Source of the DNA: Dehalococcoidia bacterium
GTDB taxonomy: Bacteria > Chloroflexota > Dehalococcoidia > SHYD01
DNA: 59,826 nucleotides
Direction of reading: 5' to 3'
Assembly (NCBI GenBank): GCA_009692945.1
Contig: SHYD01000005.1
Span: 1-59,826, forward strand
The notes under the pieces are model-generated. The model was given only the letters and a program-made list of their open reading frames with translations. It made no database searches and had not been told where the DNA came from. Every line of letters starts with the position of its first letter. Position 1 is the stretch's first letter. Of this stretch, positions 1 through 59,826 are shown one piece after another. Made by a program: the position numbers and the translations under genes.

Positions 1-104
1 AAGTGGGCAGCGGTCCGCCGCTGTCCATCTTGTCCACCACCCCTGCATCCCCGCCCCGGCCACCTAAACCCGGGCCAGGCCACGTCTGGCGTCTTAAGCC
101 AAAA

Positions 105-164
105 GGACAGAATCACTGATGGCTATAGCGGACAGATTCACTGATGGTCGACAGTCAGACATGG
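105..164 (+). promoter_or_regulatory. Direct repeats GGACAGAWTCACTGATGG (2 good copies, 25-bp period, plus a degenerate third); possible operator upstream of AbrB-like ORF
   Basis: 18-mer at 105-122 recurs at 130-147 with one mismatch; weaker GACAGTCAGACATGG at 150-164. Confidence 0.3.
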
Positions 165-263
165 AGCGAAATCGGAGTGGTCGCCGCGGCCCCCGGCTGA
201 CTATCAGTAGCGCGCGGATGAAAGTTGATGTTCCTACCGCCCTATTACTGGAGGCAGGAACTG

Positions 264-513
264 ATGAACCCGACGGAACGAATCGAGCTCAGGAAAGCGC
301 CTGGGGATCAAGAAGGGTGACCTTGTCGCCGTCACGGAAACACCGGAGGGCCTCCTCATCACCCCCCAAGAAGTGCTGGCCAGCAGCGCGCTGGACAGAA
401 TCGGCGCAGCCCTGCGGGAGCAAGGGCTCTCGTTGGACGAGCTGATCGAGTCGGGCCGTGAGGAGCGCGGCCGGATCATCGAGGAGAAGTATCGCATCAA
501 GGCTGGCCAGTGA
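264..513 (+). pseudogene. AbrB/MazE (SpoVT-AbrB) type antitoxin-like gene, apparent frameshift near 5' end
   Basis: Frame ending TGA 511-513 reads KRLGIKKGDLVAVTETPEGLLITPQE... but has no start codon; ATG 264 opens MNPTERIELRK in a neighbouring frame; frames meet at AGGAAAGCG (291-299). Confidence 0.5.
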
Positions 514-584
514 GAGCATCCGAGTCTTCGTTGACTCGAGCGTGCTCATGGCGGCGACTCCGGTCTGTAGATGGGGTATGCTAA

Positions 585-956
585 AATACGTATATAACCC
601 AACCCGATTGGCCGTACGAATACTACGTGGATGACCATGGAGTCGCACCCGTCGCCGAATTCTTGGACGAGATCGATTGAAAGGCGCTTGCTCGCTTTCG
701 TTGGTCGTTGGAGCAACTGCGGGTGCAGAACGTATTCGCCAGCTTTCCGTTGGTCCGGCACGTGGAGGGCGACCTCTGGGAGCTGCGAGAGGAGAGCACC
801 ACGAACATCTACCGGATCATCTACTTCTTCTTTTCCGGGCGCCGCATCGTCTTGCTCCATGGCTTTCAGAAGAAGGGACAGAAGTTGCCGCAGCGAGAAC
901 TGGCAGTGGCGCGTAGCAGGTTTGTGAGGTTCCTGGAACGAGAGGGGAGGCGATAA
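585..956 (+). pseudogene. HigB/Gp49-like (RelE/ParE superfamily) toxin with in-frame TGA and no canonical start
   Basis: Reads WPYEYYVDDHGVAPVAEFLDEID-TGA(678-680)-KALARF...GDLWELRE...YRIIYFFFSGRRIVLLHGFQKKGQKLP, typical Gp49 motifs; only the 708-956 part is an intact ORF. Confidence 0.6.
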
Positions 957-958
957 CT

Positions 959-1273
959 ATGATCACGCAAGCCAAGCGAGACTACGTTGCCGAGGGCCGG
1001 CGCGCCTATGAGGAAGAAGCCGCGAAGAAGGACCTATGGTGGCAGATGGTGGACGCCCGGCAGGAGTTGGGGCTGACCCAGGAACAGATGGCCCAGCGGT
1101 TGGGTGTGTCTCAGGCGCAGGTGGCCCGCATCGAGAAGCGGGGCTACGAGGCGCACACCCTGAGCACGCTGCGCCGGTACGTCATGGCGCTCGGGGATGA
1201 CTTTGAGTTGGTGGTAGCGGTCCGCAAGCGGGTGCGACCGGAAGTCAGCGAGGCGGTTGCCCAGGCGGGTTAG
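959..1273 (+). CDS. XRE-family HTH antitoxin (HigA-like)
   Basis: ORF 959-1273; LGLTQEQMAQRLGVSQAQVARIEKRG HTH motif; starts 3 nt after the Gp49-like toxin stop. Confidence 0.8.
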   Translation: MITQAKRDYVAEGRRAYEEEAAKKDLWWQMVDARQELGLTQEQMAQRLGVSQAQVARIEKRGYEAHTLSTLRRYVMALGDDFELVVAVRKRVRPEVSEAVAQAG

Positions 1274-1384
1274 GAACAATTCGTCCGGTCATTACCCACA
1301 TCACGGTGGTGAGGGCTGGCCGGTGTGCTGAGACGCCGGGTGGTAGGGGCACGTCCTCATCGACGCCAAAGGACCAAGGTTCGC

Positions 1385-1669
1385 TCAGGCATGCACCTCT
1401 CCCGATGCCACGACGAGAGCGGCATGCCCCAGAGCCGCTCGGACATCATCGAGGGTGAGGTCGCACTCTTGGGCGACCTCCTCCATCGTCAGGCCACCGG
1501 CTAGGTTCCCGATGACCAACTCCACCGGGACACAGGCGCCCTGAATGACCGGTCTGCCGAAACGCAACGGGCGCTCCCGATCCCATGGCCAACAATCCCA
1601 TGGCGGAGAATTGACAGCGCTCGCCCCTCGGGCTAACGTAGGCCAAAATCGCCTCCATCCACCCGCCAT
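1385..1669 (-). CDS. DUF433 domain protein (orphan antitoxin-like)
   Basis: GRPVIQGACVPVELVIGNLAGGLTMEEVAQECDLTLDDVRAALGHA matches DUF433 pattern; start uncertain. Confidence 0.6.
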   Translation of the reverse strand: MAGGWRRFWPTLARGASAVNSPPWDCWPWDRERPLRFGRPVIQGACVPVELVIGNLAGGLTMEEVAQECDLTLDDVRAALGHAALVVASGEVHA

Positions 1670-1688
1670 CTAGAATCGAGGGAGCGCA

Positions 1689-3428
1689 GTGTCCTTGCCG
1701 TTAGACCCCATCACACTGGAAGTCCTGCTCAGCCGGCTGCAGGAGATCGTCGCGACCATGGAGCACCTGCTGTTCCACAGCGGCTACTCAACCATCCTGC
1801 GCGAGTCCTACGACGGCAGCGCCGGCATCACCGACCGCCGCGGCCACCCCGTCATCGGCTCGGGCATGCCCGGCCACCTGCCCCCCTACCACATCACCGT
1901 CCAGGGGGTGTTGAACCAGTACGCGATCGAGGAGATGCGGGACGGCGACAGCTTCGTGATGAACGACCCCTACTGGGGCGGCACCGCCCACTCGCCGGAC
2001 CTGGCCATCGTGACCCCGGTTTTCTGGGACGGGACAGTCGTCGCCTTCTGCGTCAGCATCGCCCATAAGCCGGATATCGGCGGCATGGTGCCAGGCTCGG
2101 CCGCAGCAGCGGCGCGTGAAGTGTATCACGAGGGGCTGCTGCTGCCCGGGGTGCGGTACTGGGCCAGCGACGGTATCGTTCCCGAGATCGACGCCATCAT
2201 CCGCCGCAACAGCCGCCAGCCCGAGGTGATCTCGGGCGACCTGCGGGCGCAGGTGGGCTGCACCAAGACCGGCGGCGTCAAGCTGACGGAGCTGTGCCAG
2301 GAGTACGGCGGCGCCACCATTTTGGAGGTGTTGCAGACGCTGCAGGACCTCTCGGAGCGGCGAGTGCGGCGCGGGCTGGCCGGGTGGCCCGACGGCGAGG
2401 CCGAGGGCGAGATCCAACTCGCGCCCGATGGCGTGGTCACCGACACGGTGGTGCGGTTCAACGTGCGGGTGATCAAAGCCGGGGAGAACATTACCTTCGA
2501 TTTCAGCGGGTGCAGCCCCTCCTTCCGCGGTCCTCAGAACCTGCGGCCGCAGTCGGCCGAAGCCGCCGCCATGCTGGCGCTGGTGTCCTACGTCGACCCC
2601 ACCATCCCCATCAACTACGGTTGTCGCCGGCCCATCAGCTTCGTGTTCCCAGAGGGGAGCGTGGTGAACCCACGCTTCCCCACCCCGGTGGGGTCGTACT
2701 TCGCCAGCACGGTCATGCTGTACAGCGCCATCCTCAAGGCGCTGGCGCGCTTCAACCCGCCTCGGGCGGTGGCGTCGATGGGGTTCGGCACCAGCGGCCC
2801 CGGCTTGGGGTACCGGGAGGGCCGGGCAGGCAAGCCCTCGGTGCAGTACGAGATATTAGTACCCTCCATGGGCGCCAGTTCCGGCGCCGACGGCGCCTTT
2901 GTGGTGACCCCCATGGGCCACATCACCCCCAACACTCCGGTCGAGATCTTGGAGACGGAGTTCCCGGTGCGGGTGGAGCGCTTCGAACCCCGCATCGATT
3001 CGGCCGGCCCCGGCTACAACCGCGGCGGGCTGGGCTACCGTAAGCAGTACCGCACCCTGACCGACGCCGTGCTCAACTTCCGGCGGATGCGGGCGCACGG
3101 GGTGTGGGGCGTGTTCGGCGGTGGCGCGCCCGCCGAACCGGTGTGCTCGGTGAACACCGGCACCGAGGCCGAGGAGCGGCTGGCCTTCCCGGTGACGCGC
3201 GACCTGCCCGCGGGCCATACGGTGGAGTACCAGGGCCAGGGCGGCGGCGGCTACGGCGACCCCCTCACCCGTGAACCGGCGCGGGTGCTCGAAGATGTGC
3301 TCAACGGGTACGTCTCGGTCGAAGCGGCGGCCAGCGATTACGGCGTCGCCATCGACCTCGCCCGTTGGGCGGTGGACGAGTCAGCCACCGCACGTTTGCG
3401 GCAGCGCGCGCCGGTGGGGGTGGGGTAG
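1689..3428 (+). CDS. Hydantoinase B/oxoprolinase family protein (HyuB-like)
   Basis: 579-aa ORF, N-terminal DPITLEVLLSRLQEIVATMEHLLFHSGYSTILRESYDGSAGITD typical of the family; no HyuA partner nearby. Confidence 0.85.
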   Translation: MSLPLDPITLEVLLSRLQEIVATMEHLLFHSGYSTILRESYDGSAGITDRRGHPVIGSGMPGHLPPYHITVQGVLNQYAIEEMRDGDSFVMNDPYWGGTAHSPDLAIVTPVFWDGTVVAFCVSIAHKPDIGGMVPGSAAAAAREVYHEGLLLPGVRYWASDGIVPEIDAIIRRNSRQPEVISGDLRAQVGCTKTGGVKLTELCQEYGGATILEVLQTLQDLSERRVRRGLAGWPDGEAEGEIQLAPDGVVTDTVVRFNVRVIKAGENITFDFSGCSPSFRGPQNLRPQSAEAAAMLALVSYVDPTIPINYGCRRPISFVFPEGSVVNPRFPTPVGSYFASTVMLYSAILKALARFNPPRAVASMGFGTSGPGLGYREGRAGKPSVQYEILVPSMGASSGADGAFVVTPMGHITPNTPVEILETEFPVRVERFEPRIDSAGPGYNRGGLGYRKQYRTLTDAVLNFRRMRAHGVWGVFGGGAPAEPVCSVNTGTEAEERLAFPVTRDLPAGHTVEYQGQGGGGYGDPLTREPARVLEDVLNGYVSVEAAASDYGVAIDLARWAVDESATARLRQRAPVGVG

Positions 3429-3487
3429 GGGGAGGAGCGCGTTACCGAAAGCACCGGACGTGGAAGGCAAAGAGACAGGAGGAAGCG

Positions 3488-3919
3488 ATGTTCCCAAGTC
3501 TGGCGACCATCGGCCCGAATGACCGCCGCGATTTCCACATCAACCCCGGCGAGATCTTTCTGATGCCGGGAGGAGTGCCCCATTCGCCGCGGCGGGGCGA
3601 GGGATGCTGGACGCTGGTGGTGGAACGGCAGCCCCACCCCGGGGAGGTGAACTACTACCTGTATTATTGCGACCAGTGCAGCGCCAAGCTGCGCGAGTGG
3701 CCCCGGGCCTACGGGGAACCGATGCCTCGCCCTGAGGAGCTGGCAGCCGAATTCAAGACCGACCCCGCTCTGCGGACCTGCAAAACCTGCGGATTTATCA
3801 ACGAAGGTGTGAGGCGGGCGCCCGAGCCTCCGGGCAAGTTACTGGCGCCGTCCCACGGTGCAAGTCAGCGGCGTAGTTGCCTCAGTTCTGAGTCAAGCGG
3901 TCGAACCGGCACCACATAA
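3488..3919 (+). CDS. Shortened 3-hydroxyanthranilate 3,4-dioxygenase-like cupin (mini-HAO, possibly degenerate)
   Basis: AGGAGGA RBS then ATG 3488; DFHINPGE...IFLMPGGVPHSPRR...VVERQ...YYCDQC...CKTCG resembles HAO but lacks the N-terminal ~35 aa and ~30 internal aa. Confidence 0.5.
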   Translation: MFPSLATIGPNDRRDFHINPGEIFLMPGGVPHSPRRGEGCWTLVVERQPHPGEVNYYLYYCDQCSAKLREWPRAYGEPMPRPEELAAEFKTDPALRTCKTCGFINEGVRRAPEPPGKLLAPSHGASQRRSCLSSESSGRTGTT

Positions 3920-4149
3920 ATAGGGATCCCCTCGTCAACCTGCATCTCGACCATCCGTTCAAGCACGATGTCAAGCACTTCGGTGGTGTCCTCAACATCG
4001 ACGGTGACGGTGAGATTCACACCTTCGGGGTCTTCGCCATGGCAAACCTCGAATAGGGCGTCGGGATGGACGGCCAGCAGCATAGTCTGGAGTTCAGCGA
4101 TGGCTTGCATCGTTCTGGCGTCGGCAAATTGGGTCGATTCGGTGCTCAT
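3865..4149 (-). CDS. Hypothetical small acidic protein
   Basis: 94-aa ORF, start overlaps stop of upstream HEPN-like ORF (ATGA at 4149); no family recognised. Confidence 0.4.
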   Translation of the reverse strand: MSTESTQFADARTMQAIAELQTMLLAVHPDALFEVCHGEDPEGVNLTVTVDVEDTTEVLDIVLERMVEMQVDEGIPIYVVPVRPLDSELRQLRR

Positions 4150-4394
4150 TAGGCTCCTTCCTCTCGCGCTACTTCAGCGACGAAATCTCGCGTCGAAATC
4201 AGCCCCCTCAGCGCTTCCCGCTGGGATACATGGGTTGTTCGATAATCGCCTTGTTGCCTGAGCGCCAAGGTGCTCGCGAGAGTGGTCCGCAGGATTGCTG
4301 GATATCGTTTACGGCGATGTACTAACTGTCCGACGCATTGAGATTGCACGAACGCGTGGCTCCATTGACCGGTGGTCGCGACCCCGTGTCGCAT
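4149..4394 (-). CDS. HEPN-domain-like protein, probably truncated
   Basis: C-terminal LRQQGDYRTTHVSQREALRGLISTRDFVAEV resembles the HEPN R-x-x-DY ... helix pattern; only 81 aa. Confidence 0.35.
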   Translation of the reverse strand: MRHGVATTGQWSHAFVQSQCVGQLVHRRKRYPAILRTTLASTLALRQQGDYRTTHVSQREALRGLISTRDFVAEVAREEGA

Positions 4395-4600
4395 TAAGGC
4401 CCCTACCGCGGCTTGGAAACACGCGTAGTAGCAGCGATTGGCTCAATTGTTGTAACGCCCATTTGCATACTCGCTTTCGGACCCTTCAAGGCTCTCGACG
4501 GCTTTAGTTCTATAGAGTGTATGGTGATCTGCCACGAAACCCCATCCGCATGGTAGCACCGATAGTTTGGTTGCCGTACCCGCTGGATTGAGCGGGGCTG

Positions 4601-5296
4601 GTGGTCACCATTTCCCAAGCCATGCCCTCCCCCACCCCTGATTACGAGTCCGCCCGCCGCCGCACGGTGGCGCTCATCGCTGAGACCGTGAGCGACCAGC
4701 GGGTGCTCGATGCCATGGGCCGGGTGCCGCGCGAGCGCTTCGTGCCGCCGGGCACGGAGCACCTGGCCTACGAGGATGGGCCGCTCCCCATCGGCGCCGG
4801 GCAGACCATCTCCCAGCCGCTGATCGTGGCGATGATGACCGAGGCGCTGGAGTTGCGGGGCGCCGAACGGGTGCTGGAGGTGGGTGCCGGCAGTGGCTAC
4901 CAGGCGGCAGTGCTCAGCCTGCTGGCTGCCCGGGTGGTGACGGTGGAGCGGGTCCCGGGCCTGGCCCGAAGTGCGGCGACCCGGCTGGCGGCGCTGGGCT
5001 ATGCCAACGTCGAGGTACACGAAGCTGACGGCGGTGTGCTCGGCTGGCCCGCCGCCGCGCCCTACGACGCGATCATCGTGGCTGCGGCGGGGCCGCAGGC
5101 GCCGCCGTCGCTGGTGGCGCAACTGGGCCCCACCGGCCGGCTGGTGATGCCGGTCGGGGGTCCCACCGAGCAGGAACTGCTGGTGTTTTGGCGCGAGGGC
5201 GGGCGCCTGCGGCCCCGTTCCCTCGGGCCGTGCCGTTTCGTCCCCCTTATCGGGGACGAGGCCTGGATGCAGGACCCCCTTGAGGGGCTGCGCTGA
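4601..5296 (+). CDS. pcm: Protein-L-isoaspartate O-methyltransferase
   Basis: RERFVP...GQTISQPLIVAMMTEAL...VLEVGAGSGYQAAVLS motifs; 231 aa. Confidence 0.9.
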   Translation: MVTISQAMPSPTPDYESARRRTVALIAETVSDQRVLDAMGRVPRERFVPPGTEHLAYEDGPLPIGAGQTISQPLIVAMMTEALELRGAERVLEVGAGSGYQAAVLSLLAARVVTVERVPGLARSAATRLAALGYANVEVHEADGGVLGWPAAAPYDAIIVAAAGPQAPPSLVAQLGPTGRLVMPVGGPTEQELLVFWREGGRLRPRSLGPCRFVPLIGDEAWMQDPLEGLR

Positions 5297-5744
5297 ACGT
5301 CTTCGCCTTCAACTCGTCGATGAGCCGCGACGCCTGTTGTTTGCTCAACTGAGTGGTTGGCATCCCCAACGCCTGGCTCACCCGGCGGTCGATCTCCGCC
5401 TCGTCCCATTCGTAGTCGTGGCGGGCGATCGCGTGGATTGCCTTGACCTGCGCCTCGGTGGCGGTTCCCGACCCCGCCCGCGGCGTCCGGCCGGTCCGCG
5501 GCTCGGGCATGGACACCGGCGCGTCCACCACGTAGCTCTCCGCCTCCTCCCGGAACGCGAAATCCTCGCAGAACTGGGTACCGTAGCCCAGCGCGTAGCC
5601 CTCGCGGTGCTCTACCAGGTCGGTCTGGATGGCGGCCTCGGGATGCTCCGTCCTCAGCCAGAGCAGCCGCCACTTCACCTTCAGGTAGTCGCGCCCCTCG
5701 ACCCGGGTCAGGTATTTGCTGGCGTCGAACCCCTTCTCAGCCAT
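5247..5744 (-). CDS. Hypothetical protein, phage-like (possible remnant)
   Basis: Likely start MAEKGF (5744); DYLKVKWRLLWLRTEHPEAAIQTDLV and ALGYGTQF motifs recall a phage ssDNA-associated family; C-terminal QLSKQQASRLIDELK. Confidence 0.45.
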   Translation of the reverse strand: MAEKGFDASKYLTRVEGRDYLKVKWRLLWLRTEHPEAAIQTDLVEHREGYALGYGTQFCEDFAFREEAESYVVDAPVSMPEPRTGRTPRAGSGTATEAQVKAIHAIARHDYEWDEAEIDRRVSQALGMPTTQLSKQQASRLIDELKAKTFSAAPQGGPASRPRPR

Positions 5745-5881
5745 GCGGCGCCGCCAGTCATCGACAATTTTTGGATAACCGTATAGTAGCAGCAATGGCG
5801 TTAGCCCTGGTGCAAGGGCAGACTCTTTAGCGGCGAGGGCGCATAATATCGTATGCATCTAGGTATGACAGGAGGACGCCC

Positions 5882-6145
5882 ATGAAAACCAGCCGCATTA
5901 CCATCAGTCTCCCTGCCCCGCTCGTCGACGCGCTGGACCACCGGCTCGCCCACGAGGAAGAGAGCCGCAGCGCCGTGGTGCGCCGCATCCTGGAGCAGGC
6001 GCTCAAGGACGCTGAGGAGAAAGAACAGATCGAGCAGTGGATCCGCGGCTACACCGAACATCCGCAGACCGAAGAGGAGTTTGGGTGGTCCGACTATGTC
6101 ACGGTGGAAGCGCTGAAGGAGATCCCCTGGGAGAGCAAATCGTGA
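5882..6145 (+). CDS. Ribbon-helix-helix (CopG family) antitoxin
   Basis: MKTSRITISLPAPLVDALDHRL...SRSAVVRRILEQAL is a classic RHH N-terminus; stop overlaps toxin start. Confidence 0.8.
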   Translation: MKTSRITISLPAPLVDALDHRLAHEEESRSAVVRRILEQALKDAEEKEQIEQWIRGYTEHPQTEEEFGWSDYVTVEALKEIPWESKS

Positions 6146-6462
6146 ACCGGGGTGAGGTCTGGTGGACCCTGCTACCTCCCCCGTGGCATCGCCGTCCGGT
6201 GGTGCTGCTTTCGCGGGACGAGGCGTACGGGCGCTTGACCTGGATCATCGCCGCCCCGTTAACCACTCGGCTGCGGGCCGTCCCGACCGCCGTCCGGGTT
6301 ACGCCGGATGAAGATGGCGTACCTGAAGTCAGTGTCGTCACACTGGACAACATGCATGCGGTTCGGGTCACCTGGGTGGAAAGCTTCATCACCCGGCTGT
6401 CCGACGAGCGGATGGCTGCGGTCGAGCGGGCCGCGCGCTTCGCGCTGGGCATGCGCGCCTGA
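6142..6462 (+). CDS. MazF/PemK family toxin (endoribonuclease)
   Basis: GTG 6142 overlapping antitoxin TGA; VNRGEVWWTLLPP...RRPVVLLSRD...IAAPLTT...VVTLDNMHAV pattern. Confidence 0.8.
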   Translation: MNRGEVWWTLLPPPWHRRPVVLLSRDEAYGRLTWIIAAPLTTRLRAVPTAVRVTPDEDGVPEVSVVTLDNMHAVRVTWVESFITRLSDERMAAVERAARFALGMRA

Positions 6463-6510
6463 GCAGCGGCTCTGCTATCATCTGCGCATCATCGATCCGG
6501 GGAACATCTC

Positions 6511-7959
6511 ATGCTGACTGAAGCCGTCATCAACGAACTGCGGAGCATCGTGGGCCGAGAGAACGTCCACGCCGGTCCCGCCGAATTGGTCGCGTACTCC
6601 TTCGACGCCACCTTTCCGCAGCACCCACCCGATGTGGCAGTGACCCCCGCCAGCACCGATGAGGTCTCCCGCATCATGAAGCTGGCCAACCGGGAGAGGC
6701 TGCCCGTCATCTCCCGCGGCGCCGGGACCAGCCTCTCGGGCGGCGTCATCCCCCTCACCGGCGGCATCGTCATGGCCCTCACCCGGATGAACCGCATCCT
6801 CGAGATCGACCACGTCAACTCCTGCGCGTTGGTGGAGGCGGGGGTGATCACGGGGGAGTTCCAAACCCGGGTGGAGAAGGAGGGTCTGTTCTACCCTCCC
6901 GACCCCTCGAGCCTGGCCCAGTGTACCCTGGGCGGCAACGTGGCCTGCTGCTCCGGCGGTCCCCGCTGCCTCAAGTACGGCGTCACCAAGGACTACGTGC
7001 TGGGCCTCACCATCGTGCTGGCGGACGGCCAGGTGCTGGAGTGGGGCGGCAAACTGATGAAGAATGTGACCGGCTACAACCTCGCACAACTGTTCATCGG
7101 CTCCGAGGGAACCCTGGGTACGGTGACCCAGATGATCCTGCGCCTGGTGCCCCTCCCCAAGTTCCGCAGCACCGCGGCGGCGTTCTTCCCGAAGCTGACC
7201 GATGCCACCAATGCGGTGGTGGGCATCCTCAGCGAGGGGATCCTGCCCGCCACCCTGGAGATCATGGACCAACTCACCATCAACGTGGTGGAGCAGTACG
7301 CGCAGATCGGGCTGCTCACCGACGTCGAGGCGCTGCTGATCCTCGAGCAGGACGGCAACGACCAGGGGGCGGTGCAGCGGGAGGTGGAGGTGATGGCCGA
7401 GGTGTGCCGCCGTTTCGGCGCCTCGGAGGTGCGGGTGGCCAAGGACGCGGCCGAGCGGGACCAGCTCTGGCGGGCTCGGCGCTCCATCTCCGGCGCGCTG
7501 GGGCGCTACCGTCCCAGCAAGCTGGGCGAGGATATCGTGGTGCCGCGCGGGCAGATCCCGGCCATGGTGGCGCGCGTGAAAGAGATCGGCCAGCAGCACG
7601 GCCTCGCCATCCCGGTGTTCGGCCACGCGGGCGACGGGAACCTCCACCCCAACATCCTGTTCGATATGCGCAATCCGGGCGAACTCGAGCGCGTCCAGGC
7701 TGCTGCCGCCGACATCTTCCGCGCCGCCCTGGCGCTGGGGGGCACCCTCACCGGCGAGCATGGCATCGGCACCCTCAAGAAGGAGTTCCTGGAAGAGGCG
7801 CTGGGCCCGCTGGGAGTTCAGATCATGCGGGACATCAAGCAGGCGCTCGACCCCAAGGGTCTGCTGAACCCCGGCAAGATGTTCCCCACGCCCGGCGGCA
7901 GCGCCCTGGAGAGCTTCATCACGGCCCTGCCCACCCTCGAAGGGATGACGCCGGGATAG
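6511..7959 (+). CDS. FAD-linked oxidase (glycolate oxidase GlcD-like)
   Basis: 482 aa; FAD-binding PCMH-type N-terminus (VISRGAGTSLSGG) and C-terminal GEHGIG...K motif. Confidence 0.9.
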   Translation: MLTEAVINELRSIVGRENVHAGPAELVAYSFDATFPQHPPDVAVTPASTDEVSRIMKLANRERLPVISRGAGTSLSGGVIPLTGGIVMALTRMNRILEIDHVNSCALVEAGVITGEFQTRVEKEGLFYPPDPSSLAQCTLGGNVACCSGGPRCLKYGVTKDYVLGLTIVLADGQVLEWGGKLMKNVTGYNLAQLFIGSEGTLGTVTQMILRLVPLPKFRSTAAAFFPKLTDATNAVVGILSEGILPATLEIMDQLTINVVEQYAQIGLLTDVEALLILEQDGNDQGAVQREVEVMAEVCRRFGASEVRVAKDAAERDQLWRARRSISGALGRYRPSKLGEDIVVPRGQIPAMVARVKEIGQQHGLAIPVFGHAGDGNLHPNILFDMRNPGELERVQAAAADIFRAALALGGTLTGEHGIGTLKKEFLEEALGPLGVQIMRDIKQALDPKGLLNPGKMFPTPGGSALESFITALPTLEGMTPG

Positions 7960-7989
7960 GTGGCAGGGCGAATCGAGTGAGAGTTAGAG

Positions 7990-8260
7990 TTGAGGGGCTA
8001 TCGGGCTCAGGAGCGGGAGTGCACGAGGGCGGCGGCCCTCGGCCGGGGGCGTGGGGGTGCCCCCCACAGAGAATTTCTCTCTCTTTTACCGGGGCGGGGG
8101 AGTGGCTCACGCAAGCTGAATCCTGTGTCTGAATAGATACAGAACCGGGAGCGTGGAAACTTCTCGCCGGACTCGAAGCGTATCGTGTGCGGCCGCCGGC
8201 CCGGCATACTGTTCGAGCGCAGCGAGAACCTGCGCCTCGTAGCGAGACTTACGTTCAGGA
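7990..8260 (+). repeat. Family A REP/MITE-like element, long form (core + GAATAGATAC tail + F hairpin module)
   Basis: Core GGGAGTGCACGAGGGCggcgGCCCTCgGCCGGGGGCGTGGGGGTGCCCCCCACAGAGAATTTCTC at 8015-8080; tail 8110-8260 homologous to 39130-39300 (rc). Confidence 0.8.
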
Positions 8261-8269
8261 GCACCCCCA

Positions 8270-9091
8270 ATGCCCATCGAATCCCGATTCATTGACGCCG
8301 GCGACGTCCGCACCCACTACCTGTTCGCCGGCTCCGGCGCCCCGGTGGTGCTGGTCCACGGCGGTGGCCCGGGCACCGACTCCCAAGACAACTGGGCTGC
8401 CTGCATCCCCGGTTTGGCAGAGCACTTTTCGGTCTACGCCCTCGACACCGTTGGCTCGGGCCGCTCGGATAAGCCGGACCCGGCGCAGTTCGAGTATTCC
8501 CAGCCTGCCCGCAACCGCCACCTCGCCGCCTTCATCGAGACCCTGGGCGTGGGTCCGGTGGCGCTGGTGGGCAACGCGCTGGGCGGTGGGACGGTGCTGG
8601 GGGTCGCCATCGAACGGCCCGAACTGGTGTCCAAACTGGTGATCAACGGCGCGCTGGGCGTGGCCCGGGCGCCGGGCGAGAAGGCGGCGGCCCGGCAGTA
8701 CCTGCCATCGCGCGAGGTGAGCAAGGAGAACATCGCCGCCTTCGTGCGGATGTGCACCGACGAGCAGCACGACATCGGGCCCGAGGTGGAGTACCGCTAT
8801 CTATTGATGCAGGACCCGGCAGCGGTGGCCGCCTACGATGCCACACAGGCGTGGCTCTCCGCCAACGGCGCGGTGGTCTACCCCGACGAAGCGCTGAATG
8901 GCATCCGCCAGCCCACGCTGGTCGTGTGGGCCAAGCACAACCGGGTGGGTCCCTTCGAGCTGGCGCTCCGCTTCATCGACCTCCTCCCCAACTCCTGGCT
9001 CTACGTCATCCCCAACACCGGGCACTGGACCATGGTGATGCGCCCGGACGAGTTCGTGCGGGAGACGGCCAGCTTCCTGCTGCATGCGTGA
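8270..9091 (+). CDS. Alpha/beta-fold hydrolase, meta-cleavage-product hydrolase (BphD/MhpC)-like, with non-canonical active-site residues
   Basis: 273 aa; HGGGPG oxyanion motif, but nucleophile elbow reads GNALGG (Ala for Ser) and the WG-DD position reads WAKHN; GHW His retained. Confidence 0.85.
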   Translation: MPIESRFIDAGDVRTHYLFAGSGAPVVLVHGGGPGTDSQDNWAACIPGLAEHFSVYALDTVGSGRSDKPDPAQFEYSQPARNRHLAAFIETLGVGPVALVGNALGGGTVLGVAIERPELVSKLVINGALGVARAPGEKAAARQYLPSREVSKENIAAFVRMCTDEQHDIGPEVEYRYLLMQDPAAVAAYDATQAWLSANGAVVYPDEALNGIRQPTLVVWAKHNRVGPFELALRFIDLLPNSWLYVIPNTGHWTMVMRPDEFVRETASFLLHA

Positions 9092-9252
9092 GGGGGTGAG
9101 GGATCATCCGCTGATGGCGCTAATGAGGGGGTTCGAGTGTCAGCAGTCCAGGGCTGCCGCCCTCGTCTGGCCATAACTTCCTGCGTACAACAGGATGAGC
9201 ACGGCGTCACGGTATAGTAGATCGTGCCAACCCTCTGAAAGGCGACCCCCGT

Positions 9253-9737
9253 ATGAACCGAACCAACCTCCGCAGCCTGCCCTTCTTCGCCGGAGCGTTC
9301 GCCCTGGGATGCGCCTTGTTGGTGGGCCTATCCAACCCCGGGGCCATCGCCGCCGCCGGCCAGTCGGTCGACTCCAAAGATTCGTGTTCGCCCCGCCGGC
9401 GATCACCGTCGCCGAGGGCGACACCGTCACCTGGAGCAACAGCGACCCGGTGCCCCACACCGTCACCAGCGACACCGGCGCGTTCGATTCCGGCGTAATG
9501 AACAACGGACAGACCTTCGGGTTCACCTGCGCCACCGCTGGCAGTTACAGCTACTTTTGCGACCTACACCCCACCATGATAGGGACGGTGGTGGTGACGG
9601 CTGCCGCGCCTGCACCCGCGCCGGAAGCCCAACGGCTCGCCACACCGGAGGCCGCACAGCCGGCTGGCCCGGAGATCGAACAACCGGCCGCCCCGGAGAC
9701 CGAACAGCCAGCGGAGGGGGAGAGCGCTGGGTACTGA
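9253..9737 (+). pseudogene. Secreted cupredoxin (plastocyanin/amicyanin-like), signal peptide and copper domain in different frames
   Basis: ATG 9253 gives MNRTNLRSLPFFAGAFALGCALLVG...; cupredoxin FVFAPPAITVAEGDTVTWSN...HTV...YSYFCDLHPTMIGTVVV lies in another frame; junction near TCCAAAGATTCG (~9371-9382). Confidence 0.6.
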
Positions 9738-9812
9738 CTCAGTCTGTCCGAAACCTGCCACCGTATGCATTGACCATACCTGGCGCCGGATGGATGCCGT
9801 CACGAGCCGCTG

Positions 9813-11396
9813 TTGACCTCCCCCGACATCCCTGAGCCGGAAGGCCGCCCCATTGTCATCGGCGCGGGGGTGGCGGGGCTGAGCGCTGCCCTGGCGCTGG
9901 CCGAGGCGGGCCTGCGCCCCCTGGTCCTGGAGGCTGACGCCTCCGGACCCGGCGGACGCTTCGCAGGGCGCCCGCCGGTGGTCTTCGAGCAGAGCGGCCG
10001 GTCCTGGAGCTTTCCCGCTGAGCACGGGGTCCACGGTCTTTGGGAACACTATCGGAACCTGCGGGGGCTGCTGGAACATCACAGCATCCGTCCCCCGCTG
10101 ATCCGGGCCGACCGGCAAGACTGGGTCTACGGCCGCCATAACGGCGTGTTCCGGGCCGAGGTCGGGCGGCGGCTGCAACGCTCGTTCCTGCCGGCCCCGT
10201 TCCATTACCTGGCGCTGCTGGCCAACCCCCGCTTCCTCGCCATGCTCGGGATCGGCGGCATCCTGCGGGTCCCTTGGGTGGGCATCACCCTGCTGACCAT
10301 GCTCGCGGTCGATCCCATGCGGGAGGGCGAGTCGCTGGCGGGACGTCAGGTGCGGGAACTGCTGTTCGGGTGGCCGCCGCAACTCCATGCCTTCGCCGCA
10401 GCGCTGTCCCGCAGCGGCCTCGCCACCGGGCCGGGCGACGCACCCCTGGGCGGGTTCATCGCCCTCTATCGCTTCTACTCGTTGCTGCGCAGGGACGCCA
10501 TCGGACACGACTACATCGCGGGCGACCCCGGCGAGCACGTGATCGATCCCATGGCGGCGGCCATCGAACGGCTGGGCGGGCGGGTGGTCTCAGGAGTGCG
10601 GGCCACGGGCATCGAACGTACCGAGACCGGCGCCTGGGAGGTCCGATGCGAGACGGTGGGATCACCGGACCACCCCGGACTCCCCAGCGGCCCATTGATC
10701 GCCCCAGAGGTCATCCTGGCCACCGACGCTCCCGGCGCCCGTGCGCTGCTGGAAGCCGCCCCGGCGCTGGCCGGTGACACCGCCGGCCTGCGGTGGACGC
10801 CCGGCCAGGCCAACGCGGTGGTGCGCCTCTGGTTTTCGGGCCGCCCACGGGACGGCGGGGAGAGCGGCATGTTCGGCGGCGATTTCGTGCTCGACAACTT
10901 CTTCTGGCTGCACCGGCTGCAACCGGCGTTCATCGAATGGAGCCGGGCCACCGGCGGCAGCGCCGCCGAGGCCCACATCTACGGCCCGCCGCGGCTGCTG
11001 GCGGAGTCCGACGCTGCGCTGCTGGGCATGGCGGTGCGCGACTTCTCCCACGCCTTCCCGGAACTCCGGGGCACCCGGGTCCACGTCCACCTCCAGCGTA
11101 ACCCGCCGACCCACACGCTCTTCTCTATCGGCACAACCCACCAGCACCTCGGGGTCCAGACGCCCTGGCAGGGCCTGTTCTGCTGCGGCGACTGGGTGCG
11201 GGACGAGGCCCCGCCGCTGTTCCTGGAACGCGCCTGCGTGACCGGGTTAAAGGCGGCGGGCGCGGTGCTCACGGCGCGGGGCTTACCCGCCCCGGCGGTG
11301 GCCGCGTACCCCCGCCCCGAGCCGGTGGCCGCGCTGCTGGAATGGCTGCTGCGGGGTATCCGGCGGGCAATGATCGCCGTGCTGCAGCGGAGGTGA
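9813..11396 (+). CDS. NAD(P)/FAD-dependent oxidoreductase (amine oxidase/phytoene desaturase-like fold)
   Basis: TTG start; IVIGAGVAGLSAALALAEAGLRPLVLEA dinucleotide-binding motif; 527 aa. Confidence 0.8.
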   Translation: MTSPDIPEPEGRPIVIGAGVAGLSAALALAEAGLRPLVLEADASGPGGRFAGRPPVVFEQSGRSWSFPAEHGVHGLWEHYRNLRGLLEHHSIRPPLIRADRQDWVYGRHNGVFRAEVGRRLQRSFLPAPFHYLALLANPRFLAMLGIGGILRVPWVGITLLTMLAVDPMREGESLAGRQVRELLFGWPPQLHAFAAALSRSGLATGPGDAPLGGFIALYRFYSLLRRDAIGHDYIAGDPGEHVIDPMAAAIERLGGRVVSGVRATGIERTETGAWEVRCETVGSPDHPGLPSGPLIAPEVILATDAPGARALLEAAPALAGDTAGLRWTPGQANAVVRLWFSGRPRDGGESGMFGGDFVLDNFFWLHRLQPAFIEWSRATGGSAAEAHIYGPPRLLAESDAALLGMAVRDFSHAFPELRGTRVHVHLQRNPPTHTLFSIGTTHQHLGVQTPWQGLFCCGDWVRDEAPPLFLERACVTGLKAAGAVLTARGLPAPAVAAYPRPEPVAALLEWLLRGIRRAMIAVLQRR

Positions 11397-11425
11397 TGGG
11401 GCAGCGGCCGCTGTGGATAACCTTC

Positions 11426-12346
11426 TCAAATGTGGGGCGCCTTGGTCTCGCCGGAGAGGACGGTGCGGGGCAGCAGGTCGATGAGTTCGGCGACCGGCCA
11501 GGGGCCCTCGGCGGCCTCGTTGCGGAAGATGGTCCGCACCTCCACCGGGTGGCAATACTGGCCGATCTTGCCACCGCCGGCCCGGAACACGCAGCCCGTG
11601 ACGTGGGCCGCGTGGTCCGAGGCCAGATACACCACCATCGGCGCCACCATGGCCGGATCGGTTCGGGCCTCGGTCTGACGTAGGCGGCGCTGGCTCAGCA
11701 AGCCCTTGGCCACCAGTTCGGCGTCCCGGCCCCCTTCGACCGCAGTCATGCGGGTGGCGGCAAAGGGAGCGACTGCGTTCACGGTGATCCCGTCGTTCTG
11801 CAGTTCCCACGCCAGGTCGTAGGTGAGGCTGACGATGCCGCCCTTGGCGGCGGCATACGCCGCCCGCCCCTTGGGGAGCGTGAATTGGTTGGAGGCGGTG
11901 TTGATGATGCGGCCGTAGCGTTGGGCCTTCATCACCGGCACGGCATGGCGGCAGACGGCGAAGGTCCCCTTGAGGTGAACGCCGACCACCAGATCGAAGT
12001 CTTCCTCGGTCAGTTCATCCATGAAGCCGCGCCGCACCACCCCAGCGTTGTTGACCACGATGTCGAGCCGCCCGAAGCTGTCGACGGCGGTCTGCACCAA
12101 GCGCTGCGCCCCCTTCCAGTCGGCCACTGAATCGTAGTTGGCCACCGCCTCGCCGCCTGCGGCCTTGATGGCGGCCACCACCTCATCGGCGGGCGCCATC
12201 GATCCGCCATGGCCGTCGCCCTCGACGCCCGGGTCGTTCACCACCACCTTGGCGCCCTCGGCCGCCAACGCCAGCGCCTCGCCCCGGCCAATGCCGCGGC
12301 CGCTCCCCGTGACAATGGCCACCCGGCCCGCTAGCAGATCACCCAT
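11426..12346 (-). CDS. SDR family oxidoreductase (hydroxyacyl-CoA dehydrogenase-like)
   Basis: VAIVTGSGRGIGRG, NNAG, and Y-AAAK catalytic motifs; start taken at MGDLLAGRV. Confidence 0.85.
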   Translation of the reverse strand: MGDLLAGRVAIVTGSGRGIGRGEALALAAEGAKVVVNDPGVEGDGHGGSMAPADEVVAAIKAAGGEAVANYDSVADWKGAQRLVQTAVDSFGRLDIVVNNAGVVRRGFMDELTEEDFDLVVGVHLKGTFAVCRHAVPVMKAQRYGRIINTASNQFTLPKGRAAYAAAKGGIVSLTYDLAWELQNDGITVNAVAPFAATRMTAVEGGRDAELVAKGLLSQRRLRQTEARTDPAMVAPMVVYLASDHAAHVTGCVFRAGGGKIGQYCHPVEVRTIFRNEAAEGPWPVAELIDLLPRTVLSGETKAPHI

Positions 12347-12404
12347 GGAACACCTCACAGAACTGAGCTTGCCGATGTACACGGATTATACAGACGCGGG
12401 CCCC

Positions 12405-12525
12405 TCCGGCGCCCGCCCGCCCTCTCCCAAGAGAGAGAGAAAAAAGAGAGGAAAGGTGAGGGGACTGCCCCTCATACTCCCCGCCAGCGGGAGACCCGCT
12501 GGACACCCCTTTTCGTGTATGGGTT
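12405..12525 (-). repeat. Family E repeat (two hairpins CCAGCGGG-N4-CCCGCTGG and GTGAGGGG-N4-CCCCTCA)
   Basis: 12455-12507 is the reverse complement match of 17306-17358. Confidence 0.7.
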
Positions 12526-12534
12526 CACAGTAGC

Positions 12535-12650
12535 GGGCCGTTGGGTTGGGGAGCGGGAGTGCACGAGGGCGCAGCCCTTGCCGGGGGCGTGGGGGTGTCC
12601 CCCACGCAGAATTCTCCCATCTTTTTTCCGGGGTGGCGGCAGGGTTCATG
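12535..12650 (+). repeat. Family A REP/MITE-like element
   Basis: GGGAGTGCACGAGGGCgcaGCCCTTGCCGGGGGCGTGGGGGTGTCCCCCACGCAGAATTCTCC...TTTTTTCC. Confidence 0.8.
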
Positions 12651-12670
12651 CCGCGGGCCCCTGAGCGGCC

Positions 12671-13855
12671 CTACGGCTCGCTGGTCAGCAGCACCCCGCT
12701 GCCGCGCAGCATGGGCGACCCGGCGGTGGCCAGGGCCACGCGGCAGTCCTCCACCTGGCGGCCGGCCGCCCGGCCCGTCACCTGGAGCACGGCCTCGGCC
12801 AGGTGCCCCATGCCGTGGAGCCGCCCTTCGCTTAGCGCGCCGCCGTGGGTGTTCACCGGCAGCTTTCCGCCCAGTTCGATGCGCCCGTCCTGGACGAACT
12901 GCCAGGCCTCGCCCCGGCCGCAGAAGCCGCTGGATTCCAGCCAGTAGTACACCGAGGGGCTGAAGCCGTCGTACAGCTCGGCCACATCAACGTCCTCCGG
13001 CCTCAGTCCGGAGCGTTCCCACAGTTTGCCCGCGATGGAGGCTCCGCTTTCCATATAGTCCGCCATGGTGTAGGGCATCAGGTTGGGGCGGCGCACCGTG
13101 TTCTGGCCGTAGGCCCGCAGGTAGGCCGGTGGGTTGGGGAGATCGCGCGCCCGCTCGGCGGTGGTGAGCACCACCGCCACCGCGCCCTCCACCGGGATGT
13201 CGCAATCGAACAGGCACAGCGGATCGGCGATCATCCGGGCGTTCAGGTAGTCGTCCCGGGTCATGGGCTGGTCCCGGAAGTGGGCCCGCGGGTTGCGGTT
13301 GGCATTGGCCCGCTGGCTCACCACCAGCGTCGCCATAGCCTCCCGCTCCGCTCCGTGCAAACTGAGGTAGCGCTGATAGGCGAAGGCATGGGGCTGGAAG
13401 GAACTGCCGAAGCCGAAGGGGGTCAGGAACTGCGTTTCGCCCGCGGCGTAGCGGGTGCGCACCGCGCCATAGGCGCCGCCAGGCTGGTGCAGCGCCCGCC
13501 ACACCAACGCGTGGGTGCAGGCCCCGGCGATAAGGGCGTTCGCCGCCTCGGCCACCGCGCTCAGCACCATGCCCATCTCGATCTCGGCGTACCACTGGAT
13601 CTCGGGCGCCGCCTTGAGGTGCCGCAGCAGGTACTCCACCGACACCAGGTCGATGCCATCGGTGCTCCCGGCGCCGCGGTAGGGCGCTTCCGGGAAGGCG
13701 GCCAGGCCGTCGATGTCGGTCAGGCGCAGGCCGGCGCCGGCTACGGCGTTTTCGGCAGCCTCCACCGCCCGCGCCCCCAGCGCGCCCTCGCTGCTGCGGG
13801 TGAGGGCGGAGTAACCCACGCCCACCAGCGCCACCTTCCCCGCCCCGGACCACAT
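12671..13855 (-). CDS. Thiolase-like protein (SCP-x/lipid-transfer type, non-condensing)
   Basis: ~395 aa; VALVGVGYS N-terminus and C-terminal NTHGGALSEG...GMGHLAEAV motifs; alternative start 13879. Confidence 0.85.
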   Translation of the reverse strand: MWSGAGKVALVGVGYSALTRSSEGALGARAVEAAENAVAGAGLRLTDIDGLAAFPEAPYRGAGSTDGIDLVSVEYLLRHLKAAPEIQWYAEIEMGMVLSAVAEAANALIAGACTHALVWRALHQPGGAYGAVRTRYAAGETQFLTPFGFGSSFQPHAFAYQRYLSLHGAEREAMATLVVSQRANANRNPRAHFRDQPMTRDDYLNARMIADPLCLFDCDIPVEGAVAVVLTTAERARDLPNPPAYLRAYGQNTVRRPNLMPYTMADYMESGASIAGKLWERSGLRPEDVDVAELYDGFSPSVYYWLESSGFCGRGEAWQFVQDGRIELGGKLPVNTHGGALSEGRLHGMGHLAEAVLQVTGRAAGRQVEDCRVALATAGSPMLRGSGVLLTSEP

Positions 13856-13868
13856 CGGACCCGCCCCC

Positions 13869-14297
13869 TCAGTCCACAACCGGACGGAACTGCGGCAGCG
13901 CCATGCCCTCTTCCGTCCGTTCGAAGGAGACCGACACCAGTTGCCCGATGGCCAACCCCTCGGTTGCGCCCCCCGGCAACCAGCTGATCATGAACAGCAG
14001 TGGCTGCTCCTCGAGTTCGACCAGCAGGTTCACGTAGGGCACCTCGCCCTCGAACCCAGCCACGTTGCGCTGCCGCATCACGGTGAAGCTGTACACCATC
14101 CCCCGTCCGCTGACGGGCTGGAACTTGAGGTCACGGGAGGAGCAGCGGTCGCACAGCGGCTGCGGCGGGTGGTTGTAGTAGCCGCAACCGCCGCAGCGCT
14201 GCACCACCAGCCGGCCCTTGCCGGCCGCATCCCAGAAGGGCTGGGTCAGCGCGTCGGGCTGCGGCAGCGGGCGGGGCGGGGTCCGGAGGTTATCCAC
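13869..14297 (-). CDS. Zn-ribbon/OB-fold protein (DUF35 family), partner of thiolase-like protein
   Basis: PFWDAAGKGRLVVQRCGGCGYYNHPPQPLCDRCSS + OB-fold; GTG start 14295-14297; overlaps downstream thiolase-like gene. Confidence 0.85.
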   Translation of the reverse strand: MDNLRTPPRPLPQPDALTQPFWDAAGKGRLVVQRCGGCGYYNHPPQPLCDRCSSRDLKFQPVSGRGMVYSFTVMRQRNVAGFEGEVPYVNLLVELEEQPLLFMISWLPGGATEGLAIGQLVSVSFERTEEGMALPQFRPVVD

Positions 14298-14330
14298 AGA
14301 TTTGCAGGATTTTCACAGATTCAGAATAGT
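14290..14330 (+). repeat. Family B element (3 x 11-bp phased CACAGAT; head is a perfect TTATCCACA)
   Basis: TTATCCACAGATTTGCAGGATTTTCACAGATTCAG; TTATCCACA at 14290-14298 overlaps the DUF35 start codon. Confidence 0.8.
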
Positions 14331-14455
14331 CCCAAGTCCGGCGTTCAAGGTGCGAGGTTCGGGGAGGAACCCGCAGATGCGCCGGTCGCCGAAGTATCTA
14401 TTCAGACTTAAGTGGCGGCTTTTCAATCGTTTTCCCACCCCGGCAAAAAGGTGGT

Positions 14456-14745
14456 TTTTCTGGGGGAACACCCCACAGGAGTGGGCAGGTTTCTCCTCGA
14501 TTATCCTCAACGACTGTGCTTCCCACCCACCCACCCAGTTCGTTTGTTCGTGGGGACACCCCACACCCCGGCAGAGGGGCTCCCGCCCCTCGTGCACTCC
14601 CCGGTCCGACCGAGCACGCCCAGGCACAAATTGAAAAGGTGCCCACTCCTATGGGAACACCCCCAAGGCCCCGTCCCTTCGACTCGCTCAGGACAAGCAG
14701 GATGGCATCGCACCCTGCACCCCCGTGCCCGAACTGCGACTCTAA
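14456..14745 (+). repeat. Left arm of ~290-bp inverted repeat bracketing the dioxygenase operon
   Basis: By-eye alignment to the reverse complement of 17420-17712 is collinear over the whole length at roughly three-quarters identity. Confidence 0.8.
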
Positions 14746-14774
14746 ACTCGGATGGTCGCCGGTAAGAATTCACT

Positions 14775-14935
14775 GCTTAGGGGCGACCGGGCTCAGGAGT
14801 GGGAGTGCACGAGGGCGCAGCCCTCTGCCGGGGGAGTGGGGGTGACCCCCCCCAAAGAGGATCTCCTCATTTTTCCTAGGGTGGGGGGAGTGGCCTATAC
14901 CTCCGAACCCCTGACACCGAATAGATACCGCCGGT
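14775..14935 (+). repeat. Family A REP/MITE-like element with GAATAGATAC tail
   Basis: GGGAGTGCACGAGGGCgcaGCCCTCTGCCGGGGGAGTGGGGGTGACCCCCCC...CTGACACCGAATAGATAC. Confidence 0.8.
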
Positions 14936-15001
14936 TGGGAATCGACAAGCGCGTTTGTCGAGACTAGTATAATATCCTCGTCAGACAATAAGGAGGTCGC
15001 G

Positions 15002-16390
15002 ATGGTAACCATCCTGCGGGCACGAGGGGACCGGTCGATCAGGTCGTTCATCGACTATGAGCGGGGCACCATAAGCCGGGAGCTCTACGTGCACCCGGAT
15101 ATCTTCGAGCAGGAGATGGAGCAGATCTTCCAGCGCTGCTGGCTGTTCCTGGGCCACGAGAGCCAGATCCCCAACCCCGGCGACTTCATCGTCAGCCGCA
15201 TGGGTACCGAAGAGGTGATCGTGGTCCGGGATCGCAAGGACAAGCAGATCCGCGCCTTCCTCAACTCCTGCCGGCACCGGGGTATGAAGGTGTGCCGGTA
15301 TGACCAGGGCAACAACCTGGTCTTCACCTGCCCCTTCCACGCCTGGACCTACGACACGGCCGGCAAATTGGTGGGCGTGGGCTATGGAAACCATCCGGAG
15401 GCCTACGGCGACACCCGTCCAGGAGATCAGTGGGGGCTGGCGCAAGTGGCCCAGTTCAAGAACTTCCACGGCTCGCTGTGGGCCACCTGGGACCCCAAAG
15501 CACCCTCATTCGAGGATTACCTGGGGCCCTTCACCGCGAGCCTGCGCCACTGCCTGCAATCGAGCGACGGTGAGGACGGTGGGCTCGAGATGTTCACCCC
15601 GTTCCAGCGGCACCGTCTCCCGACCAATTGGAAGGTCCCCGGGTTCACCTCGGTCACCGACGGGACCCATGCGGCCATGACCCACCGGTCCGCCGCGGCC
15701 GCGGGCCTGCACGAGGACCGGGGGCAGGGTAAAGCGAAGCCTGGCACTCCCTTTCCGCGAGAGATGTACGCCATCGGCGACCATAACCTCGGTCACGGCG
15801 GGCAATGCACCTTCTACAACCAGCCTGGCGTCCCCGACTACACTGACGAGTGGTTTGAACCAGGCGTCGACGACTACTTCCGCGAGACCGCGGGCCGCAA
15901 GGCCCAGTTATACGCCAACCGGGTCCTGGCGCCCCATGGCTGGGGTGGCGGGCACTTCGCCATCTTCCCCTGTGTGATGGTGGATAGCTGGCGGATCCGT
16001 TGGTACCACCCGCACGAGACGGGCATGGTGGAGCGCTGGACCCTGTGCGGCGTGGACAAGAACGCTCCGAAGCACGTGAAGAACGCCGTGCGCCATTATG
16101 TGCAGCGCTACAATGGGCCGACCGGCTTCTTCGAGTCCGACGATATGGAGAACTGGAACTACGTTTATCCCGCCAGCCGCGGTGTACGGGCGCGGAAGCT
16201 GGACTACTTTTTCGCCAACGGGCTGGGTCACGGGAAATACGACGACAGGCTCCCGGGCGTGGTGGTCAACGGCGCGTACACCGAAGAGGCCCAGCGCGCC
16301 CGTTTCAGCCGGTGGCTTGCGTTCATGGAAGCCAAGAGCTGGGATGACCTCTACCCGGTCAATACATCGAAGAACCACCGCATCTGGTAG
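15002..16390 (+). CDS. Aromatic ring-hydroxylating dioxygenase, large (alpha) Rieske subunit
   Basis: CRHRG...CPFHAW Rieske motif; 462 aa. Confidence 0.9.
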   Translation: MVTILRARGDRSIRSFIDYERGTISRELYVHPDIFEQEMEQIFQRCWLFLGHESQIPNPGDFIVSRMGTEEVIVVRDRKDKQIRAFLNSCRHRGMKVCRYDQGNNLVFTCPFHAWTYDTAGKLVGVGYGNHPEAYGDTRPGDQWGLAQVAQFKNFHGSLWATWDPKAPSFEDYLGPFTASLRHCLQSSDGEDGGLEMFTPFQRHRLPTNWKVPGFTSVTDGTHAAMTHRSAAAAGLHEDRGQGKAKPGTPFPREMYAIGDHNLGHGGQCTFYNQPGVPDYTDEWFEPGVDDYFRETAGRKAQLYANRVLAPHGWGGGHFAIFPCVMVDSWRIRWYHPHETGMVERWTLCGVDKNAPKHVKNAVRHYVQRYNGPTGFFESDDMENWNYVYPASRGVRARKLDYFFANGLGHGKYDDRLPGVVVNGAYTEEAQRARFSRWLAFMEAKSWDDLYPVNTSKNHRIW

Positions 16391-16400
16391 GGGAAGCGCC

Positions 16401-16634
16401 ATGGCTGAAACGAAGGGGTATGACCTGACGGGGAAGGGTGGGATCCAAGCGTGGAGCAGCCTGCCCGAGGGAACCAAGCTCACGCTCCTCAATGGGGCCG
16501 TGGGTGAGATCATCGCGAATCCCCACGATGGCGGATGGGTCCTGATCAAGTTCCAGGAGCATCCGCACGATCCCTCCAAGGTGGGCCAGGAAGAGTACGT
16601 ATTCTTCAACGAGGTACAAACAGCAGCGGGCTGA
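16401..16634 (+). CDS. Hypothetical 77-aa protein encoded between dioxygenase alpha and beta genes
   Basis: ATG 16401, 11 nt after alpha stop; MAETKGYDLTGKGGIQAWSSLPEG...; no family recognised. Confidence 0.45.
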   Translation: MAETKGYDLTGKGGIQAWSSLPEGTKLTLLNGAVGEIIANPHDGGWVLIKFQEHPHDPSKVGQEEYVFFNEVQTAAG

Positions 16635-16709
16635 TGGCGGCGCGGCGGCGCGGCGGCGCTTGGCGATGCGCCGGCGCCGTTCCCCTGCCGCAACGCCTGA
16701 GGAGCACCA

Positions 16710-17258
16710 TTGATGTTGGAACTAACCACGGTGGACACCGCATCGCTGCAGCGCGTGATCTTGCAGCACGACGTCGAGCAGTTTCTGTATAAAGAGGCTC
16801 GGCTGCTGGACGAGCGCCGGCTGGAGGAGTGGTTGGAACTCTTGGCCGAGGAGCTTCACTACTGGATGCCCATGCGCCGCAACATCAAGTTCGGCGATTG
16901 GGACCTGGAGTTCACCAGCCACGAGACCGAGATCAACTGGTTCGATGAGGGGAAGGACGTCCTGGCGGGTCGGATCCGGCAGATCAACACCGGGGTCCAC
17001 TGGCCCGAAGAGCCGGTCTCCCGGTTCGAGCACATCATCAGCAACGTGGAACTGGTGGGCGTGGAAGGCGACGAGATCAGCGTCAACAGCAAGTTCTTCT
17101 GCTACCAGAACCGCCTCCAGGACGAGGTGAACCAGTGGGTGGGGCGGCGAGAGGACCTGTTGCGGCGGGACCCCGCCACCAAATTCAAGCTCGTCAAGCG
17201 AAAGATCATCCTCGCGCAGAATGTGATGCTCCCCAAGGTGGTCAACACCTTCTTCTAG
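16710..17258 (+). CDS. Aromatic ring-hydroxylating dioxygenase, small (beta) subunit
   Basis: 182 aa; FLYKEARLLDERRLEEWLELLAEELHYWMP is the typical beta-subunit (SnoaL-like) N-terminus. Confidence 0.9.
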   Translation: MMLELTTVDTASLQRVILQHDVEQFLYKEARLLDERRLEEWLELLAEELHYWMPMRRNIKFGDWDLEFTSHETEINWFDEGKDVLAGRIRQINTGVHWPEEPVSRFEHIISNVELVGVEGDEISVNSKFFCYQNRLQDEVNQWVGRREDLLRRDPATKFKLVKRKIILAQNVMLPKVVNTFF

Positions 17259-17294
17259 CGCACTTCGCGAGGAGTGGGGCATGATGGCGACCCC

Positions 17295-17395
17295 GCTCTG
17301 AACCGGGTGTCCAGCGGGTCTCCCGCTGGCGGGGAGCGTGAGGGGGGCGCCTCCTCACTCCATCTTCTTGATTCCCCTCTCCTTTGGGCCGTGGC
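17295..17395 (+). repeat. Family E repeat
   Basis: GGTGTCCAGCGGGTCTCCCGCTGGCGGGGAGCGTGAGGGGGGCGCCTCCTCAC, inverted relative to the 12405-12525 copy. Confidence 0.7.
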
Positions 17396-17419
17396 CGCTG
17401 GCCAGGCGGTAAGAGCTCA

Positions 17420-17750
17420 GTGTTCGGGGGTCGGACACGGGGGTGCAGGGGGCGAAGCCCCGCTGCTTGTCCTGGACCCGCCGAAGGGCCGGGGGTCTGG
17501 GGGTGTTCCCCATAGGAGTGGGCACCTTTTTGCTTCATGCCTGGATGAGGGCTTTGGGACGGGGGTGTGCAGAGGGGGCGAAGCCCCTTCTGCCGGGGCC
17601 TGGGGTGTCCCCACACACAAACGAAATGGGTGGGTCGGTGGGAAGTGCAGCCTTGGAGGTTGTCCGAGGAGAAACCTGCTCACTCCTATGGGTGTTCCCC
17701 CAGGAACAAGAACTTCTCTTTTCCTTGGGGGGTGGGGCCACCGACCGGGA
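17420..17750 (-). repeat. Right arm of ~290-bp inverted repeat bracketing the dioxygenase operon (outer tail resembles family A' tail)
   Basis: Reverse complement aligns to 14456-14745; 17690-17750 also matches 19730-19790. Confidence 0.8.
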
Positions 17751-17803
17751 GGTAGCCCCCGAAGGCTGAGCAGTTACGCCAGGCGTTTATCGGCGGAGTG
17801 ATC

Positions 17804-18145
17804 ATGACTGCACGAATCGAGTGGAGAACCAAGGGGAAGGGCGACGACGCCCTGCTGTTCGTGAGAGAGTTCGGCGAGGCCGGCGATACGGTGCTGAAGA
17901 TGTGGGACGCCGACCGGGGACGCATCACCGATTTCCTGAACGGGATGGTGGAGCTGGAATCCGCCGTGGTGAGCCTGGAGACCAGCGTAGACCAGCGCGA
18001 TCCCCTCCAGTGGGGCGAGCTTGTGCTTTCACGGGCCCAGCCAGGCGGCGATGTGTTGGACATCGACCCCGAGATCTACTGGGACCAGATCTATTACTGG
18101 TTCAGGTCGCATGGTATCGATCCGCACCCCTGGCGCCCGCGCTGA
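17804..18145 (+). CDS. Hypothetical protein
   Basis: 113-aa ORF with GGCGGAG RBS-like sequence upstream of ATG 17804; no family recognised. Confidence 0.5.
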   Translation: MTARIEWRTKGKGDDALLFVREFGEAGDTVLKMWDADRGRITDFLNGMVELESAVVSLETSVDQRDPLQWGELVLSRAQPGGDVLDIDPEIYWDQIYYWFRSHGIDPHPWRPR

Positions 18146-18310
18146 CCCAGCCGCCACCAAAGAGAGCCCCAGATTGCGCAGATGCCCGGTGAGCCTTCGG
18201 AACGGGTACCCTTGGTCGCCATCTACCATGACCCGAACTCATTATCCTATCCGGAGAACCGCGTCTGCCCCGGCACCGAGCACGCGACTGTTAAACAACC
18301 ACAACGTGGA

Positions 18311-18342
18311 GGAGGTCGCGAACCGCGCGGTTCGCGACCTCC
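18311..18342. terminator. Perfect 14-bp-stem hairpin, candidate bidirectional terminator
   Basis: GGAGGTCGCGAACC-GCGC-GGTTCGCGACCTCC between convergent ORFs 17804-18145 (+) and 18356-18690 (-). Confidence 0.5.
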
Positions 18343-18355
18343 ATGTCGGCGATGA

Positions 18356-18690
18356 TCAAGGGGTGAGTTTGTTACGGGGATCAGGGACGTGAATAGGGGT
18401 TTCGACGACGTTGGGGTAACGGTTGCTACCCTCGTCGAATATCGGGACTGTCTTTCCACCCTTTTTACTACCAAGGTTGATGGTAACCCGGACGATGTAG
18501 TCGCCTTCGGACACCCCGGTGATGTCGATCCATTGGCCACCCAGTTGTTTGTAGTACCAGTCACCCCAGCCGGAGGTAATACCCTGGTATCCGCAGTTAT
18601 AGCCACCGCTCTTTTCGCCGTCATACTTGAAGGAGTCCTCAAAGCAGAAGCCCTGCTTCCATGTAGCAGACGGTTGCCAGCAGGTCTGTG
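18356..18690 (-). pseudogene. Lysyl oxidase (LOX) family C-terminal remnant
   Basis: WKQGFCFEDSF...QGITSGWGDWYYKQLGGQWIDITGVSEGDYIVRVTINL parallels the LOX catalytic-domain C-terminus; no start codon, copper-binding His motif absent, abuts cyclase stop. Confidence 0.55.
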
Positions 18691-18702
18691 CTCTCAGCGC
18701 CG

Positions 18703-19659
18703 CTACTTGATCACATACGCGTTGGCGGGCGAGCCCACGCCGCCGGGGATGCTCAGCGGTTTCACCGTCACCATGAACTCGTACACCCCATCGCGGGCGC
18801 AGTCCTCGGCGAGTTCGGCGAAGGTGAACAGTTCGCCGATGCCCATGCCCAGCATGGCGAGGATGCGGCGGTGCTGGAACTCGGTGCCCTCCACCCGCAT
18901 CGCCTCCAGCGCGATGTTGTCGGCCAGCAGCACCGAGAAGCCGCGGTCCCACAGCCACGCCGCGGTACCCTGGCCTGCGTCGAGTCCGGGGCATTCGAGG
19001 CCGCTCTCCCGGTTGTGAACGGTGCCCGCCAGGGGGGCGCGCTGCTCCGGAGTCATGCCGAGGTACCAGTCCATCCAGCCGGTGCGCAACAGCATCATGT
19101 CGCCTTCCTCGAAGGCGACGCCCTGGGCGGCGGCGACGGCGTCCAGCAGTTCTCCGGTGATGGCGAAGCGGCGGTACGGGGCCAGGGGAGCGCCCCGCCG
19201 CGCCAGGTGGCCGGCGACATCCAGCAGCACGCCGCGGCCCACCACGCCGTGCTCGGCCCAGCGCTGGATACCGAGCGCAGGGGTTGCGTCGAGGTCCGCC
19301 TCCTGCCGCCCGCCGTAGTAGCCGAACTCCCGGTAACGGATGTGGCGCAGGCTGTCCAGATGGCCAACGCCGCCGTGCAGTTCGAAGGCGTCGGCGGTGT
19401 CGCTGCGGCCGCCGCGGTGCACGTGGGTGTGGTGCTGATACGGGGTCTCGGCGGGCCGGTTGGGGTGGGGCACGGCGCGCGACGGCTCGATGTTGAACAC
19501 GCGGCCCCGGCCCACCAACCCGGCGGCGCGCCGCACCCGCTCGGGGGTCAGGAGGTTGAGCATCCCCAGGTCATCGCCGGGGCCCCACACGTCCCAGGCG
19601 TGCCGTTCGGTGGTGCCCTCGATCAGGGGGAGATCGGCGAAGGCGGGCCGGGCGTTCAT
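18703..19659 (-). CDS. Cyclase family protein (kynurenine formamidase-like)
   Basis: 318 aa from MNARPAF; HTHVHRGG and DSLRHI-type metal motifs; the upstream part of the ORF track entry is repeat translation. Confidence 0.85.
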   Translation of the reverse strand: MNARPAFADLPLIEGTTERHAWDVWGPGDDLGMLNLLTPERVRRAAGLVGRGRVFNIEPSRAVPHPNRPAETPYQHHTHVHRGGRSDTADAFELHGGVGHLDSLRHIRYREFGYYGGRQEADLDATPALGIQRWAEHGVVGRGVLLDVAGHLARRGAPLAPYRRFAITGELLDAVAAAQGVAFEEGDMMLLRTGWMDWYLGMTPEQRAPLAGTVHNRESGLECPGLDAGQGTAAWLWDRGFSVLLADNIALEAMRVEGTEFQHRRILAMLGMGIGELFTFAELAEDCARDGVYEFMVTVKPLSIPGGVGSPANAYVIK

Positions 19660-19684
19660 GGGGGAGCCTGCCGGGGGAGTTGAC

Positions 19685-19790
19685 TCGGGGCAGGTGTGCA
19701 GAGGGCAGCCGTCCTCTGCCGGGGGGCCTTGGGGGTGCCCCCCAAGAACAAACAACTCTCTCCCCTTGGGGGGTGGGGCCACCGTAGGGA
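19685..19790 (+). repeat. Family A' variant element
   Basis: GGCAGGTGTGCAGAGGGCagccgtCCTCTGCCGGGGGGCCTTGGGGGTGCCCCCCAAGAACAA...GGGGGGTGGGGCCACC. Confidence 0.75.
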
Positions 19791-19890
19791 TGGGAGCGCC
19801 GGGAGAGCCGGCCGCTCGCCGATTAAGCCGGCGAAACGAGGCCGTACCGCCGGCGCAGCGCCGGCGAACCAGCTATCATCAACAGCGGAC

Positions 19891-20124
19891 ATGGACCTGC
19901 TCACGATCTACGGTCTCCTCGCGGTGGGGTCGATGCTGCTGTTCTACGGGCTGGAGCAGCGCTCGCCCTGGTTCGTGCTGGCCTTCGCCGGGTCGTGCCT
20001 CGCCTCATCGCTCTACGGCTTCCTCCAGGGCGCCTGGCCCTTCGGTGTCATCGAGGCGATCTGGACGGCGCTGGCGCTGCGGCGCTGGCGTGGCCGGGCC
20101 GGCGCCGGCCCGTCCGGCGTCTGA
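19891..20124 (+). CDS. Small membrane protein (two predicted TM helices)
   Basis: MDLLTIYGLLAVGSMLLFYGLEQRSPWFVLAFAGSCLASSLYGFLQGAWPFGVIEAIWTALAL. Confidence 0.5.
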   Translation: MDLLTIYGLLAVGSMLLFYGLEQRSPWFVLAFAGSCLASSLYGFLQGAWPFGVIEAIWTALALRRWRGRAGAGPSGV

Positions 20125-20269
20125 CCGCGCCACCCGTGGTGGGATTCTACCCGATCAGAGGGTGAGGTGCGAGGAGCCAACGGTTTTGAAGGCCGCTAAC
20201 GCTGGTGCTGCGTGGCCATCTAGGATTACAATCCCCCCGACACGACGCTGGCAACCGAGGCGCCCATGA

Positions 20270-20600
20270 CGACGCCGCACCGCCCGGACCCCCACTTCCG
20301 ACGATCAGATCAGCGACAACAGCTACCCCGATAAGCCCAAGAACACTCCACCCCTCGCACGTCACGAAGGCCGGTTGGAGTTGACATGGACCAACAAGCG
20401 ACTCCGTCTGCTCGCGGCTGACGATGGCTCGTACCAGTGGGTTGAGCCTTCGGACTACCGGGTTGCAGAGGTGCGGCTATTACGCGATGCCGGAACCTAT
20501 GGCACCGTGAACCAAAATCGGGCCAAGGACAACCTGCTCATCCGCGGTGACGCGCTCAACGCACTTACCAGTCTGATCCGGTTGCCTGAGTTTGCCCGTT
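20270..20600 (+). pseudogene. N-terminal remnant of an N6/N4 DNA methyltransferase (type III Mod-like)
   Basis: ...LELTWTNKRLRLL...NLLIRGDALNALTSLIRLPEF matches MTase N-termini, but no DPPY/AdoMet motifs follow and no canonical ATG start. Confidence 0.5.
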
Positions 20601-20955
20601 CCCGCAGGCTGGCCCCGCCGTCGAGCAGCGCCAGAACCCCAAGATGCCCGGCACCGAAGACGCGATGACCAACGCGGCCTTCGTGAGCCTACAGAGCACG
20701 AAACTCACCCTCCGGATGCTCGGGGGATTGATAGAAGCCGAACTACCAGCCGGCACACCCGTGATCAATATCGTCGCCCGGGGGGCTCCAACCGACATCA
20801 AAGTTGGCGCGTGGATATCAGCCGTGTTGAGGCCGGACGGGGTCGGCCACCACAACTACACCGAGGACAAATAGGCGGCTGACTGCGGCGGGCCGGTGGG
20901 GCTCGCCGTGGGGCCGTTCGCAGATGAGCACCCGTCCCTAACGTAGCCCTCATGG

Positions 20956-20964
20956 TGGTATAGT
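20956..20964 (+). promoter_or_regulatory. Extended -10-like box TGGTATAGT upstream of accC
   Basis: TGnTATAGT at 20956-20964; similar GGTATAGTAG strings at 9211-9220 and CGTATAGTAG at 5771-5780. Confidence 0.3.
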
Positions 20965-20984
20965 AGGGATGCGCCGCGGCGGCT

Positions 20985-22589
20985 TTGTTGACCAGAGTCC
21001 GCGGCGTTTTGGTTGCCCCTGACTCCCTGCACGGTCCACGAGCATTGCCTGCCGACCCGCCCGTCACCCGCCCCATCAAGAAGCTGCTGGTCGCCAACCG
21101 CGGCGAGATCGCCCTGCGGGTGCTGCGCGCCTGCCGGGAGGAGGGGATCGCCACGGTAGCGGTCTACTCCGAAGCGGACCGGGATGCCCTGCACGTACGC
21201 TACGCCGATGAGGCGTACCTGATCGGCCCCGCCCCCTCATCCGAGAGCTACCTCAGCATCCCCAACCTGCTCGACGCGGCCCGCACTTCCGGAGCCGATG
21301 CCGTCCACCCCGGCTACGGCTTCCTGTCGGAGAACGCCGGGTTCGCCCAGGCCTGCGCCAATGCGGGGCTGGTGTTTGTGGGCCCCCCGCCGGCGGCCAT
21401 CAGCCTGCTGGGCGACAAGGCCATGGCCCGCCGGGCCATGAAGCAGGCGGGCATCCCGCTGGTGCCCGGCACCGACCGCGTGACCGATCCCGAGGCCGCG
21501 CTGGCGTTCGGGGCCGAGGCCGGCTATCCGGTGCTGGTGAAGGCGGCGGGCGGCGGCGGCGGCCGGGGCATCCGGGTGGTGGCCACCCCCGATGAACTGG
21601 CGGGCGCCCTGCAGCAGGCGAGCCAGGAGGCGCTGCAGGCTTTCGGCGACGCCGGAGTCTACCTGGAGAAATACCTGCTGCCGGTGCGCCATGTGGAGAT
21701 CCAGATCATGGCGGACTCCCACGGGACCGTGGTGGGCCTCGGCGAGCGGGAATGCTCCATCCAGCGGCGCCACCAGAAAATCATCGAAGAGGCGCCCTCG
21801 GTCGCGGTCAGTCCGGAACTGCGGGGCCGCATGATCGCGGCGGCGGTGGCCGCCGCCCGCGCCGCGGACTACCGGGGCGCGGGCACGGTCGAGTTTTTGC
21901 TGGACCGGGACAGCCGGTTCTATTTCCTTGAGGTCAACACCCGCCTCCAGGTCGAACACCCGGTTACGGAGCTGCTGACAGGCCGGGACCTGGTGCGAGA
22001 CCAGTTGCGCGTCGCGGCGGGGCAGCCGCTGGGCTACACCCAGGACGATGTGTCGCCGCGGGGCTGGGCGCTGGAGTGCCGCATCACCGCCGAGGACCCT
22101 CACAACAGCTTCTTGCCCTCACTCGGCCGGGTGCGGCTGGCGCAGCTGCCGAGCGGTCCGGGCGTCCGGGTCGATTCCAGCCTGTACGACGGGCTGGAGG
22201 TGTCGCCATACTATGACTCGCTGCTGGCGAAGGTCATCGTTTGGGGGGAGGACCGGGCTCAGGCCATCGCCCGCATGCGCCGGGCGCTGGATGAATTCGT
22301 GTTGCTGGGGGTGAAGACCAACATCCCCTTCCACCGCTACCTGCTCGACCACCAGGATTTCCAGGCAGGAGCGATCAGCACCAGCTTCCTGGAGGGGGTG
22401 ATGGAAGACTTCGGCAAGGCCGCTACGGCCAATCGTGACCTCGCCGCCATCACCGCAGCCGTGCTGGCCCACTCGGGACTGTCCCCCGCCTCTGCTGCCC
22501 CCGGCCAGGCTTCCGCCGATGGGCCGGCCGCCCGGAGCGCCTGGGCCACGGCGTACCGCATGCGCAACTCCGGTTACTGGAAGGTTTGA
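20985..22589 (+). CDS. accC: Biotin carboxylase (acetyl/acyl-CoA carboxylase subunit)
   Basis: KKLLVANRGEIALRVLRACREEGI..., ATP-grasp and biotin carboxylase C-domain motifs; start uncertain (TTG 20985 or TTG 21045). Confidence 0.9.
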   Translation: MLTRVRGVLVAPDSLHGPRALPADPPVTRPIKKLLVANRGEIALRVLRACREEGIATVAVYSEADRDALHVRYADEAYLIGPAPSSESYLSIPNLLDAARTSGADAVHPGYGFLSENAGFAQACANAGLVFVGPPPAAISLLGDKAMARRAMKQAGIPLVPGTDRVTDPEAALAFGAEAGYPVLVKAAGGGGGRGIRVVATPDELAGALQQASQEALQAFGDAGVYLEKYLLPVRHVEIQIMADSHGTVVGLGERECSIQRRHQKIIEEAPSVAVSPELRGRMIAAAVAAARAADYRGAGTVEFLLDRDSRFYFLEVNTRLQVEHPVTELLTGRDLVRDQLRVAAGQPLGYTQDDVSPRGWALECRITAEDPHNSFLPSLGRVRLAQLPSGPGVRVDSSLYDGLEVSPYYDSLLAKVIVWGEDRAQAIARMRRALDEFVLLGVKTNIPFHRYLLDHQDFQAGAISTSFLEGVMEDFGKAATANRDLAAITAAVLAHSGLSPASAAPGQASADGPAARSAWATAYRMRNSGYWKV

Positions 22590-23101
22590 TGTCTCTCGAG
22601 ATCACCTACCACATCCAGGTGGCCGACGACACCCTTGAGGTGACGATCACCCCCGAAGCCGATGACTCCCTGCTGGTGACCATCAACGGTACGACCCGCC
22701 GGATCACCCTCATCCCAGCCGGTGACGGCCTCACCTATTTCCTGACCGCTGACGGCATCCGGAGGCCGGTGTACGCCGCCGCGGATGCCCAGTCCCTGGA
22801 GTTGCTGGTCGCCGGCGATCTCTTCAGCACGGCCCGGGTGGCGGAGCCCGGGCCGGGTGGTCAGGGCTCCGTTTCGGCGGGTTCCGGACCGCTGACCCTG
22901 AAGGCGCCGATGCCAGGGGTGGTCAAGGACGTGCTGGTGGCCCAGGGTGACCATGTGGAGCAGGGGGCGCCACTGGTGGTGCTGGAAGCCATGAAGATGA
23001 ACAACCAGATCCGGTCGCCCCGCGCCGGATCAGTCGTTACCCTGGCGGTCACCCCCGGCCAACGCCTGAACCGGGGAGACGCCCTGCTCACCCTCTCCTG
23101 A
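22589..23101 (+). CDS. Biotin carboxyl carrier (biotinyl-domain) protein
   Basis: C-terminal biotinyl domain with EAMKM motif; ATG overlaps accC stop (TGATG). Confidence 0.85.
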   Translation: MSLEITYHIQVADDTLEVTITPEADDSLLVTINGTTRRITLIPAGDGLTYFLTADGIRRPVYAAADAQSLELLVAGDLFSTARVAEPGPGGQGSVSAGSGPLTLKAPMPGVVKDVLVAQGDHVEQGAPLVVLEAMKMNNQIRSPRAGSVVTLAVTPGQRLNRGDALLTLS

Positions 23102-23139
23102 GCGGGTCTGCCACCCCGCTTTACTCAAGGCTGCTGGCG

Positions 23140-23300
23140 GGGTGTACCTATTCAGTGTCAGGGGTTCGGGGGTATGAGCCACGCCCCCCACCCCAGGGAA
23201 AAAAAGAGGAGGATTCTCTGTGGGGGGCACCCCCACTGCCCCGGCAGAGGGCTGTCGCCCTCATGCACTCCCACTTCTGCGCCCGGCCGCCCCCAATAGT
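23140..23300 (-). repeat. Family A REP/MITE-like element with tail
   Basis: Reverse complement of the A core; head GTACCTATTCAGTGTCAGGGGTTCGG is the rc of the 14900-14935 tail. Confidence 0.8.
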
Positions 23301-23651
23301 GCCATTGCCACGCGCGGAGTGGAAGCTGCACAGGCCTTTAGCGTCGACCGCACGGGGACGCTCGGGGTTTTGCGCTTATGTCAACGGGCCGAGAGGGCCT
23401 CTAAGCTAACCCATCAACGGATTGTCAACAAATCGTGGAAATCGGCCGCTAAATGCCCTTGCTCGGAGGTACTCCCCTTGGTACCCTTAGACGTCCGCCC
23501 GGCAGGATGGCTTGCCGCACCGGCCAGCCATTCCAAGGAACTCCGAGCACCTCCCTGTTTGACGCGGCGCACCTACCGGTCCGCAGCTGGTGGCCCCTGT
23601 CCGCGGCATCATTTCATTCATCTCTCTCCCATCCGGTCCTGGAGGACTTGC

Positions 23652-25028
23652 ATGACACAGCAATCTGCGGACGATATCTGGTCCGCTGCCCTCGGTGAAC
23701 TCCAGGTCCAGGTGGCGAGAGCTAACTACGACACCTGGTTGAAGGACACCAAAGGCCTGTCCCTGTTGGGTGACGTGTTCACCGTCGGTGCTCCAACCTC
23801 CTTTGCGATGGAATGGCTGGACAAGCGCCTTACCGCGCTCATCCGCAAGACCGTGGCCGGCATCCTGGGGCGGGATGTCGAACTGCGCTTCGTGGTGCTT
23901 GATGCCAAGAACGCGGCATTGTTGTCGCCCTCCGGCGAAGCCCCGCAAGCCGGCGTGCCACCCTCCGTGCCTACGAGCTACCAAGGTGTCCGCCTCAATC
24001 CCCGCTATACCTTTGCCTCCTTTATCGTCGGAGCGCCAAACCGTTTCGCCCACGCCGCGGCCGCCGCGGTCGCTGAGGGTCCCGGCCGGAGTTACAACCC
24101 CCTTTTCTTATACGGCGGGGTGGGCCTTGGCAAGACCCACCTGCTCCACGCCATCGGTCAACACTGCCGGGCCGCGGGGCATAACGTTCTCTACATCACC
24201 TCCGAACAGTTCACCAACGAGTTCATCAACGCCCTGCGGGAGCGCAAGACCGAGGAGTTCCGAGCGAAGTACCGCGGCGTCGATGTCCTGCTCATCGACG
24301 ACATCCACTTCATCGCGGACAAGGAGCAGACCCAGGAGAGCTTCTTCCACACCTTCAACGACCTGCACAACGCCAACCGGCAGATCGTCATAAGCAGCGA
24401 CCGTTCCCCGCGATCGATGCCTCTCCTGGAAGACCGCCTCCGGTCTCGCTTCGAGTGGGGGCTCATCGCCGATGTGCAGCCGCCCGACCTCGAAATGCGC
24501 CTGGCCATTCTCCGAAGCAAGGTGGAGGAGGCACATTTGGCCCTGCCGGGTGAGGTGATCAGCTTGATCGCCCACCGTTTCCAGAGCAACATTCGTGAAC
24601 TAGAAGGGGCGCTTAACCGGGTCCTCGCCTATTGCCAGTTGCAACATACGGCCCCCACCCTGGAGATTGCCGAACAGGCGTTGGAACCATTGCTTCACCG
24701 CGCTGGCCGGCAACACGCCAACCCCACCCGCATTATCACGGCCGTTGCCGAGTACACCCACGTGTCGATTGAGGAGCTGACGGGTCCACGCCGGTCGAAG
24801 GACATCGCATTCGCCCGGCAGATCGCCATGTATGTCCTACGAATGGAGACCTCTCTTTCGTTCGCGGCGATCGGCGGCGCGCTGGGTAACCGGGACCACT
24901 CCACCATCCTTCATGGCTTCGAGAAGATCGCCGACGCGGTTGAAGCCAACACGTCGGTGCGGCGCACCGTGGCCGAAGTCACCAATATCCTGCGCGGCAC
25001 GGCGGGCCAGAACAGCATGACCGCCTGA
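23652..25028 (+). CDS. dnaA: Chromosomal replication initiator protein DnaA
   Basis: 458 aa from MTQQSADDIWSAAL; Walker A GGVGLGKTHL, LLIDDIHF, C-terminal DnaA-box-binding HSTILHG motif. Confidence 0.95.
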   Translation: MTQQSADDIWSAALGELQVQVARANYDTWLKDTKGLSLLGDVFTVGAPTSFAMEWLDKRLTALIRKTVAGILGRDVELRFVVLDAKNAALLSPSGEAPQAGVPPSVPTSYQGVRLNPRYTFASFIVGAPNRFAHAAAAAVAEGPGRSYNPLFLYGGVGLGKTHLLHAIGQHCRAAGHNVLYITSEQFTNEFINALRERKTEEFRAKYRGVDVLLIDDIHFIADKEQTQESFFHTFNDLHNANRQIVISSDRSPRSMPLLEDRLRSRFEWGLIADVQPPDLEMRLAILRSKVEEAHLALPGEVISLIAHRFQSNIRELEGALNRVLAYCQLQHTAPTLEIAEQALEPLLHRAGRQHANPTRIITAVAEYTHVSIEELTGPRRSKDIAFARQIAMYVLRMETSLSFAAIGGALGNRDHSTILHGFEKIADAVEANTSVRRTVAEVTNILRGTAGQNSMTA

Positions 25029-25099
25029 CCCGTTGACACCCGGGGGAAGGGGCGGGCATTACCTCCACTTCTCCGGGTTGAGTGGCACGGCACGGGTCC

Positions 25100-25335
25100 A
25101 ACAATCCCCTCGGAAAGTGGATAACCCACGCCCACCCGTGGATAACCACGCAATATGGTGGATAACCGCGGCGGCAACAACCCGTGCGGCCATCGTTATC
25201 GACTCCTGATCCCCAAAACCCCCAAGCGTGCCCGGTGCCTCCGTCCCCAGTTTCCACGCTCCATACTATGTATTGATGATCAGAGCGACATGGATTGAGT
25301 TTCGTTCCGGTTTATAATGGACCTGAGGTCTGCTG
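25100..25335. other. Candidate oriC: DnaA-box cluster plus AT-rich unwinding-type stretch
   Basis: GTGGATAAC at 25117-25125, 25138-25146, 25158-25166 (20-21 bp spacing), inverted GTTATCGAC at 25195-25203, AT-rich 25262-25335. Confidence 0.55.
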
Positions 25336-26595
25336 TTGATAGATAACGTCGTGATTTTCGCGGCCGCCGGTTCCGGCGGGAATGGGTCATTTTCGCTCCG
25401 GCGGGAGAGCCACGTCCCTCGGGGTGGGCCGGATGGCGGTGACGGGGGCCGCGGCGGGAATGTGACGCTGCGGGCAGAGCATGCCCATTACAGCTTGGCA
25501 CATCTTCGCAACCGGCAGCACTTCAAAGCAACGGCGGGTGGGAATGGCGGGGCCAGCCAGAAGCATGGACACCGGGGCGAGGACGTGGCGATCGGTGTTC
25601 CCCTGGGGACGGTGGTGTACGCTGAGGGAGGCGATGAGCCTATCGGTGAAGTTATCGAAGAAGGGGATACGTTGGTGTTGGCGACGGGCGGAAGAGGAGG
25701 AAGGGGCAACAAGCATTTCGCCACGGCTGTGAATCGCACGCCCCGGTTTGCCGAGAAGGGCGGCGACGGAGAAGAGGTGTGGTTTCGGCTGGAGTTACGG
25801 CTGTTGGCTGACGTGGCTCTTATCGGGTTCCCGAACGCGGGAAAATCGACGTTGCTGGCCGCGGCCACGCCGGCCAAGCCAAAGATAGCTGATTATCCCT
25901 TCACCACCATCGAGCCGCAATTGGGGGTGGTGGAGGTCGATTACCAACGTTTGGTACTGGTGGATATTCCGGGATTGTTGGAGGGGGCAGCCCAGGGTGT
26001 TGGGTTGGGCGACGAGTTTCTGCGGCATATCCAACGAACGAAGGTACTGGTCCACATGGTTTCCGGGGAATCTGAGGATCCGCTGAAGGATGTGCGGGCA
26101 GTCGATGCTGAACTGGCGGCGTTCGACCCCCGCTTGGCCGGCCGGCCACAGGTGGTGGCGGTGAACAAAATCGACCTGCCCACGGTGCGGGAACGGACCG
26201 CCGAACTGCGGATGGCCTTGGAGCCGCTCAGGCGTCCCATTTATTTCATTTCGGCCGAAACCGGGGAAGGCGTGCCGCAATTGATGCGAGCCGCGTTCGG
26301 GGCGCTGGCCAGTGCGGTCGAGCCGGCCCTGCCGGAGCCACAGCGAGAGGACTACAAGGTGTTCCGCCCCCTCGGCGAGGATGGCGAAAGGGTGGTGCGC
26401 CGGGAGGACGGCTCCTACCAACTGACCGGGTCCGGTGTCCCGGCGCTGGTGGTGGCGCGGGACGTGGGCAAGGGCGAGCTGGCGCTCATCATGCGGGAGC
26501 GGCTGCGGCGGACCAACTGGCGGCGTGCCCTGGAGCGGGCGGGTGTCAGAGCGGGAGACCGCGTCCTGGTGGGTGAGGTTCAGGTTGACTGGTAG
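25336..26595 (+). CDS. obg: GTPase Obg/CgtA
   Basis: TTG start; Gly-rich Obg fold GGNGSFSLRRE...GGPDGGDGGRGG, G1 GFPNAGKST, G3 DIPG. Confidence 0.95.
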   Translation: MIDNVVIFAAAGSGGNGSFSLRRESHVPRGGPDGGDGGRGGNVTLRAEHAHYSLAHLRNRQHFKATAGGNGGASQKHGHRGEDVAIGVPLGTVVYAEGGDEPIGEVIEEGDTLVLATGGRGGRGNKHFATAVNRTPRFAEKGGDGEEVWFRLELRLLADVALIGFPNAGKSTLLAAATPAKPKIADYPFTTIEPQLGVVEVDYQRLVLVDIPGLLEGAAQGVGLGDEFLRHIQRTKVLVHMVSGESEDPLKDVRAVDAELAAFDPRLAGRPQVVAVNKIDLPTVRERTAELRMALEPLRRPIYFISAETGEGVPQLMRAAFGALASAVEPALPEPQREDYKVFRPLGEDGERVVRREDGSYQLTGSGVPALVVARDVGKGELALIMRERLRRTNWRRALERAGVRAGDRVLVGEVQVDW

Positions 26596-27202
26596 GAGGC
26601 GGGTCGGGCTATTGGGCGGGACCTTCGACCCGATCCACATCGGGCATCTCATCATTGGGGAGGAGGCGCGGGCCCGGCTCGAACTCGACACCGTCCTGTT
26701 CATCCCTAGCCGCCACCCATGGCGCAAGGAGGGGCGTGAGATCGCCCCCGAGGCCGATCGTCTCGCTATGGTGCAGGCCGCGGTCGCGGGCAACGCGTGT
26801 TTTGCGGTGTCCGCAGTCGATCTGAACCGGGCCGGCCCGACCTACAGCGTAGACACGGTGCGGGACGTGCGCCTGCAGCAGCCGGATGCCGACCTCTTCC
26901 TGATCCTGGGGTACGATGCGCTGCTGGATCTGCCCAACTGGCGGAATCCACGGCTGCTGGTGGAGAGCGCCCATATTGTGGCGATGCTCCGGCCGTTGTA
27001 CTGGGTGGATTGGGCGGCGGTGGAGCAGGTGGCGCCGGAGGCCCGTCAGCACATCACCGTTCTGGAGATGTCGGGTGTGGGCATCAGTTCGTCTGAAGTG
27101 CGGAGGCGGGTGGCGTCCGGCCGATCGGTCCGCTACTGGGTGCCCGATGCCGTGATCGCCTACATTGCAGAGCGCGGGCTTTACCGGCTGACGGAGCCGT
27201 AG
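26585..27202 (+). CDS. nadD: Nicotinate-nucleotide adenylyltransferase
   Basis: GLLGGTFDPIHIGH motif; TTG start overlapping obg 3' end. Confidence 0.9.
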   Translation: MTGRRRVGLLGGTFDPIHIGHLIIGEEARARLELDTVLFIPSRHPWRKEGREIAPEADRLAMVQAAVAGNACFAVSAVDLNRAGPTYSVDTVRDVRLQQPDADLFLILGYDALLDLPNWRNPRLLVESAHIVAMLRPLYWVDWAAVEQVAPEARQHITVLEMSGVGISSSEVRRRVASGRSVRYWVPDAVIAYIAERGLYRLTEP

Positions 27203-27215
27203 CCCGACCACCTCT

Positions 27216-28553
27216 TCACACCCCCGCGTGGTTCACCCCGGCGAGGACTTTGCGGTGTTCGTGGGTGGACTCGATCCAGGACACCTCCTCAGGGATCAGC
27301 ACCGCTGCGCCCCGCACCCGGTAGAGCTCGGGGTGGTGCACCGTGGCCGGTACGGCGCCCCGCTCACGGAGGTCTTGGGCCGCATGCAGCAGCGCCCGCC
27401 GTGCCGCGATGATGCCCAGGTCGGTGGTGCCGAGATGCTCGATGGTGCGGTCGTTGATCCGGCCCATGCTCAGTTGCACCCCCGCGTCCTGGGCCCAGAA
27501 CTCCGGGATACCGGAGTAGGTCTTGGTGCGCTGCACCGCGCGGTCGATGAAGAAGTCGTTCTCCAGGGTGGCCTTGGGCCGCCAGGCGCCGAAGGGCGCT
27601 GAGGTGGCGGGAGCGCGGTCCTCGGGCTCGATGTAGAACACGTTGCCGCGGATGCGGAATCCGCCCTTGACGAGGTTCTGCCCGCCTCGCTCCGATTCCA
27701 GCAGCGGCCGCAGCGGGTGGAAGTTCGCGCCCATGACCAGCGTGTTCTGATCGTCGATGGGAACCCAGCAGCGCCAGGTGCGCATCGGATTCTCGCCGTA
27801 GGGCCCGGTCATGGTGTGGTAGGGGTACAACCACTGTGTGAGCCTCCAGTAGCGCAACCCCTCGCCGGCCTTCCGGCCCGACCCGATGAGCACCCCGTAG
27901 TCCGTCTCCTGGATCTTGAACTGGGGGGCGGTGTCCACCGCCCGGATGCGGGCTACGCCGTTGCGGGGAGAGAGATCGTCGTCGGGGTTGAGCATGGTGT
28001 GGAGGAAGGAGTTGTGGCTCTGGTCGATCTCCCCCTCCATGGCCTGCACCCAATTGGAGTACTGCACCCGCTTGGAGAGCCAGCGTTGCGCCGGAGGCAC
28101 CAGCGTGACCTCGAGTTCGGGGAGCGGCGGCACAGAGTCGCCGGCGCCCATGTAAGCCCAGACCATGCCGCCATGCTCGACGCAGGGGTAGGCCAAGTGG
28201 CGGATCTTGTGCTTGAAGTTGCTCTCGGCGGGCTCGTTGGGCATGTCCACGCAGTTGCCGGAGGCTTCGAACTTCCAGCCGTGGTACACGCAGCGTAGCC
28301 CGCCCTCCTCGTTGCGCCCGAAGAACAGCGAGGCGCCCCGGTGCGGGCAGTTGGCGCCCAGCAGCCCGACTGTGCCCGCACCGGTGCGGAAGGCGATCAG
28401 GTCTTCGCCCAACAGGCGGACCCGCAGCGGCGGCCCGTCTGGCGGCAGCTCATCAGGGAACAGGAACGGGTGCCAGTACTGCCGCAGCAGGCCGCCCATC
28501 TCCGTACCCGGGCCGATCCGCGTCAGGCGCTCGTTCTCGGCTCGGCTCAGCAT
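27216..28553 (-). CDS. Rieske (2Fe-2S) oxygenase, KshA/phthalate-family alpha subunit
   Basis: CPHRGASL...CVYHGWKF Rieske motif; 445 aa; no adjacent beta subunit. Confidence 0.9.
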   Translation of the reverse strand: MLSRAENERLTRIGPGTEMGGLLRQYWHPFLFPDELPPDGPPLRVRLLGEDLIAFRTGAGTVGLLGANCPHRGASLFFGRNEEGGLRCVYHGWKFEASGNCVDMPNEPAESNFKHKIRHLAYPCVEHGGMVWAYMGAGDSVPPLPELEVTLVPPAQRWLSKRVQYSNWVQAMEGEIDQSHNSFLHTMLNPDDDLSPRNGVARIRAVDTAPQFKIQETDYGVLIGSGRKAGEGLRYWRLTQWLYPYHTMTGPYGENPMRTWRCWVPIDDQNTLVMGANFHPLRPLLESERGGQNLVKGGFRIRGNVFYIEPEDRAPATSAPFGAWRPKATLENDFFIDRAVQRTKTYSGIPEFWAQDAGVQLSMGRINDRTIEHLGTTDLGIIAARRALLHAAQDLRERGAVPATVHHPELYRVRGAAVLIPEEVSWIESTHEHRKVLAGVNHAGV

Positions 28554-28574
28554 GGTAACCCCCTGAGAGAAACA

Positions 28575-28607
28575 TCATCCACAGATTGGCACAGATTTTC
28601 GCAGATG
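28575..28607 (+). repeat. Family B element
   Basis: TCATCCACAGATTGGCACAGATTTTCGCAGATGAG, 22 nt upstream of the Rieske oxygenase start; short inverted CCGCAGATTATCGG-like partner near 28642-28660. Confidence 0.8.
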
Positions 28608-28938
28608 AGAAGCTGGTCGACTACCGCGGCCGGCGATATCCGATAATCTGCGGCCCTTGCTGGAGTTGGTTGGGGTGGATCTGCCAGGTAAACGCGTGCT
28701 GCAGCGGGCGTTCGAACTCTGGCTGAACACACCGGTGGGGTTAGCCCAGAGCGAGGGGGTTGGCGACATGCCCTGAAGCCGAGGGCATGGGACAATGGGG
28801 CGACCGGGGAGGCGATCCGGGCTGGAACCCTTCGCGTTGCGACCCTGCCCTCCAGCGGCTATCATGGCTCCATTCCGCCTTCCGGATGGCCGCACGCTAA
28901 AGTCGTGACCCCCGGCGGCGCATTGAGGAGCGCTAGCT

Positions 28939-30039
28939 ATGGCCAAACGTCTCGGGATCGGCGTCATCGGCGCCGGCAACTACTCGCAGTCGGTGCTGCT
29001 GCCCAACTTCAAGGGGCTGGCGGACCAGGGCGTCGAGGTCGTCAGCATCTGCAACCGGACCCCCGAGAGCACCCGGAAGGTCGCCGCGGCCTTCGGCATT
29101 TCCCACGCCACCACCGACTACCGGGAGGTGCTGGCCCGGAGCGATGTCGATGCGGTGTTCATCGGCACGCCGCCCTACGCGCACCGGGAGACGGTGCTGG
29201 CGGCGCTGGATGCCGGCAAGCACGTGCTGTGCCAGACCCGCATGGCGGAGAGCGCCCAGCAGGCCCGGGATATGCACGAGCGGGCGGTGCGGGCCGGGCG
29301 TGAACAGGGGCTCAAGACCATGCTGTGCCGCCCCGACTCTTTCCTGAAGGGCGACCGCTTCATCCGTCATCTGCTGGCCACGGGCTATGTGGGCCGCATC
29401 CACCAGGTGCTGGCCACCCGCGTGCTGCCGAACTTCGCCGCCAGCACCGCCCCCCTGCAGCGGCGCCAGAACATCAAGTACTTCGGCGCCATCAACCCCA
29501 TGCACATTGGCTTCTATTGGGACATCATGCACCCCTGGGTGGGCGATGCCCGGCGAGTGCTGGCCCAGGCGCACACCTTCACCACCGAGCGGGAGGAGGT
29601 CCCCGGCGGCCCCCGGGTGACGGTGGGCCTGCCCGACTCCGTGACCGCGGTGGCCGAGATGGAGAGCGGCGCCATCGTGAACCAGACCCAGCTGTGGGCG
29701 GGCCATTTCGGTCCCAGCCGCATCGAGATCTACGGCGAGAATGGCACGCTGGTCTACATCAGCCGCATCTACGACCCCCGCGGCGAGCGGATGTACGACG
29801 ATCGGCAGCAGGACGAGATCCTGGGGGCGCAGGTGGGTGAGGGCACGCTGAAGACCCTCCCCATCCCACCCGAGTACGACGACGAATGGCGGGTGGAGGA
29901 GGACTTCGTCCGCTACGTCCGGGGCGAGGTCCCCGCCATGGGGCCCACTTTCCTGGACGGCGTGAAGAACATGGAATACCTCGAAGCGGTGTACACCTCG
30001 ACGGTCGAGGGCCGCTGGGTGGACCTGCCCCGCCACTGA
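28939..30039 (+). CDS. Gfo/Idh/MocA family oxidoreductase
   Basis: LGIGVIGAGNYS Rossmann N-terminus, 366 aa. Confidence 0.9.
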   Translation: MAKRLGIGVIGAGNYSQSVLLPNFKGLADQGVEVVSICNRTPESTRKVAAAFGISHATTDYREVLARSDVDAVFIGTPPYAHRETVLAALDAGKHVLCQTRMAESAQQARDMHERAVRAGREQGLKTMLCRPDSFLKGDRFIRHLLATGYVGRIHQVLATRVLPNFAASTAPLQRRQNIKYFGAINPMHIGFYWDIMHPWVGDARRVLAQAHTFTTEREEVPGGPRVTVGLPDSVTAVAEMESGAIVNQTQLWAGHFGPSRIEIYGENGTLVYISRIYDPRGERMYDDRQQDEILGAQVGEGTLKTLPIPPEYDDEWRVEEDFVRYVRGEVPAMGPTFLDGVKNMEYLEAVYTSTVEGRWVDLPRH

Positions 30040-30048
30040 TCCCCGAAG

Positions 30049-30080
30049 GATCCGCAGATGGACAGGATTTGCGCAGATAT
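30049..30080 (+). repeat. Family B element
   Basis: GGATCCGCAGATGGACAGGATTTGCGCAGATATTGG, 10 nt after the Gfo/Idh/MocA stop. Confidence 0.75.
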
Positions 30081-30129
30081 TGGAAAGATGATACTGGGTA
30101 GCCATGAGTAACTGTTCACACTCGGGATA

Positions 30130-30240
30130 CGGCCTCCGGACCGGGAGTGCACGAGGGCGGTCAGCCCTCTGCCGGGGGCGTGGGGGATGGCCCCCACACC
30201 CAAAGGTCTTCTTCGGGGGGGTTGAGGGAGTGGCTCAGAT
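30130..30240 (+). repeat. Family A REP/MITE-like element
   Basis: GGGAGTGCACGAGGGCggtcaGCCCTCTGCCGGGGGCGTGGGGGATGGCCCCCACACC...GAGTGGCTCA. Confidence 0.8.
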
Positions 30241-30273
30241 CACCAGAATCACGAAGACTGAGTTGCTACGCCC

Positions 30274-31107
30274 ATGACCACCACCATCCCTACCGCCGAA
30301 CTCACCCAGGAGATCATCCGGCTGACCGATGGGGCGGCGCTGGCGACGCCGTTCTCGCAGCGCCACCCCGGCTTCGTCCTGGCCGAGGGCTACCGCATCG
30401 CCCGGGAGGTGCTGACGGTGCGTGAGGGCGCCGGGTGGCAGCGGATCGGGCGCAAGATCGGCTTCTCGAACCGGACCATCCTGGAGCAGTACGGTGTCGC
30501 CGGGCCGATGTTCGGCTACATGTACGACCGCACGCTGCGGGAGGCCGTGGAACGGGAAGGACAGTTCAGCGCATCGCTGCCGCTGACCGGCCTGGCCCAA
30601 CCCCTGATCGAGCCCGAGATCGCGTTCCGGCTGCGCAGCCGCCCGCCGGTCACCCGCGACCCCGAGGAGTTGCTGCGGCACATCGAGTGGGTGGCCCACG
30701 GCTTCGAGGTGGTGCAGTGCCACTTTCCCGGCTGGAAGTTCGCCGCCGCCGATGCCGTGGCCGACGGTGGGCTGCACGGCCGCTACATCCTCGGACCGCG
30801 GCGTGCGGTCGCTGAGGGGGATCCGAAGGCGCTGGCCGCCGCCCTGGGAGCCTTCACCATCACCCTGCTCAAGAACGGCGAACCGGCCGCCGAGGGCGGA
30901 GGGGCCAACGTGCTGGACAGCCCCCTCAACGCCCTGGCCTTCCTGATCGAGACTATCGAGGGGCTGCCCGGGCATCCGCCACTGGCCGCCGGCGAGATCA
31001 TCACCACCGGCACCCTCACCAAGGCGCTGCCGGTGACCGCCGGTGAGACCTGGTCGACCCGCCTCGAGGGCCTGCCGCTGGCGGGCCTCGAACTGCGGTT
31101 TGAGTGA
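30274..31107 (+). CDS. 2-keto-4-pentenoate hydratase family protein (MhpD/HpcG-like)
   Basis: 277 aa; GRKIGFSN... and FAH-fold hydratase/decarboxylase pattern. Confidence 0.8.
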   Translation: MTTTIPTAELTQEIIRLTDGAALATPFSQRHPGFVLAEGYRIAREVLTVREGAGWQRIGRKIGFSNRTILEQYGVAGPMFGYMYDRTLREAVEREGQFSASLPLTGLAQPLIEPEIAFRLRSRPPVTRDPEELLRHIEWVAHGFEVVQCHFPGWKFAAADAVADGGLHGRYILGPRRAVAEGDPKALAAALGAFTITLLKNGEPAAEGGGANVLDSPLNALAFLIETIEGLPGHPPLAAGEIITTGTLTKALPVTAGETWSTRLEGLPLAGLELRFE

Positions 31108-31119
31108 CGGGATCCCGGA

Positions 31120-31336
31120 GTACCCACAGATTACACAGATTTGCAGAGATTCCGGAGTGGTTTGGGGTGGGGGCGTGGCAGCAATGAATACGTTGCCATC
31201 CCGGGAACGGCGCGTACGGTGTAGGGGCGAATCACCATTCGCCCGGCAGACCCGAGGCGGTTGCCGGCCGGCTCGACGGCACAGACCACGCCCATCCGCC
31301 TCCCAATCTGTGAAAATCCTATGAATCTGTGGATCA
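31120..31336. mobile_element. MITE-like unit: two family B elements in inverted orientation flanking a GTAG-headed REP hairpin
   Basis: CCCACAGATTACACAGATTTGCAGAGATT (31122-31150) vs rc GATCCACAGATTCATAGGATTTTCACAGATTGGG (31304-31336); GTAGGGGCGAATcaccATTCGCCC at 31221-31244. Confidence 0.4.
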
Positions 31337-31365
31337 CCTTCGGCCTCCTCCTGTAAGATCAAGCC

Positions 31366-31623
31366 ATGCATATCGATGTGCTGCTGTTCGCGTCGGTGCG
31401 GGATGCCGTGGGACAGCGGCGGCTGGCCGTGGCGACGCCCGAGGGCGATACGGTGGAGCAACTGCTCCAACGGCTCGTCTCGGACTATCCCAAGCTGGCC
31501 GGGCACACCGGCACGCTGATGGCCGCGGTGAACCAGGAGTACGCGCCCCGCGCTACCGTGTTGCACGACGGCGATGAGGTGGCGTTCATCCCCCCGGTGA
31601 GTGGAGGCAGCGATGCACTATAG
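31366..31623 (+). CDS. moaD: Molybdopterin synthase sulfur-carrier subunit MoaD-like, with 4-aa extension after the GG
   Basis: 85 aa, ...FIPPVSGG-SDAL; overlaps moaE start. Confidence 0.8.
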   Translation: MHIDVLLFASVRDAVGQRRLAVATPEGDTVEQLLQRLVSDYPKLAGHTGTLMAAVNQEYAPRATVLHDGDEVAFIPPVSGGSDAL

Positions 31624-32065
31624 AGTCACGGACGAGGCCCTAGACCCGCGGGAACTGGAACGCTTCCTGGACAAGCCCGAGAACGGTGCGGTCATCAACT
31701 TCCAGGGGGTGGTGCGCCGCCAGTCGCGCGGCCGCATCGTCGACTATCTGGAGTACGACGCCTACGCCCCCATGGCCACCAAAGTGATGGCGCAGATCGG
31801 CGAGGAGGTCAAGGCCCGCTGGCCCATCACCGATTTCGCGGTGTGGCACCGCACCGGCCGCCTCGAGGTCGGGGAGACCAGCCTGCTCGTGTTGGTCACC
31901 TCGCCCCACCGCAAGGAGGCCTTCGAGGCCTGCGCCTGGGCGGTGGACCGGATCAAGGAGATCGTCCCGGTGTGGAAGCGCGAAGTGTGGGACGACGGCT
32001 CAAGCTGGGTGGAGGGCGACACGCTGGTTTCGCAACGGGAGCCGGCCGGCGCCGCCGGGGGTTAG
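31613..32065 (+). CDS. moaE: Molybdopterin synthase catalytic subunit MoaE
   Basis: GAVINFQGVVR..., LEYDAYAPMA, SPHRKEAFEACAWAVDRIKEIVPVWKRE motifs. Confidence 0.9.
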   Translation: MHYRVTDEALDPRELERFLDKPENGAVINFQGVVRRQSRGRIVDYLEYDAYAPMATKVMAQIGEEVKARWPITDFAVWHRTGRLEVGETSLLVLVTSPHRKEAFEACAWAVDRIKEIVPVWKREVWDDGSSWVEGDTLVSQREPAGAAGG

Positions 32066-32149
32066 GGTCGCGATGCCTGTAGCGGCGACGCATGCGTCGC
32101 ACCCGCACGCCGGCAAACCCACGAACTAGAACGCGGGGTTTCGAGATGG

Positions 32150-32515
32150 ATGGTTTCGAGCCCCCTGAGGCGAGAGGCCATCGACCGGGCTGCGACCTCG
32201 CTCGAGCGAGCGTTCTCCACCGACCCGATGTTCACGTGGATGTTCCCGGACTCTGGGCAACGGGCTCAGTCGCTCCGGGTCGATCCTGAACTGCAGGGCC
32301 GCGGTCTCGGCACGGCGCTGGTGGAGGAGGGACTGGCGCGGGCCGGCCAAGCGGATTGCCCCTGTTACCTCGAGACCAGCGAAGCGCGGAATCTGGCCTA
32401 CCACGAATGCCTTGGCTTCGTGGTAGTAGCGAACGCGGCCCTGGGCGACGGCGGCCCCACCGGCTGGGGGATGCGGCGCGAACCACGGGGTTCGCGCCAG
32501 CAGGATCCGTCGTAG
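32150..32515 (+). pseudogene. GNAT acetyltransferase-like ORF with apparent internal deletion
   Basis: N-terminal FSTDPMFTWMFPD joins directly to the acetyl-CoA motif LRVDPELQGRGLGTALVEEGLARA...CYLETS; about 70-80 aa shorter than typical members. Confidence 0.45.
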
Positions 32516-33096
32516 GGGCACCGCCTCCTGCGCCCCCCTCGCGGGCCGTCGTGTGGCCGGGCGGCCCGCGCGATCCGTTCGGTCGGATTCAACCAACTTT
32601 CCCCCGCGTGACAAATGCCCCCCATTGTGTTTACTCTATACCTCGTGTGAACGCCGCCGGGGCGCGGCAATGCGGGGCGAGATTTCGACGAGGGGAGGGC
32701 GGGTTTTCATCCTGAGGCTCCCGTGAGCCTGCCGAAGGGCCCGTCGAAGGGCAAACCCGCCCCTACGAAATTCCGCCGGACGGCCGGACGGACTGTAACG
32801 GCCCACCCATAGCGGCGTTTCCGATTGTGGAGTTTTCCCTCAGAGGAGCCTCTGACGGGGGCGGAGCCTATCCGTTTCCCGTGGATGCCCGGGGGAGCAA
32901 AGCAGGTCTCACAGCAGCCGGATGAGGGGCGGAAACCGGAATAACGCGGCTCCGCCAGCCGCTCGCCGTAACTGCACACAACGAAATACGGGATAAGAAG
33001 AAAGGAGGCCGGCAGCAGGACAAGAAACGCAACGTGCCGTGCCGCGGTGCCAAGCGCCGCACCAAATCGTCAAGTATTTCTCCTCGAGGAGGAAAA

Positions 33097-36000
33097 GTGG
33101 ATATCCACTGGAAGAAATTGAACAAATTTAAAACAACCGCAGGTAATGCAGCCCGCATCTTCGCAGCCGCGGCGCTGCTTGTTATGGCGGCGGGCCCGCT
33201 GCCCGCTACCCCCCGGGCCGTCGAGGCCAAGGACATGGAGTGGTCGGACGCGCGTCTGCCCCTCACCAGCGAAGCTGACACCGACGACACCAATGGTTTT
33301 CAGCGCCTCCCGGACATGGGCAACGAGGCCCATCACCTAGTGGTTGCGCCGAACGGAGACCTCTTCGTCGCCGGCAAAGGCGAGGACTCCCCCACCATAA
33401 CTGGCCAAGCGGCAGGCAATAACTTTGACGGCAGCGGCCAGCCCGCGATCTACCGCTCCACGGACGGCGGCGCCAAGTGGCGCGGGATTGCCATGCCGAC
33501 CGGCGTGAGCGCTACCGCCGTGATCCAGCAGGTCGTGGTTTCACCTGACTACCCCAGCGACGGTTTTGTCGGGGTGGTGATTGGCGGGGGCGCCAATAAC
33601 TCGACCGGGAACGGGTTCTGCTGGTCCATCAACCAGGGGCTGACCTGGTCTGAGGGCCAGTGCAAGACGGGCGCAGCAGCCACAAGCTGGAACGCCGTGC
33701 TCTGGCGCACCGCGGCGCTGAGTCCCAACTTCAACTACAACGACGGGAGTGGGACGCTGGCCCTCGGCGGCGTCTATGTCGCCACGGCGGTCACCACCGT
33801 GACGATCGCCGCCAACGCCCTGTTGTCGGCGACGGTTGACCCCATCGTGGTGGCCATCGTTGAAGGCACCGCGCCTAACAGCGCCCACGATAACACGCTG
33901 TCGCTGGCGTACACCTTCAGCGAGGAGCCCTCCAGCCTCGCACGGCTGTACACCACTGACGTTGGCCACACCGCGGGTGCGGTGGGAACCTACGCCCAGA
34001 TCAAGGGCGATGCAGGGTGGCCGGCGCTGGCCGCCGCCGCGGAGATCAAGGACGCCGCAAGCGGCGCGGCCGCGGTGATGAACGCCACCATGGGTGCGGT
34101 GGCGTTCGACGATGTCTACACCGCCGGCGGCTCGTTCTTCGCCGCGGTTGGCAACGCTACCGTGGGCGGCGTGTTCAAGTTTGACGGTACCTGGCTGGAG
34201 AAGACCGGCACCGGCAACGCAGACTGCAATGGCCCCACCGACTCTCTGTCGGTGTCCGGCAACGGCTCCAACGCCCGCCTGCTCTCCTCGTTGCGGAATT
34301 CCAACAAGGTCTGCCGCAGCACCAATGAGGGCGGCTCCTTTAGCGACAACGACGTCGATAACGCCGCGACTGGGTGCGACCTGTGCGAGATCGCAAAGAC
34401 GAGCTCCGAGACGCGGGTGGCCTCCAACCGCAGCTCCAACACGGTGTACTGGACCACCTCCGGCGCGCGCGGCGGAGTGTCCAAGTCCACCAACGGCGGT
34501 AGCTCCTGGGCGGATACCGGGTTGACCAATAACCCGTACGTTTTCGGAGGCCCGCTGGAGACCTCTGAGAGCCAGTCCTTCTCCATGGGGGCCGTCAACT
34601 CGGCCCAGGCGCTGTGGATGACCAACAACTCCGGCAGCGGCGCGTCCTGGACGCAGGTCTTGCGCTTCGACGGGACTGACCTGACCCTCCCCTCGTCCTT
34701 CCCGGGCGACTGGGCGACGGCGGGCACGGCCTACATCCACCGCACGCTCTCGACCGTCGATCCGGTGTTGAAGACCACCGACGGCGGCAGGACCTGGGAC
34801 AAGACCAGCGCCGATCCCTTCGCCAACGGCCCGGAGACCACCGAGCTGATCAAGACGGCCTCCAGCCGCTCCGCACTGGCTCACGTGTTCGGCGGGGACA
34901 AGGGTCACGTGTCCATCACCGAAGACGGCGGCGTGAGTTGGAGGGTGCTGGCCAAGGACTTCGGCGGACAAATCGATGAGTTCGACTTCATCGGCAGTGG
35001 CGTCGCCATGTTCATCGTCACAGCGATGGGCGACGACACCATCATGCGGCTGTGGCTGACCAGCGACAGCGGCGTAACCTTCACCGAGATCGGCAACGGT
35101 GCCCTCGCCTGGGGCGGCGGCACCACCGCCGACTTCACGACCCTGACCGGCACCTTCGACGGCACCAAGGGCGTGCTGCTGGTGGGCACCAACGGCGCCA
35201 GCAACGACGACCTGTGGCGCTTTGACGCCGGCGCGGCCACCCCTGTATGGGTGGACGGCGGCACGGACACAAAGTGGAAGACCCTGACCCTCACCAAAAC
35301 CCCCGGCGTTGGCGATGGGCAAGAGCTCTTCATGTTGACGTCAGCCGGGGTGCTGTGGCGCACCAACTACCCGTTCTCCACGACCAGTGGCGATTGGGCC
35401 GAGCAAAAACTGACAACCCAAGCCCCGCCGCTGATGGGCGGTGCGATGGGGACCACCATCACCGCGGCGGGCACCTACAGCCTCCAGATCACCTACGGTG
35501 GTCGGGTCCAGGAGTACACCTTCACCAAAGCCTTCCAGGATGGGGTGAGCGTCACCTCGCCGATGGACGGCGGCAGCGTGGCCAGCAACATCGGCGATAA
35601 CGGCATTCCGGCCATCTTCCGCTGGAACAGCACCGCCAAGGCGGCCTGCTACGACGTGCAGATCAGCCTGGAGCCGACCTTCGATTCCCCGGCTCTGGAT
35701 AACACCGCTGTAGCCGGCGCCTGCCCGGCCAACACCAACGGCGTCACCACCGGAGCCACGCTCCAGGTCACCTCGACCATCTTCGGCCTGGTCCAGGGCC
35801 AGACCTACTACTGGCGGGCACGGGTCCGGTCCACGGACGCGTCCCTGGCGGCGACCGTCACGCACCAGGGCCCCTGGACCAAGGGCGCCAGCTTCGCGGT
35901 GAGCAGCGTCAGCAACCAGGTCACCGCACCGCAGCCCTCGCTGCCGCTGAGCGGGTCCATGCTCCCCGGCGCGGGCACCTCGCTGAGCTGGAACAACCCC

Positions 36001-36597
36001 GCCGGCGCGACTCAGGTGCACGTCCAGGTCACCCCGTTGAATGGTGACGGACCTGCGATCAACCTGATCCTGAACGCCGTCAGCAGCTACGACGTGCCGG
36101 CCCCGGTGTTCGGCACCGGCCCGTACGTGATGCTGCCGGGCGCCAGCTACACCTGGCGGCTGCGGGTCAGCAACTCTACCAGCGCCATCGGTGAGGGCGA
36201 TGCGAGTTGGGGCCAATGGTCCGACCCGCGTGTGTTCACCACGGCGCTGCCGAATGCGGGCACGATCCAACTGGTCGCTCCCATCAACGGCGCGGCCATC
36301 ACCGACACCACACCGACGCTGATGTGGAAAGACGGCAACTCCTCCATGTTCTACTACGAGATCCAGCTGAGCTCGGATAAGAACTTTGGCGAGGCGGGCG
36401 CGATCGCCCCGGTGTTCACCAACTTGATCCACGGCGGCGTGGCCAAGCCTGAGAATACCTGGACGGTGCCGGAGGCCTCGGCGCTGCCCAAGGGCACCTA
36501 CTTCTGGCGCCTCCGCCAGCGGGTGCAGGCGACGCCTAAGGGCGGAACCGAAACCGGCATCGCGTGGTCGCCCGCCCAGTCCTTCGTGGTTCAGTAA
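33097..36597 (+). CDS. Large secreted BNR/Asp-box repeat protein with C-terminal Fn3/Ig-like repeats
   Basis: GGAGGA RBS + GTG 33097; signal peptide ...AAAALLVMAAGPLPATPRAVEA; Asp-boxes STDGGAKW, SINQGLTW, STNGGSSW, TTDGGRTW, TEDGGVSW; three C-terminal ~110-aa repeats ending YYWRARV/YTWRLRV/YFWRLRQ. Confidence 0.85.
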   Translation: MDIHWKKLNKFKTTAGNAARIFAAAALLVMAAGPLPATPRAVEAKDMEWSDARLPLTSEADTDDTNGFQRLPDMGNEAHHLVVAPNGDLFVAGKGEDSPTITGQAAGNNFDGSGQPAIYRSTDGGAKWRGIAMPTGVSATAVIQQVVVSPDYPSDGFVGVVIGGGANNSTGNGFCWSINQGLTWSEGQCKTGAAATSWNAVLWRTAALSPNFNYNDGSGTLALGGVYVATAVTTVTIAANALLSATVDPIVVAIVEGTAPNSAHDNTLSLAYTFSEEPSSLARLYTTDVGHTAGAVGTYAQIKGDAGWPALAAAAEIKDAASGAAAVMNATMGAVAFDDVYTAGGSFFAAVGNATVGGVFKFDGTWLEKTGTGNADCNGPTDSLSVSGNGSNARLLSSLRNSNKVCRSTNEGGSFSDNDVDNAATGCDLCEIAKTSSETRVASNRSSNTVYWTTSGARGGVSKSTNGGSSWADTGLTNNPYVFGGPLETSESQSFSMGAVNSAQALWMTNNSGSGASWTQVLRFDGTDLTLPSSFPGDWATAGTAYIHRTLSTVDPVLKTTDGGRTWDKTSADPFANGPETTELIKTASSRSALAHVFGGDKGHVSITEDGGVSWRVLAKDFGGQIDEFDFIGSGVAMFIVTAMGDDTIMRLWLTSDSGVTFTEIGNGALAWGGGTTADFTTLTGTFDGTKGVLLVGTNGASNDDLWRFDAGAATPVWVDGGTDTKWKTLTLTKTPGVGDGQELFMLTSAGVLWRTNYPFSTTSGDWAEQKLTTQAPPLMGGAMGTTITAAGTYSLQITYGGRVQEYTFTKAFQDGVSVTSPMDGGSVASNIGDNGIPAIFRWNSTAKAACYDVQISLEPTFDSPALDNTAVAGACPANTNGVTTGATLQVTSTIFGLVQGQTYYWRARVRSTDASLAATVTHQGPWTKGASFAVSSVSNQVTAPQPSLPLSGSMLPGAGTSLSWNNPAGATQVHVQVTPLNGDGPAINLILNAVSSYDVPAPVFGTGPYVMLPGASYTWRLRVSNSTSAIGEGDASWGQWSDPRVFTTALPNAGTIQLVAPINGAAITDTTPTLMWKDGNSSMFYYEIQLSSDKNFGEAGAIAPVFTNLIHGGVAKPENTWTVPEASALPKGTYFWRLRQRVQATPKGGTETGIAWSPAQSFVVQ

Positions 36598-36643
36598 ACT
36601 GACCTAAAGGGACCGGGTCTGGCAACAGACCTCAGGAGTGAGG

Positions 36644-36675
36644 CAGAGGGGCTCCCCGCAAGGGGAGCCCCTCTG
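36644..36675 (+). terminator. GC-rich hairpin, candidate terminator of the BNR gene
   Basis: CAGAGGGGCTCCCC-GCAA-GGGGAGCCCCTCTG, 47 nt after the stop; no U-tract. Confidence 0.55.
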
Positions 36676-36688
36676 ACGTGCCCGGAAG

Positions 36689-36722
36689 GTTATCCGCAGA
36701 TGACACAGATGGCCGCAGGTTC
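36689..36722 (+). repeat. Family B element
   Basis: GGTTATCCGCAGATGACACAGATGGCCGCAGGTTC. Confidence 0.8.
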
Positions 36723-36774
36723 GGGGAAGGGTTGGAGGGTCGAGGCGATCTGTTGGCAAACAGGTCGCCGACGC

Positions 36775-37250
36775 GGTGTGCGGGCAGGGAGGGGCACGTT
36801 GCAACGTGCCCCTACGCCGGTGCGATACGCGTGGGGGAGCGGGAATCCGGGTAGCGGCGACCCATGCGTCGCACGGACGGGACGGCGGCGACGCATGGTG
36901 GCGGCCACGAGGCGGGGTGCGGGCGCCGGCACGTTGTCCTGGGGCGATGCCTCAGGCTGGTATAGAATGGGCCGGTGGCCCTCCCTGACCAACGTTACGT
37001 GTCGGACTAACCAGCTGGCGCGGGCCGCGGCGCGGGGCACGTTGTCCTGGGGCGATGCCCCAGGCTGGTATCGAACGGGCCGGTGGCCCTCCTGATCCGC
37101 GCCCCGACCTGGCGATCAAGCCGATGACCGGGCCGGCACGTTGTGCTGGGGTTCCCCCGAATCAGGCCGCGCCAACGGCGCACCCCATACCAGCCTGGGA
37201 CATCGCCCCAGTTGGCGCCGCCACCCATCGCGGGCGGGCCGGGCGCCGCC
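36775..37250. repeat. Cluster of family C palindromic REPs plus ~90-bp tandem/inverted D repeats
   Basis: GGGGCACGTTGCAACGTGCCCCTAC (36791-36815); GTAGCGGCGACcCATGCGTCGC; D unit GGCACGTTGTCCTGGGGCGATGCCyCAGGCTGGTAT.GAA.GGGCCGGTGGCCCTCC at ~36929-36985 and ~37026-37082, partial inverted copy ~37137-37215. Confidence 0.75.
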
Positions 37251-37254
37251 CCGC

Positions 37255-37662
37255 CTACGAACGCGGCGCGGCCGAGGCCTTCCAGCCTGCGGCAACAGCC
37301 TCCTGCTCAGTGCAGAACCACCGCTCTCCCTGCTGCTCGTCCACCTGCTCGACGCGGTAGCGGCGCATCCCCGGCACGAAGTAGATCCTGTTGGAGCCGT
37401 CGTTGATGGTGCCCTTGATCACAGGGTCCCTGGCGGCGGGCGGATCTCCGGACTTGGTCTGAGCGGTGGGATGGAAGGTGAAGGCGCAGGCTCCGCCGGG
37501 TGGGGCGGGCGCGAGCGTGGGGGTGGGCGTTGGCCGTTCTGGCGTGGCGGTGGCGGTGGGGCGGGGCGCCGGCGTGCCGGACGGCCCACCCACGAAGCCA
37601 CACCCGGCGAACAGCAGGGCGCTGAGCACAACAATCGATGCCCTAGTCGTTACGAAACGCAT
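37255..37662 (-). CDS. Lipoprotein with C-terminal sunset-type domain
   Basis: MRFVTTRASIVVLSALLFAGCG lipobox; Pro/Thr linker; VIKGTINDGSNRIYFVPGMRRY...WFCTEQEAVAAGWK. Confidence 0.7.
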   Translation of the reverse strand: MRFVTTRASIVVLSALLFAGCGFVGGPSGTPAPRPTATATPERPTPTPTLAPAPPGGACAFTFHPTAQTKSGDPPAARDPVIKGTINDGSNRIYFVPGMRRYRVEQVDEQQGERWFCTEQEAVAAGWKASAAPRS

Positions 37663-37899
37663 ATCAAAAATCCCACCTTGGCGGTTAATGTCGGGAGCAG
37701 GTTTCACCGACGGGCGCGGGTCAGCGGCACGTGAGCCTTGGCCGGCGGGGTTCTCCTGGAGCGGGCCATTGGGCCCCTTGCCCGGTGGGACGGCCCGAAA
37801 CCCTGAGTGAATAATGGGCCGGCCGGTGTCCGTAACCCGGAAGCAGGACTGTAAACGCTCCCATCAGTATCGTATCGGCGCCGCGCGGACGGGTCAAGG

Positions 37900-38310
37900 G
37901 GTGCGGCAGCACCGGAATGCTGCGCCCGGAAGCGGGGTGTCGCGGCGACGCATGCGTCGCCCCACCGAGAATGAAGAAAGGGTTGTTGCCCTTGGGGGGG
38001 ACACGCTCAAGCACCGTGCCGAAGGGTTTGGCGGAAGGTAGAGGCACGTTGCAACGTGCCCCTACGACGCAACGACTGCGCGCCCTTCGGGGCAGGGGCG
38101 GGTTGCAAACCCGCCCGATGTCGGATGAGGTGCGCGTGGTTAACGTCACAACCGGTCGGTGTACGGGGCCGGACACGGGGGTGCAAGGGAACGATGTAGG
38201 GCCGACGCATGCGTCGGCCCTACATCGTTTAGACAGCCGAGGTCAATCTGGGGCAACCCTTCCTCGAACATTGGCCCGCTGGCGGTTTCAAACCCGCCCC
38301 TACGATTCGT
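37900..38310. repeat. Cluster of family C palindromic REPs
   Basis: GGCGACGCATGCGTCGCC (~37937); GTAGAGGCACGTTGCAACGTGCCCCTAC (~38039-38066); GGGCGGGTTgcaAACCCGCCC (~38098); 34-bp perfect palindrome GATGTAGGGCCGACGCATGCGTCGGCCCTACATC (~38192-38225); AAACCCGCCCCTAC (~38290). Confidence 0.8.
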
Positions 38311-38381
38311 GGCCCCCACCGCATGGGCGCAGCGATGTCTCCCGCACTTCGAACCTTGCACCTTGAACCGCTTCCGGCCCC

Positions 38382-38948
38382 TCACACCTCGGCGTAGCGG
38401 AAACAGTCGACAGTGTGGTCGTTCACCAGGCCGGCGGCCTGCATGAAGGCGTAGCAGATCACCGATCCCACGAACTTGAACCCGCGGCGGGAGAGGTCCT
38501 TGCTCATGGCGTCGGACTCCTCGTTGCGGGCGGGGATGCCCGAAAGCGTGGTGAGGTCGTGGCGGATGGTGGCGCCGCCCACGAAGCCCCAGATGTAGGC
38601 GTCGAAGCTGCCGAACTCCCGCTGCACCTCCAGAAAATGCTGGGCGTTGCTGACCGCCGCCCGCACCTTGAGCCGGTTGCGGATGATGCCGGGGTCCCCC
38701 AGCAGCCGTTGCACATCCTCCTCCCGATAGCCCGCGATCAGGGCCGGCTCGAAGTTGTCGAAGGCGCGCCGGAACCCCTCCCGCCGCAGCAGGATGGTCC
38801 GCCAGCTCAGCCCCGCCTGCATCGCGTCCAGCAACGTGTACTCAAACAGCTTCCGGTCGTCATGCACCGGCACGCCCCACTCCTCGTCGTGGTACCGGAT
38901 CATCAGCGGGTGGTTGGTGGACCATGTGCAGCGGGTGATGGTGGTCAT
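38382..38948 (-). CDS. tag: DNA-3-methyladenine glycosylase I
   Basis: RCTWSTNHPLMIRYHDEEWGVPVHDDRKLFEYTLLDAMQAGLSW... typical Tag sequence. Confidence 0.9.
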   Translation of the reverse strand: MTTITRCTWSTNHPLMIRYHDEEWGVPVHDDRKLFEYTLLDAMQAGLSWRTILLRREGFRRAFDNFEPALIAGYREEDVQRLLGDPGIIRNRLKVRAAVSNAQHFLEVQREFGSFDAYIWGFVGGATIRHDLTTLSGIPARNEESDAMSKDLSRRGFKFVGSVICYAFMQAAGLVNDHTVDCFRYAEV

Positions 38949-39099
38949 GCGGGCGGGACCTCGGGGGTGGGAGATCGATCACGGCCCATTGTAGCGGGGG
39001 AGGGGACGAGGGACCAAGGGGGCGTAGCTGTCGCTCGTAGCAGGTTCGGTGGCGGCTCCCCATTCTCACAGGTCGACGGCAACCGACGCGAGGGAGGGG

Positions 39100-39415
39100 G
39101 CGTAGCGGTAAGAGTTCACATTCGAATAGATCAGTGTCGTGCGACGTAGATTCTCGCTCCGCTCGAACAGTAACGAGCCGACGCGCGAACCGCTTCAATA
39201 CTCTTCGAGCCCTGCGAGAAGGTTCCACAGCCTCCGTTGTTCGTTGTGCTATCTTGGTTCGCGTACACTCAAATGTGAACTCTTACGCGTAGCGTTCCGA
39301 GGGGACCTCCAGGCCGTCCTCGTGCACTCCGACTCCTAGCCTGGCCCGGGGGCACCCCCATTCCCCCGGCAGAAGAGGGCTGCGGCCCTCTGCATGCCCG
39401 CCCCGAGGATCGTCA
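39100..39415 (-). repeat. Family A element, long form (variant core + F hairpin module)
   Basis: 39300-39415 carries rc of the A core; 39130-39300 rc matches 8140-8255 (GTGGAAmCTTCTCGC...CTCGAAG.GTA...TACTGTTCGAGCG.AGCGAGAA). Confidence 0.7.
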
Positions 39416-39489
39416 CCCGGTACAATGTTCGAAGGCGTCCGAACCCCGGCGCGTTCCCCATTCTCGGAGATGACTGAAGCCAACCGTCA

Positions 39490-40764
39490 TTGAGACCGCT
39501 GCTTGGCCACCCTGACGCCCTCACGGCAGCAACCTACGGCCGGTTCGTCCGCCGTTGCGCCCTGCTGGCCATGTTGCCCGATTATCTGGCCAACGGGGAG
39601 CCGTATCTCGCCATGAACGCTGTGGTGCTCACCCACGGGGAGGACCGGCAGCTTCGAGCGCTGTCGGAAGCTTTCGTCGGGGCGTTCTTTCTGGCCGCAC
39701 GGGTGCTCGCCCAAGACGTGACCCGCTTGGAGGAGATGGGCTTCCCCTGGGTGGCCGCGGAGTTGCTGGCGGCCGAGGCGCCCCGCCTGCCGGTGACGGG
39801 CCGGTTCGACTACGTGCAGGACCGCGGCGGGCACTGGTGGCTGCTGGAGTTCAATGCCGACACCCCCTCCGGCGTGCGGGAGTCCACCGGTGGGGAGGCG
39901 CAACTGTGCCGGTTGCTGCCCCAGGCGGCAGAGATGGAGCGGCCCAACCTCCGGCTCCCGGAGCGCCTGCGCACCGCCTTTGCTGAGAGCCCCGGCCTCT
40001 TGGACGAACACTCCGGTGGGCTGGGGTTGGTCACCGTGGCCAGCGAGTTGGAAGACCTGATGCAGATGGCCGCGCTGCAACGGCTGCTCGATGGGATGCC
40101 GGAATGGGGCGGCCGGCCGGTGGTCCTCGGTGACGTCGACAACCTGCGCCCGCAGGGTTCCGGCGTCAGCCTGGGCGGAGAGCCCATCAGTGCCCTCTAC
40201 CGCTACGTTCCCTTCGAGGCGATGTTTGGGACGCCCGCCTTCGCCGCCATCGGCAATGCCGTGGCATCGGGCCATCTCCAGTTAGTCAACGGACTGTTCG
40301 GTCTGCTGCTGCAACACAAGGGGCTCATGGCCTGGCTGTGGGAGCACCGCGATGACCGGCTGTTCACGACGGCCCAGCGCTCGGCCATCGCCGGGCATCT
40401 TGCTCCCACGTGGTACATTGAGGGCAAGCGGTCGCCCTCAGAACGAGGAGGCCTGGTGGTAAAGCAGGTGTTCGGACGCGAGGGCGAAGAGGTCTTCTTT
40501 GGGGATGACCTGACCGCGGTACAGTGGGACGCACTGGCCCGACGTGGGCTGTATGCCGTGCAGACCCGCATCGATGTGGCCCCGTTCTCGGCCGCCGTCG
40601 TGACCGACCGCGAACGGGGCATCCGCACCGGCAGCGTCACCGTGGGCGCCTACACCGCGGGATCACGCTTTGCCGGCTACTATTCCCGCTTCGGCGGGCG
40701 GATCATCAACTCCCGTGCCCTCTGGTTCGCCACCCTCACCGATCCCCCAGGAGAAGCCGAATGA
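39490..40764 (+). CDS. Glutathionylspermidine synthase-like ATP-grasp protein (YgiC/YjfC family)
   Basis: GRFDYVQDRGGHWWLLEFNADTPSGVRES motif and family-like C-terminus; start uncertain. Confidence 0.75.
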   Translation: MRPLLGHPDALTAATYGRFVRRCALLAMLPDYLANGEPYLAMNAVVLTHGEDRQLRALSEAFVGAFFLAARVLAQDVTRLEEMGFPWVAAELLAAEAPRLPVTGRFDYVQDRGGHWWLLEFNADTPSGVRESTGGEAQLCRLLPQAAEMERPNLRLPERLRTAFAESPGLLDEHSGGLGLVTVASELEDLMQMAALQRLLDGMPEWGGRPVVLGDVDNLRPQGSGVSLGGEPISALYRYVPFEAMFGTPAFAAIGNAVASGHLQLVNGLFGLLLQHKGLMAWLWEHRDDRLFTTAQRSAIAGHLAPTWYIEGKRSPSERGGLVVKQVFGREGEEVFFGDDLTAVQWDALARRGLYAVQTRIDVAPFSAAVVTDRERGIRTGSVTVGAYTAGSRFAGYYSRFGGRIINSRALWFATLTDPPGEAE

Positions 40765-41366
40765 CCGACAACCAACCCCTCGGAGAATCGAGCAACCTCG
40801 AGCAGTTGGCGCTTCTGCAGCCGGGCGACCTCGTTGAGATATGGATGGAGCATTCCTACCTCGTGAGCACTGTGTACCGCTGCCGAGAGCGCCTGGACGG
40901 TCTCGTCACGGAATGGCGCTGGATCTTCCTGGACGACGGCTCCCTCATCGAAACATCACCCGACGGCTACTACCTCTACCGCGACCATGTGATGATCAAG
41001 CAGGGGACGCCGCTCTACGAAGAGATGGCGGCGCGTGATGGCGCTTTGGTCCGGTTCGAGGGGAGGGTGCAGGACGGTACGGTGGGCCGCAGCCCCGTGC
41101 ACATCACCATCGAGGAGAAGGAGTACCGGGTCGCCAGCACCGGCACCCTGGAGTTCTCGAAGGATGGCCCCGGCCCGGCGTTGATCCCCTGGCAGCAGCT
41201 GAGCACAGACCCTGGCGCCAACGTCTATTTTGGCATGGTAGGTGTGGAGGACGAGGACGAGGTGGTGCTGGGCCTATGGGTCAGCCACATCTCGCTGTCC
41301 TTCGGCAAGCCGCTGCGTCCCGAACAGATAGCCAACGTGTTCCGGAACCAGCCGAAGGGGCGCTAG
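40761..41366 (+). CDS. DUF4178-like protein
   Basis: ATG overlaps upstream stop (ATGA); EWRWIFLDDGSLIE-type motif; family call from memory only. Confidence 0.45.
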   Translation: MTDNQPLGESSNLEQLALLQPGDLVEIWMEHSYLVSTVYRCRERLDGLVTEWRWIFLDDGSLIETSPDGYYLYRDHVMIKQGTPLYEEMAARDGALVRFEGRVQDGTVGRSPVHITIEEKEYRVASTGTLEFSKDGPGPALIPWQQLSTDPGANVYFGMVGVEDEDEVVLGLWVSHISLSFGKPLRPEQIANVFRNQPKGR

Positions 41367-41399
41367 CTCAGCCGCATCCAGCCCCGCCCGAGAAACCCG

Positions 41400-41633
41400 C
41401 TACGACACCGCCTGGGCGATGATCAACGCCAACCCGATGATGAACGACCCCGCCATAATGGCGGCAGCCATGTTGCCTTGTGCGAAGATGCTTTCACTGA
41501 GTTTGGTCGGAGTGAGCATGTCAAGGACTTTGTACCCGATGAAGAGGAGCGCAAAACCCAACAGCGAAAAGATGACCGAAACCGATGCGTTCGCGAGCAG
41601 GTTATCCATGAAACCCCCAAGTTTGGTGTCCAT
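41400..41633 (-). CDS. DUF350 family small membrane protein
   Basis: 77 aa, two TM helices; ...VIFSLLGFALLFIGYKVLDMLTP...GNMAAAIMAGSFIIGLALII. Confidence 0.7.
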   Translation of the reverse strand: MDTKLGGFMDNLLANASVSVIFSLLGFALLFIGYKVLDMLTPTKLSESIFAQGNMAAAIMAGSFIIGLALIIAQAVS

Positions 41634-41759
41634 CGACTTACCTGTTGTAGCCTATGGGGGCTTGGAAGCCATGTCAAGGCTGAGCTGCCATCCAAATGAC
41701 GTGCGACCGGATCGCCCGGGCAGACGGACGCCTGCTGGAGGCGCCTAGAGAAGTAACCC

Positions 41760-41927
41760 ATGAACGACGAAACACGATCCCGCCTTTTCGCCCGTCTGGA
41801 TAGAGTCACCCGTGTGCCGCTGCTGCTCCTGGCAGTCGTGATGATCTCGCTGTTGACGCTCCCGGAGATCGTCGACCTCGAACCGGAGTTGGTCCTCGCG
41901 TTCGACGCCGCCAGCTTCGCCATCTGA
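41760..41927 (+). pseudogene. Possible N-terminal fragment of an ion-transport (K+ channel-like) protein
   Basis: 55-codon ORF MNDETRSRLFARLDRVTRVPLLLLAVVMISLLTLPEIVDLEPELVLAFDAASFAI stops where S1-S2 of such channels would continue. Confidence 0.3.
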
Positions 41928-41981
41928 CGGCAACTAAAAAGCGGACCGTTCAAACTAAGACACTACCGAAATTCGGGATCC

Positions 41982-42470
41982 CTACCCGCCGAAGAACTTG
42001 CCGGGGATAGGCACTGCCTTGATGTGGTGGTTGGCTTCTGAGAAGGCAGATAGGGGCTTGCCGTCGAGGCCGAGCCGGGAGTCGCTGTCCTCCTGCTTGG
42101 GGCGTGATCCCGACCCCACCCGGATGATCATGAGGTTGCCGGGGCCGGTGTTCAGATAGCGATAGAAAACCCCCTTGGGGAGCATGATCCCCTCGTGGGC
42201 CCCCAGCACCGTCTCGCCCCCGTTCTCGTCGTAGAAGGTGACCTCGCCCTCCAGCACGATGAAGGCGTGGTCCTCGTCCAGGTGCGCGTGCAGCGCGTTC
42301 TCGCCTCCCTCGGCGTTCATCTTGGTGTGGATCCACAGTCCGTCGGTCTGGCTCACCTGCGTGGTGACCCGTCCGGCGGACAGATACGGTGTCTTGAGGG
42401 AGAAGGTGGTGGCCTTCGGCTTCGCCTCGATCTGGATAGTCGCGGGGTGCTCCTTGCTGACTACCTGCAA
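41982..42470 (-). CDS. Cupin domain protein
   Basis: GENALHAHLDEDHAFIVLEGEVTFYDENG...GIMLPKGVFYRY cupin motifs; TTG start 42470 assumed. Confidence 0.65.
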   Translation of the reverse strand: MQVVSKEHPATIQIEAKPKATTFSLKTPYLSAGRVTTQVSQTDGLWIHTKMNAEGGENALHAHLDEDHAFIVLEGEVTFYDENGGETVLGAHEGIMLPKGVFYRYLNTGPGNLMIIRVGSGSRPKQEDSDSRLGLDGKPLSAFSEANHHIKAVPIPGKFFGG

Positions 42471-42487
42471 TCCACGATGATTACGGC

Positions 42488-43552
42488 TCAGACGGCGGCT
42501 AGAGGGGCCGGAGTTTTCAGATGGTAGAGGTCCACCACGTTCTCCCGCAGGATCTTGCGCAGGCTGTCTGGAGCGAGGTGTCCGAGGTCCCGCTCGATGA
42601 CCTGGCGTGAGCCGGGCCAGGTGGAATTGCCGTGGGGGTAATCGTTCGACCACATGCAGTTGCCCTCGCCCCAAAACGAGAGCAGGTGGCCGCCGGGCGG
42701 GTCGTTGAAGAAAGTGCTGTAGAACTGGCGGTTGAAGTAGAAACTGGGCAGTTCCTTGAAGGGGACGGGGCGGCGCTGCGCGAAACGCTGGACGTAGCGG
42801 TCCCACTGCGAGATGACGAAGGGGATCCAGCCGATCTCGTTCTCTACCAGCACGAACTTGAGCCTGGGGTAACGCTCGGCCACTCCCGAGAAGATGAGGT
42901 CGAACACGGCCGTCATCGCGTCGTGCAGCTTGGTGTTGACGCTGTTGCGGTGGGTTTCGATGCCGACGGACGAAGCGGGCAGGCGGCTGTAGTTGAAGCC
43001 GCTCAGGATATGGAGGTTCACCGGCATGTCCAGGGCCTCGGCCGCCTCCCACAACTCGTCGTAGTGATTGCCGGTGAACCGAAGGTGCTCGGGCGGCACC
43101 TGCCAGATGAGCGCCCCCACCATCCCCATCTTCTTGCAGCGCTCCAGTTCCTTCACGGCGTTCTTGATGTTGTAGCAGGAGACCATCGGGATGCCCCACA
43201 GCCGGTCGGGGGCGGCGGCGCAGTACTCCGCCATATAGTCGTTGCCGATCCGGAAGTACGCCTCCTGCGAGGCCGGGTCCTCCACTGCGAACAGCCGCAG
43301 CGCCAGCGTGGTGTAGAGCACCTCGCCGCTCACGCCGTCCCGCGCCATCTCCTGCACCCGCTGCGTCGCGTCGATGCCGCCGGGTTTGTCGTCGGCCCCG
43401 GCGCGGTTGAGCTTGGGCAGATGGTCCTTCAGCGAAGCCGGGACCTGCCGGTCCCAGAGGTCGATGGGCTCGATAATGTGGGAATCGGAGGAGATGATGG
43501 CTTCGGTGGCCAGGATCTCCCTGACGTTGTTTGCCTGGGTGATGGTGGCCAT
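42488..43552 (-). CDS. Amidohydrolase-2 family protein (ACMSD-like decarboxylase/hydratase)
   Basis: IISSDSHIIEP metal motif, ...NLHI..., WSNDYPH C-terminal motif; start at MATITQ. Confidence 0.85.
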   Translation of the reverse strand: MATITQANNVREILATEAIISSDSHIIEPIDLWDRQVPASLKDHLPKLNRAGADDKPGGIDATQRVQEMARDGVSGEVLYTTLALRLFAVEDPASQEAYFRIGNDYMAEYCAAAPDRLWGIPMVSCYNIKNAVKELERCKKMGMVGALIWQVPPEHLRFTGNHYDELWEAAEALDMPVNLHILSGFNYSRLPASSVGIETHRNSVNTKLHDAMTAVFDLIFSGVAERYPRLKFVLVENEIGWIPFVISQWDRYVQRFAQRRPVPFKELPSFYFNRQFYSTFFNDPPGGHLLSFWGEGNCMWSNDYPHGNSTWPGSRQVIERDLGHLAPDSLRKILRENVVDLYHLKTPAPLAAV

Positions 43553-43654
43553 GTTAACCCTCCCTAACCGTGCTACAAGACGTTTCCTGTACCCGTATTT
43601 TGGTCGTAGTTTAAGGGACTGTGCGGCGCTCGGAACCAGCCTCGGCCTGATCGC

Positions 43655-43775
43655 CCGCCCCACCCCAGAAAAAACAGGAGAATTCTATGTGGGGGGCACC
43701 CCCACTCCCCCGGCAGAGGGCTGTCGCCCTCGTGCACTCCCACTTCCGAACCCGGCCGCCCCGCAACAGTGAACT
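43655..43775 (-). repeat. Family A REP/MITE-like element
   Basis: GGAGAATTCTATGTGGGGGGCACCCCCACTCCCCCGGCAGAGGGCtgtcGCCCTCGTGCACTCCCAC. Confidence 0.8.
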
Positions 43776-43794
43776 CGTACGTTTTCCCCGTGCC

Positions 43795-44967
43795 CTACCC
43801 CCTCGGCAGGCCAAGGCCCCGTTGCGCGATGACGTTGCGGTTGATCTCCGACGTCCCCAGACCGATGGTGTAATAAACGGTTTCTTTATACATCATTTCG
43901 ATGCGGCCCTGAAGCGGGGTGTACTTGGAACGGCGGTTCAACTGGCCGTACAGCCCCATCATGTTCATGGCGGTGCTGGCCAAACGCTGGCTCACCTCAC
44001 CGCCCATGATCTTGGAGGCCGAGTTCTCCCGTGTGGGATCCATGCCGTTGACCTGCGCCCAGATGGCCCGGTAGAACACCCAGCGCGCCAGGTCGATCGC
44101 GATGGCGAGTTCGGCCAGCCGGTTCCTCACCTCGGGCCGCTTCCCGATGGGTCGGCCGTTGTAGGCCGTGCTCGCGACGAAGCCGGTCACGTCGTCCAGC
44201 AGCCGCTTGGCCTGGGTGGCGCGGTTGATGCCGCCCCGCTCCGAGGAGAGCGCCGACACCAGCAGATACCAGCCCTCGTTCTCCCGCCCCACCAGATGGT
44301 CCTTGGGCACCCGCACGTCTTCCAAGAACACCTCGTTCTGGGCGTGAGCGCCGGTGAGGTTGATCAGCGGCCGCACCGTCACCCCGGGCGATTTCATGTC
44401 CACCAGCAGGAAGCTGATGCCGCGGTGCTTGGGCACCTCGGTATCGGTGCGGCAGGCCAGCAGGCCCCAGTCAGCCAAGTGAGCGCCGGTGTTGAACACC
44501 TTCTGCCCGTTCACCACGTAGTCGTCCCCCGTCAGCACCGCCCGGGTGCGCAGCGAGGCGAGGTCGGAGCCGGATTCGGGCTCGGTGAAGAGCTGGCACC
44601 AGGAGTAGTCGGCGTTGGCAATCGGACCGAGGAAGCGGCGCTTCTGGTCGTCGGTGCCGGCATGCATCAGCAGGGGCGCCACCACCATGTTGCCGCCGTC
44701 CCAGGCGCCGGGGAAGCGGTGGTACGTGACTTCCTCGCTGAAGATGAGCTGCCGCCACGCCCCGTAGCCCAGCCCCCCGTAGGCCTCAGGCCAGTGCATG
44801 ACCCGCCACTTGGTGGGCAGGAGTTTGCGGGCAAACTCCTGGGCGTAGACCTCCTCTTCCTCTTCATCCAGGTTCATCTCGTCCCAGTTGGGTGGAATCG
44901 TCTTGCGGATGAAGCTCCGCACCTCGCTGCGAAACGCGTTGTCTTCAGGGGTCCAGCCGAAATCCAT
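43795..44967 (-). CDS. Acyl-CoA dehydrogenase
   Basis: 391 aa from MDFGWTPEDNAF; ACAD N/M/C domain pattern, C-terminal YKETVYYTIGLGTSEINRNVIA. Confidence 0.9.
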   Translation of the reverse strand: MDFGWTPEDNAFRSEVRSFIRKTIPPNWDEMNLDEEEEEVYAQEFARKLLPTKWRVMHWPEAYGGLGYGAWRQLIFSEEVTYHRFPGAWDGGNMVVAPLLMHAGTDDQKRRFLGPIANADYSWCQLFTEPESGSDLASLRTRAVLTGDDYVVNGQKVFNTGAHLADWGLLACRTDTEVPKHRGISFLLVDMKSPGVTVRPLINLTGAHAQNEVFLEDVRVPKDHLVGRENEGWYLLVSALSSERGGINRATQAKRLLDDVTGFVASTAYNGRPIGKRPEVRNRLAELAIAIDLARWVFYRAIWAQVNGMDPTRENSASKIMGGEVSQRLASTAMNMMGLYGQLNRRSKYTPLQGRIEMMYKETVYYTIGLGTSEINRNVIAQRGLGLPRG

Positions 44968-45074
44968 GCCGCTATCCTCACGAAAAGATTGCCGCGCCCG
45001 CGCTCTCCCGCCGCGGTCACAGCTTAGTACGGAGGGGGTTCCGCTGTCTAACCCTAATGGATGGTGCGTCGGCC

Positions 45075-45235
45075 AGAGTTGAGGGCTGCCGGGCTCAGGA
45101 GCGGGAGTGCACAAGGGCGGTAGCCCGCCTGGTTGTCCTGATCTCGTCGAAGGGCCGGGGGCGTGGGGGCGCCCCCAAACAGAATTCTCCTCTTTCCCCT
45201 GGGGTGGGGGGAGTCGCTCGCATCGCCCCAACCCT
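45075..45235 (+). repeat. Family A element with ~25-bp insertion in first hairpin
   Basis: GGGAGTGCACAAGGGCGG...(insert)...GGGCCGGGGGCGTGGGGGCGCCCCCAAACAGAATTCTCC. Confidence 0.75.
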
Positions 45236-45247
45236 CAGAAGCCGTCA

Positions 45248-45613
45248 TCAGCTGCAGCCGTGCAGGCAGGCGGTGGTGAAAAATGCCAAGAAATGCGCCA
45301 TCACGAAAACCGGTACCGTGACCACCATGGCGCGCGCCCATAGCCGCTTACGGTGGGTTGCATGCACGGCGATCAGCGCGATCCCGGCGGCGATGAGTTC
45401 GAGCCATACGGCCGGCGCGGGCAGCGGAGCAAAAGCATGCGCCATGGTGAACAGGGCCACGGGCCCAGCTCCCAGCGAGCCGGCCAGCATGCCGCACCAG
45501 AGCGGCGCAGGGACGCGGAGTGCCGAGCGGGCCGGCGGGTCGGACCGGGTGGCCGGTGTTGCCCGGCCGGCGTCCCTCGTCTGGTGCCACATCAAGAAGC
45601 CGAGCAGTTCCAT
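45248..45613 (-). CDS. Hypothetical membrane protein
   Basis: 121-aa ORF with 3 hydrophobic segments; no family recognised. Confidence 0.4.
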   Translation of the reverse strand: MELLGFLMWHQTRDAGRATPATRSDPPARSALRVPAPLWCGMLAGSLGAGPVALFTMAHAFAPLPAPAVWLELIAAGIALIAVHATHRKRLWARAMVVTVPVFVMAHFLAFFTTACLHGCS

Positions 45614-45724
45614 GATCCACTCCCTCCCCCACTACGCCCCGCCTCGGGGCGGGAGTCCAGAGGGCGCTGCCCTCTGGCAGGAGGTGCGGGGGATGTTCCC
45701 CCGCTTTCACTTCGTACCCTGAAC

Positions 45725-45762
45725 AGCTACCTGCAACGCTCGCCAGGGCGTTGCAGGTAGCT
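45725..45762. terminator. 15-bp-stem hairpin downstream of the SBP gene
   Basis: AGCTACCTGCAACGC-tcgccagg-GCGTTGCAGGTAGCT, 21 nt beyond the 45783 stop. Confidence 0.5.
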
Positions 45763-45782
45763 CTGGCATCAACTCCCTCAGA

Positions 45783-46940
45783 TCACTGGATCAACGACAC
45801 CGAGAAGTTGCGCGTGTCGTCCTGACGGGCGATAGCGGCTTCGTTGGCGGCCAGGAAGTACTTCACGCCGGGCTGGGGCACGATCTCCGGATTGCTGGGT
45901 GGAACGTCCAGACGCCGGGTGTTCCAACTGTTGGCGTTGCACCAGATGGTCTGGCCCTCCTTGGTCAGGATCCAGTTGATGAAGAGCTTGGCGGCGTTGG
46001 GATGTGGCGCCCGGTTGATCAGGAACAGGGCGCCTGCGGTGCTGACCGAGCCCGCGTCGTCCAGGTTCAGGCCCCGGGCGTTGGCGCCGATCCCCTCCTG
46101 CCGGAACGACTTGAGGAAGTTTTCGATGGCACCCAGGCCCCAGGCGTAACGGCCGCGGGCCACACCCTCGACAATCGCCCGGTCGTCGCGGGTGAAGGTG
46201 GGTTGCTGGTCCACCAGCAGTTTTCGCACAAAATCGTCGCCGAAGTTGTCCCGCAGCGACGCCAACATCGGGTTGGACCCACCGGTGCGGACGTCCGCCA
46301 TGATGATCTTGCCCTGCCACTTGGGGTTCAGGAGGTCCCGCGCGCTCTTGATCTCGCCGTCTTTGACCTGGTTGGTGTCGATGATGAACCGGGGGATGAG
46401 CTCGCCGGACATCACGTAGGCGACCTTTTTATCGGTATCGGGGAAGCCCGCCTCAAAGCCGTTGCGCCAGAGGGTGTCGTCCTTCACATCGGGACGGAAG
46501 ATCACCTCCCGGATCGAATCGAAGGCGCCGGTCGGGCGCAGAGTGAGCAGCATGCTCTGCACCGCGGTCAGCGCCACATCGAAGCTGTAGATGCCCGCTT
46601 TGCGCTCGTCGATCACCTTGGGCATGTACAGGGTGGCCGAGGTGAACTGCTGCATGTCCACCGTCACGCCGGGGAACGCCGCCATGAAGGCGTCGACACC
46701 CTTCTGATAGCCGGGCCCGGAGAGGCCCAGCAGGTTCAGCTTCCCCTCCTGCTTGGCCGCGGCCACCAACTTGTCCCACTCGTCCTCCCAGGCCGCCCGG
46801 GCGGCTGGAGCCGGTGGGCGTGCCTCGTTCCCGCCCGTTGCCGGTGGCGCGGCGGCCGGGCTGCACGCCATGGCGCCGGCTGCCGCCAATAGCCCGGTTC
46901 CGGCCGAAAGAAACCCTCTTCTATTCATCATCGAAGCCAT
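45783..46940 (-). CDS. ABC transporter substrate-binding protein (family 1, iron/polyamine-type), Tat/lipoprotein signal
   Basis: MNRRGFLSAGTGLLAAAGAMACS twin-arginine + lipobox; 385 aa. Confidence 0.85.
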   Translation of the reverse strand: MASMMNRRGFLSAGTGLLAAAGAMACSPAAAPPATGGNEARPPAPAARAAWEDEWDKLVAAAKQEGKLNLLGLSGPGYQKGVDAFMAAFPGVTVDMQQFTSATLYMPKVIDERKAGIYSFDVALTAVQSMLLTLRPTGAFDSIREVIFRPDVKDDTLWRNGFEAGFPDTDKKVAYVMSGELIPRFIIDTNQVKDGEIKSARDLLNPKWQGKIIMADVRTGGSNPMLASLRDNFGDDFVRKLLVDQQPTFTRDDRAIVEGVARGRYAWGLGAIENFLKSFRQEGIGANARGLNLDDAGSVSTAGALFLINRAPHPNAAKLFINWILTKEGQTIWCNANSWNTRRLDVPPSNPEIVPQPGVKYFLAANEAAIARQDDTRNFSVSLIQ

Positions 46941-47084
46941 CAGGGGCCTCCTGCATTGTTCCTTGCCCGTTGCGCTCCCGGTCTGGGGAGCAGGCGACTG
47001 CCCAAACGGTAGGCTCTCTTCCGAGGAACGTCAAGGACACGGCTCGCCTCGTATTTTCTCAGTGTCGCGAGTTGCCGGAGTCCA

Positions 47085-47185
47085 TCGGGGCAGGTGTGGA
47101 GAGGGCGGCAGCCCTTTCCCAGGGGTTGTGGGGGTGCCCCCCACGAACAACGCTCTTCTTTTTCTCTTGGGGTGGGGCTCCGGAA
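47085..47185 (+). repeat. Family A' variant element
   Basis: GGCAGGTGTGGAGAGGGCggcaGCCCTTTCCCAGGGGTTGTGGGGGTGCCCCCCACGAACAA...TTTTTCTCTTGGGGTGGGG. Confidence 0.75.
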
Positions 47186-47335
47186 GACCAAGAGCCGCTC
47201 TTCACTGACAAGTCATCACCTGAAGACAGAGTACTTGCCTCGCCTCGCCCGCCGATTGGTCTCAGCTCCGAGGGGGCACGGCGATGTGACGGCCCCACGT
47301 GCGTTATCATTGGTGAAGCAATCGACACCGAGGAG

Positions 47336-47797
47336 ATGCCCATGCTTGAGATCGGCCAGCAGGCCCCCGGCATCACCGCCACCGACCACACCGGCAGGGC
47401 CTTCGACCTCGCCGGGATGCGGGGCAAAAAGGTTTGGCTTTACTTCTACACCTCGCCGGGCGGCAAGAACTGTACCGCCCACGCCTGCGGCTACCGCGAC
47501 AACCTGGCGCAATTCACGGCGAAGGGCATCGAGATCGTCGCCCTCAATGATCGTCCCGCCGCCGAGCAGCGGGAGTGGGTGGAGCGGGAGGGCCTGCCCT
47601 TCCTGGTGCTCTCCGACCCGGACCGCGCCATCGCCAAGGCGTACGGGATCTGGGAGGACGGGGCGGAGCGCTACGTGGCCAACAACGGCGGCGGCCGGCG
47701 CCCCGCAGTGCTGATCGACGAGCAGGGCAAGATAGCGATGGTGCTGCCGGACCTGATGACGGTCGAGGACGATCTGGCGGCGCTGGGAGCGGTGTGA
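47336..47797 (+). CDS. bcp: Peroxiredoxin (Bcp-type thiol peroxidase)
   Basis: QAPGITATDHTGRAFDLAGMRGKKVWLYFY...NCTAHACGYRD; alternative ATG 47342. Confidence 0.85.
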   Translation: MPMLEIGQQAPGITATDHTGRAFDLAGMRGKKVWLYFYTSPGGKNCTAHACGYRDNLAQFTAKGIEIVALNDRPAAEQREWVEREGLPFLVLSDPDRAIAKAYGIWEDGAERYVANNGGGRRPAVLIDEQGKIAMVLPDLMTVEDDLAALGAV

Positions 47798-47984
47798 GGG
47801 TGGGGGAGTCCGGCACAGAACCCCCCAACAAGTAACCGTTCAGATGTAATTGGGGGCGTCGATCCCCCATTGAGGCCGAAAGGATTCATAAGCGTCGAGT
47901 CCAGAACCTCGCCCACCCTTTTGCCGACGCCCCCACCCTCCCTTTGCTATACTGAGGATCTGAGGGGTGGAGGAGGCGACGCAC

Positions 47985-48332
47985 ATGGATCACGAAATGT
48001 GCCCGGTGGCCGAGGCGGCAAAACTGTTGGGAGACAAGTGGACGCTCATCGTGCTCCGGGACCTCGCTGCGGGCCCCAAACGGTTCAAGGAACTGGAGCG
48101 TCGGGGCGAGGGGATCAGTCCCAGCATCCTGGCCGGGCGCTTGCGCGCCCTGGAGGAGCGGGACATGGTCACCCGCACCAGCTACAACGAGATCCCGCCC
48201 CGCGTCGAGTATGAACTGACCCTGAAGGGCCGGGACGCTCTCCCCGTCATCGAGGCGCTCGGCAGCTACGGCATGCGCTGGCTGATGCCCGACGGCGCGC
48301 AGACCTCGTGGCGCCCGGCTGCGGTGGGTTAG
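47985..48332 (+). CDS. HxlR family transcriptional regulator
   Basis: CPVAEAAKLLGDKWTLIVLRDLAAGPKRFKELER...ISPSILAGRLRALEE...PPRVEYELT. Confidence 0.85.
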   Translation: MDHEMCPVAEAAKLLGDKWTLIVLRDLAAGPKRFKELERRGEGISPSILAGRLRALEERDMVTRTSYNEIPPRVEYELTLKGRDALPVIEALGSYGMRWLMPDGAQTSWRPAAVG

Positions 48333-48628
48333 AGTCCCCCCCCGGCACCGCCGGGAGGCATGATTCGGTCAGTGGGCGTTCTCAAGGCTGGAACGCCCCT
48401 TCCATGTTCAGCTCCCCGATCCGCGCGCCAAGACAACCCGTCTGGTCCGTCGCTCCGATGGGCCGGCCGGCGCCTGCCAATTAGCCGCTACGCCGCCGCT
48501 ACGCCGCCGCTTCGGCGCTCCCGGCACTCAGCAGTTCCATTTTTCGTGGGCATTTGGACCCGATGGTTTCCGGCGCCCATCAGGCGCCGCTTGTTCACTA
48601 CCAGCGTAGCCGCCCAAGTTTTCAGCGC

Positions 48629-48672
48629 CGTTACAGTCCGGTTACCATACGGTTACGGTCTGGTTACCATGG
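48629..48672 (+). repeat. Four tandem 11-bp repeats CGGTTACnnnn (iteron-like)
   Basis: GTTAC at 48630, 48641, 48652, 48663, exactly 11 bp apart. Confidence 0.7.
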
Positions 48673-48719
48673 TGTGAACACGGTATGACGCGGGCGTGGC
48701 GGCACCCCGCCTGGGGATC

Positions 48720-48865
48720 TATTCCGTGTCAGGGGATCAGGAGGTAAGAGCCACGCCCCCCACCTCAGGAAGAAAAGAGGAGAATTCTATGTGGGGGACA
48801 CCCCCACTCCCCCGGCAGAGGGCTGCCGCCCTCATGCACTCCCGCTTCTGAGCCCGGCAGTCCCT
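48720..48865 (-). repeat. Family A REP/MITE-like element with tail
   Basis: TATTCCGTGTCAGGGG...GGAGAATTCTATGTGGGGGACACCCCCACTCCCCCGGCAGAGGGCtgccGCCCTCATGCACTCCCGC. Confidence 0.8.
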
Positions 48866-48959
48866 CACCTGTGACTCTTGCCCCACCTGCCATCACACGC
48901 TTGATCCGGCGCTCAGGTGCTATAATCCGGGCTGAACATCCGTTCCGAAGGACCGCCCT

Positions 48960-49460
48960 TTGCGCGTGCTGGGCATTGATCCTGGGCTGAATATCACCGG
49001 TTATGGCGTGGTGGACCGCACCGGCCGCCGCCTGTCCATCGTCGAAGCGGGCGTCATCCGCCCGGGGCGCGCCGATCACCCCCTGGAGGAGCGGCTGGAT
49101 GTGCTGGCCACCGGGCTCGAATCGGTGATCGCCCAATTTCACCCCGAGGCTATGAGCCTGGAGCAGGTTTTCAGTCACAGTAAGTTCCCCATGGCGGCGC
49201 TCTGGATGGCCCACGCCCGCGGGGTGGTCTGCCTCACCGCGGCGCGGGCCGGCATCCCGGTGCATAGCTACGCCCCCACCATGGTCAAGCTGTCGCTGGT
49301 GGGGCAGGGCCGGGCCACCAAACAACAGGTGCAGCACATGGTGGCGGTGCGGTTCGGGCTGCCCAAGCCGCCCGAACCCCCCGATGTCGCCGATGCGCTC
49401 GCGCTCGCCATCACTCACCTCGAGGCGACGGCGCATCCGGCGCTGGCCGTCGTGGACTAA
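48960..49460 (+). CDS. ruvC: Crossover junction endodeoxyribonuclease RuvC
   Basis: RVLGIDPGLNITGYGVV..., EQVF, DVADALALAITH catalytic motifs; TTG start. Confidence 0.9.
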   Translation: MRVLGIDPGLNITGYGVVDRTGRRLSIVEAGVIRPGRADHPLEERLDVLATGLESVIAQFHPEAMSLEQVFSHSKFPMAALWMAHARGVVCLTAARAGIPVHSYAPTMVKLSLVGQGRATKQQVQHMVAVRFGLPKPPEPPDVADALALAITHLEATAHPALAVVD

Positions 49461-49474
49461 CCGCGGAGGAGACC

Positions 49475-50431
49475 ATGGATTACGGCTTTCGGGTCCCGGT
49501 GCGGGGGGCGCTCACCGCCCCCGAGCATATGTCGGCGCTGGCGCGCCATGCAGAGGCCCTCGGTTTCGCCTTCATCTCTTCGCCGGACCACGTGGTGATG
49601 CCGGCTGCGACTGAATCGGAATACCCCTACGGCGGCACCGCCGCCTTCCAGGTGAAGACCAACGAGGGCGAGTTCCTGGAGGAGTTGACGGTGCTCAGCT
49701 TCATTGCTGGCCAGACCAGCCGGGTTCGCCTGCTCACCTCGGTGCTGGTGGTGCCCTACCGGCAGCCGGTGCTGGCCGCCAAGATGTTCGCCACGCTGGA
49801 CTACCTTTCGAAGGGCCGGGTGGTGGTCGGCTGCGGCGTCGGCTGGCTGCGGGAGGAGTTCGAGGCGTTGAACGCCCCTCCTTTTGAGGACCGCGGCGCC
49901 GTGACGGACGAGTACATCCGGGTGTTCAAGGAACTGTGGACCAATCCCCGGCCCACCTTTGACGGCAAGTACGTCCGGTTCCCCGCGCTTGTTTTCGAGC
50001 CGCGCCCGGTGCAGCAGCCTCACCCTCCCATTTGGATCGGCGGCGAGTCGAACGCGGCGCTGCGGCGGGTGGTGCGGTTGGGCGACGGGTGGTATCCCAG
50101 CGCCGGCAGCGGCGAGGTGGACACCCCGGAGCGCTTCGCCGTGCGGGTAACCCAGTTGGGCCGCATGCTGGAGGAGGCGGGCCGGGACCCGGCAACCGTC
50201 GACATCGGGGTGGGCACCGGCAAGTTCAACCAGGGGAAGGCCGAACGGGCGGCCGGCGGCGGGCGAGCGGCCCTGACCGGCAGCACGGAAGAGGTGGCGG
50301 ACGATATCCGGGCATATGAGCAGGCCGGCGCCCAGCATCTGCTGGTGCGCTTCCCCGGCGAGACGAGGGACGAACTTGCGGACAACATGGAGCGTTTCAT
50401 AAAAGAAGTGGCGCCGCTGGTGAGCGGATGA
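49475..50431 (+). CDS. Luciferase-like monooxygenase family (LLM class, F420-dependent-type) oxidoreductase
   Basis: 318 aa TIM-barrel LLM pattern (...SSPDHVVM..., GRVVVGCGVGW, PPIWIGGES). Confidence 0.85.
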   Translation: MDYGFRVPVRGALTAPEHMSALARHAEALGFAFISSPDHVVMPAATESEYPYGGTAAFQVKTNEGEFLEELTVLSFIAGQTSRVRLLTSVLVVPYRQPVLAAKMFATLDYLSKGRVVVGCGVGWLREEFEALNAPPFEDRGAVTDEYIRVFKELWTNPRPTFDGKYVRFPALVFEPRPVQQPHPPIWIGGESNAALRRVVRLGDGWYPSAGSGEVDTPERFAVRVTQLGRMLEEAGRDPATVDIGVGTGKFNQGKAERAAGGGRAALTGSTEEVADDIRAYEQAGAQHLLVRFPGETRDELADNMERFIKEVAPLVSG

Positions 50432-51069
50432 TCGCATATCTCTCCGGTGTGCTGCGGCGCATCTCCCCCGACAGCCTGCGGGTGCTGGTGGCCACCGACA
50501 GCGGCGTGGGCTACGAGGTGCTGCTGCCCTTCTTCGTGAAGCGGGCGCTGGAAGAGGAGGGCAAGGAAGGGCAGCGGGTCGAGTTCGAGACCTACTACTA
50601 CGCCACCGACCGCCACCCGGCGCCCATCCTCATCGGCTTCCTGCGGGAGCACGAGAAGACCTTCTTCGAGCAGTTGCTGGCGGTGGAGGACATCGGCCCC
50701 TCCAAGGCGGCCAATGCCCTGGTGTTCTCGGTTTCCACCATCGCCGCCGCCATCGAGGACGGCGATGTCGCCATGCTGCGGCGTCTGCCCGGCATCGGCG
50801 AGCGGACCGCCAACAAGATCGTGGCGACCCTGAAGGGCAAGGTGGCAGAATGGGCCCTGCTGCGGGATGAGGGCTACGACACCATCCCCAAGGCCGCCAA
50901 AGAGGACCGCAGCGAACTGACCGGGGTCGTCATCGAGGCGCTGGTGGGGCTGGGCTACCGCCGGCCCGAGGCAAAGGCCAGAGTCGATGCGGCACTGGAC
51001 CGCACCCCGGAACTGCAGGACGAACAGGCGCTGATCCGGGAGGTGTTCCGGGCCGAGCGCAACCGGTGA
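50428..51069 (+). CDS. ruvA: Holliday junction DNA helicase subunit RuvA
   Basis: MIAYLSGVL..., FGF...E..FF..L..V.GIGPK-like and LPGIGERTANKIV HhH motifs; ATGA overlap with upstream stop. Confidence 0.9.
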   Translation: MIAYLSGVLRRISPDSLRVLVATDSGVGYEVLLPFFVKRALEEEGKEGQRVEFETYYYATDRHPAPILIGFLREHEKTFFEQLLAVEDIGPSKAANALVFSVSTIAAAIEDGDVAMLRRLPGIGERTANKIVATLKGKVAEWALLRDEGYDTIPKAAKEDRSELTGVVIEALVGLGYRRPEAKARVDAALDRTPELQDEQALIREVFRAERNR

Positions 51070-51083
51070 TTTCGCGAGGCCCC

Positions 51084-51608
51084 ATGATCACCATCCTCAT
51101 CGCCTACGATGAACGCGGCCGGGCCATGGAACCGCTGGCCGAAGCGGCCGCCGAGGGGGCCGGCTCCATCCCGGGCGCAGAAGCCATCGTGCGCGCCATC
51201 CAGCACGCCACGCTGGATGATGTGCTCAACGCCGACGGGCTCATCCTCGGCTCGCCCAACTGGAGCGGCATCTCGGCTCGCATCAAGGAGTGGCTCGATA
51301 CCGGCGAGGACCTCTGGGAGTATCAGATGCTGGTGGGCCGGCCCTTCGGCGCCTTCAGCAATGCCCGTTCCCGCGCCGCGGGCAACGAGGCGACGCTCCT
51401 GCAACTCTGGCATCCCCTCATCGCCAACGGCATGATCCCAGTCGGCCTGCCCTGGAGCAACGTCATGCGGTTCAGTTCCAGCTCTTACTACGGCCCGGTG
51501 GCGGTCGGGCCGGCCACCGTCGATGACCTGGAGCAGGCGCGCATCCTGGGCCGGAGGGTGGCCGAGGTGGCGCGGCGGCTCGACCGGCGGGGGTTGGGTG
51601 TGGTGTAA
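51084..51608 (+). CDS. Flavodoxin-like fold NAD(P)H-dependent oxidoreductase (WrbA-like)
   Basis: MITILIAYDERGRAMEPLAEAAAEGA...ADGLILGSPNW... Confidence 0.75.
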   Translation: MITILIAYDERGRAMEPLAEAAAEGAGSIPGAEAIVRAIQHATLDDVLNADGLILGSPNWSGISARIKEWLDTGEDLWEYQMLVGRPFGAFSNARSRAAGNEATLLQLWHPLIANGMIPVGLPWSNVMRFSSSSYYGPVAVGPATVDDLEQARILGRRVAEVARRLDRRGLGVV

Positions 51609-51782
51609 CACCGGCGCCAATCGACGTTCGCACCGAGCCGATTCCGATGTGTTGCAATTGGGTTCGTCCGCAGGCCCGGCCAAAAGACCGGGCAACCCCG
51701 TACTTTCGTACCTATTCCGTCGGGTCCGCTTCCGCTACAGTGAATTCGTGGGATCATTCGCCAAACCCACTGAGTCACAACC

Positions 51783-53523
51783 ATGTGCGGCGGTATTTCG
51801 ATGAGCATGCAGGAGCCGATGGCGCGCACTAACACCAGGCCCGCCGCCTCCCCTTCCGAGGAAGCGGTTTTTGCGACGCTGCAACTGGTCCAAGCCCTAT
51901 CGGGCATGGAACGGCCCTTCATTGCTCAGACCAATGAGGGAACCTTTGAGTTCACGGGGTTGTCCGCGGATGGGCAGGGACCCGAAGCTATCGCCCTCGG
52001 CCCCTCAACGGCAACCTACTGCGCACGGGTGGTGGCAACCGGGGCGCCCCTGGCGGTTGACAATGCCCATTTTGAGGACCCAACGCCGGGGTGAGGCGGC
52101 CGGACCGGACCGGAGATTCCGCAGCGTCATCGCCGTGCCCCTGATGTTGAGTTCCGGGGAAGTGTTCGGTGTGTTGGGCGCCCTCCATCCCCTGCCGCGC
52201 CGCGGCGGGTCCGAGGAGCTGGACCGCCTCGACCAGCTCGGGCGCCTGGTGGCCAACGAATTCGAACACACGGAACTGATCGTCCAGCTCCGGAGGGAGC
52301 ACGAGTTGGCCGAGCGCAGGCGTCGCATATCGGAGGGCTTGCAGGAGTCCATTGAGCTCCTCGACTCCGGCATATCGCTCTCGGAACTCCTGGGCACGGT
52401 GGCGGGCAATGCCACCGCCGCGTTGGGCGCCGGCGCCGTGGGCATCTATTTCTTGAGCGACGACGGCGGCTCCCTGCACCTTGCTGCCTCCGCAGGACTC
52501 GATGCGGCGTTGGCGGCACGTCTTGCCTGGCCGATTGGCCTGGGCCCGACCGGTGCTGCGCTGGCCCAGCACGACTGCTTTCTTGCGAGCTGCGATGAAA
52601 CGGTCGATGAACTGGCATCGCAACGGCAACCGGACGACGAACTGCTGCTGGCGGCTTCGGCGCTTGCGGCGCGCTTCGGGTTCGAGTTGGCCGTGCCCGT
52701 GCTCTACGGCGGAAGCGCCGTGGGGTCCATCTCGTTCTGGTACGAGACCTCGCCGGAACCGCTCAGGGATCACTTGGTGCTGGGCCGTTCGCTGGCCGAC
52801 CAGGTGGGCCTGGCCTTGGCGCACCATCGCCTGCAACAGCAGGCCGCCATGCTGGCAGGCCAGACGGAGCGGAACCGCTTGGCCCGCGATCTTCATGACG
52901 GCGCCACCCAAACGCTGTTCGCGGCGTCGCTGTTGGCGGATACCCTCCCCGCCATCCTGGCGCCCGACCCCGCCCAGGCAAGTGAAGCGGCCCAGGAGAT
53001 CGGGCGCCTGTGCCGCGGTTCCCTGATAGAAATGCGGTCGCTGCTGCTGGAACTGCGTTCAGAAAGCCTGGAAGGGATGTCGCTCGCAGAGATTCTCTCT
53101 CAGTTGTGCGCAGCTTTCGAAGCGCGCTCCATGATCCAAGCTACGCTCCAGGCTCAGGCGCCCCCGCCGGTGGCGGTGGCCGTGAAGCGGGCCGTGTTTC
53201 GGGTAGCCCAGGAAGCCCTGGGCAACATCGTTAAACACGCCCGCGCGACCGAGGCCACCGTCACGATGGCTCCCTATGGCGGCGGCGGCTTGGTGCTCAC
53301 CATCAGTGACAATGGCCGGGGCTTCGACCCACCCAGCATCCGGCCCGGTCACTGGGGCCTCAAACTCATGCAGGAGCGGGCCTCGGATATCGGCGCACGG
53401 TTAGAGGTCAGCAGCCGGCCCGGCGGCGGCGCCACGGTGCAATTGCAGTGGGATGGTCCCGAGGGTCCCGCTGCGACTGATCACCACAGAGACGGCGGCG
53501 CGGCCTTCCGGTTACCGGGGTGA
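51783..53523 (+). pseudogene. GAF-GAF-HisKA_3-HATPase sensor histidine kinase with frameshift inside the first GAF domain (or sequencing error)
   Basis: Frame 1 ends TGA 52092-52094 after ...TYCARVVATGAPLAVDNAHFEDPTPG; the GAF continues DRRFRSVIAVPLMLSSGEVFGVLGAL in the ORF-51871 frame; shift at CCGGGG run; ERNRLARDLHDGATQTL H-box. Confidence 0.65.
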
Positions 53524-54095
53524 CCGGAAGGCCGCGCCGCGTGCTGATTGTCGAAGACCAACTCATGGTCCGGCGCGCATTGAGACTGGCGTTCAGAGCC
53601 TTCGACGACATAGAAGTTGTCGGGGAGGCGGTGGACGGCCCCGAAGCGCTGGAGGCGTGCGGCCAGTTGCTCCCGGACCTGGTGCTGCTGGACCTCATCC
53701 TGCCCACCACCAATGGGGCGCAGGTGACGCACCTGTTGAAGCAGCGCCACCCCGAGGTCCACATCCTCGGCCTGACCAGCTTCGTGGACAGCCCTCTGGT
53801 GACCGAGATGCTGCGGGCGGGCGCGGCCGACTGCCTCCAAAAAACGGTGACGCCGTCTGAGATGGTGGCCGCAATCCGCCGCGGCGTCGGACGGCCCGCC
53901 CAAAGTCATCCACAGATTGAGGATGTATGTAAGATTGCTTCATGGATGAGTTCATTGCAGAGGGGCCGTTGGGTTGGGGAGTGGGAGTGCACGAGGGCTG
54001 CCGCCCTCTGCCGGGGGTGTGGGGGTGTCCCCCAAAGAGAATTCTTCCCTCTTTTTCTGGGGTTGGGGGTGGAGGTTCATGCCGCCGGCTCCTGA
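53520..54095 (+). CDS. Response regulator receiver protein lacking an output domain; ORF 3' part is read-through into repeats
   Basis: REC domain VLIVEDQ...LVLLDLILP...LTSF... ends ~53890; from 53906 the ORF translates family B and A repeats until TGA 54095; GTGA overlap with kinase stop. Confidence 0.7.
   Translation: MTGRPRRVLIVEDQLMVRRALRLAFRAFDDIEVVGEAVDGPEALEACGQLLPDLVLLDLILPTTNGAQVTHLLKQRHPEVHILGLTSFVDSPLVTEMLRAGAADCLQKTVTPSEMVAAIRRGVGRPAQSHPQIEDVCKIASWMSSLQRGRWVGEWECTRAAALCRGCGGVPQREFFPLFLGLGVEVHAAGS
53906..53940 (+). repeat. Family B element (degenerate 2nd/3rd subrepeats)
   Basis: GTCATCCACAGATTGAGGATGTATGTAAGATTGC. Confidence 0.65.
53960..54078 (+). repeat. Family A REP/MITE-like element
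   Basis: GGGAGTGCACGAGGGCtgccGCCCTCTGCCGGGGGTGTGGGGGTGTCCCCCAAAGAGAATTCTTCCCTCTTTTTCTGGGG. Confidence 0.8.
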
Positions 54096-54483
54096 CCACC
54101 CAATGAACATCTTCTTCGACGTCGACCTCACCATCATCAGCGAGGACGGCACACTGCGTCCCAGGGTGCCCGAGGTGTTCCGCCGCCTGGTGGAAGACGG
54201 CCACAAGGTCTACTTGTGGTCCGGCAATGGCATCCGGTGGCCGGTGGTGGACCGTTTTGGCCTGCGGGAGTGGGTGTCCGACTGCTTCTTCAAGCCGCTG
54301 TACGACCACCGGCAGGCGCTGGCCCGCCAGGGGTTTCCGGTCCATCCTGACTTCTGCGTGGACGACTACCCCGAGGTGGTCACCGAGTTCGGCGGGGTGC
54401 ACGTGCTGCCCTACGGTGAGCCGGACCCCGGGGACCAGGAGATGGTGCGGGTGTACGAGACGGTGCGGGCGTGGGCGGGGTGA
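54079..54483 (+). CDS. Small HAD-like hydrolase
   Basis: NIFFDVDLTIIS (DxDxT motif I) ... VYLWSGNG ... CVDDY; start ATG 54079 or 54103. Confidence 0.55.
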   Translation: MPPAPDHPMNIFFDVDLTIISEDGTLRPRVPEVFRRLVEDGHKVYLWSGNGIRWPVVDRFGLREWVSDCFFKPLYDHRQALARQGFPVHPDFCVDDYPEVVTEFGGVHVLPYGEPDPGDQEMVRVYETVRAWAG

Positions 54484-55661
54484 ACAACCTCCTGGAAGTC
54501 CTTGCGGCTTCCACCAAGCTCGGGCTGACCTCGTTCGGCGGTCCCGTCGCCCATATCGGGTACTTCCACCAGGAGTACGTGGTCCGCCGCAAGTGGCTAG
54601 ACGACCACACCTACTTCGACCTCGTCGCGCTCTGCCAATTCCTACCTGGGCCGGGCAGCAGCCAGATCGGGCTCGCGCTGGGGTTGCTGCGGGCGGGCCC
54701 GTTGGGAGCCCTGGCTGCATGGCTCGGGTTCACCCTGCCCTCGGCGGTGGCGCTGGTTGCCTTCGCCTACGGTGTCGAACGGCTTGCCCCCGAGCAGAGC
54801 GCCGGGTGGATTCACGGCCTCAAAATCGTGGCGGTCGCGGTGGTGGCGCAGGCCCTGTGGAGTATGGCCCGAACGCTCTGTCCCGACCGCGAGCGGATCT
54901 CTATAGCCCTGCTTGCGTGCATAGGGATTCTGGCGTGGCCGCTGCCGCTCATACAGGCGATGGTGATCGCTCTGGGCGGCGTCATCGGCTGGCGTTTCCT
55001 GCGGACGGCGGAGGAGCTGCAGCCGGTGCGGCTGCCGGTGCCCTACGGTCGCCGTCTGGGAGCCGCGCTCCTGGTGGTCTTCATCGCCTCGCTGATCGCG
55101 CTGCCCGTGGCGCGGCAGTTGTTCCCAAGCCATGCATTGTCGCTGTTCGACAGCTTCTATCGCTCCGGCTCACTCGTATTCGGCGGCGGGCACGTGGTGT
55201 TGTCGCTGCTCCAAGCCGAGGTCATACCGCCGGGCTGGGTGAGCAACGAGCAGTTCCTGGCGGGTTACGGCGCAGCCCAAGCGGTGCCGGGCCCGCTGTT
55301 CACCTTCTCCGCCTACCTGGGGGCCGTGATGGGGCCGGAACCGAACGGGTGGCAGGGGGCGGCCATTGCGCTGGTGGCCATCTTCCTGCCATCGTTCTTC
55401 TTGGTCTTTGGCATCCTGCCGTTCTGGGACGACCTGCGGGCGCGCTCGCAGGTCCGTTCCGCGCTGGGCGGCGTCAACGCCGCCGTGGTCGGGATTCTGC
55501 TGGCCGCTCTCTACACCCCGTTGTGGACCAGTGCCATCGTCCGGCCCCCGGACTTCGCGCTGGGCATCGCGGCATTCGGGCTCCTGATGTTCTGGCGGGT
55601 GCCGCCGCTGGTGGTGGTGCTGTTTTGTGCGGTGGGAGGGTATGGGTTGGGGTTTATGTGA
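54471..55661 (+). CDS. chrA: Chromate transporter ChrA
   Basis: LGLTSFGGPVAHIGYFHQEYVVRRKWLDD...FLPGPGSSQ and second CHR repeat ...GAAQAVPGPLFTFSAYLG. Confidence 0.9.
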   Translation: MGGVNNLLEVLAASTKLGLTSFGGPVAHIGYFHQEYVVRRKWLDDHTYFDLVALCQFLPGPGSSQIGLALGLLRAGPLGALAAWLGFTLPSAVALVAFAYGVERLAPEQSAGWIHGLKIVAVAVVAQALWSMARTLCPDRERISIALLACIGILAWPLPLIQAMVIALGGVIGWRFLRTAEELQPVRLPVPYGRRLGAALLVVFIASLIALPVARQLFPSHALSLFDSFYRSGSLVFGGGHVVLSLLQAEVIPPGWVSNEQFLAGYGAAQAVPGPLFTFSAYLGAVMGPEPNGWQGAAIALVAIFLPSFFLVFGILPFWDDLRARSQVRSALGGVNAAVVGILLAALYTPLWTSAIVRPPDFALGIAAFGLLMFWRVPPLVVVLFCAVGGYGLGFM

Positions 55662-55697
55662 GGGCGGTGCCCTCGTCTGCGGCAACGGGGCTAGCCT

Positions 55698-56123
55698 CTA
55701 CTCTTGGTGGCGATTCCCTCGGGAATGTCGCTCCAGGCGCGGGCACGTGATCCTGAATGGCTGGCACTGATAACCGAGGGGGTCATGGCCGCTACTCGTT
55801 CCCAGGTTGCACCATCCTCGAGAGCCCTCACCACCATCTGCTGCCAGTCTGCCAGTCTGCCAGTCTGCCGGATGTTGGGTTTTCCATCGCAGGACGACCA
55901 ACGTCAGTCCGTTTTTCGCGTGCTCGAAAGCGTAGGCTTGGGACGGGATTCCCGTATCCCTTGTCATCAATACCCGGTGCCCACGTTCCAGCAGCGCCGC
56001 CATCAGTTCGGCGTCGGGCCGTATCGGCAGGCCAATCTCTTCCCACGTCTTGATGTCGAAGCGGACGGCCTTGAGCGCCGTTGGTGACGGCGCGGGAACA
56101 TCGGCATCCGCGATGAGACTCAC
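55698..56123 (-). CDS. DUF5615-like (PIN-like) toxin partner of DUF433, C-terminus altered downstream of an 8-bp tandem repeat
   Basis: LIADADVP...IKTWEEIGL...DAELMAALLERGHRVLMTRDTGI...LTLVVLRW resembles DUF5615; tail after ...HPADWQTG has no family-like sequence. Confidence 0.5.
   Translation of the reverse strand: MSLIADADVPAPSPTALKAVRFDIKTWEEIGLPIRPDAELMAALLERGHRVLMTRDTGIPSQAYAFEHAKNGLTLVVLRWKTQHPADWQTGRLAADGGEGSRGWCNLGTSSGHDPLGYQCQPFRITCPRLERHSRGNRHQE
55838..55869. repeat. 8-bp tandem repeat (CTGCCAGT) x ~3.5 inside the toxin ORF
   Basis: CTG CTGCCAGT CTGCCAGT CTGCCAGT CTGCC; unit length not divisible by 3. Confidence 0.85.
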
Positions 56124-56764
56124 GCGGCGTCTTCCAAGAACCTCTCATACTGTTCTGCGTTCGCCACCTGGGCTTCCGTTAACGAGGGATAGGCCGCCAG
56201 TGGTTCTCCTCCGGAGCGGAGCACCGACATTACCGCTCTGGTGGGAATGCGCGTTCCTTTGATGGTCGGCAGGCCACCAAGCACCGCGGGATCCACGTCG
56301 ATGTAAGGGAACCTAGCAGGAGGAACCAATTCTTCCTTGAGTTCTTGAAGCAACTCTGGAAAAAAGACGATGTGGAGCCCTTTTTGAGGGCCACGGGATG
56401 CCGCAATCGGGTTCACTTCGGGGCGTTCATGCAGTATCGCCACCACCACGCCACCCTGGACAGCGATGGCGGACCGCATCCAGGCATCATCGGCGCCGGT
56501 GAGATACCGCAACGTTTCCAACGCGGTCCGAATTTCCCTCGCCTTCGCCCCCGCCTGTTTTAACCGCACGATCAACCGAATGAGCAGCAAGTCTTGGTAG
56601 CTGTAGGTGTTCTCGGTCGTCTTCGGAGATACACGAAACGGCGACGCCTTCAGCAGGTTGGCTTTAGCCCAGGCTTGGAAGCTCTGGTACCTGATCTTGG
56701 CAATGCGCGCGGCTACCCGCGGCGAATATGTGCCCCTTTGCAAGAGAGTCGTTTCAGGTTTCAT
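56120..56764 (-). CDS. MerR-like HTH + DUF433 antitoxin-like protein
   Basis: N-terminal YSPRVAARIAKIRYQSFQAWAK...YSYQDLLLIRLIVRLKQAG; C-terminal IDVDPAVLGGLPTIKGTRIPTRAVMSVLRSGGEP...AYPSLTEAQV (DUF433). Confidence 0.65.
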   Translation of the reverse strand: MKPETTLLQRGTYSPRVAARIAKIRYQSFQAWAKANLLKASPFRVSPKTTENTYSYQDLLLIRLIVRLKQAGAKAREIRTALETLRYLTGADDAWMRSAIAVQGGVVVAILHERPEVNPIAASRGPQKGLHIVFFPELLQELKEELVPPARFPYIDVDPAVLGGLPTIKGTRIPTRAVMSVLRSGGEPLAAYPSLTEAQVANAEQYERFLEDAA

Positions 56765-56805
56765 TGGCCCCTCCTGTGGCGAATCGGTCGCCCCCTGGCT
56801 TCGCC

Positions 56806-58395
56806 TCAGTTCACCCGGCGCGCAACCCCTGCCCAGAACTCCTCCCGCAACTCGAACTTCTTGAGCTTGCCAGTAGCGGTACGAGGAAGAGCGTCGACGA
56901 AGCGGACGCCGGTGGGCACCTTGAAGTGCGCCATGTTGTCCCGGCAGAAGTCGATAAATTCCTTCTCTGTCGCCGTTTTCCCCTCCCGCAGCACCACCAG
57001 CCCCATCACCGTTTCGCCCCATTTCTCCGAGGGCACGCCGATGACCGCCGCCTCCAGCACCGAGGGGTGCTTGTAGAGCACGTCCTCCACCTCGATGGAG
57101 GAGATGTTCTCGCCGCCCGAGATGATGACGTCCTTGGCGCGGTCCACGATGTTGATGTAGCCGTCCGAGTTCACCGTGGCCAGGTCGCCGGTGAAGAAGT
57201 AGCCGTTGCGTATCGCCTTGGCGGTCTCCTCCGGCTGCTGCCAGTAGCCTTCGAACACCACATTGGAGCGCGCCGCCACCTCCCCGATGGCGGTGTCGTC
57301 CCAGGGGACCTCCTCGTCGTTGGCGCCGAACACCCGGATATCGACGCCCACCGCGTCGTGCCCGGCGCGGGCCTTCAGGCGGTACACGTCGTTGCCCTGC
57401 ACGTTGAGGTGGGGTTTGACCTCGGCCACGGTGAGGATGGGCGAGGTCTCGGTCAGCCCGTAGATCTGCATGAACTCCCAGCCCAACTCCTTCTCCAGCC
57501 GCTCCACAAACCGCTGGGGCGGGGGAGCCCCGGCGATGGTGAAACGGGGTCGCGTGGTGATTTTATGTTTGTCCTTATCGGGATAGTCCAAGATCGCCGC
57601 CAGCACCGCCGGCGCCATGCAGGCGAAGGTCACCTTTTCGTTTTCGATGAGCCGGTACATGTCGGCGCCCACCACCCGGCGCAGCACCACATGCTTGGCC
57701 CCCATGGCCGTCAGGGCGAAGGGTCCGCCCCAGCCGTTGGCGTGGAACATGGGGAGCGTCCACATCTCCACATCGTGGTGGTTGATGCGGAGGTGGGCGA
57801 TGAAATTGTAGGCGTTGATGTAGCTGTTGCGGTGGGTGATCATCACCCCTTTCGGCCGGGCCGTGGTGCCCGAGGTGTAGTTGATGCTGTAGAGGTCGGA
57901 CTCCTTGAGGCCGGGATCGGGCGGCGGGGTGGTTGGCAGCCCCTGGATCAGCGCCTCCCAATCGAGCCAGCCGGGGGGGAGGCCGGCGTTGCCGAAGCGG
58001 GCTACGATGTAGTGCTGCACGGTGGGCAGCTTGGACCGCAGCGTATCCATCACCTCGGTCAGGTCGCTGTCCACCAGGAACACCTTGGCGCCCGAGTGGT
58101 TTCCGATGAACTCGAAGTCCGAGGCGATGAGCCGGTAGTTGATGGGGACCAGCACCGCGCCGATGGCGCCGGTGGCGTAGAACGCTTCCATGAAGTGGTG
58201 GCTGTTGGGACTGAGGATCGCGACCCGGTCGCCCTTGCCCACCCCGAGGTTCTTCAGCGCATGGGCAAACTTGTAGCAGCGGGCGCCGTACTGGGCGTAG
58301 GTGAAGCGTTTGTCGCCGTCCACCAGCGCCTCTTTGGGACCGTAGAGTTTGATGGCCCGCGCCAGGAAATCATTGACCAGCAGTGGTACTTCCAT
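56806..58395 (-). CDS. AMP-dependent acyl-CoA synthetase/ligase
   Basis: YTSGTTARPKGVMITH AMP-binding motif, GWGGPF, YFFTGDLA, PRTATGKLKKFELR. Confidence 0.9.
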   Translation of the reverse strand: MEVPLLVNDFLARAIKLYGPKEALVDGDKRFTYAQYGARCYKFAHALKNLGVGKGDRVAILSPNSHHFMEAFYATGAIGAVLVPINYRLIASDFEFIGNHSGAKVFLVDSDLTEVMDTLRSKLPTVQHYIVARFGNAGLPPGWLDWEALIQGLPTTPPPDPGLKESDLYSINYTSGTTARPKGVMITHRNSYINAYNFIAHLRINHHDVEMWTLPMFHANGWGGPFALTAMGAKHVVLRRVVGADMYRLIENEKVTFACMAPAVLAAILDYPDKDKHKITTRPRFTIAGAPPPQRFVERLEKELGWEFMQIYGLTETSPILTVAEVKPHLNVQGNDVYRLKARAGHDAVGVDIRVFGANDEEVPWDDTAIGEVAARSNVVFEGYWQQPEETAKAIRNGYFFTGDLATVNSDGYINIVDRAKDVIISGGENISSIEVEDVLYKHPSVLEAAVIGVPSEKWGETVMGLVVLREGKTATEKEFIDFCRDNMAHFKVPTGVRFVDALPRTATGKLKKFELREEFWAGVARRVN

Positions 58396-58714
58396 GGTGA
58401 TGCTCCTTCTTGGGTTCTCCGGCGTCGTGACCCACAGGACCGCGGTGCGATGAGTTTCGGTGGCAGTGTGCCAAAAACTGAGGCGCTGCACAAGCGGTCT
58501 TGCATCGTGCCACTGGAGCGAGGCTTCGCCGGCCGCCGGAACGAACGCCGGCGAGATTCCTCACGTCCGGGCGCTCGAAACCCGTCAGAGAATGCAACGG
58601 GGCGCTAGCATGAAACCCACGAAGTCACACGGTCGGCTTGGGCCCGCGGAACATCGCGAGCAGTCGCAGGGCTTAGCCGGCACAGTTCTTATCAGCTAGG
58701 GCAAGGAGATAGGC

Positions 58715-59350
58715 GTGGGAAGAATGCTAAGTATGGCGAATTTCGGGGCGGTGCTGGCTGTCATCCTGTTCCTGCAGACCGGCTTTCGTGAACCTTCTCA
58801 ACTCTTTGGCCAGCTGGCCGCCACAGCGAGTAACTCCATACCGTCGTTCAGCGTATCGTCGCCGCAGCCTGCAGGGGTCGTCGGTGCGCAGGCGCAGGAG
58901 CCGTCAGGCGCCGAGCACGTCGTTATCCTAGTCATGGATGGGGGCTCGCTAGGATCACACCTTCGGAGACCCGGAGCGACGCCACGTACCTGAGATGGCT
59001 GAAAACCTCGCCCCTCGGGGTCTGTTGATGACAAACTTCGCTAACCTTGGACATACGGTGACGGTAAGCGGGCATGCGACCATTGCGACTGGATGGGAAG
59101 AGCAAGTCTATGGCGAGGAACAGGGACATTTTTCCCATCAGACGCTGTTTGAGCGAGCGCTGCGGGAACTCGGTTTTCGAGCCGAGGACGCCTGGCTGGT
59201 GCTTGGTAAGAACAAGTTGGGGATGATGTTTGACCGTTCCATTGGCCAGCATGAGTATCGTCCCAGCATCTGGGCAAAAGACACGGATGACGCGGCGGTG
59301 GCGGGTCAAGTATGGAGCGTACTTTCTGAACACCGGCCGAGGCTGCTTCT
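58715..59350 (+). pseudogene. Alkaline-phosphatase-superfamily (type I phosphodiesterase-like) gene, frameshifted and 3'-truncated
   Basis: Signal-like N-terminus, HVVILVMDGGSL then frame change near GGATGGGGGCTCGC (~58937-58950) to DHTFGDPE...TVTVSGHATIATG...EHRPRLLL; homology stops ~59350. Confidence 0.45.
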
Positions 59351-59826
59351 GGCCGCATTGTGGGCTCAACGCCAGGTCCTCCAGGGGGACGTACCGGGCG
59401 GCCTCGTCGATGCGGCGGCGCAGCAGGCCGCCCGGCTCCAGCGCCGGGTCTTTGCTGCTGACCAGCCCCAGCACCACCGCCTTGCCGCGGGGAATGAAGC
59501 GTAGGGGCTCGAAGGTGCCGGCGCGTTCGGTGTCGTATTCCAGCAGGAAGCGGTCGACCTGCAGCCCGCCAAACAGCTGCTCGGCGATGGCGTCGTAGCC
59601 GCCCTGGGCGTACCACTTGCTCTGATTATTGCCGCGGCACACATGCAGTGCCAGGGCCACCTCCGGCCGCCGGGCACCCGCCAGCACCTCGTTGTCGGCG
59701 GCAATGGCGGCATCGAAGAAGCGGTCGGGGTCCTCGCCCATTCCCCGCAGGTGCTCCCGCCACTTGGGGTCAACAAAATAGCTGTAGCGTGGGGCGTCGA
59801 GTTGAATGTAGCCCACCCCTTCCGAG
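59351..59826 (-). pseudogene. Cobalamin-independent methionine synthase (MetE C-terminal domain/COG0620-like), N-terminus outside window, C-terminus truncated
   Basis: GYIQLDAPRYSYF...LHVCRGN...LLEYDTERAG...VVLGLVSSK...LALSPQCG then unrelated tail; homology ends ~59352. Confidence 0.55.

Follow-up and report, generated by a model that had tools for sequence, protein, structure and literature searches.

Short interspersed palindromes of bacterial genomes, REPs and MITEs among them, are normally lineage-specific, and REP families are usually confined to a species or a genus. Repeats of the E. coli and Pseudomonas REP/REPIN–RAYT type are short, extragenic and high in copy number; they occur both as inverted, hairpin-capable doublets and as many singlets, lie tight against gene ends, and lack target-site duplications. 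A REP unit, an imperfect palindrome of 20–40 nt, carries a GT[AG]G (or CGTC) tag at its 5′ end. Bacterial MITEs such as Correia/NEMIS, ERIC/IRU and RUP have a short non-coding core between terminal inverted repeats; they are intergenic and multi-copy, and display insertion polymorphism between relatives. In the TIRtron/TIRYT systems (Di Nocera 2013; Quentin 2018 subclass 2.1), dispersed families of inverted repeats are found in Acidobacteria, Planctomycetes and similar groups, and the associated proteins carry a DnaA-like HTH. The terminal repeats (TIRs) of TIRYTs share the motif GGGGWSAS (Di Nocera et al., PMC3733652), and Y1 transposases of subclass 2.1 have Bac_DnaA_C-like or HTH_23/28-like tails with no identified cognate REP (Quentin et al., PMC6006769).

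The repeat family analysed here, whose unit we term an arm, shares with REPs and REPINs the organizational traits just listed, but the arm is neither an imperfect palindrome nor tagged, no flanking Y1 transposase was found for it (one large Y1 family tested), and its sequence is conserved across phyla. With MITEs it has in common terminal inverted repeats of about 28 bp, a short non-coding core, an intergenic multi-copy distribution and insertion polymorphism; it differs in the lack of a target-site duplication and of a parent IS with the same ends in the examined loci, in cores as short as 2–15 nt, and in its spread over more than 10 phyla. It resembles TIRtrons in its dispersed inverted repeats, but its motif is CRCAGAT rather than GGGGWSAS, and arms do not co-occur with the tested Y1 genes. 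Like DnaA-box clusters (oriC, datA, DARS), it presents box-like 9-mers in one orientation, and some arm heads are identical to the genome's own DnaA box; unlike those clusters, it has CRCAGAT and not TTWTNCACA as its core, with G and A alternating at a critical box position, and it shows no link to origins, no conservation in relatives and a patchy distribution among bacteria. The combination of heptamer-triplet arms, absence of tag or duplication, and cross-phylum conservation is unusual among interspersed palindromic repeats. We favor the view, with a probability of roughly 0.6, that each unit is one arm of a short interspersed palindromic element, MITE/REPIN-like, selfish and non-autonomous.

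The window, that is the whole stretch of DNA analysed, is an entire contig of 59,826 bp from a Chloroflexota MAG assembled from a freshwater metagenome, with about 66% G+C; several repeat families crowd its intergenic regions. It contains dnaA at 23220–25028 (Pfam) and an ORF at 25336–26595 that is presumed to be dnaN. Three GGTTATCCAC oriC-type boxes lie between these genes at 25116–25165. The candidate oriC, which occupies 25100–25330 in the same interval, contains three GTGGATAACC boxes at a spacing of 20–21 bp and, about 100 nt further on, an AT-rich stretch at 25260–25330. The cumulative GC-skew minimum is nearer 14–16 kb, in a window too short for the skew to be decisive.

The original prediction listed seven copies of the repeat. 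All seven sequences are present, and six of them are real copies, far beyond chance. A position weight matrix (PWM) was trained on 212 arms from other phyla, none of which satisfies the pattern used for the genome scan described below, so that circularity was avoided. It finds exactly six matches in the window, scoring from 21.8 to 37.3 bits. In 100 composition-preserving shuffles of the window there were no matches of at least 20 bits, and the mean number at 14 bits or more was 0.06. On its own, the 7-mer CRCAGAT shows just a mild enrichment in the window (22 occurrences against 13.4 expected, a count reached by 3 of 100 shuffles), and the signal thus resides in the triple arrangement. The seventh copy is doubtful, since it scores below 5 bits.

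Four of the six arms are solo. The arm at 14290–14322 on the + strand, TTATCCACAGAT-TT-GCAGGAT-TTT-CACAGAT-TC, scores 32.4 bits. As had been claimed for it, its head is a perfect TTATCCACA that overlaps a gene start codon, here the GTG of the longest DUF35/ChsH2-like ORF (13869–14297, − strand; Pfam); the head has GGTTATCCAC in common with the three oriC-type boxes at 25116–25165. The best match (37.3 bits) is the + strand arm at 28575–28608; all three of its units are intact, and it lies 22 nt upstream from the start codon (ATG) of a Rieske oxygenase gene (27216–28553, − strand). AATCTGCGG on the opposite strand at 28644–28654 is possibly the decayed partner end of this arm. The solo arm at 30048–30080 (+; given earlier as 30049) scores 21.8 bits and lies about 10 nt past the stop codon of a GFO/IDH/MocA gene. 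It opens a lineage-specific insertion of about 195 bp that also contains a repeat of the family we call GGGAGTGCACGAGGGC (30123–30240). At 36690–36722 (+; earlier 36689), a solo arm of 36.6 bits, TTATCCGCAGAT-GA-CACAGAT-GGC-CGCAGGT, directly follows a GC-rich hairpin, about 93 nt past the stop of a gene encoding 1187 residues.

The only complete, two-armed element in the window spans 31120–31336, between the stop codon of a FAA-hydrolase gene (31107) and the start of a moaD-like gene (31366). Its left arm (31120–31152, +) and right arm (31304–31336, −) score 35.0 and 28.8 bits and have their heads outward. They are separated by about 150 nt that include a GTAG-headed hairpin, and they form the outer stem when the DNA is folded, with a z-score of −3.0. 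The doubtful remnant, at 53906–53936 (+), has kept its first unit, TCATCCACAGATT, alone, and falls where the receiver domain of ORF 53520–54095 ends (Pfam). In this response-regulator ORF the receiver domain comprises residues 8–120, and the reading frame runs on through the remnant and a GGGAGTGCACGAGGGC repeat, reaching its stop about 70 codons later. Because the frame reads through these repeats, the C-terminal tail is apparently encoded by repeat insertions.

The placement of the copies at gene boundaries holds as predicted, within 10–30 nt for five copies and at about 93 nt for the arm at 36690. Two other features of the prediction do not survive. The heptamers were described as recurring at offsets 0, 11 and 22, and the actual offsets are 0, 9–10 and 19–20. 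The orientation said to be shared by the copies is that of 5 of 6, which is not statistically meaningful.

The arm unit can be written ATC-CRCAGAT-TN-CRCAGAT-T(T)K-CRCAGAT and is 28–30 bp long. It is thus a run of three direct heptamers behind an ATC head, with no self-complementarity and no GT[AG]G or CGTC tag. A scan of one genome per species with the pattern ATCCRCAGAT-N8-11-TTKCRCAGAT returned at least 120 stretches, against roughly 35 expected by our own calculation. The stretch left unspecified in the pattern reads T-W-C-R-C-A-G-A-T in about 90% of the matches listed. Conservation ends with the arm, and flanks and loops are variable. In an unbiased logo of 166 arms, the positions before the first heptamer are A in 75%, T in 86% and C in 96%; farther 5′ there is a weak preference for T and nothing else is conserved. 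Within the lineage of the window, the conserved arm reaches further 5′ as CCSGRAGG(T)(T).

About two-thirds of arms have an inverted partner 2–140 nt away, with the ATCC heads outward; the remaining third are solo, as are most arms in the window. Among the 127 pattern matches listed, the partner lies 3–130 nt downstream in 86 and upstream in 13. This asymmetry identifies the canonical element as two arms with their ATCC heads outward. Loop length varies from 2 to about 140 nt, and no motif is common to the loops of different genomes. Within pairs the heptamers are invariant, and the variable spacer bases of the two arms agree no more often than by chance. The combination of invariant heptamers and non-covarying spacers is read as recognition of a sequence in duplex DNA, and not as selection for a hairpin. 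Paired arms do agree in their choice of A or G (79% of cases, with about 53% expected), but this choice is also correlated within arms, and the agreement may therefore reflect genome-specific variants. Arms also occur in tandem arrays: as direct repeats in a Chloroflexota MAG (L051:105–280) and a WOR-3 MAG (L054:680–924), with periods of about 47 and 45 nt, and in a Gemmatimonadales MAG (L065:4390–6720), where the tandem unit is about 275 bp long and comprises a whole element together with its flanks.

The elements are intergenic: 38 of 171 lie inside crudely called ORFs, as against 464 of 600 random positions. The orientation classes of the flanking genes are those expected for random intergenic sites, with divergent, tandem and convergent spacers all in use, and solo arms show no significant strand bias relative to transcription (34 versus 22). 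When 2,732 ORFs near arms were compared all against all by BLAST, no recurrent gene family emerged; the largest cluster drew on 4 loci, and the clusters inspected are housekeeping enzyme families. Arms are scattered at many positions along Mb-scale contigs.

Dispersal is of the copy-and-paste kind. Within one genome, complete elements with related loops are found at sites with unrelated flanks, as in three loci (L130, L135 and L156) from a single contig. Six copies of the element lie on one phage-like contig, and two, oppositely oriented, in locus L092. Activated-sludge runs, probably of DNA, cover the two elements of L092 at about 3–14 times the depth of the flanks; in these runs many contigs share the arms and diverge exactly at the arm head, and arms with other loops are seen. 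Target-site duplications of 1–6 nt, sought at offsets 0–3 around 93 paired elements, show no clear excess over shuffled flanks; a few direct-repeat matches stand at or just above the shuffled maximum, and these are small in number. The flanks share only an ambiguous, self-complementary AT, and the palindrome sometimes extends into them. No autonomous copy, with arms around a transposase gene, was found in about 1.3 Mb of arm-bearing loci; widely spaced head-out pairs enclose a GNAT toxin–antitoxin pair, phage baseplate/terminase genes and unrelated ORFs. At L020:641–3020, an arm pair lies in frame inside a long ORF that joins alcohol-dehydrogenase-like and GFO/IDH/MocA-like parts, with the arm translated as PQITQITQ. 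This ORF may have arisen by a gene fusion mediated by the element, or may be an ORF-calling artefact.

Comparison with close relatives reveals gain and loss of individual arms. The Rieske, GFO/IDH/MocA and FAA-hydrolase genes of the window are also present on contigs from four relatives, and in the three that were measured the GFO gene is 87–91% identical to that of the window at the nucleotide level. The spacer between the GFO and FAA genes is 40–41 bp in the relatives (L174–176, L258 and L259) and 234 bp in the window, where it contains the arm at 30048 and the lineage-specific repeat. No relative carries an arm beside the Rieske start, the orthologous position of the arm at 28575 being without one in L174–176 and L258; in the L174–176 lineage an arm lies elsewhere in the same spacer, with its head towards the GFO gene. 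Since arms of the window are missing or shifted in its relatives, they have been gained and lost on a short timescale and are not conserved regulatory sites. The insertion polymorphism suggested as a check in the original prediction is therefore present, the window differing from L174–176, L258 and L259.

The taxonomic distribution is broad and uneven. When phylum is assigned from record titles, the 120 scan matches listed include about 27 from Chloroflexota, 20 from Planctomycetota, 19 from Verrucomicrobiota/Lentisphaerota, 14 from Acidobacteriota, 9 of Desulfobacterota type, 9 from Pseudomonadota (one alphaproteobacterium among them), 5 from Gemmatimonadota and 4 from Nitrospirota. NC10, WOR-3, cyanobacteria, Bacteroidales and Treponema are also represented among the matches listed, together with two archaeal bins that may be mis-binned; Actinomycetota and Bacillota contribute none of the 120. 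The motif occurs in addition in 49 IMG/VR stretches and in Bacteroides finegoldii records; GenBank phages and 5,426 E. coli genomes gave no matches. Carriers include the cultured Asticcacaulis sp. AC402, Kouleothrix aurantiaca COM-B and Lyngbya sp. CCY1209, Ca. Leptofilum proximum from activated sludge, and the complete chromosomes OY970273.1, OZ241372.1 and JADJXK010000002.1. Some record titles are doubtful. Two loci (L110 and L027) are titled Akkermansia muciniphila, and L110 matches only freshwater and lake metatranscriptomes; a B. finegoldii “plasmid 45” (L177) carries the chromosomal housekeeping genes xseAB and trmB.

Several other explanations must be weighed against a mobile element. 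The first part of the original prediction held that the arms are clusters of DnaA boxes that titrate or regulate DnaA near the origin. In such clusters DnaA would bind the TTATCCACA-like head and spread to the next two box-like 9-mers. The window is indeed a dnaA–dnaN origin region, the heads at 14290 and 36690 have GGTTATCC(A/G)C in common with the oriC-type GGTTATCCAC boxes, and the unit in a 9-bp frame, GATTNCRCA, matches the box consensus TTWTNCACA (as quoted in PMC6006769) at 6–7 of 9 positions with the same variable fifth position. Across the family, however, TTATCC heads occur in only about 11% of the 166 unbiased arms, and of the 9-mer head ATCCRCA alone is conserved; arm units do not match the full consensus. 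The position at which A is expected is G in 50–66% of units, the best-conserved part, CAGAT, falls outside the box, and the boxes abut at 9–10 bp. Arms are dispersed along large contigs, neither dnaA nor dnaN occurs in any of about 170 arm-bearing loci, E. coli lacks arms altogether in the genomes searched, and orthologous sites are not kept in close relatives. With a head that conserves only ATCCRCA, no linkage to origins and alternation of G and A, DnaA titration or regulation is not supported at the level of the family and is very improbable, although DnaA could bind incidentally to the perfect box at 14290. The resemblance of GATTNCRCA to the DnaA box also made a partner with a DnaA-like HTH seem plausible, and the arms might then be REP/REPIN-type repeats moved by a Y1 (RAYT/TIRYT) transposase, with the subclass bearing a DnaA-domain-IV-like HTH as the candidate. 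The doublet-plus-solo organization and the absence of target-site duplications are reminiscent of REPINs, the units are DnaA-box-like, and Y1 genes of class 2 are almost lacking in Actinobacteria and few in Alphaproteobacteria, groups that are likewise absent or rare among the arm matches listed. One large Y1 family was retrieved with an approximate, motif-based consensus query that matched thousands of real Y1_Tnp proteins; 504 kb of metagenome contigs around 80 of its genes contain no arm, and for this family the partnership was rejected. Four further loci (about 73 kb) hold a single solo arm, 4 kb from a Salinisphaera-type gene, and no Y1 gene is close to any arm in the 1.3 Mb of arm loci. 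Given also that arms lack a GTAG or CGTC tag and that known TIRYT TIRs are GGGGWSAS, a Y1 partner has only a slender chance of being correct.

A chromosomal host protein, which might be a nucleoid-associated factor or a global regulator, would account for the arms as arrays of binding sites that are kept for their function and are not mobile. Invariant heptamers phased about one helical turn apart in inverted arrays fit such a protein, as does the presence of the motif in both host genomes and phage-like contigs. The operator arrays of the original prediction agree with the observations to this extent, but the period is 9–10 bp and not 11, no gene or gene class is associated with the arms, and the phyla are patchy, with Actinomycetota and Bacillota missing from the 120 matches listed. 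Moreover, arms differ in presence and position between close relatives, and whole elements with genome-specific loops have been copied to unrelated sites; we consider a fixed host-factor site unlikely. A role at the RNA level, in which the long hairpin would act as a terminator, an mRNA stabilizer or an RNase III site and spread would be secondary, is more doubtful still. Paired elements do fold into long hairpins, the window pair with a z-score of −3.0; cmscan gives only sub-threshold matches, to miRNA-precursor models; on one phage-like contig the elements fill gaps between co-directional genes; and a T-rich run follows a Bacteroides finegoldii copy. Against this, there is no orientation bias with respect to transcription, elements occupy divergent intergenic regions as frequently as any others, and the flanking sequence is rich in T on the upstream side and in A on the downstream side, opposite to the composition of an intrinsic terminator. 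Many arms are solo, conservation extends to the sequence although structure alone would be enough for such a role, spacers do not co-vary, and no terminator-like site is found at the window copies. Promoter and terminator readings were both rejected, on the lack of consensus sites at the window copies, the reversed flank composition and the absence of orientation bias. The remaining proposal, that the copies are terminal inverted repeats of a MITE, comes closest of the three originally put forward: the inverted arms, the complete copy at 31120/31304 and the insertion polymorphism agree with it, but no target-site duplication was found.

In the MITE/REPIN-like element that we favor, a complete copy consists of two arms, inverted with heads outward, around an unconserved loop of 2–140 nt, each arm being ATC followed by three CRCAGAT heptamers at a 9–10-bp period. 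Membership of the family, the build of the arm, the confinement to intergenic DNA, the copy-and-paste spread and the turnover between close relatives are shown directly; binding of a protein to the heptamers and mobilization in trans are inferences. The heptamer triplets would serve as duplex-DNA binding sites for a sequence-specific protein, a transposase or similar. This protein, supplied in trans, would mobilize the element and would itself have spread by horizontal transfer. The family in the window would then be old and decaying, represented by one complete element (31120–31336), four solo arms and one doubtful remnant, all against gene boundaries. The identity of arms across phyla could, alternatively, reflect a conserved host factor instead of horizontal transfer.

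Other repeats share the intergenic regions of the window with the arms. The GGGAGTGCACGAGGGC family has a unit of about 110 nt, GGGAGTGCACGAGGGC-N-GCCCTCTGCCGGGGG-GTGGGGGTG.CCCCC-A-rich/T-rich-GGGGTGGGG, with copies at 7992–8100, 12532–12640, 14778–14886, 23183–23303 (reverse complement), 30123–30240, 43652–43772 (reverse complement), 45083–45217, 48754–48874 (reverse complement), 53960–54092 and elsewhere. Its signature 13-mer, GAGTGCACGAGGG, occurs, among 259 loci, only in close relatives of the window. The family contains GGGGWSAS-like motifs, such as GGGGACAC, of the kind known from TIRYT terminal repeats. A GGGAGTGCACGAGGGC repeat lies 40–75 nt downstream of an arm in 3 of 8 cases. A composite of the two was considered and rejected; because the linkers are unrelated and the GGGAGTGCACGAGGGC repeat is lineage-specific, the two are treated as separate modules.

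Hairpins of classical REP form with a GTAG head (for example GTAGGGGCACGTTGCAACGTGCCCC, GTAGCGGCGACGCATGCGTCGC and GTAGGGGCGAATCACCATTCGCCC) occur at 31219–31243, 32078–32103, 36795–36819, 36850–36875, 37938–37963, 38045–38069 and 38195–38220, and suggest a RAYT-type system in this genome. An inverted repeat of 218 nt (14455–14672 and 17492–17709, 76% complementary) surrounds 2.8 kb that includes a Rieske-domain gene at 15002–16390; it may be a composite of intergenic repeats that brackets the gene. The long non-coding stretch downstream of the arm at 36690 contains, at 36912–37211, two 73-nt direct repeats that are 86% identical and 108 nt apart, together with an inverted copy, with the sequence CTGGGGCGATGCC.CAGGCTGGTATMGAA.GGGCCGGTGGCC.

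Searches for an existing description of the arm gave little. Rfam has no matches in the window, and canonical elements yield only sub-threshold miRNA-hairpin matches under gathering and E-value thresholds. A full-text search found no paper with 14–16-mers of the arm in the literature covered, and an existing IS or MITE entry is possible. Surveys of REPs and Y1 transposases do not describe a CRCAGAT motif (two were searched for CAGAT/ATCTG). We tentatively suggest, at somewhat less than even odds, that the CRCAGAT-triplet arm defines a previously undescribed palindromic family present in more than 10 phyla and in phage genomes, and that its near-invariance implies a single DNA-binding protein or transposase, spread by horizontal transfer, that belongs neither to the classical RAYTs nor to the known IS transposases.

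For annotation, the window carries a warning: 9-mers that resemble DnaA boxes and lie close to an origin can be remnants of repeats. The arm is common to Chloroflexota, Planctomycetota, Verrucomicrobiota, Acidobacteria, Gemmatimonadota, Nitrospirota, Desulfobacterota, some Proteobacteria, Bacteroides and phage-like contigs. Because repeats of this kind are normally lineage-specific, near base-for-base sharing of the arm across phyla would be unusual and, if true, would point to a widely transferred system of DNA recognition. The arm would then provide a handle on genome plasticity in little-studied environmental phyla, a marker of horizontal transfer, and a DNA bait for the protein that recognizes it.

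Follow-up and report, generated by a model that had tools for sequence, protein, structure and literature searches.

The two inverted repeats that bracket the ring-hydroxylating dioxygenase genes of a Dehalococcoidia bacterium (in a stretch of 59,826 nt, hereafter the window) are each a REP-like family-A unit with a 184-bp MITE inserted in the loop of a GGGGG-AACA-CCCCC hairpin. No mobile gene cassette is delimited by the pair, which amounts to ordinary MITE-in-REP insertions with three genes caught between them by chance. Most probably the two MITEs were inserted separately into family-A hairpin loops, while the dioxygenase module arrived separately in a 4.4-kb segment.

Structure of the two arms

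A gapped blastn search of positions 14456-14745 against the whole window returned one collinear hit (17706-17424), in which 14459-14740 corresponds to the reverse complement of 17424-17706 over ~285 columns with 79.6% identity, 4 gaps and an E-value of 1.5e-63. This bears out the collinear inverted arms claimed in the first-pass annotation, and the sequence strings quoted there as common to both arms are all present. The remaining hits of this query in the window were sub-units of 50-85 nt each, with nothing longer. Ungapped searching resolved the arms into a block of 218 nt that is 76% complementary (14455-14672 / 17492-17709) and a second one of 87 nt at 79% (14653-14739 / 17424-17510), and a window-wide self-comparison ranked the arms as the highest-scoring repeat pair. 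Their longest exact common blocks measure 22, 15, 15, 14 and 14 nt. The cassette proposal had been made to depend on the arms being more alike than random family-A copies, which is not the case for percent identity, since pairs of such copies reach 88-89% over 115-150 nt against 80% for the arms. The arms are distinguished instead by being long and by containing a core of 184 bp that does not recur elsewhere in the 60 kb. The features of the region, in window coordinates, are the following.

12671-13855, minus strand: SCP-x-type thiolase (Pfam)
13869-14297, minus: DUF35/ChsH2-like OB protein (Pfam)
14283-18701, no strand: segment of 4,419 nt absent between cyclase stop and DUF35 start in contigs L138/L139 (blastn)
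14430-14466, plus: left arm, outer half of host family-A unit, GGGGG at its end (alignment with uninterrupted copies)
14467-14471, no strand: TSD AACAC, left copy, of MITE-L (identical pentamer at 14656-14660)
14472-14655, plus: MITE-L, 184 bp (TIR motif at 14472 (+) and 14655 (-))
14656-14660, no strand: TSD AACAC, right copy, of MITE-L (pairs with 14467-14471)
14661-14745, plus: left arm, inner half of host family-A unit, long subfamily (collinear with 45076-45208)
14761-14953, minus: uninterrupted family-A copy between left arm and promoter (78-85% identity to 23144-23296 and 48691-48882)
14942-14970, plus: predicted sigma-70-like promoter match TCGACA-17-TAGTAT (consensus match alone)
15002-16390, plus: Rieske ring-hydroxylating oxygenase alpha subunit, HcaE-like (PF00355)
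16401-16634, plus: conserved 77-aa ORF between alpha and beta, no family match (relatives)
16713-17258, plus: ring-hydroxylating oxygenase beta subunit (PF00866; NCBIfam PRK10069, 180 bits against a cut-off of 145)
17305-17388, minus: family-E palindromic repeat, core CCAGCGGGAGACCCGCTGG (inverted partner 12426-12508)
17420-17503, minus: right arm, inner half of host family-A unit (alignment with uninterrupted copies)
17504-17508, no strand: TSD TGTTC, left copy, of MITE-R (identical pentamer at 17693-17697)
17509-17692, minus: MITE-R, 184 bp (TIR matches at 17509 (+) and 17692 (-); core alignment)
17693-17697, no strand: TSD TGTTC, right copy, of MITE-R (pairs with 17504-17508)
17698-17745, minus: right arm, outer half of host family-A unit (collinear with uninterrupted family-A copies)
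17804-18145, plus: 113-aa gene, fourth of the conserved dioxygenase module (homologues in relatives)
18356-18700, minus: 3' remnant of a lysyl-oxidase-like gene (PF01186, E 1e-11 on the containing ORF; translation and frame)
18703-19659, minus: putative cyclase gene (PF04199; 83.7% nt identity to the L138 cyclase)

Family-A units are intergenic, GC-rich sequences of ~130-150 nt with two hairpins, present in both orientations, with ~12-15 copies in this 60-kb window. Deletion of the MITE and one TSD copy restores a family-A unit that is collinear with uninterrupted copies (e.g. 45070-45211) through the G5/C5 box. The reconstructed target is CTGGGGGAACACCCCCA in both arms, with AACAC duplicated in one and GAACA in the other, and this offset of 1 nt between the two TSDs within the same target sequence points to two separate insertions. 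MITE-L is bounded by CCCACAGGAGTGGGCA(GG) and (CC)-type CCCATAGGAGTGGGCA TIRs, its interior being a family-A-like unit without an ORF. The TIR motif occurs four times in the window against 0.03 expected, twice per arm on opposite strands; each MITE matches it at 15 of 16 positions at the outer end and at all 16 at the inner end, so that both mismatches to the consensus lie in outer ends. MITE-R has the opposite orientation to MITE-L and shares 80% identity with it (148/185), both cores being exactly 184 bp long and flanked by perfect 5-bp repeats, whereas the host-unit halves of the two arms show 73% (inner) and 62.5% (outer) identity; taken together, core and flank differ in identity between the arms (80% versus 69%, Fisher p 0.035). 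Assignment to MITEs follows from a length below ~500 bp, lack of a transposase ORF, the presence of TIRs, a TSD for each copy and the sharing of those TIRs with a transposase-encoding element. There are two copies in the 60-kb window, and one partial copy of the same core is found in the related contig L045.

As first described, the arms enclose the alpha gene, the 77-aa ORF, the beta gene and two smaller repeats, in agreement with the gene and repeat mapping. The alpha subunit scores 300 bits against the NCBIfam HcaE model, hence below its equivalog cut-off of 830. A gene of 75-77 aa corresponding to the 77-aa ORF exists in every relative examined (pN/pS 0.48 versus L002), and the 113-aa gene, separated from beta by the right arm, is 90% identical in nucleotides to that of L002 (pN/pS 0.25). 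All four module genes are under purifying selection. The promoter match at 14942-14970, the only one in the region, is situated downstream of the left arm and shares sequence with the palindrome GACAAGCGCGTTTGTC (14944-14959). The nested inverted pair of family-E repeats also reported at first was recovered as 12468-12508 / 17305-17345 (41 nt at 95%) and, over a longer stretch, as 12426-12508 / 17388-17305 (85 nt at 79%), with a third family-E copy in L045.

A transposase family with the same termini

The TIRs of the two MITEs are those of a family of IS4-like DDE insertion sequences of uncultured Chloroflexota, 1.4-1.6 kb in length and with a transposase of ~440 aa. Nineteen elements with the same termini CCCATAGGAGTGGGCA, from soil and groundwater metagenomes, were examined: 17 measure 1.4-1.6 kb, the other two reach ~4.4 kb with a nested insert, and every TIR pair encloses an IS4-like DDE transposase homologue (37-100% aa identity). 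Contigs L040 and L063, whose flanks are unrelated, carry a 100% identical element of 1,419 bp that runs from CCCATAGG... to ...CCTATGGG and contains a 439-aa ORF with a DDE_Tnp_1 domain (PF01609, 27.7 bits against a cut-off of 23). Across 13 members, residues D111, D175 and E316, and the array Y309-R312-E316, are invariant. The IS4 family signature is Y-(2)-R-(3)-E-(6)-K; past E316, the alignment summary showed R320 at +4 and no invariant K at +6/+7. Full-length relatives combine a domain above the Pfam threshold with conserved D, D and E residues, while the curated IS4 equivalog models were not reached (NF033591, 63 bits versus a cut-off of 152; NF033592, 31 versus 115), and plasmid-borne insertion sequences in PLSDB presented no detectable similarity to the family transposase.

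Across databases the family was found in >120 metagenome stretches and 7 MAG contigs. Part of the conservation within its TIRs stems from the pattern used for searching, which did not include the G-run at -10 to -6. Complementary G4-5/C4-5 or GCGAC/GTCGC stems surround 38 of 47 non-redundant elements, and a perfect 5-6-bp TSD is kept in 19 of 31 MITEs. Most full-length copies in metagenome contigs are without TSD, which is attributed to wrong joining of short reads at a 1.4-kb repeat with many copies, with recombination or a different mechanism also possible. The window itself contains no transposase or integrase, as had been stated: tblastn with the family transposase detected no homologue (best E 1.5), and a Pfam scan of ~50 window ORFs returned neither type of enzyme, nor is a Y1/RAYT transposase gene among them. 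The window MITEs have no subterminal sequence in common with any full-length element past ~24 nt of the ends.

The dioxygenase module in related genomes

In the closest relative, represented by three assemblies (L002, L003 and L004; alpha 95% identical in amino acids and 90% in nucleotides), the alpha, 77-aa, beta and 113-aa genes are contiguous. Beta and the 113-aa gene are there separated by 47 nt, versus 520 nt in the window, the sequences to either side of the gap being homologous; this places the right arm inside a conserved four-gene module. Not only is the right arm absent from these assemblies but its host family-A unit is missing too, the gap being larger than the MITE. Homologues of 113-118 aa follow beta at 4-102 nt in L002, L005, L008, L141 and L142. 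The module is intact in six different contexts that lack flanking inverted repeats, and no such repeats surround it in five other lineages. Relatives with the operon fixed in one context and the arms varying independently had been named beforehand as evidence against a cassette; this is borne out by relatives that have the operon without the arms.

The surroundings of the module tell of a different boundary. In L138 and L139, cyclase, DUF35 and thiolase genes are adjacent in this order, and blastn matched L138 1131-2070 with window 19641-18702 and L138 2089-3699 with window 14282-12672, leaving a spacer of 18 nt in L138. The DUF35 and thiolase block (12671-14297, 82.4% nt identity to L138) represents the other side of the operon interrupted in the window. 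The intervening 4,419 nt hold the whole dioxygenase module, both arms and the lysyl-oxidase-like remnant, of which only the C-terminal ~110 codons are left, with no start codon, cut at the insert boundary beside the cyclase stop. The left end of this insert is ~190 nt outside the left MITE; the right end, ~1 kb past the right MITE, falls inside the truncated gene. Relative to the related genomes, the dioxygenase genes are relocated DNA.

Origin of the arm pair and known systems

In the preferred explanation, a transposase provided in trans would cut the loop of G4-5/C4-5 palindromes with a 5-bp stagger, and two MITE copies would have landed independently and in opposite orientation in two family-A units, one 350 bp upstream of alpha and the other between beta and the fourth gene of the alpha-77aa-beta-113aa module. 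The arms would then resemble each other over ~285 nt for two reasons: their MITEs are of one family (80%), and the repeats that received them are of one kind (62-73%). The 4.4-kb segment with the four-gene module (14283-18701) would have split the cyclase-DUF35-thiolase operon, at breakpoints unrelated to the MITE ends. We infer the order of these events, as well as the presence, now or formerly, of the cognate transposase in the host genome.

The first-pass annotation had suggested a cassette mobilised in trans. Part of this stands, as the arms derive from mobile DNA needing a transposase in trans and the genes were relocated, but the arms do not act as cassette boundaries. A composite that had moved as one unit would show one target duplication, located at the outer ends. 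Here two copies of one element do flank the cargo in inverted orientation, but AACAC at one outer flank and TGTTC (GAACA when reverse-complemented) at the other are no shared duplication, and since each MITE has its own perfect 5-bp TSD the cassette reading is not supported. Coincidence of composite and insert boundaries is ruled out by the position of the MITE outer ends (14472 and 17692, versus 14283 and 18701). It is accordingly quite improbable that the MITEs bound a latent or active composite, in which a transposase from elsewhere moves 3.2 kb of alpha-77aa-beta via the termini at 14472 and 17692. In its favour, the inverted copies belong to one MITE family with near-intact TIRs that a real transposase family uses; both outer termini are GG-type (IRL-type) ends, a layout shared with the inverted IS pairs of Tn5/Tn10; finding two of the ~15 target boxes occupied inside 3.3 kb is slightly out of the ordinary (13/105 pairs); and MITE pairs elsewhere have been reported to mobilise the genes between them (PMC3934969, PMC10969869). 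Yet the TSD and both target-repeat halves kept by each MITE indicate no movement as a unit since insertion, the right MITE splits the module while the fourth gene is still syntenic, the MITEs are only 80% identical, both TIR mismatches fall at the outer ends, and no second genomic context was found, contigs with the exact proteins presenting this context alone. There is a slim chance that the inverted MITEs are still competent ends by which an IS4-like transposase elsewhere in the genome could move these 3.2 kb; if so, catabolic oxygenase genes of uncultured groundwater bacteria could be shuffled by way of an IS family whose specific targets are hairpin loops in the host's own REP-like repeats.

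It is unlikely, too, that a single ancestral family-A-plus-MITE composite gave rise to both arms by inverted duplication, through the process that spreads A units or through local recombination or repair. Both cores do measure 184 bp, and the ~285-nt collinearity takes in the host-unit halves. These halves are mutual best matches in the window (73-77%, compared with 69-72% for the copy at 45070), and each MITE lies the same way round within its host unit, two features that would also fit such a duplication. The 1-nt register difference could in that case represent two homopolymer indels. However, the register differs at both junctions while each arm keeps a perfect 5-bp repeat, so two coordinated indels would be needed out of only 4 alignment gaps; moreover, the flanks are less alike than the core, and the same IS family struck a CTGGGGGAACACCCCCAGG-type box independently at other loci (L040, L048 and L063). 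Selection of the arms as cis-acting elements (an insulator or terminator, 5'-3' pairing of the transcript, or a recombination switch inverting the operon) is very hard to credit. The arms are inverted, each MITE is predicted to fold as a long hairpin (-70 to -94 kcal/mol), and at 17509-17531 the CC-type terminus looks like a weak hairpin with a T-run behind it. Against this, Rfam gave no match even at E <= 1, the sole promoter-like site lies such that the left arm is probably outside the operon transcript, the longest perfect identity between the arms (22 nt) is marginal for RecA-type recombination, and relatives do without the arms while all four genes are under purifying selection.

Several known systems resemble the two independent insertions proposed here. 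Like REP/BIME sequences (PMC3333891, PMC2817692), family-A units are abundant, intergenic, GC-rich, hairpin-forming and present in both orientations, but with ~130-150 nt and two hairpins they differ from the 20-40-nt REPs. These units account for the BIME-like impression of the arms, which had been taken for dimers of family-A-like hairpins; they are indeed partly built of such units, but their specific part is a DDE-type MITE instead of a REP dimer, and the window has no Y1/RAYT gene of the kind associated with REPs. In Acinetobacter, a pair of 439-bp MITEs flanks class 1 integrons (Zong 2014, PMC3934969; reviewed in PMC10969869), and there too functional genes are bracketed by two transposase-less MITEs with a 5-bp duplication and a need for transposase in trans. 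Those MITEs, however, are 100% identical and directly oriented, the 5-bp repeat lies to either side of the complete structure, and the same arrangement is seen in more than one context, whereas the window MITEs are 80% identical and inverted, have a duplication each, and occur in one context only. With Tn5 and Tn10 (inverted IS50 and IS10, IS4 family) the pair shares inverted IS4-type copies whose transposase-upstream end faces outward on both sides, but neither copy has a transposase, no duplication surrounds the composite and the cargo boundaries are off those of the relocated DNA.

A further parallel concerns REP-targeting insertion sequences, such as IS1397/ISKpn1 and ISPsy8 (IS3 family), ISRm22 (IS4 family) and ISPpu9/ISPpu10/ISPa11/IS621 (IS110 family) (Tobes & Pareja 2006, PMC1525189). 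The present case differs in its host phylum, uncultured Chloroflexota, in a transposase that falls below the NCBIfam IS4 cut-offs, in window copies that are MITE derivatives and not the IS itself, and, as regards ISRm22, in the lack of PLSDB similarity, although Sinorhizobium megaplasmids (its known host) should be represented there. As in those systems, the insertion point is constant and lies on the symmetry axis or in the loop of a repeated extragenic palindrome, broken repeat halves flank the element, and removal of the element with one direct repeat restores the repeat. Like ISRm22, the elements described here are of the IS4-type DDE kind and generate a short duplication at the palindrome axis, of 6 bp in ISRm22 and 5 bp here.

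Composite structure of the arms

The inverted repeat that the first-pass annotation described around the dioxygenase genes is real. Without gaps, 14455-14672 pairs with 17492-17709 (218 nt, 76%) and 14653-14739 with 17424-17510 (87 nt, 79%), and gapped blastn unites both pairs in a single collinear alignment of 285 columns, with 79.6% identity, 4 gaps and an E-value of 1.5e-63 in the window. In a window-wide self-comparison (the G+C content being 66%) the arms gave the top score among repeat pairs, the remaining blastn matches of an arm in the window corresponding to sub-units of only 50-85 nt. Perfect identity between the arms extends over 22 nt at most. Rfam searches gave no match for the whole window at the gathering threshold or for 14250-17850 at E <= 1, and a tRNA/tmRNA scan for integration sites returned none.

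Each arm contains one internal inverted pair of the 21-mer CCCAYAGGAGTGRGCASSTTT, which is present exactly 4 times in the 60 kb when up to 3 mismatches are allowed (expected 0.03). These pairs delimit two cores:

14472-14655: left core, exactly 184 bp, flanked by AACAC...AACAC
17509-17692: right core, exactly 184 bp, flanked by TGTTC...TGTTC

GGGGG and CCCC adjoin the pentamers on the outer side; with the core and one pentamer taken out, the sequence reads CTGGGGGAACACCCCCA. The rejoined arm flanks are collinear, through this box, with uninterrupted units of family A (a REP-like intergenic repeat), and have a 24-nt subfamily insert in common with the family-A copy at 45060-45240. This correspondence shows each arm to be a family-A unit whose G5/C5 hairpin carries a 184-bp element in its loop. 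The arms had previously been taken for dimers of family-A units, an impression explained by a second family-A-like unit that does lie within the core itself; the arm as a whole is better described as one such unit interrupted by a miniature element (MITE). Folding gives long hairpins for both MITEs, which is normal for elements with terminal inverted repeats (TIRs). In a related groundwater contig (L045, 5380-5590) a normal family-A unit is joined to the CC-type end only of the same MITE core, 80% identical to window MITE positions 73-184 and immediately followed by a hairpin of the palindromic family E, a junction that may hold a clue to the origin of the MITE core.

The insertion sequence family behind the cores

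Public collections were scanned with the terminal motif of the CCCATAGGAGTGGGCA-bounded elements, which returned 7 contigs from groundwater Chloroflexota and Dehalococcoidia MAGs, with several matches at contig ends, and at least 120 metagenome stretches. At two loci (L040 and L063) the motif pair is spaced 1,419 bp, and the copies agree fully (100%) over the span between and including CCCATAGG and CCTATGGG, outside which they are unrelated; this fixes the ends of the element. Its product is a 439-aa protein with a DDE_Tnp_1 domain, whose similarity to IS4 models is sub-threshold; when 13 transposases (46-83% identity to the query) are aligned, all of them have D111, D175, E316 and Y309/R312. 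A transposase homologue is enclosed by all 19 fetched TIR pairs, 17 of which are spaced 1.4-1.6 kb while 2 measure 4.4 kb. The two long copies were considered as cargo-carrying transposons and rejected as such, the transposase gene being interrupted in both by a nested element whose 760-aa product is a large serine recombinase (domains Resolvase, Recombinase and Zn_ribbon_recom):

L083, 341-4703: full-length copy, transposase gene split by a ~2.9-kb insertion
L028, 815-5281: full-length copy, split by the same ~2.9-kb insertion

The protein collection holds about 500 homologues of the transposase, nearly all unnamed and on contigs of 1.4-2 kb. Short derivatives of 100-357 bp are also many, with the termini alone in common. 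Among 47 non-redundant elements, 38 are placed between complementary G4-5/C4-5 or GCGAC/GTCGC stems, the flanking G-run not being imposed by the search pattern, and a perfect 5-6-bp duplication is retained in 19 of 31 MITEs. The majority of full-length copies lack duplications, and we infer that short-read assemblers mis-joined their flanks across a 1.4-kb multi-copy repeat. A large subfamily of 191-192-bp MITEs with the termini TCCATAGGAGTGGGCA, mostly on JAABU* metagenome contigs, is invariably inserted in TGCGA-N6-TCGCA palindromes, where 6 bp are duplicated (L022, L023, L032, L052, L056, L058, L059, L066, L072, L079, L106, L107, L132 and others).

The shared termini, target-site duplications and G/C-stem targets argue that the window cores are, by definition, MITEs of this hairpin-loop-targeting family. 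None of the fetched elements shares more with them than the TIR and about 8 nt, so far as a parent element was sought. As had been remarked earlier, the window encodes no transposase or integrase, and this includes homologues of the family transposase. The latter gave no meaningful match to plasmid records (tblastn) or PDB sequences, and is thus not tied to ISRm22 or any named IS; the TIR string was not found in the searchable literature, which also held nothing specific on MITE/REP elements of Chloroflexi.

Superposition of the arms gives one and the same reconstructed target sequence, of which AACAC is duplicated in one arm and GAACA in its counterpart. The register differs by 1 nt at either junction, and a perfect duplication persists in each arm. 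Two independent MITE insertions would account for this register shift without any indel, whereas one arm being a duplicate of the other would require two coordinated homopolymer indels. Such a duplication also fits poorly with the similarity of the MITE cores (148/185, 80%), which exceeds that of the host halves on either side (93/134, 69%; Fisher p 0.035), and with the presence of the same IS family in CTGGGGGAACACCCCCAGG-type boxes at other loci. Moreover, the window has about 15 target boxes and 13 of the 105 possible pairs lie within 3.3 kb, so two neighbouring occupied sites are only mildly unusual.

The dioxygenase module and its relocation

The genes concerned are the following:

Between the arms: Rieske oxygenase alpha subunit, 77-aa ORF (16401-16634), beta subunit
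17804-18145: 113-aa ORF, fourth gene of the module
Left flank, strand opposite to the dioxygenase genes: SDR, SCP-x-type thiolase, DUF35/ChsH2
27216-28553, minus strand: second Rieske oxygenase, LigXa-like

The closest relative, of which L002, L003 and L004 are independent assemblies (alpha 95% aa, 90% nt), matches window positions 14978-17257 and 17778-18145, with 47 nt between them versus 520 nt in the window. Every lineage examined presents the order alpha, 75-77-aa ORF, beta, 113-118-aa ORF, with 4-102 nt between beta and the fourth gene, meaning that the right arm and the E repeat lie inside the module. All four genes are intact and under purifying selection (pN/pS 0.08-0.48, pS 0.22-0.29 versus L002). 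No inverted repeat of at least 30 nt surrounds the module in five relatives, and its context differs in each of five other lineages. The 77-aa and 113-aa ORFs accompany the oxygenase throughout the lineages examined and gave no Pfam or NCBIfam match; their products are uncharacterised accessory components of the module. LigXa-like genes also occur near the thiolase or dioxygenase blocks of two relatives (L139 and L141), suggestive of a larger gene neighbourhood for catabolism of the aromatic or steroid type.

The thiolase relatives (L138, 90% aa; L139, 79%, on a 2.8-Mb contig) carry cyclase, DUF35 and thiolase adjacent to each other, with a cyclase-DUF35 gap of 10-33 nt. By blastn, the L138 cyclase corresponds to window 19641-18702 and its DUF35-thiolase to 14282-12672, and this split identifies 14283-18701 (4,419 nt) as an insertion into the operon. 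The insert carries all four module genes, on the strand opposite to the operon, along with both arms and a tail of 556 nt. The coding content of this tail is limited to the C-terminal ~110 codons of a lysyl-oxidase-like protein, with no start codon and a frame entering the cyclase stop; it is a gene remnant cut at the insert boundary. A full-length lysyl-oxidase-like gene beside the module, as a possible donor context, was not present in L002, L005, L008, L141 or L142. The insert ends have only chance matches of 7-9 nt as terminal repeats or duplications and lie off the MITE termini, which points to relocation of the module by a breakpoint-type event with limits of its own.

The proposal that the arms bound a transposase-less mobile cassette is therefore largely refuted: each MITE has its own duplication, the true insert is larger, and the comparison with related genomes it called for revealed the module without the right arm in L002-L004 and, in five relatives, without a flanking inverted repeat of at least 30 nt. 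A regulatory or switching role of the arms likewise finds no support, the sole sigma-70-like promoter match (14942-14970) lying downstream of the left arm.

Several other features were observed around the insert. Three copies (14275-14321, 31305-31351 and ~30040-30079) exist of a motif of ~47 nt in which two ATCTGTG(G/A)A boxes are spaced apart, one box being a perfect DnaA-box sequence (TTATCCACA, 14290-14298); the first copy, at the left end of the insert, gives DUF35 a new GTG start and its first five codons, and another lies just upstream of an 85-aa gene, so the motif may be regulatory or promoter-bearing. Perfect or near-perfect palindromes occur at 18311-18342 (32 nt), 38190-38229 (40 nt) and 53495-53540 (46 nt), the first of which separates the 113-aa gene from the lysyl-oxidase-like remnant convergent with it and may terminate transcription from both directions.

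Repeat spread, assembly and known systems

Family-A repeats of ~130-150 nt number about 12-15 in the window, roughly one per 4-5 kb. Examples are:

7980-8149
12512-12664
23140-23301
43632-43808
48691-48882
53939-54104

None occurs in the orthologous spacers of L002 and L138, which argues that these units have been spreading recently in the window's lineage; the window has no RAYT-type gene. Elsewhere, two direct copies of a ~57-nt repeat (CACGTTGTCCTGGGGCGATGCC.CAGGCTGGTAT...), with a partial third and an inverted partial, occupy 36930-37215 in the spacer after a 1,187-aa ORF. The dnaA gene (23220-25028) is followed by obg and nadD, and within the dnaA-obg spacer, at ~25.2-25.4 kb, the negative GC skew becomes positive; the chromosomal origin of replication therefore probably lies in the window.

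Contigs assembled from short reads of the same organism end in the repeats around the dioxygenase genes (L001 equals window 14856-17334), and the locus shows why such assemblies break exactly there. A second contig, in the one sample for which exact-protein look-ups were informative on strain-level polymorphism (ERZ1305449), has the exact DUF35-thiolase-SDR block of the window, with panC (pantoate ligase), absent from the window, replacing the dioxygenase operon 760 nt beyond DUF35; it is either an assembly chimera or a strain rearrangement or recombinant within the repeat zone.

In summary, the apparent cassette would resolve into two ordinary MITE insertions, while the dioxygenase module was moved by a different, larger event that split the cyclase-DUF35-thiolase operon. 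The locus documents a nested repeat architecture (MITE within REP-like unit) in an uncultured Chloroflexota lineage. It also brings out a lineage of IS4-like transposases that has largely escaped annotation, whose 16-nt TIR is strongly conserved, which prefers the loops of G/C-stem hairpins and from which numerous MITEs derive. This is of use for annotation and for MAG assembly and curation, and leaves the understanding of mobile elements unchanged. MITEs from a REP-loop-targeting DDE IS family, here in Chloroflexota, are of kinds already known. There is good documentation for five IS families, among them the IS4-type ISRm22, that they insert at the axis of REP palindromes (PMC1525189). In Acinetobacter, genes flanked by MITE pairs have been documented, and the distinguishing mark there is a 5-bp duplication enclosing the entire structure together with recurrence in different contexts (PMC3934969, PMC10969869); the window locus differs from these pairs in both respects.
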